30,609 nt of DNA, from IMG/VR virus record IMGVR_UViG_2529292886_000008; one strand, given 5' to 3'. The stretch's first letter is position 1. Every line of letters starts with the position of its first letter. The notes beneath the pieces are model-generated. The model searched no databases. It was not told where the DNA came from and worked only from the letters and a program-made list of their open reading frames with translations. This document shows positions 1 to 30,609 of the stretch, one piece after another. The position numbers and the translations under genes are program-made. Origin of the DNA: a virus (lineage: Duplodnaviria; Heunggongvirae; Uroviricota; Caudoviricetes).

Positions 1-5810: not shown

Positions 5811-8633
5811 ATGACGGCAGAGTACATCAGGGACTGGCAACAACCGCGCCACGCAGTGGGGCGTGAAGGAACGGGGATCCCCGCTCCTGAATCCGCGCTT
5901 TCCTCCTGGCTGGATGCCTACCGGGTAGAGAACGAGCGCCGCCAGGAAATGGCTGATGCGGCGTTCTCCGCAACGCCGCTGGGCAACCTGATTAATAAAA
6001 GCCTGGACGCACAGGAAAAACAGGACAAAACCATCACACTGGCAGGAGACGCCAGAAAACAGGCACGCGGTGCGGTGGATGAAGCCATGGCCTCGCTGCG
6101 CCTGCTGCCGTCCTATCTGCGCGATCCGCTTATTCGCCACCTCTCCTTCCTGCGCAAAAAACAGGAAGCCGATCGTCAGAAAGGCAAAAAGAGCTGGCAG
6201 GCTGAACGCTACGCGCGCGGAAACCTGCGCAAAATATTCGAACGTCTGGAGCGCACCGATCACCGCTGGCTGACACAGGGTTATCGCTCCCTTGCCGGAC
6301 GCGAACGCCTGGACGATTTGCTTTACCTGCCGCAGCTCAACAAACACCAGATACAGACGCTGGCCACCATGACGGCGGCGATGTTCAGCAGCACCTTCGA
6401 AAAACTCTGCGATGGCTTTGGCGCGACCGATGGCGAACTGACCATGGATGTAACGCTGAAGGCGTATCAGATGCTGGCCCGCATGGCGTTACACCTGCAC
6501 GCCATGCCTCCACATTATGACGCACTGACAACAGACAAAGACCGGAGGAACGAACCGGACACGGAGCTGCTGCCGGGCGCAATCCTTCGCCTGACCTGTG
6601 CGGAATGGTGGAAACGCAAACTGTGGCTGTTACGTTGCGAGTGGAGAGAAGAACAACTCCGCGCCGCCTGTCTGGTTTCCAGAAAAACATCGCCCTATCT
6701 GAGCCAGGACGCGTTAAGCGAGTTTCGCGCACAGCGCGAGAAAACACGCGATTTCCTGAAAAGTTTCATGCTGGAAAACGAAGACGGGTTCACGATTGAT
6801 CTCGAGACAGTGTATTACGCGGGAGTAAGTAACCCGGTTCACCGTAAGGCAGAAATGATGGCCACCATGAAGGGGCTGGAACTTCTGGCCGAAGCCCGTG
6901 GCGACAAAGCGGTGTTTCTGACTGTCACCTGCCCGTCAAAATACCACGCTACAACAGAGAACGGTCATCCGAATCCCAAATGGAACGGGGCCACCATGCG
7001 CGACTCCAGCGATTACCTGGTTAACACGTTTTTTGCGGCGGTCCGCAAGAAACTGAACCGCGACGGCCTGCGCTGGTATGGCATCCGCACGGTGGAGCCT
7101 CACCATGACGGCACCGTGCACTGGCATATGATGGTCTTTGCTCATCCGGAAGAAATCGACACCATTGTGTCCCACACCCGCGATATTGCCATTCAGGAAG
7201 ATCGTCACGAGCTGGGCGATGATATTACTCCGCGCTTTAAGGCGGAGTATGTCGACGGCTCAAAAGGCACGCCAACCAGCTACATCGCCACCTACATCGG
7301 AAAAAACCTGGACAGCCGCGCCGTGGATGGCATCGACCCGAAAACAGGCAAACCACGCGTTGACCACGAAACCGGAAAATCAATGACCGAGAGCGTGGAA
7401 CGCGCCATTGGCTGGGCGCGCCTTCACCGGGTCCGCCAGTTCCAGTTCTTTGGCATCCCCTCCCGTCAGGTGTGGCGTGAACTGCGTCGCCTTGCCAGCC
7501 AGATGGCACGCAACCCGGAAGGCCCGCAACGGCTGAAGGATGACGCAATGGATGCGGTTCTTGCTGCCGCTGATGCCGGATGTTTTGCCACCTACATTGA
7601 GAAACAGGGAGGCGTACTTGTTCCACGCAAGGACTACCTGATTCGCACCGCCTACGACCTCGCAGATGAGCTGAACGATTACGGCGAACAGAGCGTACAG
7701 ATTTACGGGATCTGGTCACCACTCATCGGGGAATCCTCCCGTGTGTGCACGCACCCGGATAACTGGAAGCTGGTAAGACGTAAACCGGGAGTAGAAGACA
7801 GCGCCCGCGAAAATGGTTTTGACCTTCAGGGCGGCCCTGCCGCCCCTTGGACTCGTGGCAATAACTGTCCCCGTGTACAGGAAACGGACAACAACGGGAC
7901 AGAACAGCCGGAAGAACGGCCAGCACCGTGGCCGCAGCTTCCTGACGGCGTTGACGTGAACGAATGGATGCGCTCACTGAAACGGCACGAACGCCGGGCG
8001 CTGATGCGTTCGCTTCGTGACAAACAGGCAAAAAACAGCAGTGATGAAATGCAGAGCTGGACACAGAGCCGCAAACAGCAGCGGCCTTTGCCTGATAACC
8101 ACGAATTACTCGCTAAAGAATGGCGGGAGTCTGCTGAATCTCTCGGCCTGCATATCGGTGAACAACAGATGCAGCACCTGTTACGGGGCGGCAGTCTGTA
8201 CGTTGACGGCAGCATCATTGCACCGCAGGGATTTGAAATTGTACGCAAACCGGATACCCGCCCGGACAGCCGAATCACGCAGCTCTGGCAGCGCCTGAGC
8301 CGTAATCATGGCGTAAGCAGCACGGAGATCCGCCATAACCCGGTCGCCAGCTATCTGGCACAGCTGGGGGCATCAGACCCTGAAGCCGCCGCACGCCTGG
8401 CATCCACACTTCAGCAGGACCAGAACACCATGAAAACACCCGTTACCGTGCTTTCTGACATGCTGCGCGCCATCCGCGACGCAGAGCACGCACAGAGAAT
8501 CAGTGAAACCACTGAACGCGCCAGCCGCAAAGCAGACCTGCTGCGGGGTGGCCTGACCAGTGGAAACAAAAAACAGACAGAAACGGGACTCACAAATCCC
8601 GTAAATGAGCAAAAAACGCGCCGCGATATATGA
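5811..8633 (+). CDS. A: Rolling-circle replication initiator endonuclease (P2 gpA / phage_GPA family), 940 aa
   Basis: HUH-like motif TVHWHMMVF and paired catalytic tyrosines in TSYIATYIGKN. Large size and position at end of early operon. Long charged C-terminal extension. Confidence 0.85.
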   Translation: MTAEYIRDWQQPRHAVGREGTGIPAPESALSSWLDAYRVENERRQEMADAAFSATPLGNLINKSLDAQEKQDKTITLAGDARKQARGAVDEAMASLRLLPSYLRDPLIRHLSFLRKKQEADRQKGKKSWQAERYARGNLRKIFERLERTDHRWLTQGYRSLAGRERLDDLLYLPQLNKHQIQTLATMTAAMFSSTFEKLCDGFGATDGELTMDVTLKAYQMLARMALHLHAMPPHYDALTTDKDRRNEPDTELLPGAILRLTCAEWWKRKLWLLRCEWREEQLRAACLVSRKTSPYLSQDALSEFRAQREKTRDFLKSFMLENEDGFTIDLETVYYAGVSNPVHRKAEMMATMKGLELLAEARGDKAVFLTVTCPSKYHATTENGHPNPKWNGATMRDSSDYLVNTFFAAVRKKLNRDGLRWYGIRTVEPHHDGTVHWHMMVFAHPEEIDTIVSHTRDIAIQEDRHELGDDITPRFKAEYVDGSKGTPTSYIATYIGKNLDSRAVDGIDPKTGKPRVDHETGKSMTESVERAIGWARLHRVRQFQFFGIPSRQVWRELRRLASQMARNPEGPQRLKDDAMDAVLAAADAGCFATYIEKQGGVLVPRKDYLIRTAYDLADELNDYGEQSVQIYGIWSPLIGESSRVCTHPDNWKLVRRKPGVEDSARENGFDLQGGPAAPWTRGNNCPRVQETDNNGTEQPEERPAPWPQLPDGVDVNEWMRSLKRHERRALMRSLRDKQAKNSSDEMQSWTQSRKQQRPLPDNHELLAKEWRESAESLGLHIGEQQMQHLLRGGSLYVDGSIIAPQGFEIVRKPDTRPDSRITQLWQRLSRNHGVSSTEIRHNPVASYLAQLGASDPEAAARLASTLQQDQNTMKTPVTVLSDMLRAIRDAEHAQRISETTERASRKADLLRGGLTSGNKKQTETGLTNPVNEQKTRRDI

Positions 8634-8674
8634 AGCGCGCACAAAACAGGCAAAAGCGGGATTTAAAAATCCTG
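8583..8674. promoter_or_regulatory. Inverted repeats upstream of parM; candidate ParR operator / centromere-like site
   Basis: ACGGGA-N8-TCCCGT at 8583-8602 and GGATTT-AA-AAATCC at 8659-8672, the second just upstream of the parM RBS (AGGA near 8699). The first lies inside the 3' end of gene A. Confidence 0.3.
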
Positions 8675-8709
8675 TAACCGATTAATTAATCAACATAAGG
8701 AAAAGCGAC

Positions 8710-9669
8710 ATGAAAATTTGTATCGACGACGGCTCCACCAACATCAAGCTGGCATGGACTGAGAACGGCGAACGCCGCAACGCCATCAGCCCGAACAGCT
8801 TCAAGTCGGAATGGTCTGCGCCATTCGGTGGCACGCAGCCCGCGAACTACATGCTTGATGGCGTGCGCTATAGTTTTGATCCGGTCAGCGATCGCTTTGT
8901 CCAGACGACCGACACGCAATACCAGTACAGCGATGTGAATGTAATTGCCATTCATCACGCGCTGGTCAAATCAGGCATCACACCACAGGAAGTGGATGTG
9001 GTTGTCACCCTGCCACTGAGCGAGTATTTCGATACAAACGCACAGCCGGACATGGCCAACATCAACCGCAAAAAAGCGAACGTCATGCGCCCGGTGGAGT
9101 ACCAGAACGGCGAAGCATTCACTATCCGTAACGTACGGGTTATGCCTGAATCCATTCCTGCTGGCTTTAAGGCACTGGCTGACATGAGTCCGTTTGAATC
9201 CCTGCTGATTGTGGATTTGGGCGGAACCACGCTGGATGTGGCAAAGGTTCAGGGGCAACTGGCAGGTATCAGCCAGGTGTTTTGCGATCCACACGTAGGC
9301 GTTTCTCTGATGGCCGATGCCGTACTGTCGGTGATGGCCACTAACGGTATGCGCACCAGTCACCACATCGCCAATACCATTATCGAACATCGCCATGATG
9401 AAGCCTGGCTGCGCCAGCACATCCACAATGACGCGCATTACGCCAGCCTGATGGCGGTTATTCGTGAAAAGGAAGAAACACTGAAACAACGCGTGATCCG
9501 CGCGCTGGCGGTTTTTTCGGGTTACGGGCGGGTGATGGTTGTCGGTGGCGGGGCGGAGATTGTGGCAACCGCTATCCGCGAAGCCTGCGGAGTTAATGCG
9601 ACTTTCATCGCGGACGGGGTGCCACAGTTTGCTCTGGTTAATGGGTTGTACGCAATGAACAAGGAGTAA
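8710..9669 (+). CDS. parM: Actin-like segregation ATPase ParM/StbA
   Basis: Phosphate-1 motif ICIDDGSTNIK, phosphate-2 LIVDLGGTTLDV, adenosine motif VMVVGGGAEIV. Overall pattern closely matches plasmid R1 ParM as remembered. Confidence 0.85.
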   Translation: MKICIDDGSTNIKLAWTENGERRNAISPNSFKSEWSAPFGGTQPANYMLDGVRYSFDPVSDRFVQTTDTQYQYSDVNVIAIHHALVKSGITPQEVDVVVTLPLSEYFDTNAQPDMANINRKKANVMRPVEYQNGEAFTIRNVRVMPESIPAGFKALADMSPFESLLIVDLGGTTLDVAKVQGQLAGISQVFCDPHVGVSLMADAVLSVMATNGMRTSHHIANTIIEHRHDEAWLRQHIHNDAHYASLMAVIREKEETLKQRVIRALAVFSGYGRVMVVGGGAEIVATAIREACGVNATFIADGVPQFALVNGLYAMNKE

Positions 9670-9673
9670 ACCA

Positions 9674-9988
9674 ATGACGACACCAACCAGACGGATAAGT
9701 TTCTATCTGAAGCCCGCCGCCGTCAAGAGTGAACAGGAGGCGTGCAATTACCTCGATAGCCTGCCAGCCTCCGAACGCAGCCGCGCGCAACGCGCGGCCT
9801 TTCTGGCTGGGCTAGCACTCATAAAGCGCAACCCAGCATTTGCCTACTGGATGGCCGAATGGCCAGAGGACAACCTCCCCTTCAATACCGTTAGCATCAA
9901 GGAAACATACCAGGCTAATCAGCCTAGCGGAGTTGAATGCAATTTTTATAAAATAAAAAAGAATATTCAGACCTTATTCCCAGAATAA
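9674..9988 (+). CDS. parR: Partition adaptor / repressor ParR (StbB-like)
   Basis: Immediately downstream of parM; segment RISFYLKPAAV..CNYLDSLPASERSRAQRAAFLAGLAL matches ParR N-terminal ribbon-helix-helix region from memory. Confidence 0.7.
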   Translation: MTTPTRRISFYLKPAAVKSEQEACNYLDSLPASERSRAQRAAFLAGLALIKRNPAFAYWMAEWPEDNLPFNTVSIKETYQANQPSGVECNFYKIKKNIQTLFPE

Positions 9989-10037
9989 TCTGATAATTGT
10001 ATGTGAACTAATAAAATACATACCAACACATCATTCT

Positions 10038-10059
10038 GGCACCCTTGCAACAGGGTGCC
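10038..10059. terminator. Hairpin between convergent parR and membrane-protein operon (possible bidirectional terminator)
   Basis: Perfect 8-bp stem GGCACCCT / AGGGTGCC with 6-nt loop; no strong U-run on either side. Confidence 0.4.
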
Positions 10060-10070
10060 AATGTTTCAAA

Positions 10071-10913
10071 TCATGATGAAATTGCCGAAGTTTTTTTATC
10101 GTGCTGAAGTACCGCAAATGCCATTAAAACCTCAAGAGAATAGCGGCGATAATACTTAACAAAACCATAATAAAATACTCGGGATGCAGCAAGACAAAAC
10201 AAGAGAAGAAAACAAAAAGGTAACAGCCTGATATTTATATCTATTAAAAAGGATAGAGGGAACAGACATATAAGCAACCAGACTGAAGCGAGAAAAACAA
10301 ATGTAATGTTTCTACAAAAACCATACAAAGCAACATAGTTTTGCATTTTCACCTGATGATTTTTAGAATGCTCATACACATAATGATAAGCAAGGCGAAA
10401 AAGATCGCCCCTCAAGCCCTTACGTCGATATAGCGTAGATACAGAAAAAACATTTATATAACCATCTCGTATTTGCGGCCAAAAGACTTTAATAAGTATA
10501 GAATGCAGTGTGGTTTTATGATGTTCTGCTTTATCAAAAACTGATACAGGAAGTAGAAAAACTCCACGAATAAAATGAACTATACTGAACTTAGTATTAT
10601 GTCGTTTTATTTTCAGGGGACTTCTTTTAGAAAACAGATAAATTGAAGGATACCCAAGTTTACTGTTCATATATTTTTCAATTAAACAGGATGATAGAAT
10701 AGATATGAAGTGACCTGAAATATATGACAGAACAATTAATACCACATATATAAACACACTTATTATTTCTTTATATTTCAGGATGTGGTTAAAAACACCT
10801 TCTATATAAACAGGGTTAATTTCAATAGAAAACAAAAAAAGGATAAACAGGAATAACCCACCTGGAATTAGATAGCCCAAAAAGTCATAAAATGAAAACG
10901 GATTCTGTGTCAC
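10071..10913 (-). CDS. Multi-pass inner-membrane protein (280 aa), uncharacterised; distal gene of candidate cargo module
   Basis: Long ORF in strongly AT-rich DNA, where random long ORFs are unlikely. About 4-5 hydrophobic helices. Start overlaps the stop of the upstream gene. Confidence 0.7.
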   Translation of the reverse strand: MTQNPFSFYDFLGYLIPGGLFLFILFLFSIEINPVYIEGVFNHILKYKEIISVFIYVVLIVLSYISGHFISILSSCLIEKYMNSKLGYPSIYLFSKRSPLKIKRHNTKFSIVHFIRGVFLLPVSVFDKAEHHKTTLHSILIKVFWPQIRDGYINVFSVSTLYRRKGLRGDLFRLAYHYVYEHSKNHQVKMQNYVALYGFCRNITFVFLASVWLLICLFPLSFLIDINIRLLPFCFLLLFCLAASRVFYYGFVKYYRRYSLEVLMAFAVLQHDKKTSAISS

Positions 10914-11449
10914 ACTTCCCCCTGTGTTACTTGTAAATTAAAGGGTAAAACATTATTTGTTTTCCGTAAAGGATTAGCTTTCCATCTTCTTACTAACCAT
11001 TCGAATTCTTGATATGTAGTATCCGAATTAATGCTTTCTCTGATTGCTTTAATTAATGGCTCGGCAATATCATATGTCTCTACAACTGTTGTGTAAGATG
11101 TTCTTTTTATCATTTTTTCATCATAAATACCTTCACGAATACTTACAGCAACTCGCTCGTAAAAATTTAAAATATATTGAAATTTTCGACGCTCGGCCAT
11201 TTCCTCATCTGTTATTGTACAACCATCACAAGGAAAAACATAAGAACGAAATGATTTGCCTGAACGATGCACTTGTTTCAGGGTATGCAATGACTCTATA
11301 TATTGCATATCTTGCCGACTCTCAAAAAGAAAGTTAGCCGTTTGAGTTTTCTTTGCGGTACGCACATTGTAGATAATGGTTCCAATGGCAACCAAAACGC
11401 CAAGCAGAACAATAGCATTGCTGATGATTTGTAGTGTTATTGGGTTCAT
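10910..11449 (-). CDS. Single-pass N-terminally anchored membrane protein (179 aa), uncharacterised; proximal gene of candidate cargo module
   Basis: N-terminal TM helix (ITLQIISNAIVLLGVLVAIGTIIY) followed by soluble domain with paired Cys (FPCDGC). AT-rich; overlaps downstream gene by 4 nt. Confidence 0.7.
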   Translation of the reverse strand: MNPITLQIISNAIVLLGVLVAIGTIIYNVRTAKKTQTANFLFESRQDMQYIESLHTLKQVHRSGKSFRSYVFPCDGCTITDEEMAERRKFQYILNFYERVAVSIREGIYDEKMIKRTSYTTVVETYDIAEPLIKAIRESINSDTTYQEFEWLVRRWKANPLRKTNNVLPFNLQVTQGEV

Positions 11450-11463
11450 CCTATTTCATCCAT

Positions 11464-11490
11464 AAAAAAGGCGGGGAGCAAATCCCCGCC
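11464..11490 (-). terminator. Rho-independent terminator for leftward transcription, abutting start of cargo operon
   Basis: 8-bp GC stem GGCGGGGA / TCCCCGCC with GCAAA loop, followed on the minus strand by a T6 run (plus-strand AAAAAA at 11464-11469). Confidence 0.5.
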
Positions 11491-11639
11491 TCATTAGAGG
11501 TCAACGTAGCTTAGAAACCATCAAATTCATCATACATTTTTTTCATATCAACCCCCTCATAGAAATCATAACCACGTTTTGTGGTTTTTGTGACGCATAA
11601 ACTACATCAAAGGCAAGCTACGGTCAAATATATGGGCAT

Positions 11640-11810
11640 GCTTACCTGCACAAAAGTGCACAAATTTGCACAATTTTTTTGAACGACTTTTTGCCCTTCC
11701 GGCCCGCGTGGCGGCTGGATCCGTCAGGGATCCGTGCGTGCACAAAAAAACGCGTTTTTTCTGCGCGCAGGTGACGGGGGAACAGCCCGCGTTTCAGGGG
11801 GTAAATAGCA
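11640..11810. other. Probable cos / packaging-site region (by synteny), repeat-rich
   Basis: Non-coding block downstream of portal gene as in P2. Three TGCACAA copies at ~10-11 bp spacing (11646-11680), GGATCCGT direct repeat (11718-11737), perfect palindrome AAAAAACGCGTTTTTT near 11747-11762. Exact cohesive-end sequence not verified. Confidence 0.3.
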
Positions 11811-12046
11811 TTCCATGAACGATGTCGCAGCGACACAACAGAATGGCTGTATTTCTCACACTGAGCGTGAAAAAGACGTGAGGGCTTTTGATTTGATGGG
11901 GTGACAGATAAGGCAGTCAAAATCGCACTGAGGCGGCAAGAACATGCAGTCAACGCGGTGGGATTGCGTAAGAGCCTGATCGTCGATGATGGCGATAAGC
12001 TGGAAGACGTCGTGAAATTATCTGATTGATACAGGAGCTGGAGAGT

Positions 12047-12071
12047 CGGGGCATAAATTTTTTATGCCCCG
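12047..12071 (-). terminator. Stem-loop downstream of portal gene (terminator candidate for leftward P-Q operon)
   Basis: CGGGGCATAAA / TTTATGCCCCG 11-bp inverted repeat around a T-rich loop, about 27 nt after the Q stop. Confidence 0.4.
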
Positions 12072-12097
12072 GCGAAGCAGCAGACAAGCGAAGCGCG

Positions 12098-13144
12098 TCA
12101 GGATGTGGGCTGGGTGTCTAACAGTGCGTAAGGGTTAAAGCGGATCACCTCTTCGCCAAGCCAGTCATTGATGTGCTTCATGGCCTCCATGACGGGCATC
12201 AGCTCGTTAATTGCGTAAACCCGCGCGGCCTTCTCCACATCACCAAACGCACTTTTTTCGCCCGGCATCGCCCCCATCAGTTGCGGCGGAACGCGGTGCG
12301 CAGCCAGCACATCATCACGGGATGCCGCCTTAACATTCATGAACTCATCCTTTGCGGTGATCTGCTGGAACGGCAAAATTTGCACACCTTCTTTGCCCCC
12401 GTTGGGCGCATGGATGAGCACGTTTTTAAACGCACCACCACCACGCGCGCCCTGTAACGTTTCTTTCAGGGAGTCCATGCTTTCGCGGTTTACCTGCGCT
12501 GCACCAATGTAGATGATGCACCCGGCGTGGGATCCGTTGTCGTAGTACAGTTTTCTGAACATGTCCGCCGAATGAGAAAGGCTGGCCGAGAGTAATGCGC
12601 CAAGATATTCCGGCATGCCGTAGATTTCCTGGTTAATATCCGGATTCATCAGATGGCACACTTTACTAGGGCGAAACTGAAACGCGTCCTTGCCATCCTG
12701 CACATACCACCATGATTCAAGATCGCTTCCGCGTCGCATGTATTTCGCCAGGGCGTGCCGTAATTTAAGCGGTTCGCCGAGCATATTGCTTCGAAGCTCA
12801 AGGAATGCGTTACCGAACACAAACCAGTCCAGCGCCAGCGCCGAGAAATCCTGCCGGGAAAGCAGCGGGTGCGGGATGTAGCAACCGAGTAATACATTGC
12901 GCTTAAAGTAAAGCGCAGACTGATGCCAGGACGTTTGCCGGGCAGCTCTTGCCAGACCGTACCAGTCCACCGGGGTTTCATACCACCGCCCGTTATCAGC
13001 ACAGTACATGTTGTCCAGCAGGTCATGCCCGGTCAGGCGATAAGGACCATCAAATGTGAATGCACTGAGCGATGATTCTTTCCTGAGCGCATCAGCGAGA
13101 TCAATGCGTGAACTCATGCGTACTTTTTTATTTTTTCTGCTCAT
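12098..13144 (-). CDS. Q: Portal protein (P2 gpQ-like)
   Basis: 348 aa, size and position adjacent to terminase as in P2; overlapping stop/start with gene P. Confidence 0.85.
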   Translation of the reverse strand: MSRKNKKVRMSSRIDLADALRKESSLSAFTFDGPYRLTGHDLLDNMYCADNGRWYETPVDWYGLARAARQTSWHQSALYFKRNVLLGCYIPHPLLSRQDFSALALDWFVFGNAFLELRSNMLGEPLKLRHALAKYMRRGSDLESWWYVQDGKDAFQFRPSKVCHLMNPDINQEIYGMPEYLGALLSASLSHSADMFRKLYYDNGSHAGCIIYIGAAQVNRESMDSLKETLQGARGGGAFKNVLIHAPNGGKEGVQILPFQQITAKDEFMNVKAASRDDVLAAHRVPPQLMGAMPGEKSAFGDVEKAARVYAINELMPVMEAMKHINDWLGEEVIRFNPYALLDTQPTS

Positions 13145-14895
13145 CAGAACTCCATAACCGTGAAACGCTCGTTTTCTCCTTCGCCGCCAATCGGTTCGTT
13201 AATGACAGCAAGCATGGTTGCCCACGCAAGGTCGCCGTGGCTGATCCCCCTCGCGCGGTCCGTTTCGTAAGTGATAAAGCCGCCCGGTGTTTTCACCTTA
13301 CGCACGGCGTTAAAGGCCGCGACCAGCTCGCGTTCGGCGCGATCGTATTCCCACCGCCCGGCACGCATTATTTGCAGCATTTTCAGTACCAGCGACCGTT
13401 TTGATGACAGCGTGAAGGTGTACGGGATGGCAGCAGGGAAAAACCGTTTCACTATCTGATAAACAGCCTCCCCGTTCCCGCCCGTCACATCAATGCCGAT
13501 GTGTTCCACGTTGTAGCGATACGTGAACTCTTCAATGACTCTGGCCTGTTCTTCAAACTCCAGCCCCTGAACGCGTCGCGTCTCCACCGTTCGAAAACGG
13601 CCACCAGGAACAGCCGGAGGAACCACCACGGACACAGCGCCGCTGTCACCGTTGCCACTGCTGCCGTTTGCGTCATACCCAATCCATACCGGACGATTCC
13701 CCATCGGGCGGGGAGCAAAAGGTTTCCAGTCTTTCCAGTCGTCGTATCCGTCAACACCACAGCCAATCAGGATATTCAGGTTAAATGCCGATTCCCCTTC
13801 GCGGACAAACTCACACATATAGAGATTGAGGAACTCGTCTTCGGTGTTTTCATCACGAATTTCGTCGATATCGGTGTGTTTCCAGCCGTGATTAACCACA
13901 TCTTCCAGCGTGACAATTTGCCGCCACGTCCGGTCAGGGCAGATAAGCCCGTTATGCAGCGTTTTCCAGTCCACAGAAAAACGCTGGCGTTTATGCGAGG
14001 CCTTTTTCTCGTTCCAGCGGTCGCCGTTCCAGTAGGCGTATGCCTCGTGCGTTTCGGTGGATGGCGTGGAGAAGTAGGTGCGCCGCAGTCCGCTGAGGGT
14101 TGCCATAGCGCCAGCCACCTTGCGCAGTTCAGCAAAGCGACTGACCCAGAAAAATTCATCAAAATAAAAATTGCCCGTATAGGACTGTGCCGACGCAGCA
14201 GAAGTGCCGAGAAAATGCAGCTCTGCGCCGTTGGAGAGGATGATTTTATCGCCCCCTTTCAGCTCCACATCAACTTCAGCCGCGGCCTTCTGAATAATGC
14301 TTTTAAACTGGAACGCCTGACGACGCGACGCAGACAAAAAAATCTGGTTACGCTGGTAAGGTTGCGCCACATCGTCACGCAGCGCCATCAGCAGAGCTTC
14401 CTGTGCAAAATACCAGGTCGCCCCAATCTGTCGGGATTTCAGGATCATCCTGTTACGTATCCCGGCTTCCCTGCAAAGAGTCAGGGAGTCAAACCAGCCC
14501 CGCTGATGCCACTCCAGCCTGCTGATGATTTTTTCCCGCAGTGCGGCAATCTGTTCCGGCGTGAAATGATTTTTAAGTTTTTTCGCCCGGCCTTTCTTTC
14601 CTGTGGCCGTCGCATCCGGCTGGCCATCATGCAGTTTTTTAAGCTGCCGGGTCAGCAGGTCTATTTCCTTGAAGTCACCACCTGTTTTATTCTGTTTTTC
14701 AGTAAGCTGGATGAGGCGCGCATCGATGGACTGCGTGACACGCTGCACGGGTGGCGTTTCATCCCACTGGTCGCGTTTTTTCCACGCATAAATCGTGTTC
14801 GGGTTTATTCCCATCAGACGTGAGATTTCTGCGGGCGGATAACCCTGCCAGTAAAGTTGCCGCGCACGCTGGCGCACAAAAGCGTCCTGAATCAT
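13144..14895 (-). CDS. P: Terminase large (ATPase) subunit (P2 gpP-like)
   Basis: 583 aa; divergent from O-N-M; N-terminal HTH-like segment and ATPase/nuclease-sized body; synteny with P2 P-Q. Confidence 0.85.
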   Translation of the reverse strand: MIQDAFVRQRARQLYWQGYPPAEISRLMGINPNTIYAWKKRDQWDETPPVQRVTQSIDARLIQLTEKQNKTGGDFKEIDLLTRQLKKLHDGQPDATATGKKGRAKKLKNHFTPEQIAALREKIISRLEWHQRGWFDSLTLCREAGIRNRMILKSRQIGATWYFAQEALLMALRDDVAQPYQRNQIFLSASRRQAFQFKSIIQKAAAEVDVELKGGDKIILSNGAELHFLGTSAASAQSYTGNFYFDEFFWVSRFAELRKVAGAMATLSGLRRTYFSTPSTETHEAYAYWNGDRWNEKKASHKRQRFSVDWKTLHNGLICPDRTWRQIVTLEDVVNHGWKHTDIDEIRDENTEDEFLNLYMCEFVREGESAFNLNILIGCGVDGYDDWKDWKPFAPRPMGNRPVWIGYDANGSSGNGDSGAVSVVVPPAVPGGRFRTVETRRVQGLEFEEQARVIEEFTYRYNVEHIGIDVTGGNGEAVYQIVKRFFPAAIPYTFTLSSKRSLVLKMLQIMRAGRWEYDRAERELVAAFNAVRKVKTPGGFITYETDRARGISHGDLAWATMLAVINEPIGGEGENERFTVMEF

Positions 14896-15049
14896 TGCTC
14901 CCCCTGAGTAATTACAGGAAGATTACCCGCGCGCGAAACCGTTCTCCTTAACCCCCTGTTCTGGCCGTTTTCTTACAACAAAAGCCCTTTGTATCAGCCT
15001 GTTACGCTTTGCCATCATGACTGAAGAACCAGTCAGAGGGGCAAAAACT
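14896..15049. promoter_or_regulatory. Divergent late promoter region (P-Q leftward, O-N-M-L rightward)
   Basis: Intergenic between divergent late operons; partial dyad TGT..ACA around 14957-14980, reminiscent of Ogr-type activator sites in P2 (spacing not verified). Confidence 0.35.
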
Positions 15050-15886
15050 ATGGCTAATGAAAAAAAGACATCCCGCAAAAAGTTTCGCGTGGCTGTCTCC
15101 GGATCAACCGTTGATGGCCGTGAAATCAGTCCGGTGCATCTGCGTGAAGCCGCCGAGAACTTCAACCCGGATGTTTACGCTGCCCGCGTGAACGTTGAGC
15201 ACTATCTCTCGCCATGCCCGTCAAGCGAATTTTCCGCAATGGGCGATGTCACCGCGCTGAGTACGGAAGACATTACGGAAGGTCCGCTGGCCGGACGTAC
15301 TGCGCTGTATGCAGAAATCGAACCGACCGAGCGCATGAAGCAGCTTGTCGCTGACGGCAAGAAAATCTATTCCAGTATCGAACTGCACCCGCAGTTCTCC
15401 GTTAACGGGCGCGCCTATCTGGTCGGGCTGGCGATGACCGACACCCCGGCAAGCCTGGGCACTGAGCGCCTGAAATTCACGGCACAGCAACGTCAGGCGG
15501 TAATGACGTTCAACAGTGTCCAGGGTGAAGCGCCGCTTATCTCCGAAGCCATCGAGTCTGAAATCATCGAAATGGCAGAACAACGCCAGGAAGAAGGCAC
15601 CCAGTGGTTTAACCGCGTAATGGGGATTATTGGCCGTGGCCGCAAAGCGGATGACGCCAGTTTTTCCCGTATTCAGGAAGCGGTGGAAGGCGTCGCAACG
15701 TCACAGGCCGACATTATCGACCGTTTTAATGTGCTGGAAACCCGCCATCAGCAGGACCGCCAGAAAATTACGTCACTGATCACAGAGCTGACAGCACTGA
15801 AGGAAAAACTGCGCACGCAGGACGGCGATCCGCAGAACCGGTTCACCGCAACGGGCGCAGCCTCCGACCAGCTGGCTGACTTCTGA
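15050..15886 (+). CDS. O: Capsid scaffolding protein (P2 gpO-like)
   Basis: Start chosen at ATG 15050 with AGAGGG RBS; N-terminus KKFRVAVSGSTVDGREIS parallels P2 gpO FRIGVEGDTCDGRVIS (from memory). Confidence 0.85.
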   Translation: MANEKKTSRKKFRVAVSGSTVDGREISPVHLREAAENFNPDVYAARVNVEHYLSPCPSSEFSAMGDVTALSTEDITEGPLAGRTALYAEIEPTERMKQLVADGKKIYSSIELHPQFSVNGRAYLVGLAMTDTPASLGTERLKFTAQQRQAVMTFNSVQGEAPLISEAIESEIIEMAEQRQEEGTQWFNRVMGIIGRGRKADDASFSRIQEAVEGVATSQADIIDRFNVLETRHQQDRQKITSLITELTALKEKLRTQDGDPQNRFTATGAASDQLADF

Positions 15887-15909
15887 TAAGACAAAGGAGC
15901 AAATTTTTT

Positions 15910-16962
15910 ATGAATCTGGTGATGTCAGATATTACCCGCAACAAGCTGGGTTGCTATATGGCGCAGCAGGCGTCGCTTAATAATATCCCGGTTTCTGCGC
16001 TGGTATCGCGATTTACCGTAGAACCCTCGGTGCAGCAGCGTTTTGAAAACGCCTCAAAGGAAAGCACCGAATTTACAAAAAGAATTAACGTGATCGGCGT
16101 GACCGACCAGAAAGGCGAAAAAATCCTCCTGGATACCACAGGACCGATTGCGCGCACGAATACCAGTTATGACGGCACAAAACGCCGTAACCCGAATAAC
16201 GTGGTTGATCTGAAAAACCGCAAATACCAGTGCGAACAGGTGAACTACGACACGTTTATTTCATATCCGCAGCTTGATGCCTGGGCGGCACATCCTGATT
16301 TTCAGTCCCGCATCAGCGTACAGATTGCCCGACAGGTGGCGCTTGACCGCATCATGATCGGTTTCAACGGCACGTCTCACGCGGATGAGTCCAACTTCAG
16401 CACCAACAAGCTGCTTCAGGACGTTAACGTGGGCTGGCTGGAGCACATCAGAACCGACGCCAGCGAGCGCGTTATGAATGACGTGACGCTGACCTCCCGC
16501 AACATGGACAACACCGTGGCGCACGCGGGTAAGTATGCGAACGCTGATGCACTGGTACAGGACGCACGCTCATCCCTGCTGGATGAATGGCACAAGGAAG
16601 CTGACGACCTCGTGGTGATTATGGGGCGCAACCTGTTTAACTCGCTGCGTCTGCCCGTGCTGAACAGCATCAGCGGCCAGAATCCCAATGCGGAATTACT
16701 TGCCGGGCAGCTCATCCTGTCATCGCGCACCATTGGCGGGCTGGGCGTGTTCCTTGCGCCGTTCTTCCCGGATGCAACGATGCTGATCACCTCGTTCAAC
16801 AACCTGTCGATTTACTGGCAGAAAGGTTCAATGCGTCGTCTGATGAAAGACGAACCGGAATACAACCGCATCGCCACCTACCAGTCCATCAATGACGCTT
16901 ATGTCGTTGAAGACTATGGCAAGTGCGCGATGGTCACTGGCCTGAAGTTCGCCGACAGCTAA
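15910..16962 (+). CDS. N: Major capsid protein (P2 gpN-like)
   Basis: 350 aa; motifs FTVEPSV, KYQCEQVNYD, VEDYG match P2 gpN pattern from memory; AAGGAG RBS. Confidence 0.9.
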   Translation: MNLVMSDITRNKLGCYMAQQASLNNIPVSALVSRFTVEPSVQQRFENASKESTEFTKRINVIGVTDQKGEKILLDTTGPIARTNTSYDGTKRRNPNNVVDLKNRKYQCEQVNYDTFISYPQLDAWAAHPDFQSRISVQIARQVALDRIMIGFNGTSHADESNFSTNKLLQDVNVGWLEHIRTDASERVMNDVTLTSRNMDNTVAHAGKYANADALVQDARSSLLDEWHKEADDLVVIMGRNLFNSLRLPVLNSISGQNPNAELLAGQLILSSRTIGGLGVFLAPFFPDATMLITSFNNLSIYWQKGSMRRLMKDEPEYNRIATYQSINDAYVVEDYGKCAMVTGLKFADS

Positions 16963-16971
16963 TCAACTCAC

Positions 16972-16990
16972 GGCGGGCATCATGCCCGCC
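16972..16990 (+). other. GC-rich palindromic hairpin between capsid gene N and terminase small subunit M
   Basis: Perfect 19-nt palindrome GGCGGGCAT-C-ATGCCCGCC; no T-run; possible partial terminator or RNA-processing element. Confidence 0.35.
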
Positions 16991-17007
16991 TGTAACGGAG
17001 AGAAAAA

Positions 17008-17808
17008 ATGATTACTCCTGCACAGCAACACTGGCAGAACGTGATGGCACAGCGCGCAGGCCGGGCGAATGAAGGCGTGGACCACGCCGCGCGTACCGCG
17101 CATGAAGAGGTGCTGTATCGTCTGCGTCTGGCACAGGCCCGGCTTAAGGGCGTACAGGCCAGAAGCGCCAAAGCCGCCATCAAAAAAGAGTTGTTGCCGG
17201 ACTTTTCCGGCTGGATTGAGGGAACGCTGGAGGCTGACGGCGGGCAGCAGGATGAAGTGATTGCCACGCTGATGGTGTGGGCGATTGACTGCGGCGATCT
17301 TCCGCTGGCGCTGCGTATTGGTGCGTATGTGGTCCGTCACAACCTCATCATGCCGGATAACTTTGGCCGTACTGCTGCCACGGTACTGACCGAAGAAATC
17401 TGTAATCCGGTACTGACGCAGGCCGGGACGGATGCCGACGCGGATTTGTCCGCCTTTATCGAACCACTGGATACCCTCCGGGAGATTGTCACCGACCAGG
17501 ACATGCCGGACGAAGTGCGCGCCAAATTATGCAAGGCGTGCGCCTTTGCCCGCCGTGGCCTGACCGATGCGGACAGCATGGCCCTGTCACTGAAGCTGCT
17601 GCGCGAAGCGATGCACCTGAACCCGAACGCAGGTGTGAAACGCGAGATTGCAACCCTTTCCCGCGCCCTGAAAAAAGCCGATTCCGCAGCCGCACCAGAA
17701 GATGCCAGCACACCGCAGGCGCAGGACGAAAGCAGCAAAAGTAAAAAGACAACGCGGAAGCCTGCAACACGAAAAACCACCGCGACGCAGAAGGCGAAGC
17801 GCGGTTAA
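17008..17808 (+). CDS. M: Terminase small (endonuclease) subunit (P2 gpM-like)
   Basis: 266 aa, position after capsid gene, basic C-terminal tail; GGAGAG RBS. Confidence 0.8.
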   Translation: MITPAQQHWQNVMAQRAGRANEGVDHAARTAHEEVLYRLRLAQARLKGVQARSAKAAIKKELLPDFSGWIEGTLEADGGQQDEVIATLMVWAIDCGDLPLALRIGAYVVRHNLIMPDNFGRTAATVLTEEICNPVLTQAGTDADADLSAFIEPLDTLREIVTDQDMPDEVRAKLCKACAFARRGLTDADSMALSLKLLREAMHLNPNAGVKREIATLSRALKKADSAAAPEDASTPQAQDESSKSKKTTRKPATRKTTATQKAKRG

Positions 17809-17909
17809 CGACTGACCCCGTCAGCGGGCGGCGTGCGCGGTGTTCCGGTTTGACTCCGTGACCGTTTACACCGCGCACCCACCGCCCGATTTTTTCAGGA
17901 GTGAACCCC

Positions 17910-18404
17910 ATGAGTATGGTTGCCAGAACCAACCCCGGACCCGCAGAGGACGACATCACCGATACCGATGATGGTGATACCCGTATTTCAGCGGGTGCAT
18001 TCTGGCCGGATATTGTGCTGCGTGAGCTGCGTCTGGCGGTACGACTGCCGGGCCGTGTGACCACCTCCCGCCTGCTGCATACCGCCACCGGGGCCGTGGC
18101 ACACGTTACCCGCGAGCTGGAAGCGTGGCAGCAGGAACAGCAGGCGGCTGGCCATCAGACGCTGGCCGATGTTCCGGCACCCGTAATTAACGGAGAAAGC
18201 GTCAATCTCTGGCACTGGCGCAATGCGGTTTACACCGCCACACGCGCCCTGATTCTGGAGCGTTACCGCGATGCGGACACAACGGACAAGGGCGACCGCC
18301 GGGCGGACGCACTGGATATACAGACATCGGATTTGTGGCGCGATGTGAGCTGGGCCATCTCTGACATTCTGTGCCGCCCGCGAATCTTTGCGGAGTTGTG
18401 CTGA
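17910..18404 (+). CDS. L: Head completion / stabilisation protein (P2 gpL-like)
   Basis: Start at ATG 17910 (AGGA RBS); motifs FWPDI and DLWRDVSWAISDI parallel P2 gpL FFPDID and ELWRDMRWAV (from memory). Confidence 0.85.
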   Translation: MSMVARTNPGPAEDDITDTDDGDTRISAGAFWPDIVLRELRLAVRLPGRVTTSRLLHTATGAVAHVTRELEAWQQEQQAAGHQTLADVPAPVINGESVNLWHWRNAVYTATRALILERYRDADTTDKGDRRADALDIQTSDLWRDVSWAISDILCRPRIFAELC

Positions 18405-18604
18405 TGAAAGTGAAGGCACTGGAAGGCGACACCGTGGATTCGCTCTGTTTCCGGTACTACGGCACGACGCAGGGCGTCACCGAAAAGGTGCTGGATGCCA
18501 ACCCCGGACTCTGTCAGCAGGTATTTCTGGACGCCGGGCAGGACGTGGAGATGCCGGAGCCGGAGAAGAAGAAACGAGAAATGATTCAGTTGTGGGGGGA
18601 GTAG
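18404..18604 (+). CDS. X: Tail protein X (P2 gpX-like)
   Basis: 66 aa; LEGDTVDSLCFRYYGTTQGVTEKVLDANPGL matches gpX pattern; ATGA overlap with L stop. Confidence 0.8.
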   Translation: MKVKALEGDTVDSLCFRYYGTTQGVTEKVLDANPGLCQQVFLDAGQDVEMPEPEKKKREMIQLWGE

Positions 18605-18606
18605 CA

Positions 18607-18849
18607 GTGAGCACCATTCAAACAGGGATCACAGAGCAGGTTATTGCGTGGCTCTTTGACCACCTGCCAACGGTGTATGCAGTAGGCGCGGCGGTCAGCA
18701 TTTCCGCGCTGATGAGTCTTTATGACGGACGAACACTGGTTCAGACCGTAACGGGATCGCTGGCGTGCGGCGTTCTTGCCATGGCCGTGGCCGGGTCGTT
18801 GCGCTTCTTCGGGTTTCCTGAAGATGCCGTGACGTTTATCGGCGCATAA
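18607..18849 (+). CDS. Putative holin (P2 gpY position)
   Basis: GTG start with GGGGGA RBS 7 nt upstream; 80 aa with two hydrophobic helices; position preceding endolysin. Confidence 0.55.
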   Translation: MSTIQTGITEQVIAWLFDHLPTVYAVGAAVSISALMSLYDGRTLVQTVTGSLACGVLAMAVAGSLRFFGFPEDAVTFIGA

Positions 18850-18926
18850 ATCGGTTTTATGGGTGCAGAGAAAGCACGCGACAAGGTTATTGCGGCCTTT
18901 AATCGCAGGGTGAAGGAGAAGGACGA

Positions 18927-19319
18927 ATGAGCAACACATTTAAATTCAGCAGCCGGAGCGAAAAGAATTTGCAGGGCGTAAATCCTGATCTGGTGAAAGT
19001 GACCCGACGGGCACTGGAAATCTCGGAAGTGGATTTTGGTATCACCGAAGGGTTGCGCAGCCGTTACCGCCAGAAGCAACTTGTGGCCACGGGTAAGAGC
19101 CAGACCATGAACAGCCGCCACCTTACGGGGCATGCCGTGGATGTTGTGGCTTATATCGGCAGCCAGGTGTCATGGGAATGGCCGCTGTACGAAAAAATCG
19201 CAGCAGCATTCAGACAGGCCAGCCGGGAACTGAATATTCCGGTGGAATGGGGCGGCGACTGGAAGACCCTGAAAGACGGACCGCATTTTCAGTTACCGCA
19301 CGGAGTTTATCCGGCATGA
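18927..19319 (+). CDS. Endolysin, peptidase M15-type L-alanyl-D-glutamate endopeptidase
   Basis: Motifs SRHLTGHAVDV and DGPHFQL typical of M15 zinc peptidase endolysins; replaces the lysozyme-type gpK of P2. Confidence 0.75.
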   Translation: MSNTFKFSSRSEKNLQGVNPDLVKVTRRALEISEVDFGITEGLRSRYRQKQLVATGKSQTMNSRHLTGHAVDVVAYIGSQVSWEWPLYEKIAAAFRQASRELNIPVEWGGDWKTLKDGPHFQLPHGVYPA

Positions 19320-19723
19320 AGCTCTGGCCCACGCTGGGCGTCGCTTTTCTTCTGATTGCCGCCTGGGGAGCATCCATGCGTCTGTCGTGGTCACTGGGCC
19401 GGGAGAACGCCAGAAACGAAGCGCAGGCCAGCACCCTGAAAAGTACCGTCGACACCCTGAATATCATCAGCGCCGGGGTACAGGATATGCAGCAGGTGCT
19501 GGCACAACTCCGCGCGGAAAATCAGCAACGCAATCAGGACGGAGAGGTAAGACGTGAACAGCTACGCAACGATATTGCAAAAGATGAATGCGCCCACGCT
19601 TTGCCTGACGCTCGTTTTACTGACAGGTTGCGCAGGCACGCAGAACGCGCCACGGCCAGCGCCGTCAGTCCGGCTTATACCGCAGACGCTGACCATACCG
19701 GTAATGCCTCCCCCCTTCCCTGA
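19316..19723 (+). CDS. Inner-membrane spanin (Rz / LysB-like)
   Basis: ATG at 19316 overlapping endolysin stop; N-terminal TM helix, then coiled-coil region; followed by embedded lipoprotein ORF. Confidence 0.7.
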   Translation: MKLWPTLGVAFLLIAAWGASMRLSWSLGRENARNEAQASTLKSTVDTLNIISAGVQDMQQVLAQLRAENQQRNQDGEVRREQLRNDIAKDECAHALPDARFTDRLRRHAERATASAVSPAYTADADHTGNASPLP

Positions 19724-19874
19724 TACTCCCACATGGGGAAATCTCGGTATATGGGGCGACCGCCTTCTGGATGCACTGGAAACCTGTAACGCGGATAAAC
19801 GGGCCATTGAATTACTGGAACAGCGCAGGCTGCAACGACTGAACAACGAGGACAACAACCATGCTGAAAACTGA
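19554..19874 (+). CDS. Outer-membrane lipoprotein spanin (Rz1 / LysC-like), overlapping i-spanin in a different frame
   Basis: Lipobox LVLLTGC with Pro-rich mature region; GTG start at 19554 with GGAGAGG RBS (alternative ATG at 19584). Confidence 0.65.
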   Translation: MNSYATILQKMNAPTLCLTLVLLTGCAGTQNAPRPAPSVRLIPQTLTIPVMPPPFPDTPTWGNLGIWGDRLLDALETCNADKRAIELLEQRRLQRLNNEDNNHAEN

Positions 19875-20328
19875 TTCCCTGCGTGAAGCCATGACCCGTT
19901 CATGCCGATGGTGTCAGGCCAACCCGGAAAAATTCACCATTTTCGTGGAGAGCGGCAACATTGAAACGACCGGAGAAACGCCCTCGTTTGTTTACCGCTA
20001 TCAGATGGTGATGTTTGTCATGGATTACGCCGGGGAGCTGGACGACCTCACGCTGCCGCTACTGGCGTGGTTATCCGAAAATCAGCCGCAATTGTTGCTC
20101 AATCCGGAGCGTAATCAGGACATCAAATTCTCCGCCGTTATCAATGACGATGACAGCGCAGATCTCCTGTTTACGCTCCCTCTGCGGGAACGCGTTCGCA
20201 TCACGCGCAGCAGTCAGGGGACACCGCAGGCAGAACACCTGCCGGAGCCAAAACCCCGTCTGCCATCTTCCGAAGGCGACTGGTCGCATGTATTCCAGGA
20301 TGTGACGTGGGGTGAAAGCGATGGATAA
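19861..20328 (+). CDS. R: Tail completion protein (P2 gpR-like)
   Basis: 155 aa, synteny after lysis cassette; overlaps spanin stop. Confidence 0.75.
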   Translation: MLKTDSLREAMTRSCRWCQANPEKFTIFVESGNIETTGETPSFVYRYQMVMFVMDYAGELDDLTLPLLAWLSENQPQLLLNPERNQDIKFSAVINDDDSADLLFTLPLRERVRITRSSQGTPQAEHLPEPKPRLPSSEGDWSHVFQDVTWGESDG

Positions 20329-20956
20329 GGCATTCACCCGCGTGGATGAAACCTTTGAGGCTATCCGCGACAGCCTGAATCAGCAGGCCATCAATAACAT
20401 CGCCAGAAAGCTGGCACAGGATTTACGCCGCGCCCAGCAGGCGCGTATCCGGTCACAGAAAGCGCCGGACGGGACCGCGTGGACACCACGCAGACGCCGC
20501 GTAACCCGGATACAGGAACGCATTCGCTTTATCTGGAATAACGAAGCACGCACGCTGAAAAACTGGCATCACGACACGGGGAAATACGGGCGAACCATTA
20601 CCGGGTGGGATGAGGATAAAAACAATATCCGCACGTTTTATCGGGATGACATCGACCGTTTTCTGGAAATACGCACCCGGCGCATCAACCAGGACAGCAC
20701 CAGGCGCGTCCCCATGTTCGTAAAACTGCGCACCGCCCGCTACCTGAAAGCCCGTGCAGATGCTTCCAGTGTGACGGTGGGTTACAGCGGCGTGGCCGCA
20801 CGTATTGCCCGCGTTCATCAGTTCGGTGAGCGCGATCAGGTTGCGCCGGGCATTTTCACCGATTACCCGGTACGTGAGCTGCTGGGTATCAGCCAGGCAG
20901 ATGAGCGCCTGATTTATAACACGGTGCTGGGCCGGATTGCGGAGGCTGTACGGTGA
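20312..20956 (+). CDS. S: Tail completion / virion morphogenesis protein (P2 gpS-like)
   Basis: Motifs NNIARKLAQDLRR and ARIARVHQFGERD match gpS pattern (from memory); longer than P2 gpS. Confidence 0.75.
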   Translation: MKAMDKAFTRVDETFEAIRDSLNQQAINNIARKLAQDLRRAQQARIRSQKAPDGTAWTPRRRRVTRIQERIRFIWNNEARTLKNWHHDTGKYGRTITGWDEDKNNIRTFYRDDIDRFLEIRTRRINQDSTRRVPMFVKLRTARYLKARADASSVTVGYSGVAARIARVHQFGERDQVAPGIFTDYPVRELLGISQADERLIYNTVLGRIAEAVR

Positions 20957-21534
20957 GCGCAGAACTCATGCGACTGCTGAGCAATATCATCCGCACCGGG
21001 ATCATCTCTGAAGTTGATGAGAAGTCCTGGCGCGTGCGCGTTCGCAGCGGCGAACTGGAAACAGACTGGTTGCGCTGGAACACCACGCGCGCGGGAGCCT
21101 TCAATGTGTGGCTGCCGCCATCACCAGGCGAACAGGTGGTAATTGCCTGCATTGGCGGCAACCCGGAAACCGCCATGATAATTGGCAGCCTGTGGAGTGA
21201 TGCCAGTCCGGCACCCGGCAAAAGCCTGAAAGAAATCGTGATCAGCGCGCCGGACGGCGCGGTGTTCCGCTACGACGCGGACGCAGGCGCACTGAGCGCC
21301 AGCGGCATGAAAACGGCCACTTTACAGGCATCCGTCAGCGTGAAACTGGATACGCCCGTCGTGGAATGCACAAACCTTCTGAGAACGGCGACGCTTGACG
21401 TCACAAAAGGAGGAAAGATGAGCGGCAATATCACGCACAGCGGCGGCAACTTCACCTCAAACGGCATTACCGTGCATACGCATAAACACGGTGGCGTGAA
21501 AGGCGGCAGCGATTCGACAGGAGGCCCGCAGTGA
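20953..21534 (+). CDS. V: Baseplate spike / assembly protein (P2 gpV-like)
   Basis: 193 aa; N-terminal OB-fold-like region and Gly-rich C-terminus; synteny. Confidence 0.85.
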   Translation: MSAELMRLLSNIIRTGIISEVDEKSWRVRVRSGELETDWLRWNTTRAGAFNVWLPPSPGEQVVIACIGGNPETAMIIGSLWSDASPAPGKSLKEIVISAPDGAVFRYDADAGALSASGMKTATLQASVSVKLDTPVVECTNLLRTATLDVTKGGKMSGNITHSGGNFTSNGITVHTHKHGGVKGGSDSTGGPQ

Positions 21535-21881
21535 CAACCCGCTACACAGGAATGAATCCGGACGGGACGGGAAACCTGAACGATATGGAGCACCTGAAAC
21601 AGTCAGTCAGGGACATCCTGACCACCCCGCTGGCAAGCCGGGTTATGCGACGGGAATATGGCAGCCTTGTGCCTGATTTGATTGACGAACCCATGAATAA
21701 CACCACGCGTCTGCAATGCATGAGTGCTGCCGTGATTGCACTGACACGATGGGAACCCCGCATTGCCCTGGATGCCATCGATGTTGTCTGGAAAGCAGGA
21801 GGCCGCGCCGGGGTGACGCTGTCGGGCACTGTCATGCAGACCATGCAGAATGTTGAATTAACCATCACGCTGAGAGAGTAA
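21531..21881 (+). CDS. W: Baseplate wedge protein (P2 gpW / GPW_gp25 family)
   Basis: 116 aa; size and position between V and J. Confidence 0.85.
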   Translation: MTTRYTGMNPDGTGNLNDMEHLKQSVRDILTTPLASRVMRREYGSLVPDLIDEPMNNTTRLQCMSAAVIALTRWEPRIALDAIDVVWKAGGRAGVTLSGTVMQTMQNVELTITLRE

Positions 21882-21884
21882 ATC

Positions 21885-22781
21885 ATGCCTGCCGTTGACC
21901 TTTCCCAGTTACCGGAACCCGCCATCATAGCGGAGCCTGACTTTGAGGCAATTCTGGCTGACACAAAGGCCATGATGATTGCGGCTTATCCCGCCGAACA
22001 GCGTGAAGCCGTTTCCGCCGCGCTGGAGCTGGAATCGGAACCCCTTAACGTTATCGCTCAAACCATGTCGTTTCGTGAAATGCTGTTACGCCAGCGGGTT
22101 AACGAGGGCGCACGCGCCTGCATGTTAAGCCACGGTTCAGGGACAAACCTGGACAACCTCGCGGGCAATATGAACACAAAGCGCCTGGTTATCACTCCGG
22201 CAACGGATACCACCGACGCGGTGATGGAGAGCGACACCTCGCTGAGACTGCGGACGCAGCGGGCGTATGACGGCCTGAGTGTTGCAGGCCCGTCAGGCGC
22301 ATACGAGTATTTTGCACGCAGCGCCAGCGGTCTGGTGCGTGATGCGCGGGCCATCAGCCCGTCTCCGGCCTGTGTGACGGTTTCCATTCTGTCCACTGAA
22401 GGCGACGGCACAGCAACGGAGGCGTTGCTTAATACCGTTCGCGCCGTTCTGAATGCAGAGGATACCCGCCCGGTGGCCGACCGCCTGACGGTACAGAGCG
22501 CCAGAATCGTGACATGGCGGCTGAATGCAAAACTGTACTTTTACCCCGGCCCGGAATCCGAACCTATTCTGGCCGCGGCAGAATCGTCATTCAGGAAGTG
22601 GCTGGCTGAACAGGGGCTTATCGGTCAGGACGTGGCGTTGTCCGCCATTGCTGCCGCACTGCATGTGCACGGTGTGCAACGCGTGGAGATAATCGAACCC
22701 ACACAGAATATGGCCATCAGCGACATACAGGCGGCGCGCTGTGAGTCATTTACCATCAGCGAAGGTGGGCGCAATGAGTAA
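21885..22781 (+). CDS. J: Baseplate protein J (P2 gpJ-like)
   Basis: 298 aa; synteny. Confidence 0.85.
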   Translation: MPAVDLSQLPEPAIIAEPDFEAILADTKAMMIAAYPAEQREAVSAALELESEPLNVIAQTMSFREMLLRQRVNEGARACMLSHGSGTNLDNLAGNMNTKRLVITPATDTTDAVMESDTSLRLRTQRAYDGLSVAGPSGAYEYFARSASGLVRDARAISPSPACVTVSILSTEGDGTATEALLNTVRAVLNAEDTRPVADRLTVQSARIVTWRLNAKLYFYPGPESEPILAAAESSFRKWLAEQGLIGQDVALSAIAAALHVHGVQRVEIIEPTQNMAISDIQAARCESFTISEGGRNE

Positions 22782-23304
22782 TTCGTTGTTACCACCATCA
22801 GCCAGCAATTTCATGCGTTGTGCCGAAGCTGTCGGAGCGCGCATTACAAATATCCCGGTAGACCTCAACACGCTGTGGTCGCCGGACACATGCCCGGTGC
22901 ATCTGCTGCCTTATCTCGCCTGGGCATTTTCCGTTGACCGCTGGGATCGCAACTGGCCGGAAGAGACAAAGCGACAGGTGATTCGTGATGCATGGCTGAT
23001 ACACCGACACAAAGGGACCATCAGCGCACTGCGCCGGGCCATTGAGCCGCTGGGATACCTCATTCGTGTGTCTGAGTGGTGGGAGTTCGGCGGAGAACCG
23101 GGAACATTTACCGTTGAAGTCGGCACGCTGGACAGTGGCGTGACGGAGGAAATGTATCTGGAAATGGAGCGGTTGATTGCTGATGCCCGCCCGGTCAGCC
23201 GCCACATGACAGGGCTGAATATCATTCAGGAGATCCCGGGGGATATTTTCGCGGCGGCAGCAACTTACGACGGTGAAGTCATTACCATTTATCCGGACGA
23301 TTAA
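22774..23304 (+). CDS. I: Baseplate / tail-fibre attachment protein (P2 gpI-like)
   Basis: Start at ATG 22774; motifs [24 protein letters not shown] and [14 protein letters not shown] match P2 gpI pattern from memory. Confidence 0.85.
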
Positions 23305-23306
23305 GC

Positions 23307-25466
23307 ATGAGTACCACAACACGAAAATTTAAAACCATTATCACTGATACTGGTGCCAAAAAATTAGCTCAGGCAGCCGCGCCAGATGGTAATCCTGTCC
23401 GCCTGACTCACATGGCCGTGGGCGACGGTGGCGGCACGTTGCCCACACCAGACAGTAAGCAGACCCGTCTGGTGCATGAGGTGTGGCGACATACTGTTAA
23501 TCGCGTCATCCTGGACGCAACACATCAGAACCGCATTATTGCGGAGCTGGTTATTCCTCCTGAAACGGGCGGATTCTGGATCCGGGAAATTGGTGTATTT
23601 GATGAGCACGGCGATTTGATCGCGGTGGGCAATACTGCCGAAAGTTACAAACCAACCGTTGCCGAAGGATCCGGACGTGCACAAACATTTCGCACCATTC
23701 TGACCGTATCCAGCACTGCCACCGTGGCGCTTACCGTGGATAACACCATGGTTATGGCCACAGTGGATTACGTGAATGACAAACTGAAAGAACATGAACA
23801 GTCACGACGTCACCCGGACGCCTCGCTGACCGCAAAAGGCTTTGTTCAACTCAGTAGCGCCACCAACAGCACGTCTGAAGCACTGGCCGCAACGCCGAAA
23901 GCGGTCAAGGCAGCCTATGACCTTGCTATCGGGAAATATACCGCACAGGACGCCACTACAGCGCGGAAAGGACTTGTCCAGCTCAGTAGCGCCACCAACA
24001 GCGATTCAGAAACGCTGGCGGCAACACCAAAGGCGGTAAAGGCAACATATGACCTTGCTAACGGGAAATATACTGCGCAGGATGCCACCACAGCGCGGAA
24101 AGGCCTTGTCCAGCTCAGTAGCGCCACCAACAGCACGTCTGAAGCACTGGCCGCAACACCGAAAGCGGTAAAGACAGCATATGACCTTGCTAACGGGAAA
24201 TATACCGCTCAGGACGCTACGACAGCACAAAAAGGGATTGTCCAGCTAAGCAGCGCGACTAACAGCGCATCTGAAACGCTTGCTGCGACATCGAAAGCAG
24301 TGAAAGCAGCTAATGACAATGCGAATGGTCGGGTACCTTCTGCCCGTAAGGTGAATGGTAAGGCGCTTTCAGCGGATATAACACTGACACCGAAAGATAT
24401 TGGTACGCTTAACTCAACAACTATGTCATTCAGCGGTGGTGCTGGTTGGTTCAAATTAGCAACGGTAACCATGCCGCAGGCGAGTTCTGTTGTTTCAATT
24501 ACGTTGATTGGTGGGGCTGGATATAACGTCGGTTCACCTCAACAGGCAGGTATATCTGAACTTGTTTTGCGTGCAGGTAATGGTAATCCGAAGGGGATTA
24601 CTGGTGCTTTATGGCAGCGCACATCGGCAGGGTTTACAAATTTTGCCTGGGTCAATACATCTGGTGATACTTACGATATTTACGTTGCAATCGGAAATTA
24701 TGCGACTGGTGTAAATATTCAATGGGATTATACCAGTAACGCCAGCGTAACGATTCATACTTCACCAGCATATTCTGCTAATAAGCCGGAAGGATTAACG
24801 GACGGTTCTGTTTATTCGCTGTATATTTCGCCTCATGAACTTTATCCGGTTGGCGCACCGATCCCTTGGCCATCAGATACCGTTCCGTCTGGTTATGCCC
24901 TGATGCAGGGGCAGACTTTTGACAAATCTGCATACCCGAAACTTGCAGCCGCTTATCCGTCAGGCGTGATCCCTGATATGCGTGGCTGGACGATTAAGGG
25001 CAAGCCCGCCAGTGGTCGTGCCGTATTGTCTCAGGAACAGGACGGCATTAAATCGCACACCCACAGCGCCAGCGTATCCAGTACGGATTTGGGTACGAAA
25101 ACCACATCGTCGTTTGATTACGGGACGAAAACAACCTCACTATTTGACTATGGGACCAAAACTACCAGTAACGCCGGGAGTCACACGCATTCAATACCAA
25201 CATCAGATGGTGCAAACCAGGGGGGGAAAATTCCACTGACATCTGGGCGTCTGGCAACTCAATATACATCAGCAACAACAGGTTCCTCTGGCTCACATTC
25301 TCATACTGTAGGTATTGGTTCTCATCAGCACACTGTCGGTATTGGTGCACACACGCACTCGGTTGCGATTGGCTCACATGGACACACCATCACCGTTAAC
25401 GCTGCTGGTAACGCGGAAAACACCGTCAAAAACATCGCATTTAACTATATTGTGAGGCTTGCATGA
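23307..25466 (+). CDS. H: Tail fibre protein (P2 gpH-like) with internal fibre repeats and HxH-rich C-terminal tip
   Basis: N-terminus [25 protein letters not shown] typical of gpH; C-terminal [11 protein letters not shown]; four 44-aa repeats; HxH motifs near C-terminus. Confidence 0.9.
23838..24340 (+). repeat. In-frame tandem repeat, about 3.8 copies of a 132-bp unit, inside tail fibre gene H
   Basis: Repeat starts at 23838, 23970, 24102, 24234, encoding G(F/L/I)[33 protein letters not shown](R/Q)K. Confidence 0.85.
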
Positions 25467-26365
25467 TTACGCTCATTCTTTCTGCACCAGTAACAGAAAT
25501 GGCTGAAGCATTTAAGCGGGTATTTGCAAACGCAGATAATGTGAATATTGTCGGAAAGCCATTTGAAACAATCAGAGAATTTGACTGTATGGTAAGTGCG
25601 GCAAATAGTTTCGGCCTGATGGATGGCGGTGTTGATGCCGCCATTACCGCATTCTTCGGTACTCAGTTACAGTCCCGCGTTCAGAATCATATTCTTCGTG
25701 AATATCTAGGCGAGCAGCCTGTAGGATCTGCGTTTGTTATTGAAACGGGGCATAATCATCACCCCTGGCTGGTACATGCGCCAACAATGCGTGTTCCGCT
25801 GACAATTGACGGAACAGACGCTGTATATAACGCAACCTGGGCCGCTCTGCTTGCCATCTTTCAGCACAATAAAAACGCAACGACAGACAGGAAAATAAAG
25901 ACGGTGGTATTCCCTGCGATGGGGGCTGGATGTGGTCAGGTACCGTTTGAAAGTGTTGCCCGCCAGATGAAGCAGGCCTGGGATAACTTTAATAAAAAAA
26001 CAGAATCAATTAACTGGGAATACGCACAATCCCGCCAGTCGGCAGTATTTGGCACATATGCATACTGTCCGGGTAATTCTGTTTGCCGTTATGCGGATGC
26101 TAAATATATTGGATGCGGCGATTATCGGACGTATTGCTCACGTTCCGGGCAGGTCTGTATTAACCCTGAACATCAGGCTGATGATGTACTGATACAACAT
26201 CAGGCTAATAACCGGTTTCGCCCTGATTCGCATATACACCGGATTAATCCAGAAAATCCCGTAGGTAATGTCACCTCTGGCGCACATAGCCACAGAAGTA
26301 GCATCGTTATTGGTGCTCACACCCATACGCTCAATAAACAATATTCTGTCTCTGATATTAAGTAG
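25463..26365 (+). CDS. Macro-domain (ADP-ribose binding/processing) protein with Cys-rich and HxH-containing C-terminal region
   Basis: Macro motifs [18 protein letters not shown] and [15 protein letters not shown]-terminus [18 protein letters not shown] resembles HxH repeats in the upstream fibre tip; ATGA overlap with H stop. Confidence 0.75.
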
Positions 26366-26367
26366 AG

Positions 26368-26952
26368 GTGAACATGGATTTCAGAATGAGTGAACAACCA
26401 CGGACCATAAAAATTTATAATCTGCTGGCCGGAACTAATGAATTTATTGGTGAAGGTGACGCATACATTCCGCCTCATACAGGTCTGCCAGCAAACAGTA
26501 CCGATATTGCACCGCCAGATATTCCGGCTGGCTTCGTGGCTGTTTTCAACAGTAATGAGGCATCGTGGCATCTCGTTGAAGATCATCGGGGTAAAACGGT
26601 TTATGACGTGGCTTCCGGCGACGCGTTATTTATTTCTGAACTCGGTCCGTTACCGGAAAATGTTACCTGGTTGTCGCCGGATGGAGAGTGTCAGAAGTGG
26701 AACGGCACATCCTGGGCGAAAGATGCAGAAGCAGAAAAACTGTTTCGGGTACGGGAGGCAGAAGAAACAAAAAACAGCCTGATGCAGGTAGCCAGTGAGC
26801 ATATTGCGCCACTTCAGGATGCCGTAGATTTGGATATTGCGACGGAGGAAGAGGCATCGTTACTGGCTGCATGGAAGACATATCGGGTATTGTTGAATCG
26901 TGTTGATACAACAGTAGCAGCGGATGTTGAGTGGCCAGTCGCCCCACAATAA
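26368..26952 (+). CDS. G: Tail fibre assembly chaperone (P2 gpG / Tfa-like)
   Basis: 194 aa; N-terminal region [39 protein letters not shown] typical of the Tfa family; GTG/ATG start at 26368/26374. Confidence 0.8.
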
Positions 26953-26958
26953 AAAGAA

Positions 26959-26988
26959 AAAGCCATCGACAGAAATATCGATGGCTTT
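26959..26988. terminator. Bidirectional rho-independent terminator between convergent tfa and acetyltransferase genes
   Basis: Perfect 11-bp stem AAAGCCATCGA / TCGATGGCTTT with 8-nt loop, flanked by A-run upstream and T-rich sequence downstream. Confidence 0.6.
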
Positions 26989-26995
26989 ATGTACT

Positions 26996-27568
26996 CTATT
27001 TATACAATACAACACCACTCTTTTTAGTTATATATGTGCAGTTTGATGGTATATCTTTATTTATAAAAGACATTGCACCTATTTTTACATTATCCCCAAT
27101 TTTACGTGATAATCCAATGATGCAACAATTAGCTCCGATATCAACGTTACTACCAATTTTTACTCTTGAACTAGGCATATCACCATCTATCTGTCCAATG
27201 GTAGTATTCTGTCGTAATACCAGATTTTCACCCGCATCAACAGCAAAATGAACAACAATTCCAGCATGATGGGGAATTGTCAACCCTTTTCCAATATTTG
27301 CGCCCAATCCTATTTCACAACCAAACTTGTTAATTATTTTACTGTTTAACTTTTTGGCTGCTTTCTTATGTAATTTATTACCATTAATATACATTTCGTT
27401 AGCCAACCGCCACCAGAAAAGGAAATTCCGGTTACGCTGCTTTTTCTCTCTTAAAAGCCTCCAGATATCCATACGTTTCCGCCGAATTACTTCATGTTTC
27501 CAGAAGTTTTTTAAATTAGTAGAGTTTCCAAATAAAACAAAGTGAATTGCCATTAAGTAAGATAGCAC
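26996..27568 (-). CDS. Hexapeptide-repeat (left-handed beta-helix) acetyltransferase, CysE/WcaB-like; lysogenic-conversion-type cargo
   Basis: C-terminal hexapeptide repeats (GCEIGLGANIGKGL..IGSNVDIGANCCIIG..IGDNVKIGAMS). Strongly AT-rich. Preferred start is the GTG at 27566-27568 with a perfect AAGGAG 6 nt upstream; the open frame extends to 27601. Confidence 0.75.
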   Translation of the reverse strand: MLSYLMAIHFVLFGNSTNLKNFWKHEVIRRKRMDIWRLLREKKQRNRNFLFWWRLANEMYINGNKLHKKAAKKLNSKIINKFGCEIGLGANIGKGLTIPHHAGIVVHFAVDAGENLVLRQNTTIGQIDGDMPSSRVKIGSNVDIGANCCIIGLSRKIGDNVKIGAMSFINKDIPSNCTYITKKSGVVLYK

Positions 27569-27724
27569 GATAATCTCCTTAATTATTATTTCAGACCACA
27601 CATGTTATAAGGTTAAGAGATTATAAAATCCTGTTATTTGTTATTCAAAAACAATTTTCTGAGAAGGACATACAACAGCAAGTCGCCAGTCACCTTCATC
27701 AGGAAATTGGCGACATACGTTAAA

Positions 27725-28219
27725 TCAGAGCAGCCCCTTAACTGAGCTGGCCGCGCTATTAAGGGATGATGTCACCTTATCTTTGAAGCCGGACAGCATA
27801 TCGCTGAACGATGAGGATTGCAGGCGCTCCCGCAAATCCTCATCACAGCGTTCAAGAGTCAGTGAAAATTCTATCTTTTTCGCCTTACCGTAGCGATCAA
27901 ACTCGGAGCGGGTCGTATTCGTTCCGGTCAGGACATACATGCCGTAAATCTGCCCGACGCCATCAATCAAAGGCCAAGGACGTCCTGTATATGCCTGCGT
28001 GGTCAACAACGACAGCGACACTTCGCCACCAGTAATCTCAGGATAAAGAACACCAGAAAGAACGATGCGATCATCACCTGCACCGATATACTGCCAGCTT
28101 GCTGAACGGTTAACGCGTTCATTTTTCACATGTCGCCAGCTTTTGTTTTGCTGTAACTGCTGATGCGGCAACGTGCGCAGCTCAAAAACAAACATGCCGT
28201 AGATCATCATCATGGCCAT
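27725..28219 (-). CDS. U: Tail protein U (P2 gpU-like)
   Basis: 164 aa; pattern MMMIYGMFVFEL..SWRH..LSGVL.PEITGG..WPLIDG.GQIYGMYV..KIEFSLTLER matches gpU family from memory; tightly coupled downstream of tape measure. Confidence 0.75.
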   Translation of the reverse strand: MAMMMIYGMFVFELRTLPHQQLQQNKSWRHVKNERVNRSASWQYIGAGDDRIVLSGVLYPEITGGEVSLSLLTTQAYTGRPWPLIDGVGQIYGMYVLTGTNTTRSEFDRYGKAKKIEFSLTLERCDEDLRERLQSSSFSDMLSGFKDKVTSSLNSAASSVKGLL

Positions 28220-28225
28220 GACTCC

Positions 28226-30439
28226 TCAATCTTTATCGTAAAAACTGCCACGCCTGGCACGGGCGCGCCGTTCCATTTCTGCCCTGACCATTTCGCCGAC
28301 CAGTTTCGCCAGTTCGCGGGGATTCTGCGTAACAACGTTATGCAGATGAACATGAATTTCACCGCCAAATCCGGAGGCAACAGGCTCCCGGTTACGGGAA
28401 GTTGCAGGAACTGATGCCACTGGCGATCGTATGGCCTCCACCACCGGGCGGGAGCTGGCCGCAACAACAGGGACCAGCGCCGGAGGCAGCGGAGCCGGGA
28501 CCACGGGTGTGATATTAATTGCGGGGGCAGGCTTACTGACCTGCGCAATCTTCCGCTCCTGCCACTCCCCACGAACAGCAAGTGCGCGGGGCAGGTTCTT
28601 AAAGACAATATCGCCGGGGCCAATGCGTTTTTTTGTCTCATCAACCAGCTTACCTGTGTTATCAGCAATTTTGCTGAGTCTGCGTAGCGTGCCGGTATTG
28701 CTGTCTGTGAGAGGTTTGTTGTCTTTGGGTTTATCATCTCCGGTGCCATTGCTATTTCCCGCAGACTTCGGCGGATTGATTTTCGCAATGTCTCCCTGAA
28801 ACAGAGCAACCTTGTCCTGAAGAATGGCCGCACGTTGTGCGTCTTCGATTTTCTTGCGCGCCCTTTCCGCTTCATCCGGAAGCACACCGAGTTTTTCAAG
28901 TATCCACGCCAGCGTATCCAGCAACATTTTTGCAGGCGTCAGAACAAGCTGTAACGCACCACCAAGAACGTTACCGAATACCTCGCCAGCACTGGTACAT
29001 TTATCCAGCGTTTCCTTGCTGGACTCCATCGGTGACAGCAGCGATTTAAACCAGTTAAACACCTGGCTGATCCCGCTTCCGATTACGTCAAAAACAGGGC
29101 CAAACCGTTCAAAGGTGTCGCGCAACGGGGTCAGCCTTTCCATAATCCCGCTGAACACCCCGGCAAAGAAAGCCCTGATAGGATCCCAGTATTTCCAGAT
29201 AAGAACGGCAGCTCCGGCAAGCGCAGCCACGATAAGACCAACCGGACTGAACAACGCCCCGATAACGCCTCCCAGTAAAGAAACGGAACCCGTCACCATT
29301 CCCCATAGCGCAGGTAACACCCTGACGACATTCATTGACCGGGTAAGAATGTCAAAACCAAGACGCAGGGTGGCCAGCTTCCCGTAAAGCACCCCAATAA
29401 CCAGCGACAACGAGCCAATCGTTGCAGTCATTGCCAGCAACGCACCGCCTGCTATCAGTAGCTGGCGCGTCAGTACCGGATGGGCCTGCGCCAGCGAGGT
29501 GATTTTTTCAAGCACCCGCGTGAGCCACTGCGTGACAGAACGCAGCGGACCGTCAACCAGATCACTGATGCGAATACGAAGACCTTCCCATGCGCTGTCG
29601 AGATTTTTCAGGTCCCCATCAAGATTATCAGCCATTACTTTTGCGACGCGATCGGCCTCTCCCCTTGCCCCCTGCAATTCTCTGGTCAGTTTTTGCAGCT
29701 CTCCTGAACCAGCCGCCGCAACAAGCGTCTGCAAACCAACGAACGCCTCTTCTCCGGCGATGTCCTTGAAGAAGGAGACCTGGTCCACCTGTCCGTATTT
29801 TTGTGTCGCCTTATAGAGATCAAGCAGCACATCCTCCATCGGGCGCATTTTGCCTCTGGCGTCAGCAACTGACACCCCCAGCTCTTTCAGTGCATCAGCC
29901 GCAGCTTTTGGCGGTGATGCAAGGCGGGACAGACTTGCGCGCATGGCCGTGCCAGCATCGCTTCCGCGAAGACCATTATTGGCAAGCATCCCGGCCATGG
30001 CCGCCGCTTCTTCAAGACTGATACCAAGTTTTGCGGCAACCGGACCGGTATACTTCATGGTTTCGCCCAGCGCGCGTAAATCAGTATTGGTCCGGGTAAA
30101 TGCTGCTGTCAGCGTATCGCCCACCCGGTCCATTTGATCGGCTGTCAGGTTGAACTGTGTGAGGATATTGGAGCCTATATCAGCCGTCTCGCCGAGTTCG
30201 ACGCCACCTGCCAGCGCCATATTAAGAACACCGGGCAATGCGGCCTGAATGGCCTGCGGAGTAAAACCAGCCATTGCCAGAAAGCTCTGCCCACTGGCGG
30301 CATCACTCGCAGTAAACTGTGTTTCAGCAAGTTTTAACGCCTGCTCACGCAGCGCCTTAAACTGCGGGCTGTTTTTGTCGATTCGCGTCAGTGCCTGAAC
30401 GCGGGACATCTCTTTGCCGAACCCGATCGCAGGCTGCAA
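28226..30439 (-). CDS. T: Tail tape measure protein (P2 gpT-like); 5' end possibly beyond window edge
   Basis: 737 aa from the first in-frame start codon (TTG at 30439), helical and Ala/Gly-rich with hydrophobic central block. The frame stays open to position 30609, so the true start may lie upstream or outside the window. Confidence 0.8.
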   Translation of the reverse strand: MQPAIGFGKEMSRVQALTRIDKNSPQFKALREQALKLAETQFTASDAASGQSFLAMAGFTPQAIQAALPGVLNMALAGGVELGETADIGSNILTQFNLTADQMDRVGDTLTAAFTRTNTDLRALGETMKYTGPVAAKLGISLEEAAAMAGMLANNGLRGSDAGTAMRASLSRLASPPKAAADALKELGVSVADARGKMRPMEDVLLDLYKATQKYGQVDQVSFFKDIAGEEAFVGLQTLVAAAGSGELQKLTRELQGARGEADRVAKVMADNLDGDLKNLDSAWEGLRIRISDLVDGPLRSVTQWLTRVLEKITSLAQAHPVLTRQLLIAGGALLAMTATIGSLSLVIGVLYGKLATLRLGFDILTRSMNVVRVLPALWGMVTGSVSLLGGVIGALFSPVGLIVAALAGAAVLIWKYWDPIRAFFAGVFSGIMERLTPLRDTFERFGPVFDVIGSGISQVFNWFKSLLSPMESSKETLDKCTSAGEVFGNVLGGALQLVLTPAKMLLDTLAWILEKLGVLPDEAERARKKIEDAQRAAILQDKVALFQGDIAKINPPKSAGNSNGTGDDKPKDNKPLTDSNTGTLRRLSKIADNTGKLVDETKKRIGPGDIVFKNLPRALAVRGEWQERKIAQVSKPAPAINITPVVPAPLPPALVPVVAASSRPVVEAIRSPVASVPATSRNREPVASGFGGEIHVHLHNVVTQNPRELAKLVGEMVRAEMERRARARRGSFYDKD

Positions 30440-30609
30440 AAAACGCCCGGCAGCATAGCCGCCCGCCGCTGCCGCACCAATTGCCAGCGCACCACCTGTT
30501 TTCAGTTTTCCCGCGGTTTCCTGCGCGTGCGAATACTGAACCGCCCCGGAAATCCTGGAGACTAAACTCCCTGAGAAAGAGGTAAACAGGATGACTAAAA
30601 ATACTCGTT

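Follow-up and report, generated by a model that had tools for sequence, protein, structure and literature searches.

A ParM/ParR-type partition gene pair is a conserved backbone module of P88-like phages and may segregate or position the phage genome in its transient circular form

In this study, a stretch of phage DNA of 30,609 nucleotides (hereafter the window) was found by sequence comparison to hold a genuine type II (ParM/ParR) partition gene pair, which P2-family temperate phages of the P88-like (Xuanwuvirus) lineage inherit vertically as a module of their backbone. The most likely role of this pair, to which we assign a probability of roughly 0.6, would be in segregating or positioning the phage genome during its transient circular stage. 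The window itself was identified, through a nearly identical counterpart, as part of a chromosomally integrated, decaying Escherichia coli O157:H7 prophage at tRNA-Leu (leuZ) and not as a plasmid. The cassette and the gene preceding it are as follows:

5811-8633, plus strand: replication gene A, encoding an HUH rolling-circle endonuclease of 940 aa; a lineage-specific long form lying directly 5' of parM
8710-9669, plus strand: parM, encoding an intact actin-fold partition ATPase of 319 aa (Pfam, R1 structure alignment)
9674-9988, plus strand: parR, encoding a ribbon-helix-helix-type adaptor of 104 aa (Pfam and R1 ParR match)

A sequence-only reading of this DNA had assigned the actin-fold signature of ParM to the open reading frame at 8710-9669, had placed a ParR-like adaptor after it, and had proposed HMM searches as a check. 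Both assignments were upheld. The parM product matched the Pfam domains StbA_N (E=6e-83) and ParM C-terminal (E=3e-69), and it aligned end to end with the R1 ParM structures (1mwk) at 47% identity (E=2e-93). The phosphate-1, connect-1, phosphate-2 and adenosine motifs of actin-fold ATPases were all present, the motifs DDGSTNIK, MPESIPAG, DLGGTTLD and GGGAE being aligned with R1, and those quoted in the sequence-only reading were among the motifs recovered. The parR gene starts 4 nt past the parM stop codon, and its product matched Pfam PF10784, Plasmid_stab_B (E=8e-29), shared 40% identity with residues 1-63 of R1 ParR (E=4e-16) and showed weak similarity to pB171 ParR (2jd3; E=0.012). ParR is laid out as a conserved N-terminal domain (residues 1-66), a hypervariable linker (67-93) and the conserved C-terminal peptide KKNIQTLFPE. 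Across related loci the N-terminal strand RRISFYLKP was invariant, and the C-terminus followed the consensus (K/A)(K/G)NI(Q/R)xxFPE, which MAFFT aligned with the R1 tail KKNAMKLIN; an AlphaFold model of the monomer predicted a C-terminal helix at residues 90-101 with low confidence (mean pLDDT 58). The cassette resembles the R1/R100 ParMRC system (StbA/StbB) in its order of candidate cis site, parM and parR, in its full-length ParM with ATPase motifs, in the ParR N-terminal domain and in a C-terminal KKNxxxL peptide that aligns with the ParM-binding tail of R1 ParR. Unlike the plasmid-borne R1/R100 system, however, it lies in an integrating phage, and its ParR is 104 aa long against 117 aa in R1 and lacks the R1 segment TTFSDIVNILRSLFPKEM.

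The gene pair is under purifying selection, as judged from the related loci, since the 319-aa ParM was intact in 84 of 84 and ParR in 81 of 82 of them, and since the segregating sites of parM fell at the first, second and third codon positions in the proportions 31/20/140. In the complete E. coli genomes, the cassette was present in 1303 of 5426 (24%), at 1443 places, and the lineage-specific 3' part of gene A was found at 1533 places, so that the cassette count amounts to about 94% of it. Fourteen phage records carried the cassette, all of them P88-like, and exactly 14 phage records had a gene A of at least 80% identity. The cassette region was 95-99% identical at the DNA level to the P88-like phage records, and parM-parR lay directly 3' of the lineage-specific gene A in every P88-like phage examined. 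The earlier placement of the cassette inside a P2-like phage was likewise correct: the P2-type gene order (int, repressor, early genes, A, Q, P, O, N, M, L, tail) was seen in a 99.997% identical locus, and the gpA of the window was 98% identical to that of P88. A recent capture of the cassette from a plasmid was considered and rejected because the closest plasmid ParM was just 53% identical and none was found between 53% and the 95-99% seen within the lineage. A genome-contig scan for distant phage-borne relatives returned only three loci, all 97-99% identical.

The sequence-only reading had further proposed that the element may be kept as an extrachromosomal plasmid-prophage, pointing to an integrase interrupted by a nonsense codon. 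The ends of the window, which bear on this proposal, are as follows:

1-74, no strand assigned: terminal inverted repeat end of an IS629/IS1203 element inserted in the integrase; positions 1-75 are 100% identical to an IS1203/IS629 end (the IS in L005)
75-538, minus strand: phage integrase gene cut short by the IS insertion, with about 153 of its 333 codons (the 5' part) present
30537-30609, no strand assigned: the other end of an IS629/IS1203 copy, truncating the tape-measure gene

The integrase is indeed disrupted, its reading frame passing from about codon 153 of 333 into IS sequence; the cause is the insertion of IS629/IS1203, and a nonsense mutation was rejected. The holin gene carries an internal stop, and the damage to the integrase is part of ordinary prophage decay. 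The window shared 99.997% identity with a prophage that in E. coli O157:H7 sits between yecA and tRNA-Leu (leuZ), is bounded by a 121-bp attL/attR direct repeat and has an intact integrase of 333 aa, which is the very arrangement that the sequence-only reading had named as evidence against its proposal. That P88-like phages persist as low-copy episomes, in this instance because the integrase is broken, is accordingly highly improbable. Elsewhere, a complete partition pair is a usual trait of episomal prophages, for instance the P1-like D6, whose StbA-type pair has a ParM 48% identical and a small downstream partner; D6, however, is a genuine plasmid prophage of 91 kb with other upstream iterons (TTCTCAA-type). 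One 34.5-kb circular record deposited as a plasmid, pZ1323PEC0009-2, proved to be a whole P88-like phage; it is the sole exception in the lineage and may point to some episomal carriage. Against these points, 1441 of the 1443 places were chromosomal and 2 were on plasmids, one of the latter being a prophage within a 129-kb plasmid, and the reconstructed attP junction, which would mark the excised form of the window's integrase type, was found in 0 of 5426 complete genomes. Moreover, the IS copies flanking the window truncate tail genes as well, and the sole replication gene is the rolling-circle endonuclease gene A, in an early region expected to be shut off by a repressor. No plasmid-type Rep was annotated in the 99.997% identical locus. 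Phage-plasmids are recognised by an autonomous extrachromosomal lysogenic form and by a plasmid-type replication module active in lysogeny, usually without an integrase; apart from the circular 34.5-kb record no such form was seen here, the only replication module is the P2-type gene A endonuclease, and a tyrosine integrase is intact in relatives. For the window, the cassette should not be read as pointing to a plasmid: the contig is a degraded piece of chromosomal prophage bounded by IS629 copies, in which the intact cassette is probably carried along without a target.

The cassette has already been noted in the literature and is a standard module of P88-like phages. Rousset et al. (2022, Cell Host Microbe, PMC9122126) reported that about one quarter of P2-like phages carry a putative plasmid partitioning system, and they guessed at plasmid maintenance, a remark that would favour the episomal reading. 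Their system is the same cassette, their fraction matches the 24% found here, and nothing of substance separates the two beyond the location of the window copy in an IS-disrupted O157:H7 prophage; their guess is not borne out by replicon location in the complete E. coli genomes. P88 and phiSM have been described as integrated temperate phages that are inducible or spontaneously active (PMC6456863). In an O157:H7 proteome paper (PMC3210124), the matches to 'ParM' were author names only.

A segregating or positioning role for the transient circle could be exerted as follows. The parM-parR genes would form the last part of the early/replication transcript that also carries gene A, an arrangement that we infer from the 76-bp A-parM gap and from scans of positions 8300-12200 and 1500-8750, in which no sigma-70-like site 5' of parM and no plus-strand terminator between A and parM were found, the promoter scan resting on a simple consensus that a weak dedicated parM promoter could escape. 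ParR dimers would bind two palindromes just 5' of parM through the strand RRISFYLKP, the C-terminal peptide would capture ParM filaments, and the filaments would drive copies of the extrachromosomal phage circle apart or set their position. P2 replication yields monomeric circles. The cassette would act between infection and integration, following excision, and while the phage replicates, and its effect would be fewer phage losses at cell division or an organised replication. The candidate ParR sites and a hairpin downstream of the cassette are as follows:

8567-8604, plus strand: 38-nt repeat, copy 1, with the palindrome ACGGGACT-CACA-AATCCCGT at 8583-8602; candidate parC-like ParR site
8640-8677, plus strand: 38-nt repeat, copy 2, with the palindrome GCGGGATT-TAAA-AATCCTGT at 8656-8675; candidate ParR site or operator
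10037-10060, no strand assigned: perfect 9-bp GC-rich hairpin TGGCACCCT/AGGGTGCCA between the convergent parR and a 280-aa cargo gene

The hairpin is possibly the end of the parMR transcript; the consensus scan did not call it as a terminator.

Of the two inverted repeats proposed earlier in front of parM, the one at 8583-8602 was found as described, inside the 38-nt direct repeat, and the one given as 8659-8672 exists with a true extent of 8656-8675, the earlier span being its inner part. The two copies of the direct repeat are 79% identical and 73 bp apart, each with a 20-bp palindrome. Copy 1 falls in the final codons of gene A, whose stop codon is at 8631-8633, and is kept in P88, 569R5 and 78 related loci; copy 2 lies inside the 76-bp intergenic gap, 34 nt 5' of the parM ATG, and is kept in P88 and 569R5. 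The pattern ACGGGATT-N4-AATCCCGT with at most 3 mismatches gave 3 matches against 0.13 expected. In contrast to R1 parC, which has ten 11-bp direct iterons around a consensus promoter, the window has two separated palindromes, and the candidate centromere may accordingly be an operator only, or something else.

It is rather unlikely, but worth weighing, that the repeats are no centromere and serve as tandem intrinsic terminators of leftward (minus-strand) transcription, which would keep antisense read-through from the cargo region out of gene A, or as mRNA structure at the A/parM junction. On the minus strand a U-rich tract follows each hairpin, one of which was called in the terminator scan, and both repeats fold markedly more stably than shuffled sequences (z = -4.0 and -5.1 on the minus strand, -3.0 and -4.6 on the plus strand). 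The palindrome spacers were more variable than the arms among 44 haplotypes, as a loop would likewise allow, and the arms showed no excess conservation over neighbouring intergenic bases in the same haplotypes (10/32 versus 18/56 segregating sites). An Rfam search of the parM leader found no RNA family. However, the repeats sit directly 5' of parM, the usual place of type II centromeres and operators, the palindrome was restricted to these two sites in the complete genome of a relative phage (L004), and substitutions in the window's copy 2 disrupt the minus-strand pairing; the two roles are, moreover, not mutually exclusive. Phages with type-A and type-B ParR share identical palindrome sites and no covariation of the palindromes with ParR allele type was seen, which is consistent with the invariant N-terminal strand of ParR as the part that would read the DNA.

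The cassette borders the known gpA-gpQ defence hotspot of P2 (PMC9122126), and the sequence-only reading had offered stabilising cargo as a second explanation. This is unlikely, in that parMR belongs to the invariant backbone and the variable cargo begins within parR, from where it extends to the portal gene; the downstream cargo fell into 18 clusters among 74 loci. A related view, that the cassette is an accessory (moron) function of the A-Q hotspot expressed by the lysogen, which, for example, titrates or mispairs the centromeres of related incoming phages or plasmids and so excludes or destabilises them, or otherwise benefits the host, is very unlikely. Besides the location, it could draw on the 3' part of parR, which is highly polymorphic and linked to cargo type, as can accompany conflict-driven diversification. 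Yet hotspot cargo varies in presence among near-identical phages, and parMR is invariably present in the lineage; ParM is conserved at 95-99%, neither the DNA-reading strand of ParR nor the palindromes vary with allele type, and no promoter was detected upstream of parM. A PADLOC search of ParM, ParR and their neighbours gave no match for the cassette.

Actin-type partition in integrated elements has two precedents that agree with a role on the transient phage circle. SrpMRC of the SXT/R391 elements is co-expressed with mobilisation genes and keeps the excised form stable (Carraro et al. 2015, PMC4489591); like the P88-like cassette, it is an actin-type partition system in an integrated element with a transient circle and HUH-type rolling-circle replication. 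SrpM and SrpR, however, are only distantly related to R1 ParMR and belong to an ICE rather than a phage, and their function has been demonstrated, whereas that of the P88-like cassette is deduced. In the Corynebacterium prophage CGP3, the AlpAC/alpS system likewise couples an actin-like filament to a DNA adaptor in an integrated prophage; both genes are induced early and needed for efficient phage DNA replication, and the adaptor binds sites 5' of its own operon (Donovan et al. 2015, PMC4446434). AlpAC is of an unrelated actin-like lineage in an actinobacterial host. If P88-like ParMR does segregate or position phage circles, these precedents would gain a counterpart in an enterobacterial phage family that is very common, an intact, selected actin-type partition pair within an integrating phage being present in about 24% of complete E. 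coli genomes, and part of how P2-like phages secure lysogeny would be explained. An extended version, which we regard as unlikely, is that ParMRC forms a small 'mitotic' device for monomeric circles made by rolling-circle replication and could thereby permit a facultative episomal state (pseudolysogenic or carrier) whenever integration is delayed or no attB is available, and that the cargo-linked hypervariable ParR alleles could set partition-incompatibility groups among co-resident P2-like phages. ParM or partition genes are annotated in the phages P88, phiSM and P884B11.

The ORF at 8710-9669 (+ strand) encodes a 319-aa protein that matched Pfam StbA_N (E=6e-83) and the ParM C-terminal domain (E=3e-69), and it aligned end to end with the R1 ParM crystal structure 1mwk at 47% identity (E=2e-93). 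Moreover, DDGSTNIK, DLGGTTLD, GGGAE and MPESIPAG occupied positions matching R1 ParM in the alignment, and the ParM with actin-fold motifs proposed by the sequence-only reading was therefore real. The next ORF (9674-9988, + strand, 104 aa) begins 4 nt past the parM stop codon, and its match to PF10784 (Plasmid_stab_B, E=8e-29) together with 40% identity to R1 ParR across residues 1-63 (E=4e-16) confirmed the ParR-like adaptor suggested there; similarity to the solved pB171 ParR (2jd3) was weak (E=0.012). The R1 ParR query itself was checked and gave 100% matches adjoining parM in more than 1000 plasmids. PGAP and phage records already label these genes ParM and partition protein, and Rousset et al. 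2022 (PMC9122126) reported a partition system in about a quarter of P2-like phages and guessed at plasmid maintenance; thus, both the observation and the plasmid reading are already in print.

The related loci examined, mostly from IMG/VR, carried an unbroken 319-aa ParM in 84 of 84 cases and an intact ParR in 81 of 82. The parM segregating sites were dominated by third codon positions (31/20/140 at positions one, two and three), which is indicative of purifying selection. The ParR alleles shared 48-98% identity, with an N-terminal strand, RRISFYLKP, that did not vary, two following helices that fell into two allele families, a hypervariable segment at residues 67-93 and a C-terminal peptide, (K/A)(K/G)NI(Q/R)xxFPE, that was kept across alleles. 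MAFFT aligned this phage C-terminus to KKNAMKLIN, the extreme C-terminus of R1 ParR, which is said to be the ParM-binding helix in PDB 4A62, the 2012 work of Gayathri and co-workers. The phage ParR would thus have both functional ends of a ParR, with a presumed contact to ParM. The AlphaFold monomer, of low confidence (pLDDT 58), showed a disordered segment at 66-89 and a helix at the C-terminal end. The left boundary of the A-Q hotspot, the variable slot between gpA and the portal gpQ, is located within parR, near codon 18 (window 9728-9988), where identity to P88 falls from about 97% to about 55% and lower. Among the related loci compared (L002-L090), ParR allele family and linker variant went closely with the type of cargo found downstream: 74 loci formed 18 cargo clusters, and each cluster had one ParR type.

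Upstream of parM, a 38-nt repeat was found in two copies, 79% identical and 73 bp apart:

8567-8604: copy 1, with a palindrome at 8583-8602, inside the last codons of the replication gene A (5811-8633, + strand)
8640-8677: copy 2, with a palindrome at 8656-8675, in the 76-bp gap preceding parM

Each copy contains a 20-bp palindrome of the form ACGGGATT-N4-AATCCCGT, and this pattern, with up to 3 mismatches, gave 3 matches against 0.13 expected by chance. Of the two inverted repeats previously noted, the first was placed correctly at 8583-8602, but the second spans 8656-8675 rather than 8659-8672. The palindromes are candidate ParR-binding sites, and this is the more likely reading of them. Their location directly 5' of parM was counted for a parC or operator role, and in one whole phage genome the palindrome was unique to the parM upstream region. 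Furthermore, they were kept whichever ParR allele family was present, which fits the invariant DNA-reading strand of ParR. In related loci the spacers varied more than the arms (5/8 versus 10/32 segregating sites), which was also counted for such a role. Tending against it, the arms were not more conserved than other intergenic bases (10/32 versus 18/56), the candidate site consists of only two palindromes, whereas R1 has ten iterons, and the promoter scan found no promoter-like site overlapping them. Alternatively, the repeats could be terminators for leftward transcription, since on the minus strand a U-rich run follows each repeat hairpin.

As in the window, parM-parR follow gene A in P88 and 569R5, and the genes from parR to the portal differ. 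Gene A is long in this lineage (940 aa), and it occurs at 80% identity or more in exactly 14 phage records. Its next relatives (Fels-2 and Klebsiella phages) share about 42% identity and are without the last ~140 residues, the alignment ending at 796; this C-terminal extension (~797-940, window 7900-8633) is specific to the parMR-bearing lineage and contains the first candidate ParR site. Complete genomes had 1533 places with the 3' part of A that is particular to this lineage, versus 1443 with the 1.4-kb parM-parR cassette. The closest plasmid ParM was 53% identical and none lay between 53% and 95%, so parM-parR are a long-standing resident of the P88-like phage lineage. These genes are backbone of the P88-like phages, and the stabilising cargo that had been proposed is unlikely.

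A prophage of E. coli O157:H7 strain PV15-279 matched window positions 72-29988 at 99.997% identity; its gene order is integrase, repressor, early genes, A, parM, parR, two cargo genes, portal Q, terminase P, O, N, M, L and tail genes. This prophage is flanked by yecA on one side and the leuZ-cysT-glyW tRNA cluster on the other, and a 121-bp direct repeat (one mismatch) including the 3' part of tRNA-Leu stands at both its ends as attL/attR. An integrated, near-identical copy with att sites and an intact 333-aa integrase speaks against the suggested plasmid-prophage. The cassette was present in 1303 of 5426 complete E. coli genomes, and the 1441 chromosomal places versus 2 plasmid places, one of these a prophage within a 129-kb plasmid, argue against stable plasmid maintenance. 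The reconstructed attP junction of this integrase type was found in none of the 5426 genomes, which gave only attL-type or attB/attR-type partial matches. The 14 phage records with the cassette were all P88-like (Xuanwuvirus), including P88, P884B11, phiSM and 569R5. The sole hint of plasmid maintenance was a 34.5-kb circular PLSDB record (NZ_CP148288.1), which comes from E. coli isolated from a cat and comprises a whole P88-like phage that includes integrase, Cox, parMR and hok. This record may represent either an induced circle or a rare episomal state. Plasmid-prophage maintenance of the window element is not supported.

The integrase of the window is disrupted as noted earlier, but a nonsense mutation was ruled out: positions 1-75 (IS terminus 1-74) match one end of an IS1203/IS629 copy at 100% identity, so the gene is broken by an IS inserted past about codon 153. 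The last ~70 bases (IS terminus 30537-30609) continue at 100% identity into the opposite end of an element of this type, and this right-end copy cuts the tape-measure gene. The exact int::IS junction occurred as a single continuous match in no complete genome searched. The window looks like a contig broken at IS repeats, a short-read one as the IS629/IS1203 termini at both ends suggest. The holin gene (18607-18930, + strand) has an internal stop, and the near-identical copy in RefSeq has it flagged as a pseudogene too; tail sheath and tube genes are absent beyond the IS in the PV15-279 region. The window prophage is decaying and chromosomally locked.

Scans found no + strand terminator or promoter between A and parM, so parMR are probably the distal part of the replication transcript, made while the phage genome is extrachromosomal. 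P2-type replication is a rolling circle initiated by gene A that yields monomeric circles. Acting on such circles, ParMRC could guard against abortive lysogeny, or against loss following infection or excision; alternatively, it could organise replication. P88 and phiSM are integrated phages that are inducible or spontaneously active (PMC6456863). Experimentally supported precedents in integrated elements are SrpMRC of SXT/R391, whose excised form replicates by rolling circle (PMC4489591), and AlpAC of prophage CGP3 (PMC4446434), whereas the role of P88-like ParMRC is one that we infer.

The hotspot cargo of the window (10071-11449, - strand) comprises a 179-aa DUF4760 protein (Pfam 1.4e-34) and, after it, a 280-aa protein for which PADLOC gave just a weak Csx27-like match (4e-5). 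Neither is a PADLOC defence system, and only a single, unrelated paper was found to mention DUF4760; given the hotspot location, the two genes are a possible uncharacterised defence pair. Between integrase and repressor, genes for a DUF2511 protein (544-891, - strand) and a 216-aa hypothetical protein (921-1571, - strand) form a second accessory slot. Further features were as follows:

4882-4956, + strand: isrK Hfq-binding sRNA (Rfam, 63 bits)
4992-5079, + strand: C4 antisense RNA (Rfam, 78.5 bits)
25463-26365, + strand: macro-domain protein, after the tail-fibre gene
26717-26915, + strand: IS009 RNA match (Rfam, 191 bits)
26996-27601, - strand: serine O-acetyltransferase gene, on the strand opposite to the macro-domain gene

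The isrK and C4 RNAs lie just upstream of a 'derepression protein' gene (5136-5366), with gene A and parMR further downstream, and this part of a P2-family early region resembles the P1/P7-style c4-ant immunity module. The macro-domain, IS009 and serine O-acetyltransferase features are likely tail-fibre-region morons.

Follow-up and report, generated by a model that had tools for sequence, protein, structure and literature searches.

The island described here lies at positions 10071 to 11449 of a 30,609-nucleotide stretch of Caudoviricetes DNA (the window, IMG/VR record IMGVR_UViG_2529292886_000008), which matches E. coli O157:H7 PV15-279 at 100% identity. It is made up of two leftward genes, correctly delimited by the first-pass annotation: one encodes a protein of 179 aa (protein 1; 10910..11449, minus strand), the other a protein of 280 aa (protein 2; 10071..10913, minus strand), the latter with a GTG start and the Shine-Dalgarno (SD) sequence GGGGGA. 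Gene order in the region is replication endonuclease, ParM, ParR, the pair, portal and terminase; the island is thus located, as initially proposed, in the P2 gpA-to-gpQ (old/tin) hotspot. GC content is 0.30–0.37 over positions 10001-11500, as against 0.51–0.59 in the phage backbone on either side, and both long ORFs are intact within this AT-rich stretch. The view of the island as horizontally acquired cargo within a known P2 defence hotspot is supported. Between parR and the gene of protein 2, which converge, direct reading of the sequence revealed an 8-bp GC-rich hairpin, GGCACCCT-N6-AGGGTGCC (10038..10059, no strand assigned), which was missed by the terminator scan because its T-run is not clean, and which may be a weak bidirectional terminator at the end of the island.

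The gene pair is not new. It coincides with "System #3 (DUF4760)" of Rousset et al. (2022, Cell Host Microbe, Table S5B; PMC9122126), where 1,102 occurrences are reported and the entry reads "1 TM in protein 1, 4 TM in protein 2". According to the same source, System #3 usually neighbours StbA/Plasmid_stab_B (ParMR), and NZ_AP018488, the genome of the window, is among those listed; the system is absent from the tables of tested systems in that paper (PMC9122126). Among the 5,426 complete E. coli genomes surveyed, 350 carry the island, in every case on the chromosome.

The two ORFs overlap by 4 nt (GTGA), and had been described in the first-pass annotation as translationally coupled. A DNA alignment with four relatives, together with the PV468777 annotation, does not bear this out: the overlap is an artefact of a 1-nt deletion in an A-run (A5 to A4; 10960..10963, minus strand), private to the lineage of the window. 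In the relatives, protein 1 stops at ...PLRKNK* (165 aa) and a 39-nt spacer separates it from protein 2, while here the frameshift replaces its last 2 residues and appends 14 more. This lesion, together with those that make the prophage defective, a holin pseudogene and a tape-measure gene cut by IS1203, could be taken to mean that the ORFs are themselves spurious, or decaying in a dead prophage. Such a reading is barely credible, and effectively already refuted by family-wide conservation: both families are large and conserved at full length (110 and >1,000 clusters), their AF2 models are confident, the frameshift touches only the very end of protein 1, and both ORFs remain open despite the broken holin and tape-measure genes of the same prophage.

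Nor do the two genes behave as a two-gene module. A relative of protein 2 was found at 5 kb or less in none of the 22 DUF4760 loci of other species, and pairing was observed in only 7 of 71 viral loci of protein 2 and 9 of 60 viral loci of DUF4760, every paired locus sharing 95% identity or more with the window. Pairing is therefore seen only in one E. coli P2 lineage, while either gene is also found alone in many other contexts; in P2-like prophages of Xenorhabdus, Kluyvera and Dryocola, DUF4760 stands alone in the very same slot. The island consists of two unrelated, independently mobile membrane-protein genes. An obligate, translationally coupled defence operon, with one membrane protein as the sensor of infection and the other as the effector, would account for two adjacent, co-oriented genes, and for their abundance in E. 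coli P2-like prophages, both in the 1,102 catalogued loci and in the genomes searched here. No promoter is visible in the spacer between DUF4760 and protein 2, and the latter is probably co-transcribed behind the former in this phage. We nevertheless regard such an operon as highly unlikely, as co-occurrence is confined to a near-clonal lineage, DUF4760 is solitary in the same slot elsewhere, the overlap is a private frameshift, and abundance in E. coli reflects the spreading of one phage lineage.

Protein 1 (165–167 aa in relatives) matches the Pfam DUF4760 profile (PF15956) over its full length (E 1.4e-34; 119.7 bits, cut-off 25; profile positions 2-141 of 141), in agreement with its RefSeq name, DUF4760 domain-containing protein. 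Both hydropathy and the AF2 model indicate a single N-terminal TM segment, and four in protein 2, in line with the one and "about 4-5" initially counted. Protein 1 is thus predicted to be anchored in the inner membrane and to expose an all-alpha domain to the cytoplasm. The paired cysteines pointed out in the first reading, C74 and C77, are present, but were dropped as a functional feature because homologues do not conserve them. Neither protein had been recognized as a member of a named defence family: indeed, PADLOC returned no match to Old, Tin, Kiwa, Zorya, PARIS, retron, Gabija or RexAB, but protein 1 does belong to a named Pfam family, and protein 2 is a remote Csx27 relative. PADLOC v2 found nothing for protein 1, NCBIfam matched neither protein, no transporter or enzyme family was found for either in Pfam or NCBIfam, and PDB searches with sequence profiles of both families yielded chance matches only. 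The DUF4760 profile is also unrelated to the 1-TM partners of two validated hotspot systems, RT-nitrilase and 2TM-1TM-TIR (hhalign probability <1%).

DUF4760 genes are found in various contexts. Relatives occur as morons in tail-gene and Arc/Ant regions, including tail regions of siphophages. Location in mobile-element cargo slots, which the first-pass annotation had made a point on which its defence proposal hung, applies only in part: within 22 species-representative genomes, P2 marker genes accompany DUF4760 at only 4 loci, sampled neighbours elsewhere being housekeeping genes, and the top neighbour families listed for these loci give no defence-island signal.

Upstream of DUF4760 lies a set of conserved elements. 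The first is a putative promoter block on the minus strand (11599..11627), with a -35 TTGACC (11627..11622), a 17-nt spacer and a -10 TAGTTT (11604..11599), to which promoter function is attributed on the basis of conservation: the block is preserved in an alignment of the region upstream of the leader ORF (uORF) from 14 loci, in unrelated contexts. It was not called by the consensus scan because just 3 of the 6 letters of the -10 agree with the consensus; the first pick of the scan, GTCACA-18-TATGAT (11594..11565), was dropped in favor of the block actually conserved. In relatives, the spacer and the -10 are overlapped by a palindrome, ATTACC-N5-GGTAAT, resembling an operator. Between the promoter and the uORF, a small 5'-UTR hairpin, AACCAC-AAAAC-GTGGTT (11570..11586, minus strand), is also found in the Kluyvera P2-like locus.

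The leader ORF itself (11511..11558, minus strand) features a strong SD, GAGGGGG (11558..11552), and 11 codons, MKKMYDEFDGF* (11546..11511), and is devoid of RefSeq annotation. Its C-terminal motif, DE[FY][DE]G[F/L/C]-stop, is conserved 5' of DUF4760 genes, the ORF being present at 20 of 26 genomic and 48 of 60 viral loci, including those encoding DUF4760 proteins only 38–39% identical. Differences among the 22 distinct nucleotide versions of the leader are almost confined to synonymous third positions, and each of the three stop codons is used; judging from this substitution pattern, the motif DE[FY][DE]GF-stop is under selection at the peptide level. No described leader with the DEFDGF-stop motif was found in the literature, nor any Rfam family, and an Rfam search of positions 9900-12150 gave nothing significant, caiA and SorX scoring far below their gathering thresholds.

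Between leader ORF and DUF4760 start lies a strong intrinsic terminator, GAGGCGGGGA-TTTGC-TCCCCGCCTT followed by a T-run (11462..11492, minus strand), whose hairpin (11492..11468) has a 10-bp stem with 7 GC pairs and is located about 18 nt before the ATG. Of 18 intact loci, 15 keep the hairpin at this position, stem sequences differing in diverged members, and 4 of 7 consensus pairs show changes on both sides. A T-run follows it in most of the loci, being weak or absent in Morganella/Providencia and in loci L035 and L036. The upstream terminator noticed in the first reading is therefore real, but it is not an insulator belonging to P2, since it moves with the leader ORF and DUF4760 outside P2. 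Promoter, uORF and hairpin are conserved in P2, siphophage and chromosomal contexts alike; from this arrangement we conclude that DUF4760 is carried as a self-contained cassette, formed by promoter, uORF, intrinsic terminator and gene.

The order of a selected uORF, a conserved terminator and a gene is the layout of a leader-peptide attenuator, and read-through into DUF4760 would accordingly be expected to depend on the uORF. Known leader-peptide attenuators and arrest peptides include tnaC, ermCL, pyrL and speFL. As in these, a short uORF with a strong SD is found directly 5' of a terminator and a regulated gene, and the residues beside the stop codon are conserved as amino acids. Unlike them, the DUF4760 uORF ends before the hairpin, with no overlap, and contains no regulatory amino-acid run. 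In most loci 16–24 nt separate its stop codon from the hairpin, so that masking of the terminator by the ribosome does not obviously work as a simple model. An antiterminator based on alternative pairing (ACCTC against GAGG) was considered, and found too weak to assert. It is also possible that the leader peptide acts in trans.

A peptide of this kind could keep a toxin in check, and DUF4760 might then be the membrane toxin of an addiction module, restrained by its leader through attenuation or by the acidic micropeptide as a trans antidote, and stabilizing a prophage that carries ParMR, a partition system of the plasmid type. The order of regulator, terminator and membrane protein should indeed lead to more peptide than protein being made, selection on the peptide is strong, parM and parR are directly beside the island, and orphan chromosomal copies are also typical of toxin-antitoxin (TA) loci. 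In plasmid R1, parMRC is likewise joined to the hok/sok membrane-toxin locus. We consider this reading unlikely all the same: ParMR is found in about a quarter of P2-like phages, next to many different cargoes, DUF4760 also resides in siphophage tail regions and at stable chromosomal sites lacking partition genes, and no known TA family is matched by either protein.

The cytoplasmic helical domain of DUF4760 is predicted to adopt a fold that may resemble the EP domain of plant EDS1, PAD4 and SAG101, the comparison of its predicted structure with the latter in Foldseek giving E 0.3–0.8 and 6–12% identity. The EP domain (PF18117) of these proteins is the receptor of TIR-made ribosylated nucleotides, which are bound in a cavity formed by a heterodimer. 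Sequence comparisons do not reproduce the resemblance: protein 1 gave no hit to PF18117 at E up to 1, and chains of the EDS1 family are absent from the PDB profile search with DUF4760 at E up to 10. Unlike the plant proteins, DUF4760 lacks a lipase-like N-terminal domain, and has a TM anchor in its place; unlike EP-domain systems, it has no TIR or other signal-producing gene near the sampled loci, nor was a TIR, cyclase or other signal-generating gene found near the divergent DUF4760 genes sampled. That DUF4760 is a true prokaryotic or phage counterpart, a membrane-tethered receptor whose basic groove would bind a small acidic ligand, and in which infection would trigger a ligand exchange leading to a membrane response, seems to us quite unlikely. 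The ligand could be a nucleotide-derived signal or an acidic peptide with a terminal Phe, for instance the DEFDGF-COOH micropeptide of the cassette itself, which is reminiscent of SSB proteins, whose acidic C-terminal tails also end in Phe. If this were true, DUF4760 would provide the first EP-like domain outside plants and a new micropeptide-gated immune or toxin module, its leader representing a new class of regulatory or antidote peptides. Real homology would also matter for how the plant EDS1 signalling hub arose, as the EP domain is thought to be plant-specific: according to the plant literature, it has no structural homologues outside its family (PMC6377607). Our literature search on DUF4760, DEFDGF and bacterial EP-like domains brought up nothing of relevance.

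Protein 2 (phrog_12528) belongs to a large, Pfam-less family of 686 representative clusters at 50% identity. Its four TM segments lie at about residues 8-32, 48-75, 198-224 and 230-252. The family is characterized by the conserved motifs QNPFSxYDFLGYxxPG, GH, GYPS, YH..E..H..K.QNYVAL.G..R and KFYRR..LE, with His, Glu, Lys, Arg and Asn residues invariant across distant phyla; the topology predicted for the protein places these polar motifs on the cytoplasmic face. The AF2 model (pLDDT 85.1) has no specific fold match in the PDB, and no conserved leader was found 5' of the genes of the family.

The only PADLOC v2 match of protein 2 is to the Csx27 model PDLC01605 (E 4.1e-5), residues 6-241 aligning with positions 4-176 of 206. 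The same model is matched by 42 of 43 diverse members of the family (best E 2.9e-8) and by none of 10 reversed-sequence controls; 17 members also match the related VI-B 'tm_4' model. The family is therefore a remote homologue of Csx27, in the sense of a distant relative only, and for protein 2 taken singly the similarity is weak. Csx27 is reportedly an accessory membrane protein of type VI-B1 CRISPR-Cas13b (Smargon 2017; Makarova 2019), and the wider family is said by Makarova et al. (2019) to occur with DprA/ComF-like, ubiquitin-system or WYL genes. Csx27 itself repressed, rather than enhanced, Cas13b interference. As cited in a passage of PMC7642515, Csx27 has four TM regions, and Makarova et al. 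(2019) predicted that its family forms ssDNA channels linked to natural transformation. Four predicted TM helices are thus shared, and the model is aligned over nearly its whole length; in contrast to Csx27, however, protein 2 is longer (280 aa against the 206 positions of the model), and stands alone in prophage cargo slots and islets. No cas13b, CRISPR array, DprA/ComF-like, ubiquitin-system or WYL genes were found in the window or in the sampled neighbourhoods, and for this reason we speak of a relative of Csx27, not of Csx27 itself. Sampled neighbours are instead parMR/portal, xis/int, repressor or unrelated genes, and relatives adjoin xis/int and, in some prophages, AIPR, PIN_8, AAA_13 and AAA_21 genes.

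Both proteins might serve an accessory function unrelated to defence, DUF4760 as a conditional envelope or stress protein and the 4-TM protein as an enzyme or channel, for example in DNA or ssDNA transport. DUF4760 genes share the same flanks in related species of several genera, beside housekeeping genes, and both the invariant residues of protein 2 and the ssDNA-channel prediction quoted in PMC7642515 for the Csx27 family fit this reading. The deep conservation of its polar residues looks more like that of an enzyme or ligand site than that of a fast-evolving exclusion protein. Such a function is in our opinion unlikely, however, because both genes form islets AT-rich relative to their flanks wherever found, and are enriched in prophage cargo slots, with no transporter or enzyme family recognized in Pfam or NCBIfam and no specific fold match for protein 2.

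Given the anatomy of the locus, a leader that is conserved, genes that are separable and the homologies described, we favor, at about an even chance, a reading of the island as two stacked single-gene "moron" cassettes, which came to adjoin each other at the gpA-gpQ hotspot of a single P2-like lineage in E. coli, and whose products act at the membrane against incoming phage from the lysogen. The first cassette would comprise its own promoter with the operator-like palindrome, a short 5' UTR, the 11-codon leader, the intrinsic terminator and DUF4760. Most of its transcripts would probably end at the terminator by attenuation, and synthesis of the membrane protein would therefore require read-through, as permitted by events at the leader ORF. 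The second would consist of a stand-alone 4-TM protein of the Csx27 superfamily, with a strongly conserved, putatively cytoplasmic polar cluster and apparently no promoter of its own here. Both proteins would most plausibly act at the inner membrane of the lysogen, where they would prevent the phage genome from entering or cause an abortive permeabilization of the membrane.

An anti-phage or exclusion role is plausible for both genes. The P2 defence hotspot has been validated (PMC9122126, PMC9519451), and in a 2026 preprint 6 of 8 unknown loci from the P4 hotspot protected against phage; in the same preprint, machine-learning scores call only 15–32% of unknown P2 proteins antiviral. No published phage-resistance test of either gene was found in the literature. 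As the cassettes are separable, testing changes accordingly: each gene should be assayed alone, with its native leader. Among the occupants of the P2 defence hotspot in E. coli, the pair ranks third in frequency. In the DEFDGF leader and its terminator, a whole Pfam DUF has a regulatory or partner element not described before, and through the stand-alone Csx27-like family, Pfam-less as it is, the mechanism of Csx27-type membrane proteins becomes tractable in E. coli.

System #3 is the same gene pair, with proteins more than 95% identical to those of the window. Its entry is a catalogue one only, in which the two genes were not analysed apart, and leader ORF, EP-like fold and link to Csx27 are unmentioned; the DUF4760 cassette, with its leader ORF and terminator, and the remote homology of protein 2 to Csx27 are new here. 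Neither protein has sequence similarity to P2 Tin and Old, lambda RexB, P22 SieA and SieB, HK97 gp15 or the Csx28 pore. What they have in common with these systems is that they are small membrane proteins, expressed from the lysogen and encoded in cargo or moron slots, and the slot occupied by the island is, in P2, that of tin and old.

The AT-rich island between parMR and the portal gene is best explained as two independent moron cassettes stacked in a cargo hotspot: the first would encode a leader-gated, membrane-anchored protein (protein 1, or DUF4760 protein), the second a stand-alone Csx27-like membrane protein (protein 2). The two leftward ORFs lie at the positions given in the first-pass annotation, 10910..11449 (179 aa) and 10071..10913 (280 aa, GTG start), and overlap by 4 nt. 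GC is 0.30-0.37 over 10001-11500; in the phage backbone on either side it is 0.51-0.59. Hydropathy and AlphaFold2 models agree that protein 1 has a single N-terminal TM helix and protein 2 has four. A strong intrinsic terminator lies at 11492..11468 on the minus strand, about 18 nt 5' of the DUF4760 ATG. Gene order in the prophage (integrase, early genes, the replication endonuclease gpA, ParM, ParR, the pair, portal, terminase, capsid and tail genes) places the pair in the P2 old/tin slot.

A PADLOC scan of both proteins, with a model set that we take to include the 21 systems of Vassallo 2022, gave no match besides Csx27, for protein 2. The pair is already catalogued as system #3 'DUF4760' in Table S5B of Rousset et al. 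2022 (PMC9122126), with 1,102 occurrences and the description '1 TM in protein 1, 4 TM in protein 2'; neither protein sequence nor any DUF4760 entry is found in the accessible part of the tested-systems tables S2A/B of the same study. The main text of a 2026 preprint on P2/P4 hotspots names no comparable DUF or transmembrane cargo, and a literature search for 'DUF4760' returned only an unrelated mention.

The two genes had been proposed to form a translationally coupled, two-component module, a view contradicted by counts of pairing, obtained with local HMMs built from alignments of both families. Each gene is common alone, and all paired loci are at least 95% identical to the window. In species-representative genomes 22 DUF4760 loci were examined, and none has a protein 2 relative within 5 kb; on IMG/VR viral contigs, a DUF4760 neighbour is present at only 7 of 71 protein 2 loci and a protein 2 neighbour at only 9 of 60 DUF4760 loci, while 20 further viral loci carrying P2 marker genes have DUF4760 without protein 2. 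In a P2-like prophage of Xenorhabdus a solo DUF4760 gene occupies the same slot as in the window, between portal and gpA; others follow the ast operon of Rahnella or lie in a moron region with Arc/Ant genes in a siphophage of Providencia. Protein 2 relatives (about 45% identity) stand alone in lambdoid prophages, immediately 5' of xis/int; an E. coli variant of this kind is present on more than 1,000 contigs. As to coupling, relatives feature a 39-nt spacer containing an SD for protein 2; the overlap in the window results from a 1-nt deletion in the A-run 10963..10960, by which the normal stop (...PLRKNK*) was lost and 14 residues were added to protein 1. An obligate two-gene system is therefore disfavoured and highly improbable.

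DUF4760 has its true partner in a leader peptide, rather than in protein 2. An unannotated 11-codon uORF with a strong SD, MKKMYDEFDGF*, lies upstream of the terminator at 11546..11511 on the minus strand (11511..11558 including the SD). The survey, which included the window and the homologous loci L010, L013, L017-L037 and L110-L169, found the micro-ORF preceding DUF4760 in 20 of 26 genomic and 48 of 60 viral loci, in P2-like, siphophage and chromosomal contexts, and even where DUF4760 protein identity to the window's falls to only 38-39%. Its C-terminus is fixed (DE[FY][DE]GF-stop) and its N-terminus variable, as in MKKLFDEFDGF, MKKWFDEFDGF, MIKFIRDEFEGF, MSIHDEYEGF and MTFKRDDYEGF. The last six codons exist in 22 nucleotide versions, which differ almost only at synonymous third positions and use all three stop codons, so that selection acts at the peptide level.

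The layout is conserved as well: SD and uORF come first, a GC hairpin stands 16-24 nt behind them in the usual case, most loci have a T-run after the hairpin, and the DUF4760 start comes last. In diverged loci the hairpin persists with stems of unrelated sequence, and compensatory changes on both sides affect 4 of 7 consensus pairs. Further upstream, a predicted promoter block (-35 TTGAC(T/C), 17 nt, -10 TA(A/G)TTT; 11627..11599, minus strand, in the window) is conserved also in loci L017-L026; in most relatives a palindrome, ATTACC-N5-GGTAAT, degenerate in the window, spans the spacer and -10, which suggests a putative operator for a dimeric repressor. No Rfam family matched the leader, nor did a literature search find its motif. 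We interpret it as a putative leader-peptide attenuator; a trans-acting peptide, either antidote or ligand, fits the data equally well.

E. coli O157:H7 PV15-279 carries, beside yecA/tyrP, a prophage that matches the window at 100% identity. Among 5,426 complete genomes of E. coli, 350 have the island, which is chromosomal in every case. The prophage is decaying: its holin gene (18607..18930) is a pseudogene with an internal stop, and the tape-measure gene, truncated by IS1203 (IS3-family) and lacking its N-terminus, abuts this element at the window end (28226..30609). The cargo ORFs of the island are still open despite this. A plasmid-type ParM/ParR partition system (8710..9988, plus strand) directly adjoins the island in convergent orientation; ParMR is carried by about a quarter of P2-like phages (Rousset 2022, PMC9122126). 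This proximity makes plasmid-like maintenance conceivable, as well as an addiction function of the adjacent membrane gene; a toxin/antidote module of this kind, to which a peptide antidote could belong, is judged unlikely.

Protein 2, initially recognised as a member of no named defence family, belongs to a large family without a Pfam entry; the PADLOC Csx27 model matches it (E 4.1e-5, model positions 4-176 of 206). The family comprises 686 representative clusters at 50% identity (E <=1e-3), nearly all of about 270-300 aa, from Enterobacteriaceae, Pseudomonas, Thioalkalivibrio, Luteimonas, Thermodesulfobacteriota and metagenomes. Invariant or near-invariant motifs are QNPFSxYDFLGYxxPG at the N-terminus, GH in TM2 and GYPS; YH..E..H..K.QNYVAL.G..R runs into TM3 and KFYRR..LE follows TM4. 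All are predicted, by the positive-inside rule, to face the cytoplasm. The confident AlphaFold2 model (pLDDT 85.1, pTM 0.85) found no specific solved relative in a structure search. The Csx27 model matches 42 of 43 diverse family members (best E 2.9e-8), the related VI-B 'tm_4' model 17, and none of 10 reversed-sequence controls was matched by the Csx27 model even at E 1. Together this supports genuine remote homology to Csx27, a protein that represses interference by Cas13b. Makarova et al. 2019, as cited in PMC7642515, predicted that members of the Csx27 family form ssDNA channels. No conserved region was found upstream of protein 2 genes, so that in the window's phage protein 2 is probably co-transcribed behind DUF4760.

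Both families are more AT-rich than their flanks everywhere they occur (DUF4760, GC 38-47% vs 42-61%, with flanks of at least 50% at 20 of 22 loci; protein 2, mean 31% vs 48%). Stand-alone protein 2 genes adjoin excisionase, integrase, repressor and RecT genes, in some prophages AIPR, PIN_8, AAA_13 and AAA_21 genes; distant members form orphan islets or lie within arrays of small same-strand ORFs. Two such loci, L015 (Luteimonas, 1..12834) and L016 (1..12867), are long, mostly unannotated runs resembling integron cassette arrays. P2 marker genes accompany DUF4760 at 4 of 22 species loci; the neighbours sampled elsewhere have housekeeping roles (nrdB/yfaE, ast and cstA, for example), and on non-P2 viral contigs DUF4760 is a moron among tail or Arc/Ant genes. 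A putative anti-phage role, by exclusion or abortive membrane action, is plausible in view of the island's location, the adjoining genes and the base rates seen when hotspots are screened; the many chromosomal copies weaken this case for DUF4760, and non-defence membrane functions, unlikely overall, would suit such housekeeping surroundings.

Three further regions of the window deserve mention. A macro-domain protein (WP_000631344.1; 25463..26365, plus strand) is encoded between tail-fibre and tail-fibre assembly genes, an unusual place for an ADP-ribose-binding or -hydrolysing domain. An AT-rich gene with a serine O-acetyltransferase annotation (26996..27568, minus strand; GC about 0.35) lies between tail-fibre assembly and tail genes, presumably near the P2 fun/Z position. 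The fun locus is a second defence-enriched site (Vassallo 2022). A second AT-rich patch, by the integrase (544..1571, minus strand; GC 0.354 at 501-1000), encoding a DUF2511 protein and a 216-aa hypothetical one, may be another cargo position.

Protein 1, at first assigned to no named defence family, matches Pfam PF15956 (DUF4760; E 1.4e-34) and phrog_2284; its paired Cys, present in the window, are not conserved among homologues. The confident model (pLDDT 88.3) features a long N-terminal helix, serving as TM anchor, and a compact helical bundle, predicted to be cytoplasmic because a K/R cluster follows the TM. In Foldseek, seven EDS1 chains rank on top (probability 0.90-0.98, TM about 0.50, E only 0.3-0.8), all matches outside the EDS1 family having TM <=0.27. 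According to the plant literature, the EP domain of EDS1/PAD4/SAG101 has no structural homologues outside its family (PMC6377607), and our literature search found no report of a bacterial EP-like domain. Pfam and PDB profile searches gave no EDS1/EP relation, and no TIR or other signal-generating enzyme was found near sampled DUF4760 genes; the resemblance therefore offers a lead but assigns no function, and it is very unlikely that DUF4760 is an EP-like receptor of prokaryotes with an acidic micropeptide as its gate.

Follow-up and report, generated by a model that had tools for sequence, protein, structure and literature searches.

Why would a gene predicted to encode a macro domain lie between the tail fibre gene H of a temperate phage and the gene for the chaperone that assembles the fibre? 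This question is raised by the window analysed here, i.e., the whole 30,609-nt stretch of DNA in IMG/VR record IMGVR_UViG_2529292886_000008 (Caudoviricetes). A first-pass annotation, made from the letters alone, had described a 300-aa ORF between H and tfa; our analysis found it at the coordinates that had been claimed, on the plus strand. The features discussed below are as follows:

25176..25466, plus strand: 3′ end of fibre gene H, with the HxH repeat region and the conserved C-terminus; always precedes the macro gene
25463..25466, plus strand: ATGA overlap of the macro start and the fibre stop; left edge of the insert and site of translational coupling
25463..26365, plus strand: macro-domain ORF, 300 aa plus stop; product identical to RefSeq WP_000631344.1 and matched over its full length by PHROG phrog_2613 (E=7e-149)
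25463..26047, plus strand: macro domain, apparently of the Ymx7/Macro2-like type, residues 1-195 (Pfam, AF2, Foldseek, profile against PDB, dN/dS)
26048..26182, plus strand: family-specific Cys-rich module, residues 196-240, defined from alignments; its pattern ends in ...HQ.DD
26183..26362, plus strand: variable His-rich, fibre-tip-like tail, residues 241-300 (hhalign, BLASTP, dN/dS)
26365..26376, plus strand: right edge of the insert, with an insert-supplied GAGGTG Shine-Dalgarno-like site and then the tfa ATG (26374), as compared with the empty junction GCATAATGG of E. coli 55989
26374..26952, plus strand: tfa, encoding a lambda-Tfa-type tail fibre assembly chaperone (Pfam Caudo_TAP, E=7e-40); always the next gene downstream of the macro gene

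Gene order at the fibre/chaperone junction

Fibre gene H spans 23307..25466, and the ATG of the macro ORF overlaps its TGA within the sequence GCATGA. The identical 4-nt overlap is present in every enterobacterial locus whose upstream fibre gene fell within the retrieved DNA. Promoter and terminator scans of the macro gene gave nothing exceeding the shuffled expectation. The lack of a promoter of its own, together with the translational coupling to the fibre gene, suggests that the protein would be made late, with the fibre and Tfa. The macro ORF has no match to the Tfa families (Caudo_TAP, PF02413) in Pfam or PHROG; Tfa is the product of the next gene. The protein is named "macro domain-containing protein" in RefSeq, while phrog_2613 is listed in PHROGs as of unknown function.

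An acetyltransferase moron with its own promoter adjoins the fibre/macro/tfa cassette. Macro domains can deacetylate O-acetyl-ADP-ribose; nevertheless, a functional pairing of the two proteins was rejected because the acetyltransferase is also found without the macro gene. A PADLOC screen of the macro protein, the acetyltransferase and Tfa gave no meaningful match to any defence system. The prophage in the window's own genome is IS-truncated and is probably unable to run a lytic cycle.

Insertion and distribution of the macro gene

The first-pass annotation had spoken of a gene "inserted" between H and tfa, and this wording holds literally. In E. coli 55989, the same fibre tip and tfa directly abut (GCATAATGG), with flanks at least 95.5% identical, and the comparison of fibre/chaperone junctions that had been proposed revealed the empty junction in 38 genomes. 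The macro gene is a clean optional insert with a presence/absence polymorphism. Since this prophage type also occurs with the site precisely empty, the macro gene is not needed for the fibre/Tfa pair, as expected of accessory cargo.

Among 5426 complete E. coli genomes, the macro gene was found in 128, and the fibre/macro/tfa triplet was seen in all of the 45 records evenly sampled from those 128. This gene order recurs in elements of the P2-like, lambdoid (Gifsy-1, ST131), N15-like and P1-like kinds, in SEN4/SEN5, which form plaques, and in Chuche, an isolated phage; its hosts and elements include Gifsy-1 of Salmonella LT2, prophages of E. coli O157:H7 and ST131, and P1-like plasmids. The family comprises more than 1700 clusters at 90% identity with the ORF intact, and 15 genomes carry an intact, 100% identical copy of the gene of the window, including genomes in which only a defective remnant of the prophage is left. 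The macro gene travels with the fibre/tfa cassette among unrelated enterobacterial prophages. In temperate phages of enterobacteria, no module is exchanged horizontally more than the one that contains the fibre/chaperone junction. No toxin or ADP-ribosyltransferase (ART) partner was found in the cassette in any locus examined.

The macro domain

Based on profile matches and structure prediction, we are confident that the ORF encodes a macro domain, as had been proposed for its N-terminus. PF01661 matched residues 44-169 with 68.1 bits (cut-off, 22 bits; E=8e-19), covering all 118 profile positions. PF14519 (Macro_2) reached 23.5 bits for the ORF product, under its 27-bit cut-off, and precomputed matches to the same profile are carried by many homologues. 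The AF2 model, obtained from 127 sequences including stand-alone homologues, has a pLDDT >90 across residues 1-200 and adopts a three-layer alpha/beta/alpha macro fold; a shallow 15-sequence alignment gave a pLDDT of 49 and was discarded. Among the best 50 PDB matches listed by Foldseek, the top match is a macro domain, the natural proteins are all macro domains, and the remaining ones are designed 'serine hydrolase' (OSH55) variants.

The motifs quoted in the first-pass annotation are present, with AAN at residues 46-48, GGVD at 55-58 and FPAMGAG at 150-156. They contribute to ADP-ribose-binding loop 1 (N48-x6-G55-G56-V57-D58) and loop 2 (G154-A-G-C-G158), and an H105-A-P-T-M motif is also present. 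Residues N48, D54, G55, G56, D58, H105, G154 and G158 are invariant across the 127 phage-borne and stand-alone sequences, and the dN/dS of the macro domain is 0.02-0.12.

The structure prediction that had been suggested for defining the macro sub-family points to the Ymx7/Macro2 type. The best solved-structure match is the yeast ADP-ribose-1′′-monophosphatase Ymx7 (YMR087W, PDB 1NJR), which ranks top both by Foldseek (E=4e-11; next match, 1e-7) and by the profile search against PDB (E=1.8e-7), with a fold alignment of 198 columns and an rmsd of 2.9 A. The two proteins have in common an N-x9-D loop and an HxPT motif, in which N80, D90 and H145 of Ymx7 correspond to N48, D58 and H105 of the ORF product. 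These three Ymx7 residues are reportedly the catalytic residues proposed by Kumaran et al. in 2005. The assignment rests on remote similarity (approximately 21% identity), and Ymx7, a eukaryotic enzyme with a link to tRNA splicing, differs in that it stands alone and has no Cys/HxH extension. The Macro2 clade acts on Appr-1′′-p, the small molecule ADP-ribose-1′′-phosphate, without protein de-MARylation (PMC6397177).

Much closer relatives of residues 1-195 are stand-alone bacterial macro proteins of approximately 200 aa, which are 47-57% identical and have all the invariant residues in common. They include the Acaryochloris marina 'appr-1-p processing enzyme family protein' and proteins of Chloroflexota, Acidobacteriota and cyanobacteria. 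Unlike the phage protein, they end near residue 200, without the Cys module or the HxH tail, and are chromosomally encoded outside phage tail modules. Neighbourhood clustering of 72 stand-alone loci gave no conserved neighbour, the top 'clusters' being antisense ORFs of the macro gene itself. The macro domain of the phage protein evidently stems from this stand-alone bacterial family.

Other phage-encoded macro domains, such as T4 AdfM (Tk.4) and DarG-like antitoxin mimics, plausibly act against ADP-ribose-based immunity and provide a functional analogy; AdfM has been described as a macrodomain anti-DarTG2 factor (bioRxiv 10.1101/2025.11.20.689424). The first-pass annotation had mentioned DarT-like systems as possible targets, but sequence and model comparisons do not favour the DarG/TARG1-like sub-family, the one that counters DarT. 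DarG (5M3I) ranks only 25 by Foldseek (E=4e-6), and the PADLOC DarG profile (E=0.0044) has no significant stretch. The Tk.4 type ranks 32 in BFVD (E=8.5e-5), and AdfM does not lie in a tail-fibre cassette.

The C-terminal extension

The Cys-rich segment noted at first pass has Cys residues at positions 202, 208, 218, 225 and 232, and five Cys within 31 residues are not expected by chance (P=0.007). In the family alignments, no substitution occurs at C202, C225, C232 or H237, and C208 is at least 90% conserved; the dN/dS of the module is 0.15-0.3. In the AF2 model, this module has a pLDDT of 50-65, with a beta-hairpin at residues 211-225. Among 1.84 billion representatives, a single-sequence search with the C-terminal extension recovered only fragments of the same family, and a profile search with the Cys module likewise found no relatives outside the family, only same-family fragments. 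One 2049-aa match (P0122) was rejected as an unrelated repeat protein.

In the remaining 60 residues, HxH motifs begin at residues 257, 275 and 286, and the 17-residue segment quoted in the first-pass annotation corresponds to residues 273-289. Three such motifs in the final 60 residues are unlikely to arise by chance, either by shuffling the whole protein (P=5e-4) or the tail only (P=0.016). The reported echo of the fibre tip is borne out at the profile level, since hhalign aligned the tail to the fibre-tip HxH region with a probability of 95% (E=2.7e-8); with the window's own fibre, BLASTP gave E=0.004. Fibre tips of lambda Stf, P2 H, Mu S and P1 S and the T4 gp37 needle contain, like the tail of the ORF product, G-x-H-x-H repeats with a period of approximately 11 residues, and the HxH motifs of trimeric fibre tips, such as that of T4 gp37, coordinate Fe2+ (summarised in PMC8174754). 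Unlike these fibres, the ORF product has no shaft, baseplate-attachment domain or conserved fibre C-terminus, its own C-terminus differing from the latter, and Pfam returned no Phage_tail_fib, Phage_fiber_2 or Collar match in it.

The tail is the least constrained part of the protein, with a dN/dS of 0.29-1.3. Its length and repeat number differ between lineages, with one to four repeats that are often degenerate, some HxH motifs having degenerated into YxY or YxH, and 8 contigs have alleles of 255 aa without the tail. Nevertheless, HxH motifs persist in Escherichia, Salmonella, Erwinia and Izhakiella, although the sequences have diverged heavily. The recombination-derived fusion that had been suggested fits the profile similarity. 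However, a blastn-short search for recent gene conversion between the tail and fibre genes gave only 10-19-nt matches, located at HxH codons. Given that the tail and the present fibre genes lack long nucleotide identity, any fusion would be old.

In the literature searched, we found no description of an architecture that combines a macro domain, a four-Cys module and a fibre-tip-like HxH tail, nor of the fixed fibre/Tfa-junction position; searches combining macro domain and tail fibre, or naming Gifsy-1 or SEN4/5, returned no study of the family. Iyer, Burroughs, Anantharaman and Aravind (2022) proposed that phage Macro genes located among morphogenesis genes act against soluble ADPr derivatives (PMC9503650). 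The Macro/NADAR/Nudix genes of those clusters likewise place an ADPr-processing domain among late structural genes, but the examples in the retrieved part of that article are associated with head or packaging genes, whereas the ORF described here sits at the fibre/Tfa junction. Term searches within the available part of that text gave no mention of 'tail fiber', 'tail fibre' or 'Gifsy'.

Possible functions of the macro protein

We give an even chance to the proposal that the product, made late, hydrolyses ADP-ribose derivatives and so weakens NAD+/ADPr-based immunity, its gene being fixed as optional fibre/tfa cargo. In this proposal, a macro domain would have been captured from the widespread stand-alone bacterial family and fixed exactly at the tail-fibre/chaperone junction, its product being a putative functional cytoplasmic enzyme of the Ymx7/Macro2-like type. 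The enzyme would most likely hydrolyse, or at least bind, 1′′-substituted ADP-ribose derivatives; candidate substrates are ADP-ribose-1′′-phosphate, products of NADases or NAD+ phosphorylases, TIR-derived signals and possibly ADP-ribosyl adducts. Such an activity could blunt host immunity based on NAD+ or ADP-ribose, in line with the counter-defence role considered at first pass. The C-terminal extension (four-Cys module and HxH tail) may derive from an old fusion with a fibre-tip fragment; it is less constrained than the enzyme and probably binds metal and serves in oligomerisation or docking. Several points stand against this proposal. Counter-defence genes are usually early, so that the location of the macro gene in a late structural operon counts against such a role, and a protein acting solely as a cytoplasmic enzyme would give no reason for the conservation of the Cys module and the retention of HxH motifs. 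The remoteness of the similarity to Ymx7, with PF14519 under its cut-off, and the IS truncation of the prophage in the window's own genome also speak against it. A RES-family NAD+ phosphorylase near the prophage end in strain FHI_NMBU_03 was considered as a partner and rejected, as the window does not include it and its presence is not conserved alongside the cassette.

The HxH tail and the location of the gene raise the alternative of a virion-associated enzyme, also considered at first pass, in which a Tfa-assisted tail would trimerise around metal and dock the macro domain on the fibre tip or on Tfa, so that the enzyme would work on the cell surface or be carried into the cell at the next infection. 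The alignment of the tail to a fibre-tip region in which HxH coordinates Fe2+ (PMC8174754), the retention of HxH across four genera, the translational coupling to the fibre gene with the chaperone gene always following, and the packaging of macro proteins encoded among morphogenesis genes proposed by Iyer et al. (PMC9503650) are all consistent with this. On the other hand, the protein lacks both an N-terminal attachment domain and the conserved fibre C-terminus; its tail is the least constrained part (dN/dS up to 1.3), with HxH decay and tail-less alleles; the same fibre/Tfa pair occurs without it; the 'tail protein' names given in databases were apparently assigned from the neighbouring genes; and a location on the fibre tip would keep the protein out of the cell. 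We know of no ADP-ribose-like substrate on the enterobacterial surface, which also counts against a virion enzyme, and we consider this alternative unlikely. Somewhat less likely still is a selfish or neutral hitch-hiker, i.e., a housekeeping ADP-ribose-1′′-phosphate-type enzyme in a recombination hot spot, spread by the cassette and carrying the HxH tail as an insertion scar. The absence of a conserved neighbourhood at the 72 stand-alone loci is what would be expected of a housekeeping enzyme, and the tail is weakly constrained and variable and the insertion dispensable for the fibre/Tfa pair. However, the very strong purifying selection on the macro domain within phage genomes (0.02-0.12), the conservation of the Cys module (0.15-0.3) and the persistence of more than 1700 clusters argue for a selected function in the phage context.

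Lysogenic conversion appears quite improbable; here, a prophage-expressed enzyme would reverse host ADP-ribosylation by superinfecting phages (Alt/ModA/ModB-type) or by ART toxins, or would act as an orphan antitoxin. The identical intact gene in 15 genomes, defective remnants included, and the neighbouring moron with its own promoter would suit it, but the macro gene has no promoter-like site above chance, its start codon overlaps the fibre stop inside a late operon, no ART or toxin partner is found in the cassette, and the DarG match in PADLOC is marginal (E=0.0044). The refuting case named at first pass, a pseudogenised fibre fragment or spurious ORF, has a negligible probability: the short HxH similarity to the fibre is all that speaks for it, and it is ruled out by the more than 1700 intact clusters, the pLDDT >90, the invariant active-site residues and a dN/dS far below 1.

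A more specific form of the immune-blunting proposal comes from Pseudomonas N4-like phages, in which, according to a 2026 preprint, side-tail-fibre and chaperone alleles determine the activation of type II Thoeris, a system that signals with histidine-ADPR sensed by a macro domain (bioRxiv 10.64898/2026.06.04.730250). By this idea, the macro protein might be a 'trigger-coupled quencher', i.e., a hydrolase or sponge for 1′′-substituted ADPR signals (His-ADPR, gcADPR) or NADase products, made in step with the triggering fibre and chaperone, between which it is encoded on one message, and held on the fibre-Tfa complex by its HxH tail. We regard it as speculative and improbable; if true, the enzyme would belong to a new anti-signalling class, and the physical link between counter-defence and its trigger would be a new logic.

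Biological significance

Macro domains of phages are increasingly recognised as a means of countering ADP-ribose-based bacterial immunity, and few of them have been tested. The family described here is abundant in medically important hosts; natural isogenic versions with and without the gene exist, and the gene is also found in isolated phages (SEN4/SEN5, Chuche), which makes its role directly testable. Its fixed position in the most mobile host-range cassette indicates that accessory enzymes can hitch-hike with receptor-binding modules; host-range engineering by swaps of fibre/chaperone cassettes would move the macro gene unknowingly.

Position and annotation of the macro gene

Between H, the P2-type tail-fibre gene, and tfa, the gene of the tail fibre assembly chaperone Tfa, lies an ORF encoding a macro-domain protein, found at the position that a first-pass annotation had assigned to it:

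23307..25466: H
25463..26365, plus strand: macro ORF, 300 aa
26374 (ATG, according to RefSeq): tfa, downstream of the macro ORF, encoding a lambda-Tfa-type chaperone (Pfam Caudo_TAP, E=7e-40)

Since the macro ATG sits inside GCATGA, the ORF overlaps the TGA stop of H by 4 nt. All the motifs claimed earlier from the sequence are present: AAN at residues 46-48, GGVD at 55-58, FPAMGAG at 150-156, a Cys-rich segment (residues 202, 208, 218, 225 and 232) and HxH motifs whose first residues are 257, 275 and 286. In tests against shuffled sequences both clusters exceed chance, with P=0.007 for five Cys in 31 residues; for three HxH in the last 60 residues, P=5e-4 with the whole protein shuffled and P=0.016 with the tail alone shuffled.

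The gene is annotated in RefSeq as "macro domain-containing protein" (WP_000631344.1), sometimes as "phage tail protein", and in PHROG as phrog_2613, of "unknown function"; the record of the Gifsy-1 prophage already mentions a Macro domain. Our literature searches found no paper on the gene, and neither its fixed position at the fibre/Tfa junction nor the macro/4-Cys/HxH-tail architecture was found described.

Fold, sub-family and active site

The ORF is certainly a member of the macro superfamily. Residues 44-169 match the full Pfam Macro profile (PF01661; E=8e-19, 68 bits against a cut-off of 22), while Macro_2 (PF14519) stayed below threshold (23.5 bits against 27). An AF2 model based on a 127-sequence alignment reached pLDDT >90 over residues 1-200 (a shallow alignment gave pLDDT 49), bearing out the proposed fold. 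Searched against the PDB with Foldseek, this model gave as top match yeast Ymx7 (YMR087W, PDB 1NJR), an ADP-ribose-1''-monophosphatase (E=4e-11, 198 columns, rmsd 2.9 A), followed at about 1e-7 by TTHA0132, macroH2A and MacroD-type enzymes. When PDB sequences were searched with a profile, 1njr again came first (E=1.8e-7), and this alignment pairs N48, D58 and H105 of the ORF with Ymx7 N80, D90 and H145, which were reportedly proposed as catalytic by Kumaran et al. in 2005. These active-site residues are intact and, in the 127-sequence alignment, invariant.

The nearest type is thus Ymx7/Macro2, although membership falls short of proof. Phages use DarG/TARG1-like macros against DarT, and these are more distant than Ymx7 (DarG, Foldseek rank 25; PADLOC DarG, E=0.0044; T4-type Tk.4, rank 32 in BFVD). 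Members of the Macro2-type clade, typified by Ymx7, convert ADP-ribose-1''-phosphate to ADP-ribose and have no de-MARylating activity (PMC6397177). The sub-family, which the first-pass annotation had left to structure prediction, argues for small-molecule ADP-ribose derivatives over DarT-type DNA adducts. DarG-type macro, tail fibre and Tfa were each considered as identities of the ORF and rejected.

With dN/dS of 0.02-0.12 the macro domain shows strong purifying selection, which refutes the alternative of a pseudogenised fibre fragment.

An optional insert in a mobile fibre/chaperone cassette

Using a chimeric query that joined the last 300 nt of H to the first 300 nt of tfa, we identified 38 E. 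coli genomes in which both genes are contiguous, with at least 95.5% identity among the full-length matches listed. One of them, E. coli 55989, has a prophage of this type, with the acetyltransferase, U and T genes that follow tfa, but lacks the macro gene; its fibre stop/tfa start junction reads GCATAATGG. Based on this empty junction, the insert fills exactly the space from the final codon of H to the start codon of tfa, confirming the insertion suspected from P2 synteny. Its left edge, ATGA, restores translational coupling, and its right edge supplies a GAGGTG ribosome-binding site for tfa.

The gene is polymorphic for presence and absence: against the 38 empty junctions, it occurs in 128 of 5426 complete E. 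coli genomes, at 109 chromosomal places and 22 on plasmids. Of 45 records taken at even intervals along the ranking, every one had the fibre/macro/tfa triplet. The cassette is mobile, and the phages that carry it are of several types unrelated to one another:

P2-like: the window, phage Chuche and, among Salmonella phages, the plaque formers SEN4/SEN5
Lambdoid, at side-tail-fibre genes: Gifsy-1 (gene STM2588.1n), GPEC389 and ST131 strains
Linear 48-kb plasmid-prophage with SopA/ParB partition genes, which we take to be N15-like
P1-like: plasmids

In all, the upstream fibre ends in ...TVKNIA(F/Y)NY(I/L)VRLA and the downstream Tfa starts with M.F(R/K/T)MS.... In the large protein collection searched, the family forms 1712 clusters at 90% identity, the best 120 of which are nearly all named from Enterobacterales (Escherichia, Salmonella, Citrobacter, Erwinia); the genome scan adds Izhakiella to the carrier genera.

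Origin of the domain and of its C-terminal extension

Residues 1-195 share 47-57% identity with stand-alone proteins of about 200 aa from Chloroflexota, Acidobacteriota, cyanobacteria, Bacteroidota and other phyla. Across 72 stand-alone loci no conserved neighbour gene was found, so these relatives look like solitary housekeeping-type enzymes whose context gives no functional hint. Among viral structures, the nearest belong to stand-alone macro proteins encoded by giant viruses and jumbo phages.

Residues 196-300 are confined to the enterobacterial phage-borne family and comprise two parts. The first (196-240) is a conserved 45-residue module (dN/dS 0.15-0.3) with the common core YIG.GDYRTYC, in which C202, C225, C232 and H237 are invariant and C208 is conserved in at least 90%; AF2 places a low-confidence beta-hairpin within it, and no relatives were detected outside this family. 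The second is a tail of 1-4 G-x-H-x-H units, whose length and sequence differ between lineages. Its profile aligns with that of the last 130 residues of the upstream fibres (hhalign probability 95%, E=2.7e-8) across the fibre HxH repeats, so the echo of these repeats noticed earlier is real. The tail and fibre DNAs share matches of 10-19 nt only, without long identity, and we take the tail to derive from an ancient fusion to part of a fibre tip. It may still serve to bind metal, to trimerise or to dock on Tfa or the fibre.

An A7 run at 25993-26003 (residues about 177-181) marks the exact boundary between macro domain and extension. Two database variants of 242 aa (P0033 and P0115) are frameshifted there and lose the Cys/HxH extension, which could be sequencing error or slippage. 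The 300-aa homologues of Izhakiella australiensis have a different Cys/Gly/His-rich segment (…GCDCGCGWG…ECRCGRHNH…) in place of the usual Cys module and keep an HxH tail with an HGVKK end, as in the Erwinia version; the strain holds three copies, each upstream of a tfa gene.

Prophage surroundings

The prophage is a remnant flanked by copies of the IS3-family element IS1203/IS629 (window 1-538 and 28226-30609). Positions 1-75 equal the IS end next to a truncated tape-measure gene in O157:H7 PV15-279, where the holin is a pseudogene. The integrase ORF (35-538, minus strand) retains the Int_N domain only, and the tape-measure ORF (28226-30439, minus strand) lacks its N-terminus. After tfa, U and T, both tail genes, are encoded on the minus strand (27725-30439), opposite to P2; in E. 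coli FHI_NMBU_03, E, FII and FI are also on this strand. Because the two genes after tfa (tail protein and tape measure) have the same orientation in SEN4/SEN5 (Senquatrovirus), which form plaques, this arrangement probably characterises the lineage and does not reflect damage. Other features are:

8710-9988, plus strand: partition/stability genes of the ParM-like and Plasmid_stab_B kinds, although the P2-like prophage is integrated
10071-11449, minus strand: two ORFs before the portal gene (a 279-aa ORF and a DUF4760 ORF)
23835-24317, plus strand: tandem repeats of about 132 nt within H (83-85% identity), encoding four Phage_fiber_2 repeats
26959-26988: hairpin/terminator of the acetyltransferase gene
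26996-27601, minus strand: hexapeptide acetyltransferase (CysE/EpsC/WcaB-like), low G+C (0.33)
27648-27620: promoter-like site of the acetyltransferase gene

A promoter-like site and terminator of its own are typical of a moron. The acetyltransferase gene is likewise found behind tfa on a P1-like plasmid and in the macro-less 55989, and thus travels with the fibre-tip/tfa block; its product may modify surface polysaccharide in lysogens. The spot directly before the portal gene is variable; it corresponds to the P2 old/tin-type hotspot and holds an ead/Ea22-like gene in FHI_NMBU_03. The 279-aa ORF has no Pfam match and a weak PADLOC match to Csx27 (E=4.6e-5), and both ORFs are possible uncharacterised defence cargo.

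Outside the window, FHI_NMBU_03 carries a gene for a RES-family NAD+ phosphorylase (locus 30155-30982) about 10 kb to the right of its macro gene, just beyond the ogr/hok end of the prophage. RES toxins make ADP-ribose-1''-phosphate (work cited in PMC7824862), the substrate of Ymx7-type macro domains. The proximity is probably a coincidence, since conservation of the macro cassette does not extend to the RES gene.

Expression and proposed role

At the macro gene, no sigma-70-like site exceeded shuffled expectation, and its G+C (0.44-0.49) is similar to that of the fibre tip and tfa. Given these features and the overlapping start, the gene is probably co-transcribed with H in the late operon, with coupled translation. 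The protein has no signal peptide; its N-terminus already forms the first beta-strand of the macro fold, which also holds for the stand-alone homologues. For its timing, substrate class and biological role we infer a cytoplasmic protein, produced late, that hydrolyses 1''-substituted ADP-ribose derivatives or at the least binds them. It would shield the phage from NAD+/ADP-ribose-based immunity and be carried as optional cargo within the fibre/chaperone cassette. We give this reading as a whole an even chance. Iyer et al. 2022 (PMC9503650) proposed for phage Macro genes among morphogenesis genes a role in countering soluble ADP-ribose derivatives, and T4 AdfM is a macrodomain factor against DarTG2 (bioRxiv 10.1101/2025.11.20.689424).

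The tail bears on two other explanations. HxH motifs of fibre tips bind Fe2+ in a trimer (T4 gp37, summarised in PMC8174754), and a virion- or fibre-associated enzyme employing the tail is conceivable, if unlikely; the tail is the least constrained part of the ORF (dN/dS 0.29-1.3), several repeats are degraded to YxY or YxH, and natural 255-aa alleles end at the first HxH. A hitch-hiking housekeeping enzyme, with the tail as a scar, appears less likely still. The precedent of fibre/chaperone alleles that govern the activation of type II Thoeris in Pseudomonas N4-like phages (bioRxiv 10.64898/2026.06.04.730250) motivates an improbable variant, in which the protein is a quencher co-translated with its own trigger; a function protecting the lysogen we consider the least probable.

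A counter-defence function, directed at NAD+/ADP-ribose-based immunity, is plausible. The family is in line with a concept that already exists; it is abundant and unstudied, and in important pathogens it could readily be examined.

Follow-up and report, generated by a model that had tools for sequence, protein, structure and literature searches.

The leftward tail genes T and U at the right end of the analysed stretch of DNA (30,609 nucleotides, here called the window) are very probably the distal end of a tail operon, FI-FII-E-E'-T-U, of a P88-like prophage (Xuanwuvirus, Peduoviridae), and for this explanation as a whole the probability is put at roughly 0.9. Leftward T-U is the usual arrangement in the P88 type, a very common family of prophages related to P2, and the finding is in this respect an ordinary one. 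The true lesion of the present copy, in Escherichia coli O157:H7 PV15-279, is the insertion of an IS1203/IS629 element together with a deletion.

The window matches NZ_AP018488.1 (E. coli O157:H7 PV15-279) at 100% identity and corresponds to the O157:H7 prophage Sp13 as it occurs in PV15-279. This prophage has yecA and leuZ as neighbours, the same place as the annotated 'prophage Sp13, P2-like phage' in strain Sakai, and it is integrated at the 3' end of the tRNA-Leu gene leuZ, where the duplicated att site is seen as exact repeats of 63 bp and 57 bp (~121 bp with one mismatch) at the yecA-int junction and at the tRNA-Leu 3' end. The counterpart of Sp13 in EDL933 is presumably CP-933T. In O157:H7 Sakai, Sp13 has been described as a defective P2-like prophage (PMC2669165). 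In a blastn comparison with P88 (NC_026014), 2563-24173 and 27719-30536 of the window align on the same strand with 90-97% nucleotide identity (97% in the segment 11647-24173 and 90% in 27719-30536), and this colinearity and high identity, found genome-wide, place the prophage in Xuanwuvirus. The preliminary description of this DNA had considered that T-U could come from a second, inverted P2-like remnant abutting the first prophage. The prophage is indeed decayed and full of IS elements, but the att copies enclose one element of ~37.6 kb with a single duplication, every late gene is present once at most, and packaged phage genomes of 31-37 kb share the arrangement, which makes a second remnant extremely improbable.

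The features in the right part of the window are as follows.
24174-27718, no strand assigned: variable tail-fibre/cargo module, with P88 homology lost between 24173 and 27719 (blastn)
25463-26365, within the variable module: macro-domain ORF (Pfam)
26368-26952, plus strand, within the variable module: tail-fibre assembly gene
26959-26988, no strand assigned: strong hairpin, 13 pairs and T-runs, located where the tail-fibre assembly gene and the acetyltransferase gene converge
26996-27568, minus strand: hexapeptide-repeat O-acetyltransferase, 34% GC, match to phrog_2154; RefSeq start 27568, longest ORF to 27601
27620-27648, minus strand: sigma-70-like promoter TTGAAT-17-TATAAT, 10/12 matches, pointing into the acetyltransferase
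27678-27718, minus strand: hairpin followed by a U/G-rich tract, directly 3' of the U stop
27725-28219, minus strand: gene U, tail protein (Pfam Phage_P2_GpU, E=1.5e-38); RefSeq start 28213
28226-30536, minus strand: gene T', 5'-truncated tape-measure gene (PhageMin_Tail, E=8.5e-55; TIGR01760, E=4e-84)
30537-30609, plus strand: left end of IS1203/IS629 (IS3 family), beginning TGAACCGCCCCGG, with the ATG of transposase orfA at 30591

Gene U lies leftward at 27725-28219, as previously described, and its protein is 46% identical to P2 U. For T, the leftward strand and the identity of the gene were also given correctly. On the other hand, its extent, described as 28226-30439, falls short, as the open frame runs from 28226 past the TTG at 30439 to 30535/6. 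T' has 36% identity to residues 176-723 of P2 T and represents the C-terminal ~770 codons of a 935-codon gene, with ~165 N-terminal codons gone. It lacks its own promoter and start codon, the RefSeq entry is partial and misses the N-terminus, and the match to the intact T of the O55:H7 strain DEC5B stops at 30536. The IS1203/IS629 end at 30537-30609 that truncates T had been overlooked.

The opposition of T-U to the other late genes holds as well: Q and P are leftward, V-W-J-I-H are part of the rightward series from O to the tail-fibre assembly gene, and T-U is on the minus strand, so that the co-directionality with V-W-J-I-H-G of the P2 type is lacking. In addition, none of the P2 queries D, FI, FII, E and ogr had a tblastn match in the window, which agrees with the reported lack of D. 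In the P2 type, D stands directly 3' of U in the same transcription unit; this is not the case here, and the relatives carry D beyond FI and on the other strand. The F-operon order FI, FII, E/E', T, U on one strand is present in DEC5B and P88, and the window keeps only T' and U. Beyond 30609, where the flank had been suggested for inspection, FI, FII and E are deleted in PV15-279, and a 5'-truncated D is found ~2 kb farther out.

The P88 annotation has U, T, E', E, FII and FI leftward and D rightward at 33333-34433, and P2 protein queries give matching strands in P88 and in DEC5B (tblastn). The layout is shared by P88, 500465-2, P884B11, phiSM, 3LV2017, phiT5282H, ST16-OXA48phi5.4, KSP20 and Sakai Sp13. 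P88 is inducible and phiSM is plaque-forming (PMC5285337, PMC6456863). The divergent FI-D junction is found at one colinear place in 13 Xuanwuvirus records and, at 66-72% identity, in Reginaelenavirus, Novemvirus, Reipivirus and Serratia KSP20; the FI-FII-E-E'-T-U block is inverted relative to P2 in four Peduoviridae genera and in the unclassified Serratia phage KSP20. The same junction is present in Sakai Sp13, DEC5B and P88 and is deleted in PV15-279. Among 5426 complete E. coli genomes, 1109 (about one fifth) have the inverted-block layout as judged by the FI-D junction, and 1567 have the T-U-D junction of the P2 type. D is rightward and divergent from FI in P88, in those genera, in KSP20 and in the 1109 E. 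coli genomes. In the literature on P88, Xuanwuvirus and Peduoviridae, no explicit description of the inverted F block was found.

These data bear on the idea that a prophage of the canonical P2 type was recently inverted or rearranged in this strain only, with 27602-27724 as the site of one breakpoint. An inversion or rearrangement with a breakpoint there had been proposed, and it would fit the facts that the block is inverted relative to P2, that D is not 3' of U and that GC drops sharply at the spacer. The GC drop is due to the cargo gene. The identical junction in the identical orientation is present in 221 complete genomes that span many serotypes, with identities as low as 93%, P88 and the window run colinear on one strand to both sides of the variable module, the layout is kept in four phage genera, and neither an IS element nor inverted repeats are present at the block borders. 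Such an inversion is therefore considered very unlikely, and the local breakpoint is refuted. The 27600-27730 junction is genuine and no assembly artefact, since at least 80% of 25400-30609 is colinear in these 221 complete E. coli genomes. The organisation is non-canonical, as had been suggested, when P2 is the reference, but it is no anomaly, being the fixed normal state of the lineage; P88 and its relatives have the same orientation, an outcome that the preliminary description had itself set against its readings. Annotators and prophage callers that meet a leftward F block, or a D gene apart from U, in a P2-like prophage have no ground to infer rearrangement.

The F block could also be an active invertible segment that is flipped by a site-specific invertase, as are the tail-fibre segments of Mu, P1 and P88. 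In P88, a DNA invertase gene adjoins the 3' end of U, with the invertible fibre segment beside it. However, a repeat search in P88 and DEC5B found no inverted repeats bordering the F block, be it at the U end or within the FI-D spacer; it recovered only the fibre segment already known to be invertible in P88 and short pairs at chance level. No invertase gene is present in the window, D is equipped with a ribosome-binding site of its own, the spacer is conserved across genera, and a single FI-D state was seen in all 1109 genomes with the junction, in a search that targeted this state only. Active inversion is accordingly given hardly any credence, and the fixed layout of the P88 type is preferred.

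Position 27719 marks one border of a tail-fibre/cargo module that is probably exchangeable and contains the C-terminal part of H, the macro-domain ORF, the tail-fibre assembly gene, the acetyltransferase and the spacer. The acetyltransferase is a cargo gene (moron); against NCBIfam it is EpsC/CysE/WcaB-like, far below every family cut-off. PADLOC gave no convincing defence system among the acetyltransferase, the macro-domain ORF and the other cargo (best hits DarG, E=0.004, and Csx27, E=4e-5). A spacer with a hairpin followed by an AT-rich acetyltransferase had been noted 3' of U, and both are borne out: the 131-nt spacer is structured (MFE -30.3 kcal/mol, z=-3.4). The hairpin at 27678-27718 is probably the end of the F-operon transcript; it has a long loop and a weak U-tract and was missed by a simple terminator scan, which called another small stem overlapping the U stop. 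The hairpin at 26959-26988 looks like a terminator. The promoter at 27620-27648 is a consensus match in a region where the number of matches is not above that of shuffled sequence. The spacer 27602-27724 may thus consist of the F-operon terminator hairpin and the acetyltransferase's own promoter, and would form the boundary of an exchangeable cargo slot, the positional counterpart of the P2 Z/fun slot, with no inversion breakpoint. An inverted 17/20 match between 27689-27708 in the spacer and the 5' end of the assembly gene was considered as a relic and rejected as too short.

At the other end of the block, RefSeq annotates an IS3-like element IS1203 family transposase that begins at the equivalent of 30591. 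In PV15-279, T lacks its initial ~165 codons, the genes E', E, FII and FI are gone together with the FI-D promoter region, and D is short of ~87 codons, its remnant (residues ~87-384) persisting beside an IS30 fragment. IS1203/IS629 entered T, and a deletion extending to the older IS30 took the region from 5' T through 5' D; intermediate states are present in other O157 strains. As the sheath, tube, E/E' and the start of both T and D have been removed, PV15-279 Sp13 is unable to make tails, and T'-U in this strain is a promoterless relic. An inversion between two opposed IS629/IS1203 copies as the origin of the orientation might be suspected from the IS1203 end inside T at 30537, but this end is within the block and not at its border, the IS goes with a deletion and not with an inversion, and DEC5B and P88, free of the IS, share the orientation. 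This origin can practically be dismissed in favour of the inherited P88-type layout.

In the P88-like clade, U converges on the tail-fibre/cargo module, FI diverges from D, which remains rightward with ogr, and the inverted F block would carry its own late promoter. One Ogr-type box is found in the FI-D spacer, like the box in the P-O spacer, and P2 annotation gives a single activator site for pO and pP jointly and one for pF. A strict TGT-N12-ACA regex had no match in P2 or P88, where the boxes are imperfect (TCT...ACA, TGT...CCA), and the pattern was relaxed after this search. T[GC]T-N12-ACAAC, a motif partly derived from the two sites that it later matched, occurs in the P-O spacer as well as the FI-D spacer of P88, DEC5B and phiT5282H, and in phiT5282H these are the only two matches in the genome. 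In P88 the FI-D box occupies 33255-33272. Perfect TGT-N12-ACA is found in 3LV2017 and KSP20. The Ogr/delta-type box is at the expected distance in the relatives; in PV15-279 the FI-D region is deleted. A scan of the FI-D spacer gave no sigma-70 consensus, as is expected if the promoters are activator-dependent. Judged by motif and geometry, the ~157-bp FI-D spacer may serve FI and D as a shared late promoter that depends on Ogr and works in both directions, its single T(G/C)T-N12-ACA box being placed ~55 bp from either predicted start site. This would explain the detachment of D from the operon at no cost. With odds slightly better than even, the F block of the P88-like clade was inverted in the distant past and this inversion made a second bidirectional Ogr-dependent late promoter, serving FI and D-ogr and mirroring pP/pO. 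No description or test of a shared FI/D late promoter was found in the literature, and for gene regulation in the P2 family the predicted promoter is a minor point that can be tested.

P88 and its relatives 500465-2, P884B11, 520873, 503458, PhiR44_2, Chuche and Citrobacter phiSM are colinear with the window on one strand at 90-97% nucleotide identity. They have the genes from U to FI leftward and D and ogr rightward, and like the window they vary in the slot that separates H from the U stop. The slot of P88 holds another version of the H C-terminus, gene G, an alternative fibre that is invertible and a DNA invertase, whereas that of the window holds the macro-domain ORF, a different assembly gene and the acetyltransferase. 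P88 has the F block and D intact, whereas PV15-279 has lost FI through 5' T, and 5' D. Sakai Sp13 shares with PV15-279 the site between yecA and leuZ, the early region, the ParM genes, leftward acetyltransferase, U and T, and IS30 in D, in the layout tfa(+)/acetyltransferase(-)/U(-)/T(-)/E/FII/FI(-)/D'(+)/IS30. In Sakai, however, Q through H is replaced by IS629 and FI to T is kept, with T a pseudogene, whereas PV15-279 has kept the head, lysis and baseplate genes and lost FI through 5' T via IS1203 and deletion. The decay route of the PV15-279 prophage thus differs from that of the Sakai copy. Compared with the P2 F operon (pF-FI-FII-E-E'-T-U-D), the order from FI to U is identical, with 31-46% protein identity, and the start codon of FI is preceded by an Ogr-type box at a distance of ~83-88 bp; in contrast to P2, the P88-clade block is inverted relative to V-W-J-I-H-G and D is off U and divergent from FI. 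The FI-D spacer of the P88 clade resembles P2 pP/pO in having a ~155-bp divergent spacer with one T(G/C)T-N12-(A/C)CA box ~55 bp from each predicted start site. P2 pP/pO is a divergent late promoter pair with one Ogr-binding site, a role that is predicted for FI-D.

The window is a P2-like prophage in which Q and P are read leftward and the genes from O through the tail-fibre genes rightward. In a tblastn search with P2 proteins, U (46% identity) and T (36% identity, P2 residues 176-723 only) were matched on the minus strand, and no FI, FII, E, D or ogr was found anywhere in the window. The preliminary description was therefore literally correct in observing that T and U run against the other late genes and that D is absent. 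The leftward genes concerned are as follows:

26996-27601 (-), hexapeptide acetyltransferase, 34% GC
27725-28219 (-), gene U (Pfam GpU, E=1.5e-38)
28226-30439 (-), tape-measure gene T (PhageMin_Tail 8.5e-55; TIGR01760 4e-84)

The leftward orientation of the F block, comprising the tail genes FI to U, is the normal state of this lineage. In Xuanwuvirus P88 (NC_026014) and in Escherichia coli O55:H7 DEC5B, a relative with an intact T, the genes U, T, E', E, FII and FI all read leftward, D comes next on the plus strand, divergent from FI, and ogr lies after D. P88 itself is an inducible coliphage (PMC5285337), and a P88-like Citrobacter phage, phiSM, can plaque and establish lysogens (PMC6456863). 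The alignment of the window with P88 stays on one strand, with identities of 97% over 11647-24173 and 90% over 27719-30536. A 1.3-kb probe across the divergent FI|D junction matched one colinear place in 13 Xuanwuvirus records and, at 66-72% identity, Klebsiella phages 3LV2017 (Reginaelenavirus) and ST16-OXA48phi5.4 (Reipivirus), Enterobacter phage phiT5282H (Novemvirus) and Serratia phage KSP20, whose annotations confirm the layout. This junction is present in 1109 of 5426 complete E. coli genomes, and the P2-type T-U-D junction in 1567. A local inversion or rearrangement with a breakpoint in 27602-27724, as had been proposed, is refuted by the one-strand colinearity with P88 and the lineage-wide layout; reference genomes with this orientation as their normal state were what the preliminary description had itself named as refuting it. 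Its alternative of a non-canonical organisation was right, but the architecture is common and long deposited. In P88 and DEC5B the borders of the flipped block have neither inverted repeats nor IS copies, which fits an inversion that is old and fixed rather than one that is recent or still active. A literature search returned no paper explicitly commenting on the inverted F block.

Homology with P88-like phages returns at 27719, six bases beyond the U stop codon, and 24174-27718 is an exchangeable module. In P88 this slot is filled by the H end, gene G, an alternative fibre in inverted orientation and a DNA invertase; in the window it holds a different H end together with a macro-domain ORF, a different assembly gene and the acetyltransferase. 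Two larger, unrelated coliphage genomes also have the acetyltransferase along with the end of the assembly gene, with 91-94% identity. The macro-domain ORF (25463-26365, +; 300 aa; Pfam Macro E=8e-19; phrog_2613) follows tail-fibre gene H, whose stop codon its start codon overlaps, and precedes the fibre assembly gene. The C-terminus of its product has HxH repeats resembling that of H (BLASTP E=0.005). The protein might be a fibre-associated domain that binds or hydrolyses ADP-ribose. The spacer after U folds stably (z=-3.4) and contains two predicted elements:

27678-27718, hairpin directly after U (fold of the spacer)
27648-27620, sigma-70-like TTGAAT-17-TATAAT, towards the acetyltransferase (consensus match)

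We infer that the spacer 27602-27724 holds the end of the F transcript and the cargo gene's own promoter, both predicted. Within it, 27689-27708 is a 17/20 inverted match to 26441-26460, codons close to the 5' end of the tail-fibre assembly gene; the match may be fortuitous, or a very small remnant of an assembly gene in inverted orientation like that of the P88 invertible segment.

E. coli O157:H7 PV15-279 (NZ_AP018488.1) matches 25400-30609 with 100% identity, and 221 complete E. coli genomes from many serotypes contain 80% or more of that region colinearly, with identity down to 93%, so the junction is neither strain-specific nor an assembly artefact. The window begins within the integrase gene, which is complete in the source genome. 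The prophage lies between yecA and the tRNA-Leu gene leuZ and is bordered on both sides by a direct repeat of ~121 bp (exact stretches of 63 bp and 57 bp), indicating one element of about 37.6 kb. The suggested junction with a second inverted P2-like remnant can thus be discarded. At the same site, the O157:H7 Sakai reference genome is annotated as 'prophage Sp13, P2-like phage', a defective P2-like prophage (PMC2669165). Sp13 resembles the window locally, with tfa (+), acetyltransferase (-), U (-) and T (-), and continues with E, FII and FI (-), followed by a D fragment (+) interrupted by IS30.

Homology of T to the intact DEC5B gene ends at 30536, and an insertion that truncates T, missed in the preliminary description, occupies the end of the window:

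30537-30609 (+), left end of IS1203/IS629, transposase ATG at 30591

Past the window end, the PV15-279 sequence runs through the remainder of the IS and a fragment of IS30 into a D gene that starts at about residue 87. Where DEC5B has a stretch of 3.2 kb, PV15-279 has 2.05 kb of IS sequence instead; the stretch lost comprises 494 nt of T, the genes E', E, FII and FI, the FI-D spacer and ~263 nt of D. Related stages occur in other O157:H7 strains, with either IS30 in D and FI to T present, or IS1203 in FI. Because the insertion is accompanied by the loss of everything from the 5' end of T through FI and the FI-D spacer, what is left, the truncated T together with U, is a relic with no promoter, and no tails can be built from this copy of the prophage.

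In this prophage copy the holin gene (18607-18930, +) is, per RefSeq, a pseudogene interrupted by an internal stop, which adds a second lesion to the tail deletion. A gene annotated 'derepression protein' (5136-5366, +) is P4 epsilon-like; such a gene on Sp13 is a possible cause of its unusual mitomycin C inducibility (PMC2669165). Downstream of replication gene A, genes for a ParM-type plasmid segregation protein and a partition/stability protein (8710-9988, +) are conserved in P88 and Sakai Sp13 (there stbA), which hints at a capacity for episomal maintenance in this P2-like lineage. At the P2 old/tin position, a leftward AT-rich cargo pair (10071-11449, about 33% GC) encodes a DUF4760 protein together with one of 280 aa that matches Csx27 weakly (E=4e-5). 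Other cargo occupies this site in DEC5B and P88; the site is possibly a defence hotspot.

The only mildly new point of the analysis is a putative late promoter shared by FI and D. In the P88 clade, the FI-D spacer of ~157 bp contains one box of the type T(G/C)T-N12-ACA(AC), the putative recognition motif of the P2-type late activator Ogr, and the same type of box is present in the P-O spacer. These two boxes are the only matches in the phiT5282H genome, and the box is a perfect TGT-N12-ACA in 3LV2017 and KSP20. A similar box inside T (window 28948-28969, -; P88 28823-28844, -) is an exact T[GC]T-N12-ACAAC in P88 and has one mismatch in the window; it may be fortuitous, or a late promoter within T that precedes U. 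In P88 the distance from the centre of the FI-D box is 88 bp to the start codon of FI and 70 bp to that of D. If transcription began 55 bp to either side, as at P2 pP and pO, the leaders would be ~33 nt and ~14 nt long, the latter retaining a GGGAGGG ribosome-binding site. The inversion would have brought D beside the pF activator site and kept it under late control. In P2 itself, FI to D form one operon under pF, and the divergent promoters pP and pO share one activator site.

What the first reader, a model, noticed from the sequence alone, without database searches (positions are those of the whole stretch)
26996..27601. AT-rich hexapeptide acetyltransferase cargo at the Z/fun-equivalent slot
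A left-handed beta-helix acyltransferase (CysE/WcaB-like hexapeptide repeats) sits between the tail-fibre assembly gene and the tail block, where P2 carries the lysogenic-conversion gene Z/fun. It has its own strong terminator (26959-26988) and a perfect AAGGAG RBS. It is a candidate surface-polysaccharide (O-antigen or capsule) acetyltransferase that could alter the receptor and provide superinfection immunity or serotype conversion.
Basis: partly seen in the sequence, partly recalled or inferred. Interest (0 to 1): 0.45.

Follow-up and report, generated by a model that had tools for sequence, protein, structure and literature searches.

The report
Prophage sugar acetyltransferase beside tail-fibre genes
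A small, AT-rich gene in a P2-like prophage of E. coli O157:H7 encodes an enzyme mislabelled "serine acetyltransferase"; it is not a cysteine-synthesis enzyme, and it most likely acetylates a cell-surface sugar (probably in lipopolysaccharide), though no experiment has tested this.

Summary
A 190-aa left-handed beta-helix acetyltransferase is encoded at 26996-27568 (-); the real start is the GTG at 27568, not 27601. It has an AAGGAG ribosome-binding site, a strong terminator and about 33% GC against about 50% in the flanks. It lies just after tail-fibre assembly gene G and converges on it, as fun(Z) does in P2. Relatives in canonical P2-like genomes sit exactly between G and FI.

It is not CysE. 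It scores far below every curated cut-off. The catalytic His/acid dyad is kept, but four serine-binding positions are replaced.

The gene is under purifying selection (dN/dS 0.07-0.18) and occurs in 529 of 5426 complete E. coli genomes. It travels with a fibre tip and fibre chaperone among P2-like prophages, P1-like phage-plasmids (inside the invertible C segment) and another myovirus.

A sister subclade (about 48-52% identity) sits beside waaZ in an LPS-core cluster. In other prophages it sits beside GT9 or GT25 glycosyltransferase genes.

Best reading: a cytoplasmic envelope-glycan O-acetyltransferase, probably acting on LPS core, that works as a lysogenic-conversion or receptor-masking gene. 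No experiment exists. It is a new member of a known kind, of moderate interest.

The parts
26996..27568 (-). Acetyltransferase gene (190 aa, GTG start; CysE-fold N-terminal helical domain plus left-handed beta-helix)
   Evidence: ORF. RefSeq CDS WP_000954203.1. NCBIfam, Pfam and PDB hits. AF2 model and Foldseek. PHROG 2154 matched over its full length at 2.9e-87. dN/dS 0.07-0.18.
27575..27580 (-). Ribosome-binding site AAGGAG, 6 nt before the GTG at 27568
   Evidence: Read directly from the sequence.
27620..27648 (-). Sigma-70-like promoter candidate, TTGAAT-17-TATAAT (10 of 12 matches)
   Evidence: Consensus scan. This is a consensus match only: the number of such sites in the region does not exceed the shuffle expectation. 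Homology with the third myovirus prophage (L003) extends to 27650 and includes this site; homology with P1-like phages stops at the start codon.
26959..26988 (-). Intrinsic terminator of the acetyltransferase gene; it may also terminate the convergent tail-fibre operon
   Evidence: 13-bp stem plus T-run. Fold energy -20.9 kcal/mol, z = -6.45.
26374..26952 (+). Tail-fibre assembly (chaperone) gene G/tfa, the conserved partner of the acetyltransferase gene
   Evidence: RefSeq annotation. PHROG 105. The tfa and acetyltransferase genes are about 92% identical as one block in P2-like, P1-like and a third myovirus.
24845..25470 (+). 3' part of tail-fibre gene H (fibre tip), which travels with the tfa and acetyltransferase genes
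   Evidence: blastn: 79-98% identity to the fibre tips next to the tfa and acetyltransferase genes in L002, L003, L004, L103 and L104.
27725..28219 (-). Tail gene U, the upstream neighbour on the same strand. It marks the inverted FI-U tail block.
   Evidence: PHROG 76. RefSeq 'phage tail protein'. GpU Pfam match in the L005 equivalent.

Best explanation
The gene is a self-contained prophage cargo gene (a 'moron'). Its product is a soluble, cytoplasmic, acetyl-CoA-dependent O-acetyltransferase with the serine-acetyltransferase fold and a different acceptor pocket.

The most likely acceptor is a sugar of a cell-envelope glycan while it is assembled on the cytoplasmic face of the inner membrane. 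LPS, and specifically its core oligosaccharide, is the best guess. In a lysogen this would change the surface that P1-, P2- and Mu-type tail fibres bind. The result would be lysogenic conversion or receptor masking.

The gene spreads as part of a recombining cassette of fibre tip, fibre chaperone and acetyltransferase.

Shown: the fold, the conserved catalytic dyad, the loss of serine-binding residues, purifying selection, the cassette linkage, and the LPS-gene neighbours of sister-clade members.

Inferred: the acceptor, expression in the lysogen, and any effect on phage adsorption.
For: Fold and chemistry. The protein has a CysE-like fold. By the alignment, NgSAT catalytic His162 maps to H100, which is at least 90% conserved in the family, and Asp147 maps to E85, which is D or E across the family.

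Functional gene. dN/dS is 0.07-0.18 across alleles. The gene is present in 529 of 5426 complete E. coli genomes.

LPS-type neighbours of family members.
- Leminorella: GT4, GT8, WaaY, WaaZ (TIGR04437, 402 bits against a cut-off of 200), then the acetyltransferase gene, convergent with WaaL (442 bits against 277).
- Halomonas: WaaZ (223 bits against 200) immediately upstream, with ugd downstream.
- Xenorhabdus prophage: the acetyltransferase gene plus a GT25 gene, between the integrase and the tail fibre.
- Morganella prophage: the acetyltransferase gene plus a gene with a weak GT9 (heptosyltransferase family) match, next to the tail fibre.
- Intestinirhabdus: convergent with ugd and arn genes.
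- Viral contigs L177 and L178 (63% identity to the window protein): convergent with an HtrL_YibB-family gene.

Link to tail fibres. Among 20 diverged viral loci (45-85% identity), 10 neighbouring genes match Caudo_TAP and 5 match DUF4376. The tfa and acetyltransferase genes are about 92% identical as one block, and the adjacent fibre tip is 79-98% identical, in P2-like, P1-like (inside the invertible C segment) and a third myovirus.

Receptor. P1, P2 and 186 all need an intact LPS core to infect (PMC7553319).

Target is probably not an O-unit. Alleles of 97.6% DNA identity occur in O157:H7 and O111:H8, which favours a target shared across serotypes.
Against: No experiment exists. The one paper that mentions the gene (JL22 'sacF', PMC9603915) says the reason for its presence is unknown.

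The LPS-linked members form a sister subclade, 51-64% identical to one another and only 48-52% identical to this protein. Acceptor specificity may differ between subclades.

Many family members are orphans among unrelated housekeeping genes.

The end of a tail-fibre operon is a general cargo slot. The same tfa type is followed by a GIY-YIG nuclease plus a restriction-modification system, or by pinQ, in other strains. It occurs at 10522 places in 4675 genomes, whereas the acetyltransferase gene occurs at about 599. Adjacency therefore need not mean a functional link.

From my own knowledge, O-acetylation of E. coli core types has not been reported.

The promoter is a consensus match no more frequent than chance.
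Confidence: 0.4

Rival explanations
1. It acetylates another surface polysaccharide rather than LPS core. Candidates are O-antigen units, enterobacterial common antigen, colanic acid or a capsule.
For: The nearest curated families are exopolysaccharide and colanic-acid acetyltransferases: EpsC at 76 bits and WcaB at 55 bits. Und-PP-linked units are also built on the cytoplasmic face, so the chemistry fits equally well (established knowledge). From my own knowledge there is a precedent: the prophage-encoded beta-helix enzyme NeuO acetylates K1 polysialic acid.
Against: All these scores are far below the equivalog cut-offs. No family member examined lies in an O-antigen, capsule or colanic-acid cluster. 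Nearly identical alleles occur in different O serotypes. There is no phase-variable repeat of the NeuO type.
Confidence: 0.25
2. It acetylates something that is not a glycan, for example a small molecule, a xenobiotic or a protein. Its role would be phage defence or counter-defence, as expected for cargo in the fun(Z) slot.
For: In P2, fun(Z) occupies the same slot, and the cloned gene blocks growth of T5. The slot downstream of the same tfa type holds defence genes in other strains, for example a GIY-YIG nuclease plus a restriction-modification system. The acceptor-binding loop is highly variable within the family.
Against: No PADLOC model matches. No xenobiotic, chloramphenicol or streptogramin acetyltransferase family appears among the 25 NCBIfam hits shown. 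The recurrent functional neighbours are glycosyltransferases and waa genes, not defence genes.
Confidence: 0.15
3. It is a genuine serine O-acetyltransferase, as annotated: an auxiliary metabolic gene that boosts O-acetylserine and cysteine supply.
For: RefSeq, UniProt and the phage records name it so. The closest solved structures are CysE. The catalytic dyad is conserved.
Against: TIGR01172 scores 62.3 bits against a cut-off of 210.65, and NF008349 scores 36.4 against 397. The NgSAT serine-binding residues Asp161, Glu170, Arg196 and His197 align with Pro99, Phe108, Ser134 and Arg135. The protein ends 10 residues after the aligned beta-helix and its last residue is Lys (with sequence). It therefore lacks the long C-terminal tail ending in Ile that binds CysK (established knowledge). 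There is no cysteine-pathway context.
Confidence: 0.05
4. It is a functionless passenger, kept only because it sits next to a highly recombinogenic tfa gene.
For: The tfa type is far more common than the acetyltransferase gene. Shorter or partial annotated copies exist (P0016, 141 aa; JL22 sacF annotated as 477 nt; partial members).
Against: dN/dS is 0.07-0.18 over alleles with dS up to about 1.8. The 190-aa frame is intact in all seven alleles compared. Family-wide motifs are invariant.
Confidence: 0.05

Closest known systems
Serine O-acetyltransferase CysE (for example N. gonorrhoeae SAT, PDB 6WYE/7RA4)
   Same: Same two-domain architecture: an N-terminal helical domain followed by a left-handed beta-helix. 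It is the best match by sequence and by fold. The catalytic His/acid dyad is conserved.
   Different: Only about 25% identity. Scores lie far below the curated cut-offs. Four substrate-binding positions are replaced. The N-terminal domain is shorter, there is no long C-terminal regulatory tail, and the context is a prophage.
Polysaccharide acetyltransferases of the CysE-like branch: EpsC (NF041874) and WcaB (TIGR04016, colanic acid)
   Same: Same size class (about 160-190 aa). EpsC is the best NCBIfam hit, and WcaB ranks just below CysE. From established knowledge, they act in the cytoplasm on sugar acceptors.
   Different: 76 bits against 150 and 54 bits against 195, so it is not an equivalog of either. 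It is never found in an EPS or colanic-acid cluster in the contexts examined.
P2 fun(Z) and other P2 lysogenic-conversion cargo
   Same: Same slot and orientation: after G and the V-operon terminator, convergent with G. In canonical P2-like contigs it lies exactly between G and FI. It is AT-rich and a separate transcription unit.
   Different: The proteins are unrelated (fun(Z) is 528 aa). The phenotype of this gene is unknown.
Prophage-encoded surface-glycan O-acetyltransferases: Sf6 Oac (Acyl_transf_3 membrane protein) and CUS-3 NeuO (beta-helix enzyme, K1 polysialic acid). Named from my own knowledge.
   Same: The proposed biology is the same: a temperate phage acetylates a host surface glycan. 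NeuO shows that a cytoplasmic beta-helix enzyme can do this.
   Different: No Acyl_transf_3 domain. Only a weak NeuD-family hit, 30.6 bits against 160.8. No phase-variable repeats. The location is next to the tail-fibre chaperone. The likely target is core-type LPS rather than O-antigen or capsule.

Membership tests
Left-handed beta-helix (hexapeptide-repeat) acyltransferase superfamily | Hexapeptide repeats that form a left-handed beta-helix | tested here: met
   Hexapep E 2.7e-5 (24.1 bits, just under the gathering score of 27) and Hexapep_2 E 0.0033. 28 NCBIfam beta-helix families hit. All listed Foldseek hits are beta-helix SATs with probability 1.0. The beta-helix part of the model has only moderate confidence, pLDDT 57-75.
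Serine O-acetyltransferase CysE | Score at or above the curated equivalog cut-off (TIGR01172, NF008349) | tested here: not met
   62.3 bits against 210.65, and 36.4 against 397.
Serine O-acetyltransferase CysE | Catalytic His-Asp dyad (NgSAT His162/Asp147) | tested here: met
   By the alignment, His162 maps to H100 (at least 90% conserved in 38 homologues) and Asp147 maps to E85 (D or E in the family). Residue roles are taken from PMC8786284.
Serine O-acetyltransferase CysE | L-serine-binding residues (NgSAT Asp161, Glu170, Arg196, His197; Asp96) | tested here: not met
   They align with Pro99, Phe108, Ser134 and Arg135. This loop is variable and gapped across the family. Asp96 lies outside the aligned region and was not assessable.
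Serine O-acetyltransferase CysE | C-terminal tail ending in Ile that binds CysK, and a cysteine-biosynthesis or housekeeping context | tested here: not met
   The protein ends ...SGVVLYK, 10 residues after the aligned beta-helix (with sequence). The gene lies in a prophage between tail genes. The Ile requirement is from established knowledge.
Colanic-acid acetyltransferase WcaB / EPS acetyltransferase EpsC | Equivalog score and location in the matching polysaccharide gene cluster | tested here: not met
   WcaB scores 54-55 bits against 195-196, and EpsC scores 76 against 150. No such cluster appears in any context examined.
P2-type lysogenic-conversion cargo at the fun(Z) locus | Non-structural, AT-rich gene between G and FI, transcribed against the late operons | tested here: met
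   Same orientation and position relative to G as in P2. GC is 0.33. In L172, L174, L176 and L188 the order is FII, FI, acetyltransferase, tfa, H. In the window itself the FI-U block is inverted, so U rather than FI is the neighbour.
P2-type lysogenic-conversion cargo at the fun(Z) locus | A phenotype conferred on the lysogen | not testable with these tools
   No experimental report was found.
Phage O-antigen acetylase Oac type (Acyl_transf_3) | Integral-membrane Acyl_transf_3 domain | tested here: not met
   The Pfam scan returns only Hexapep-type families. The model is a soluble helical domain plus beta-helix.
NeuO/NeuD-type sialate O-acetyltransferases | NeuD-family score; for NeuO, 5' heptanucleotide phase-variation repeats | tested here: not met
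   TIGR03570 scores 30.6 bits against 160.8. No tandem repeats at 26900-27760.
LPS-core modification enzymes (proposed functional class) | Co-location with waa-type core biosynthesis genes | tested here: inconclusive
   Met for sister-clade members: the waaY, waaZ, acetyltransferase and waaL arrangement in Leminorella; the waaZ and acetyltransferase pair in Halomonas; GT25 and GT9 partners in prophages. These are only 48-52% identical to this protein. The window gene itself has no such partner.

The most novel reading that the evidence does not exclude
The acetyltransferase is the receptor-masking third part of a mobile host-range cassette made of fibre tip, fibre chaperone and acetyltransferase. 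It would O-acetylate the LPS core, which is the receptor class used by the fibres it travels with. This would hold even inside the invertible C segment of P1-like phage-plasmids. A lysogen would then be shielded from phages carrying the same fibre type, and released progeny would not be lost on lysogen debris. It would be the first phage-encoded LPS-core O-acetylation system in E. coli, and it is carried by about 10% of sequenced strains, including O157:H7.
Probability: 0.2. Interest if true: 0.65.

Novelty: new member of a known kind. Interest (0 to 1): 0.4.

Why it matters
The protein is annotated as "serine O-acetyltransferase" in more than a thousand records, and that label is almost certainly wrong. 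It occurs in 529 of 5426 complete E. coli genomes, including the O157:H7, O111 and other STEC/EPEC strains listed, and in P1-like phage-plasmids.

If it acetylates LPS, it would alter a receptor used by many phages. That is relevant to phage therapy and phage typing of STEC. It could also alter an immunologically relevant surface structure.

The linkage to exchangeable tail-fibre cassettes suggests a simple and testable rule: a phage carries a modifier of the receptor next to the module that reads that receptor. One knockout, LPS mass spectrometry and adsorption assays would settle it.

Tried and rejected
- PADLOC gave no defence-family match for the protein.
- Literature searches found no functional study. 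The hotspot papers on P2-like phages do not mention an acetyltransferase; the hotspot described in PMC9122126 holds old/tin-type cargo such as partition systems. An O157 proteome paper gave no information on this protein.
- I looked for inverted repeats that could make the FI-U block an invertible segment in the O111 prophage. None bound the block.
- I considered a conserved 258-261-aa partner in Pseudomonas loci. Those ORFs are unrelated or spurious; only the Leminorella and Halomonas partners are homologous, and both are WaaZ.
- The bulk neighbour scan of distant chromosomal homologues showed mostly unrelated housekeeping genes, with no conserved operon.
- There are no phase-variation repeats.
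- The idea that the tfa gene and the acetyltransferase gene always go together is rejected. The tfa type is about 17 times more frequent, and the slot holds other cargo elsewhere.
- I could not test whether presence of the gene correlates with R3 core type, because full hit lists are not returned.

Full report
**What is there**

The window is a P2-like prophage of E. coli O157:H7. The stretch 26900-27760 is 100% identical to strain PV15-279 and to many other O157 genomes. The map runs from the integrase end through replication gene A, portal Q, terminase P, capsid genes, lysis genes and baseplate genes to tail fibre H and chaperone G.

The finding's ORF is real. The functional start is the GTG at 27568, preceded by AAGGAG and a 6-nt spacer. 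That gives the 190-aa RefSeq protein WP_000954203.1, which is UniProt A0A0H3JG20_ECO57. Homologues start at the same position.

GC falls to 0.325-0.35 over the gene, against 0.46-0.50 beside it. A 13-bp hairpin followed by a T-run lies just after the stop codon on the coding strand. It folds at -20.9 kcal/mol with z = -6.45.

A TTGAAT-17-TATAAT site lies about 50 nt upstream of the start. Such consensus matches are no more frequent here than in shuffled sequence, so the promoter is only a candidate. Gene U ends 155 nt upstream on the same strand and is followed by only a weak hairpin. Read-through from the tail operon is therefore also possible in this arrangement.

**What kind of protein**

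Pfam gives Hexapep at E 2.7e-5, just under the gathering score. The best NCBIfam matches are EpsC (76 bits, cut-off 150), CysE (62.3, cut-off 210.65) and WcaB (54-55, cut-off about 195). None is reached.

The closest solved structures by sequence are serine acetyltransferases (6WYE, 1.5e-12). An AlphaFold2 model built on 38 homologues has pLDDT 78. Its helical N-terminal domain is confident (about 90) and its beta-helix less so (57-75). A Foldseek search of the PDB with this model lists only serine acetyltransferases among its 50 hits.

Residue roles come from the N. gonorrhoeae SAT paper (PMC8786284) and the mapping from the alignment:
- Catalytic His162 aligns with H100, which is at least 90% conserved in the family.
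- Its partner Asp147 aligns with E85, which is D or E across the family.
- The substrate-contact residues Asp161, Glu170, Arg196 and His197 align with Pro99, Phe108, Ser134 and Arg135. This loop is variable and gapped across the family.

The long C-terminal regulatory tail of CysE is absent. The protein is therefore very probably an active acetyl-CoA-dependent O-acetyltransferase, but not a serine acetyltransferase.

**Is it a working gene**

Pairwise dN/dS between alleles from O157, O111, a third prophage type, two P1-like elements and a 71%-identical P2-like allele is 0.07-0.18. The 190-aa frame is intact in all seven alleles compared.

The gene occurs in 529 of 5426 complete E. coli genomes. 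Of 599 places, 533 are chromosomal and 66 are on plasmids. It also belongs to PHROG 2154, a family of unknown function.

**Where it sits**

In the P2 record the order is G, V-operon terminator, fun(Z) on the opposite strand, pF promoter, then FI-FII-E-T-U-D-ogr. In the window the acetyltransferase gene has the same position and orientation relative to G.

In P2-like viral contigs that carry 65-67%-identical alleles, the order is FII, FI, acetyltransferase, tfa, H. That is the canonical fun(Z) slot.

In the window lineage the FI-U block is inverted, so U faces the gene. In O157 the block is also truncated by IS1203 just past the window end.

**A mobile cassette**

By blastn, the tfa gene, the terminator and the acetyltransferase gene are about 92% identical as one block in three phage types. 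The adjacent fibre tip is 79-98% identical. The three types are:
- P2-like prophages.
- A different myovirus prophage in strain 13E0725.
- P1-like phage-plasmids of the genus Punavirus.

In JL22 the gene lies between the two convergent chaperone genes. It is inside a 4.26-kb segment bounded by 602-nt inverted repeats that are 99% complementary, next to cin. This is the invertible C segment. In P1-like elements the homology stops exactly at the start codon.

A 71%-identical allele shares an identical C-terminal 34 residues with the window allele, which points to recombination inside the gene.

At greater divergence the association persists. Among 20 viral loci with 45-85% identity, 10 genes within two positions match Caudo_TAP, 5 match DUF4376 and 6 match the fibre Collar domain.

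The link is one-way, however. This tfa type occurs at 10522 places in 4675 genomes. Elsewhere it is followed by other cargo, such as a GIY-YIG nuclease plus a restriction-modification system, or pinQ.

**What the relatives' neighbours say**

Most distant chromosomal homologues are orphans among unrelated genes. Where there is a functional neighbour, it is LPS-related:
- Leminorella grimontii: the gene is the last in the waa core operon, after GT4, GT8, WaaY and WaaZ, and faces WaaL. Both WaaZ and WaaL score above their equivalog cut-offs.
- A Halomonas MAG: a WaaZ homologue, 37% identical to the Leminorella one and above its cut-off, lies immediately upstream, with ugd downstream.
- Xenorhabdus prophage: the acetyltransferase gene and a GT25 gene lie between the integrase and the tail fibre.
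- Morganella prophage: the acetyltransferase gene is followed by a gene with a weak GT9 (heptosyltransferase family) match, next to the tail fibre.
- Intestinirhabdus: the gene is convergent with ugd and arn genes.
- Viral contigs L177 and L178, at 63% identity to the window protein: the gene is convergent with an HtrL_YibB-family gene.

The first five belong to one subclade. Its members are 51-64% identical to one another and only 48-52% identical to the window protein. The transfer of function is therefore suggestive, not secure.

**Mechanism proposed**

Beta-helix acetyltransferases use acetyl-CoA and are cytoplasmic. The core oligosaccharide is built on lipid A at the cytoplasmic face of the inner membrane before flipping (established knowledge). 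A core sugar is therefore an accessible acceptor.

Genome-wide screens show that P1, P2 and 186 need an intact LPS core to infect (PMC7553319). Near-identical alleles occur in O157:H7 and O111:H8, which favours a target shared across serotypes over a specific O-unit.

I therefore rank LPS-core acetylation with receptor masking or lysogenic conversion first (0.4). Next come other envelope polysaccharides (0.25), a non-glycan target or a defence role (0.15), true serine acetyltransferase (0.05) and a functionless passenger (0.05).

**Novelty and verdict**

No functional study was found. The JL22 paper explicitly calls the gene's presence unexplained (PMC9603915).

The thing is a new, widespread and mis-annotated member of a known kind: temperate-phage cargo that modifies the host surface. 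It is not a new principle. Interest is moderate at 0.4. The cassette and receptor-masking reading, if proven, would deserve more.

Noticed in passing
window 25463-26365 (+): A 300-aa macro-domain protein (PF01661, 8e-19; PHROG 2613; weak DarG hit in PADLOC, E 0.0044) is inserted exactly between tail-fibre gene H and the chaperone gene. Among the loci compared by blastn it is present only in the O157 type: in L002, L003, L004, L103 and L104 the alignment jumps from about 25470 to about 26380. Its C-terminus carries His-rich, fibre-like repeats. A macro-domain neighbour also appears among the diverged viral loci. An ADP-ribose-binding or -hydrolysing domain in a fibre module is unexplained.
   Followed up: partly
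window 27725-30609 (-); L001 20826-26529; L002 9736-16588: The FI-FII-E-T-U tail block is inverted relative to P2 in this prophage lineage (O157, O111, CP66-6, and the prophages carrying the P0007 allele). Gene D is only 247-266 aa, against 387 aa in P2. In O157 the tape-measure gene is cut by IS1203, and FI, FII and E are missing, so the prophage is defective. No inverted repeats bound the block.
   Followed up: partly
window 8710-11449: Between replication gene A and portal gene Q (the position of old/tin in P2, from my own knowledge) lie a ParM/StbB-type partition pair (8710-9988, +) and a two-gene cassette on the minus strand. The cassette is a 280-aa protein with no Pfam match (PHROG 12528; weak Csx27 hit in PADLOC, 4e-5) plus a DUF4760 protein. 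It is a candidate defence system.
   Followed up: partly
window 26717-26915 (+): The Rfam family IS009 matches at 191 bits (gathering score 117), entirely inside the 3' part of the tail-fibre assembly gene. The 'sRNA' family may simply be this highly conserved tfa segment.
   Followed up: no
window 4882-5079 (+): isrK (63 bits) and C4 antisense RNA (78.5 bits) lie side by side in the early region. From my own knowledge this looks like a P1/P7-type c4-ant immunity element inside a P2-like prophage.
   Followed up: no
L103 (phage JL22) 3805-9268: In P1-like phage-plasmids the acetyltransferase gene lies inside the invertible C segment (602-nt inverted repeats, 99% complementary, next to cin), between the two alternative fibre and chaperone sets. 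It flips with the host-range switch.
   Followed up: yes
L019 2302-7815; L028 5001-6384: A waaZ (Kdo III transferase) and acetyltransferase gene pair recurs in Leminorella (inside the waa cluster, facing waaL) and in a Halomonas MAG. This suggests an undescribed acetylation step tied to the inner-core Kdo region.
   Followed up: partly
L005 5617-6605: In the 71%-identical P2-like lineage, a truncated second tfa copy (87 aa) and a class-I methyltransferase gene lie between the chaperone gene and the acetyltransferase gene. That allele's last 34 residues are identical to the window allele, so it is a recombination mosaic.
   Followed up: partly
L011-L013 (EPEC plasmids) 5001-5594: A 50%-identical family member lies on 113-127-kb plasmids, downstream of genes that look like a type IV pilus cluster (prepilin peptidase and SLT-domain matches) and among IS66 and IS fragments. 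The family is therefore not restricted to phages.
   Followed up: no
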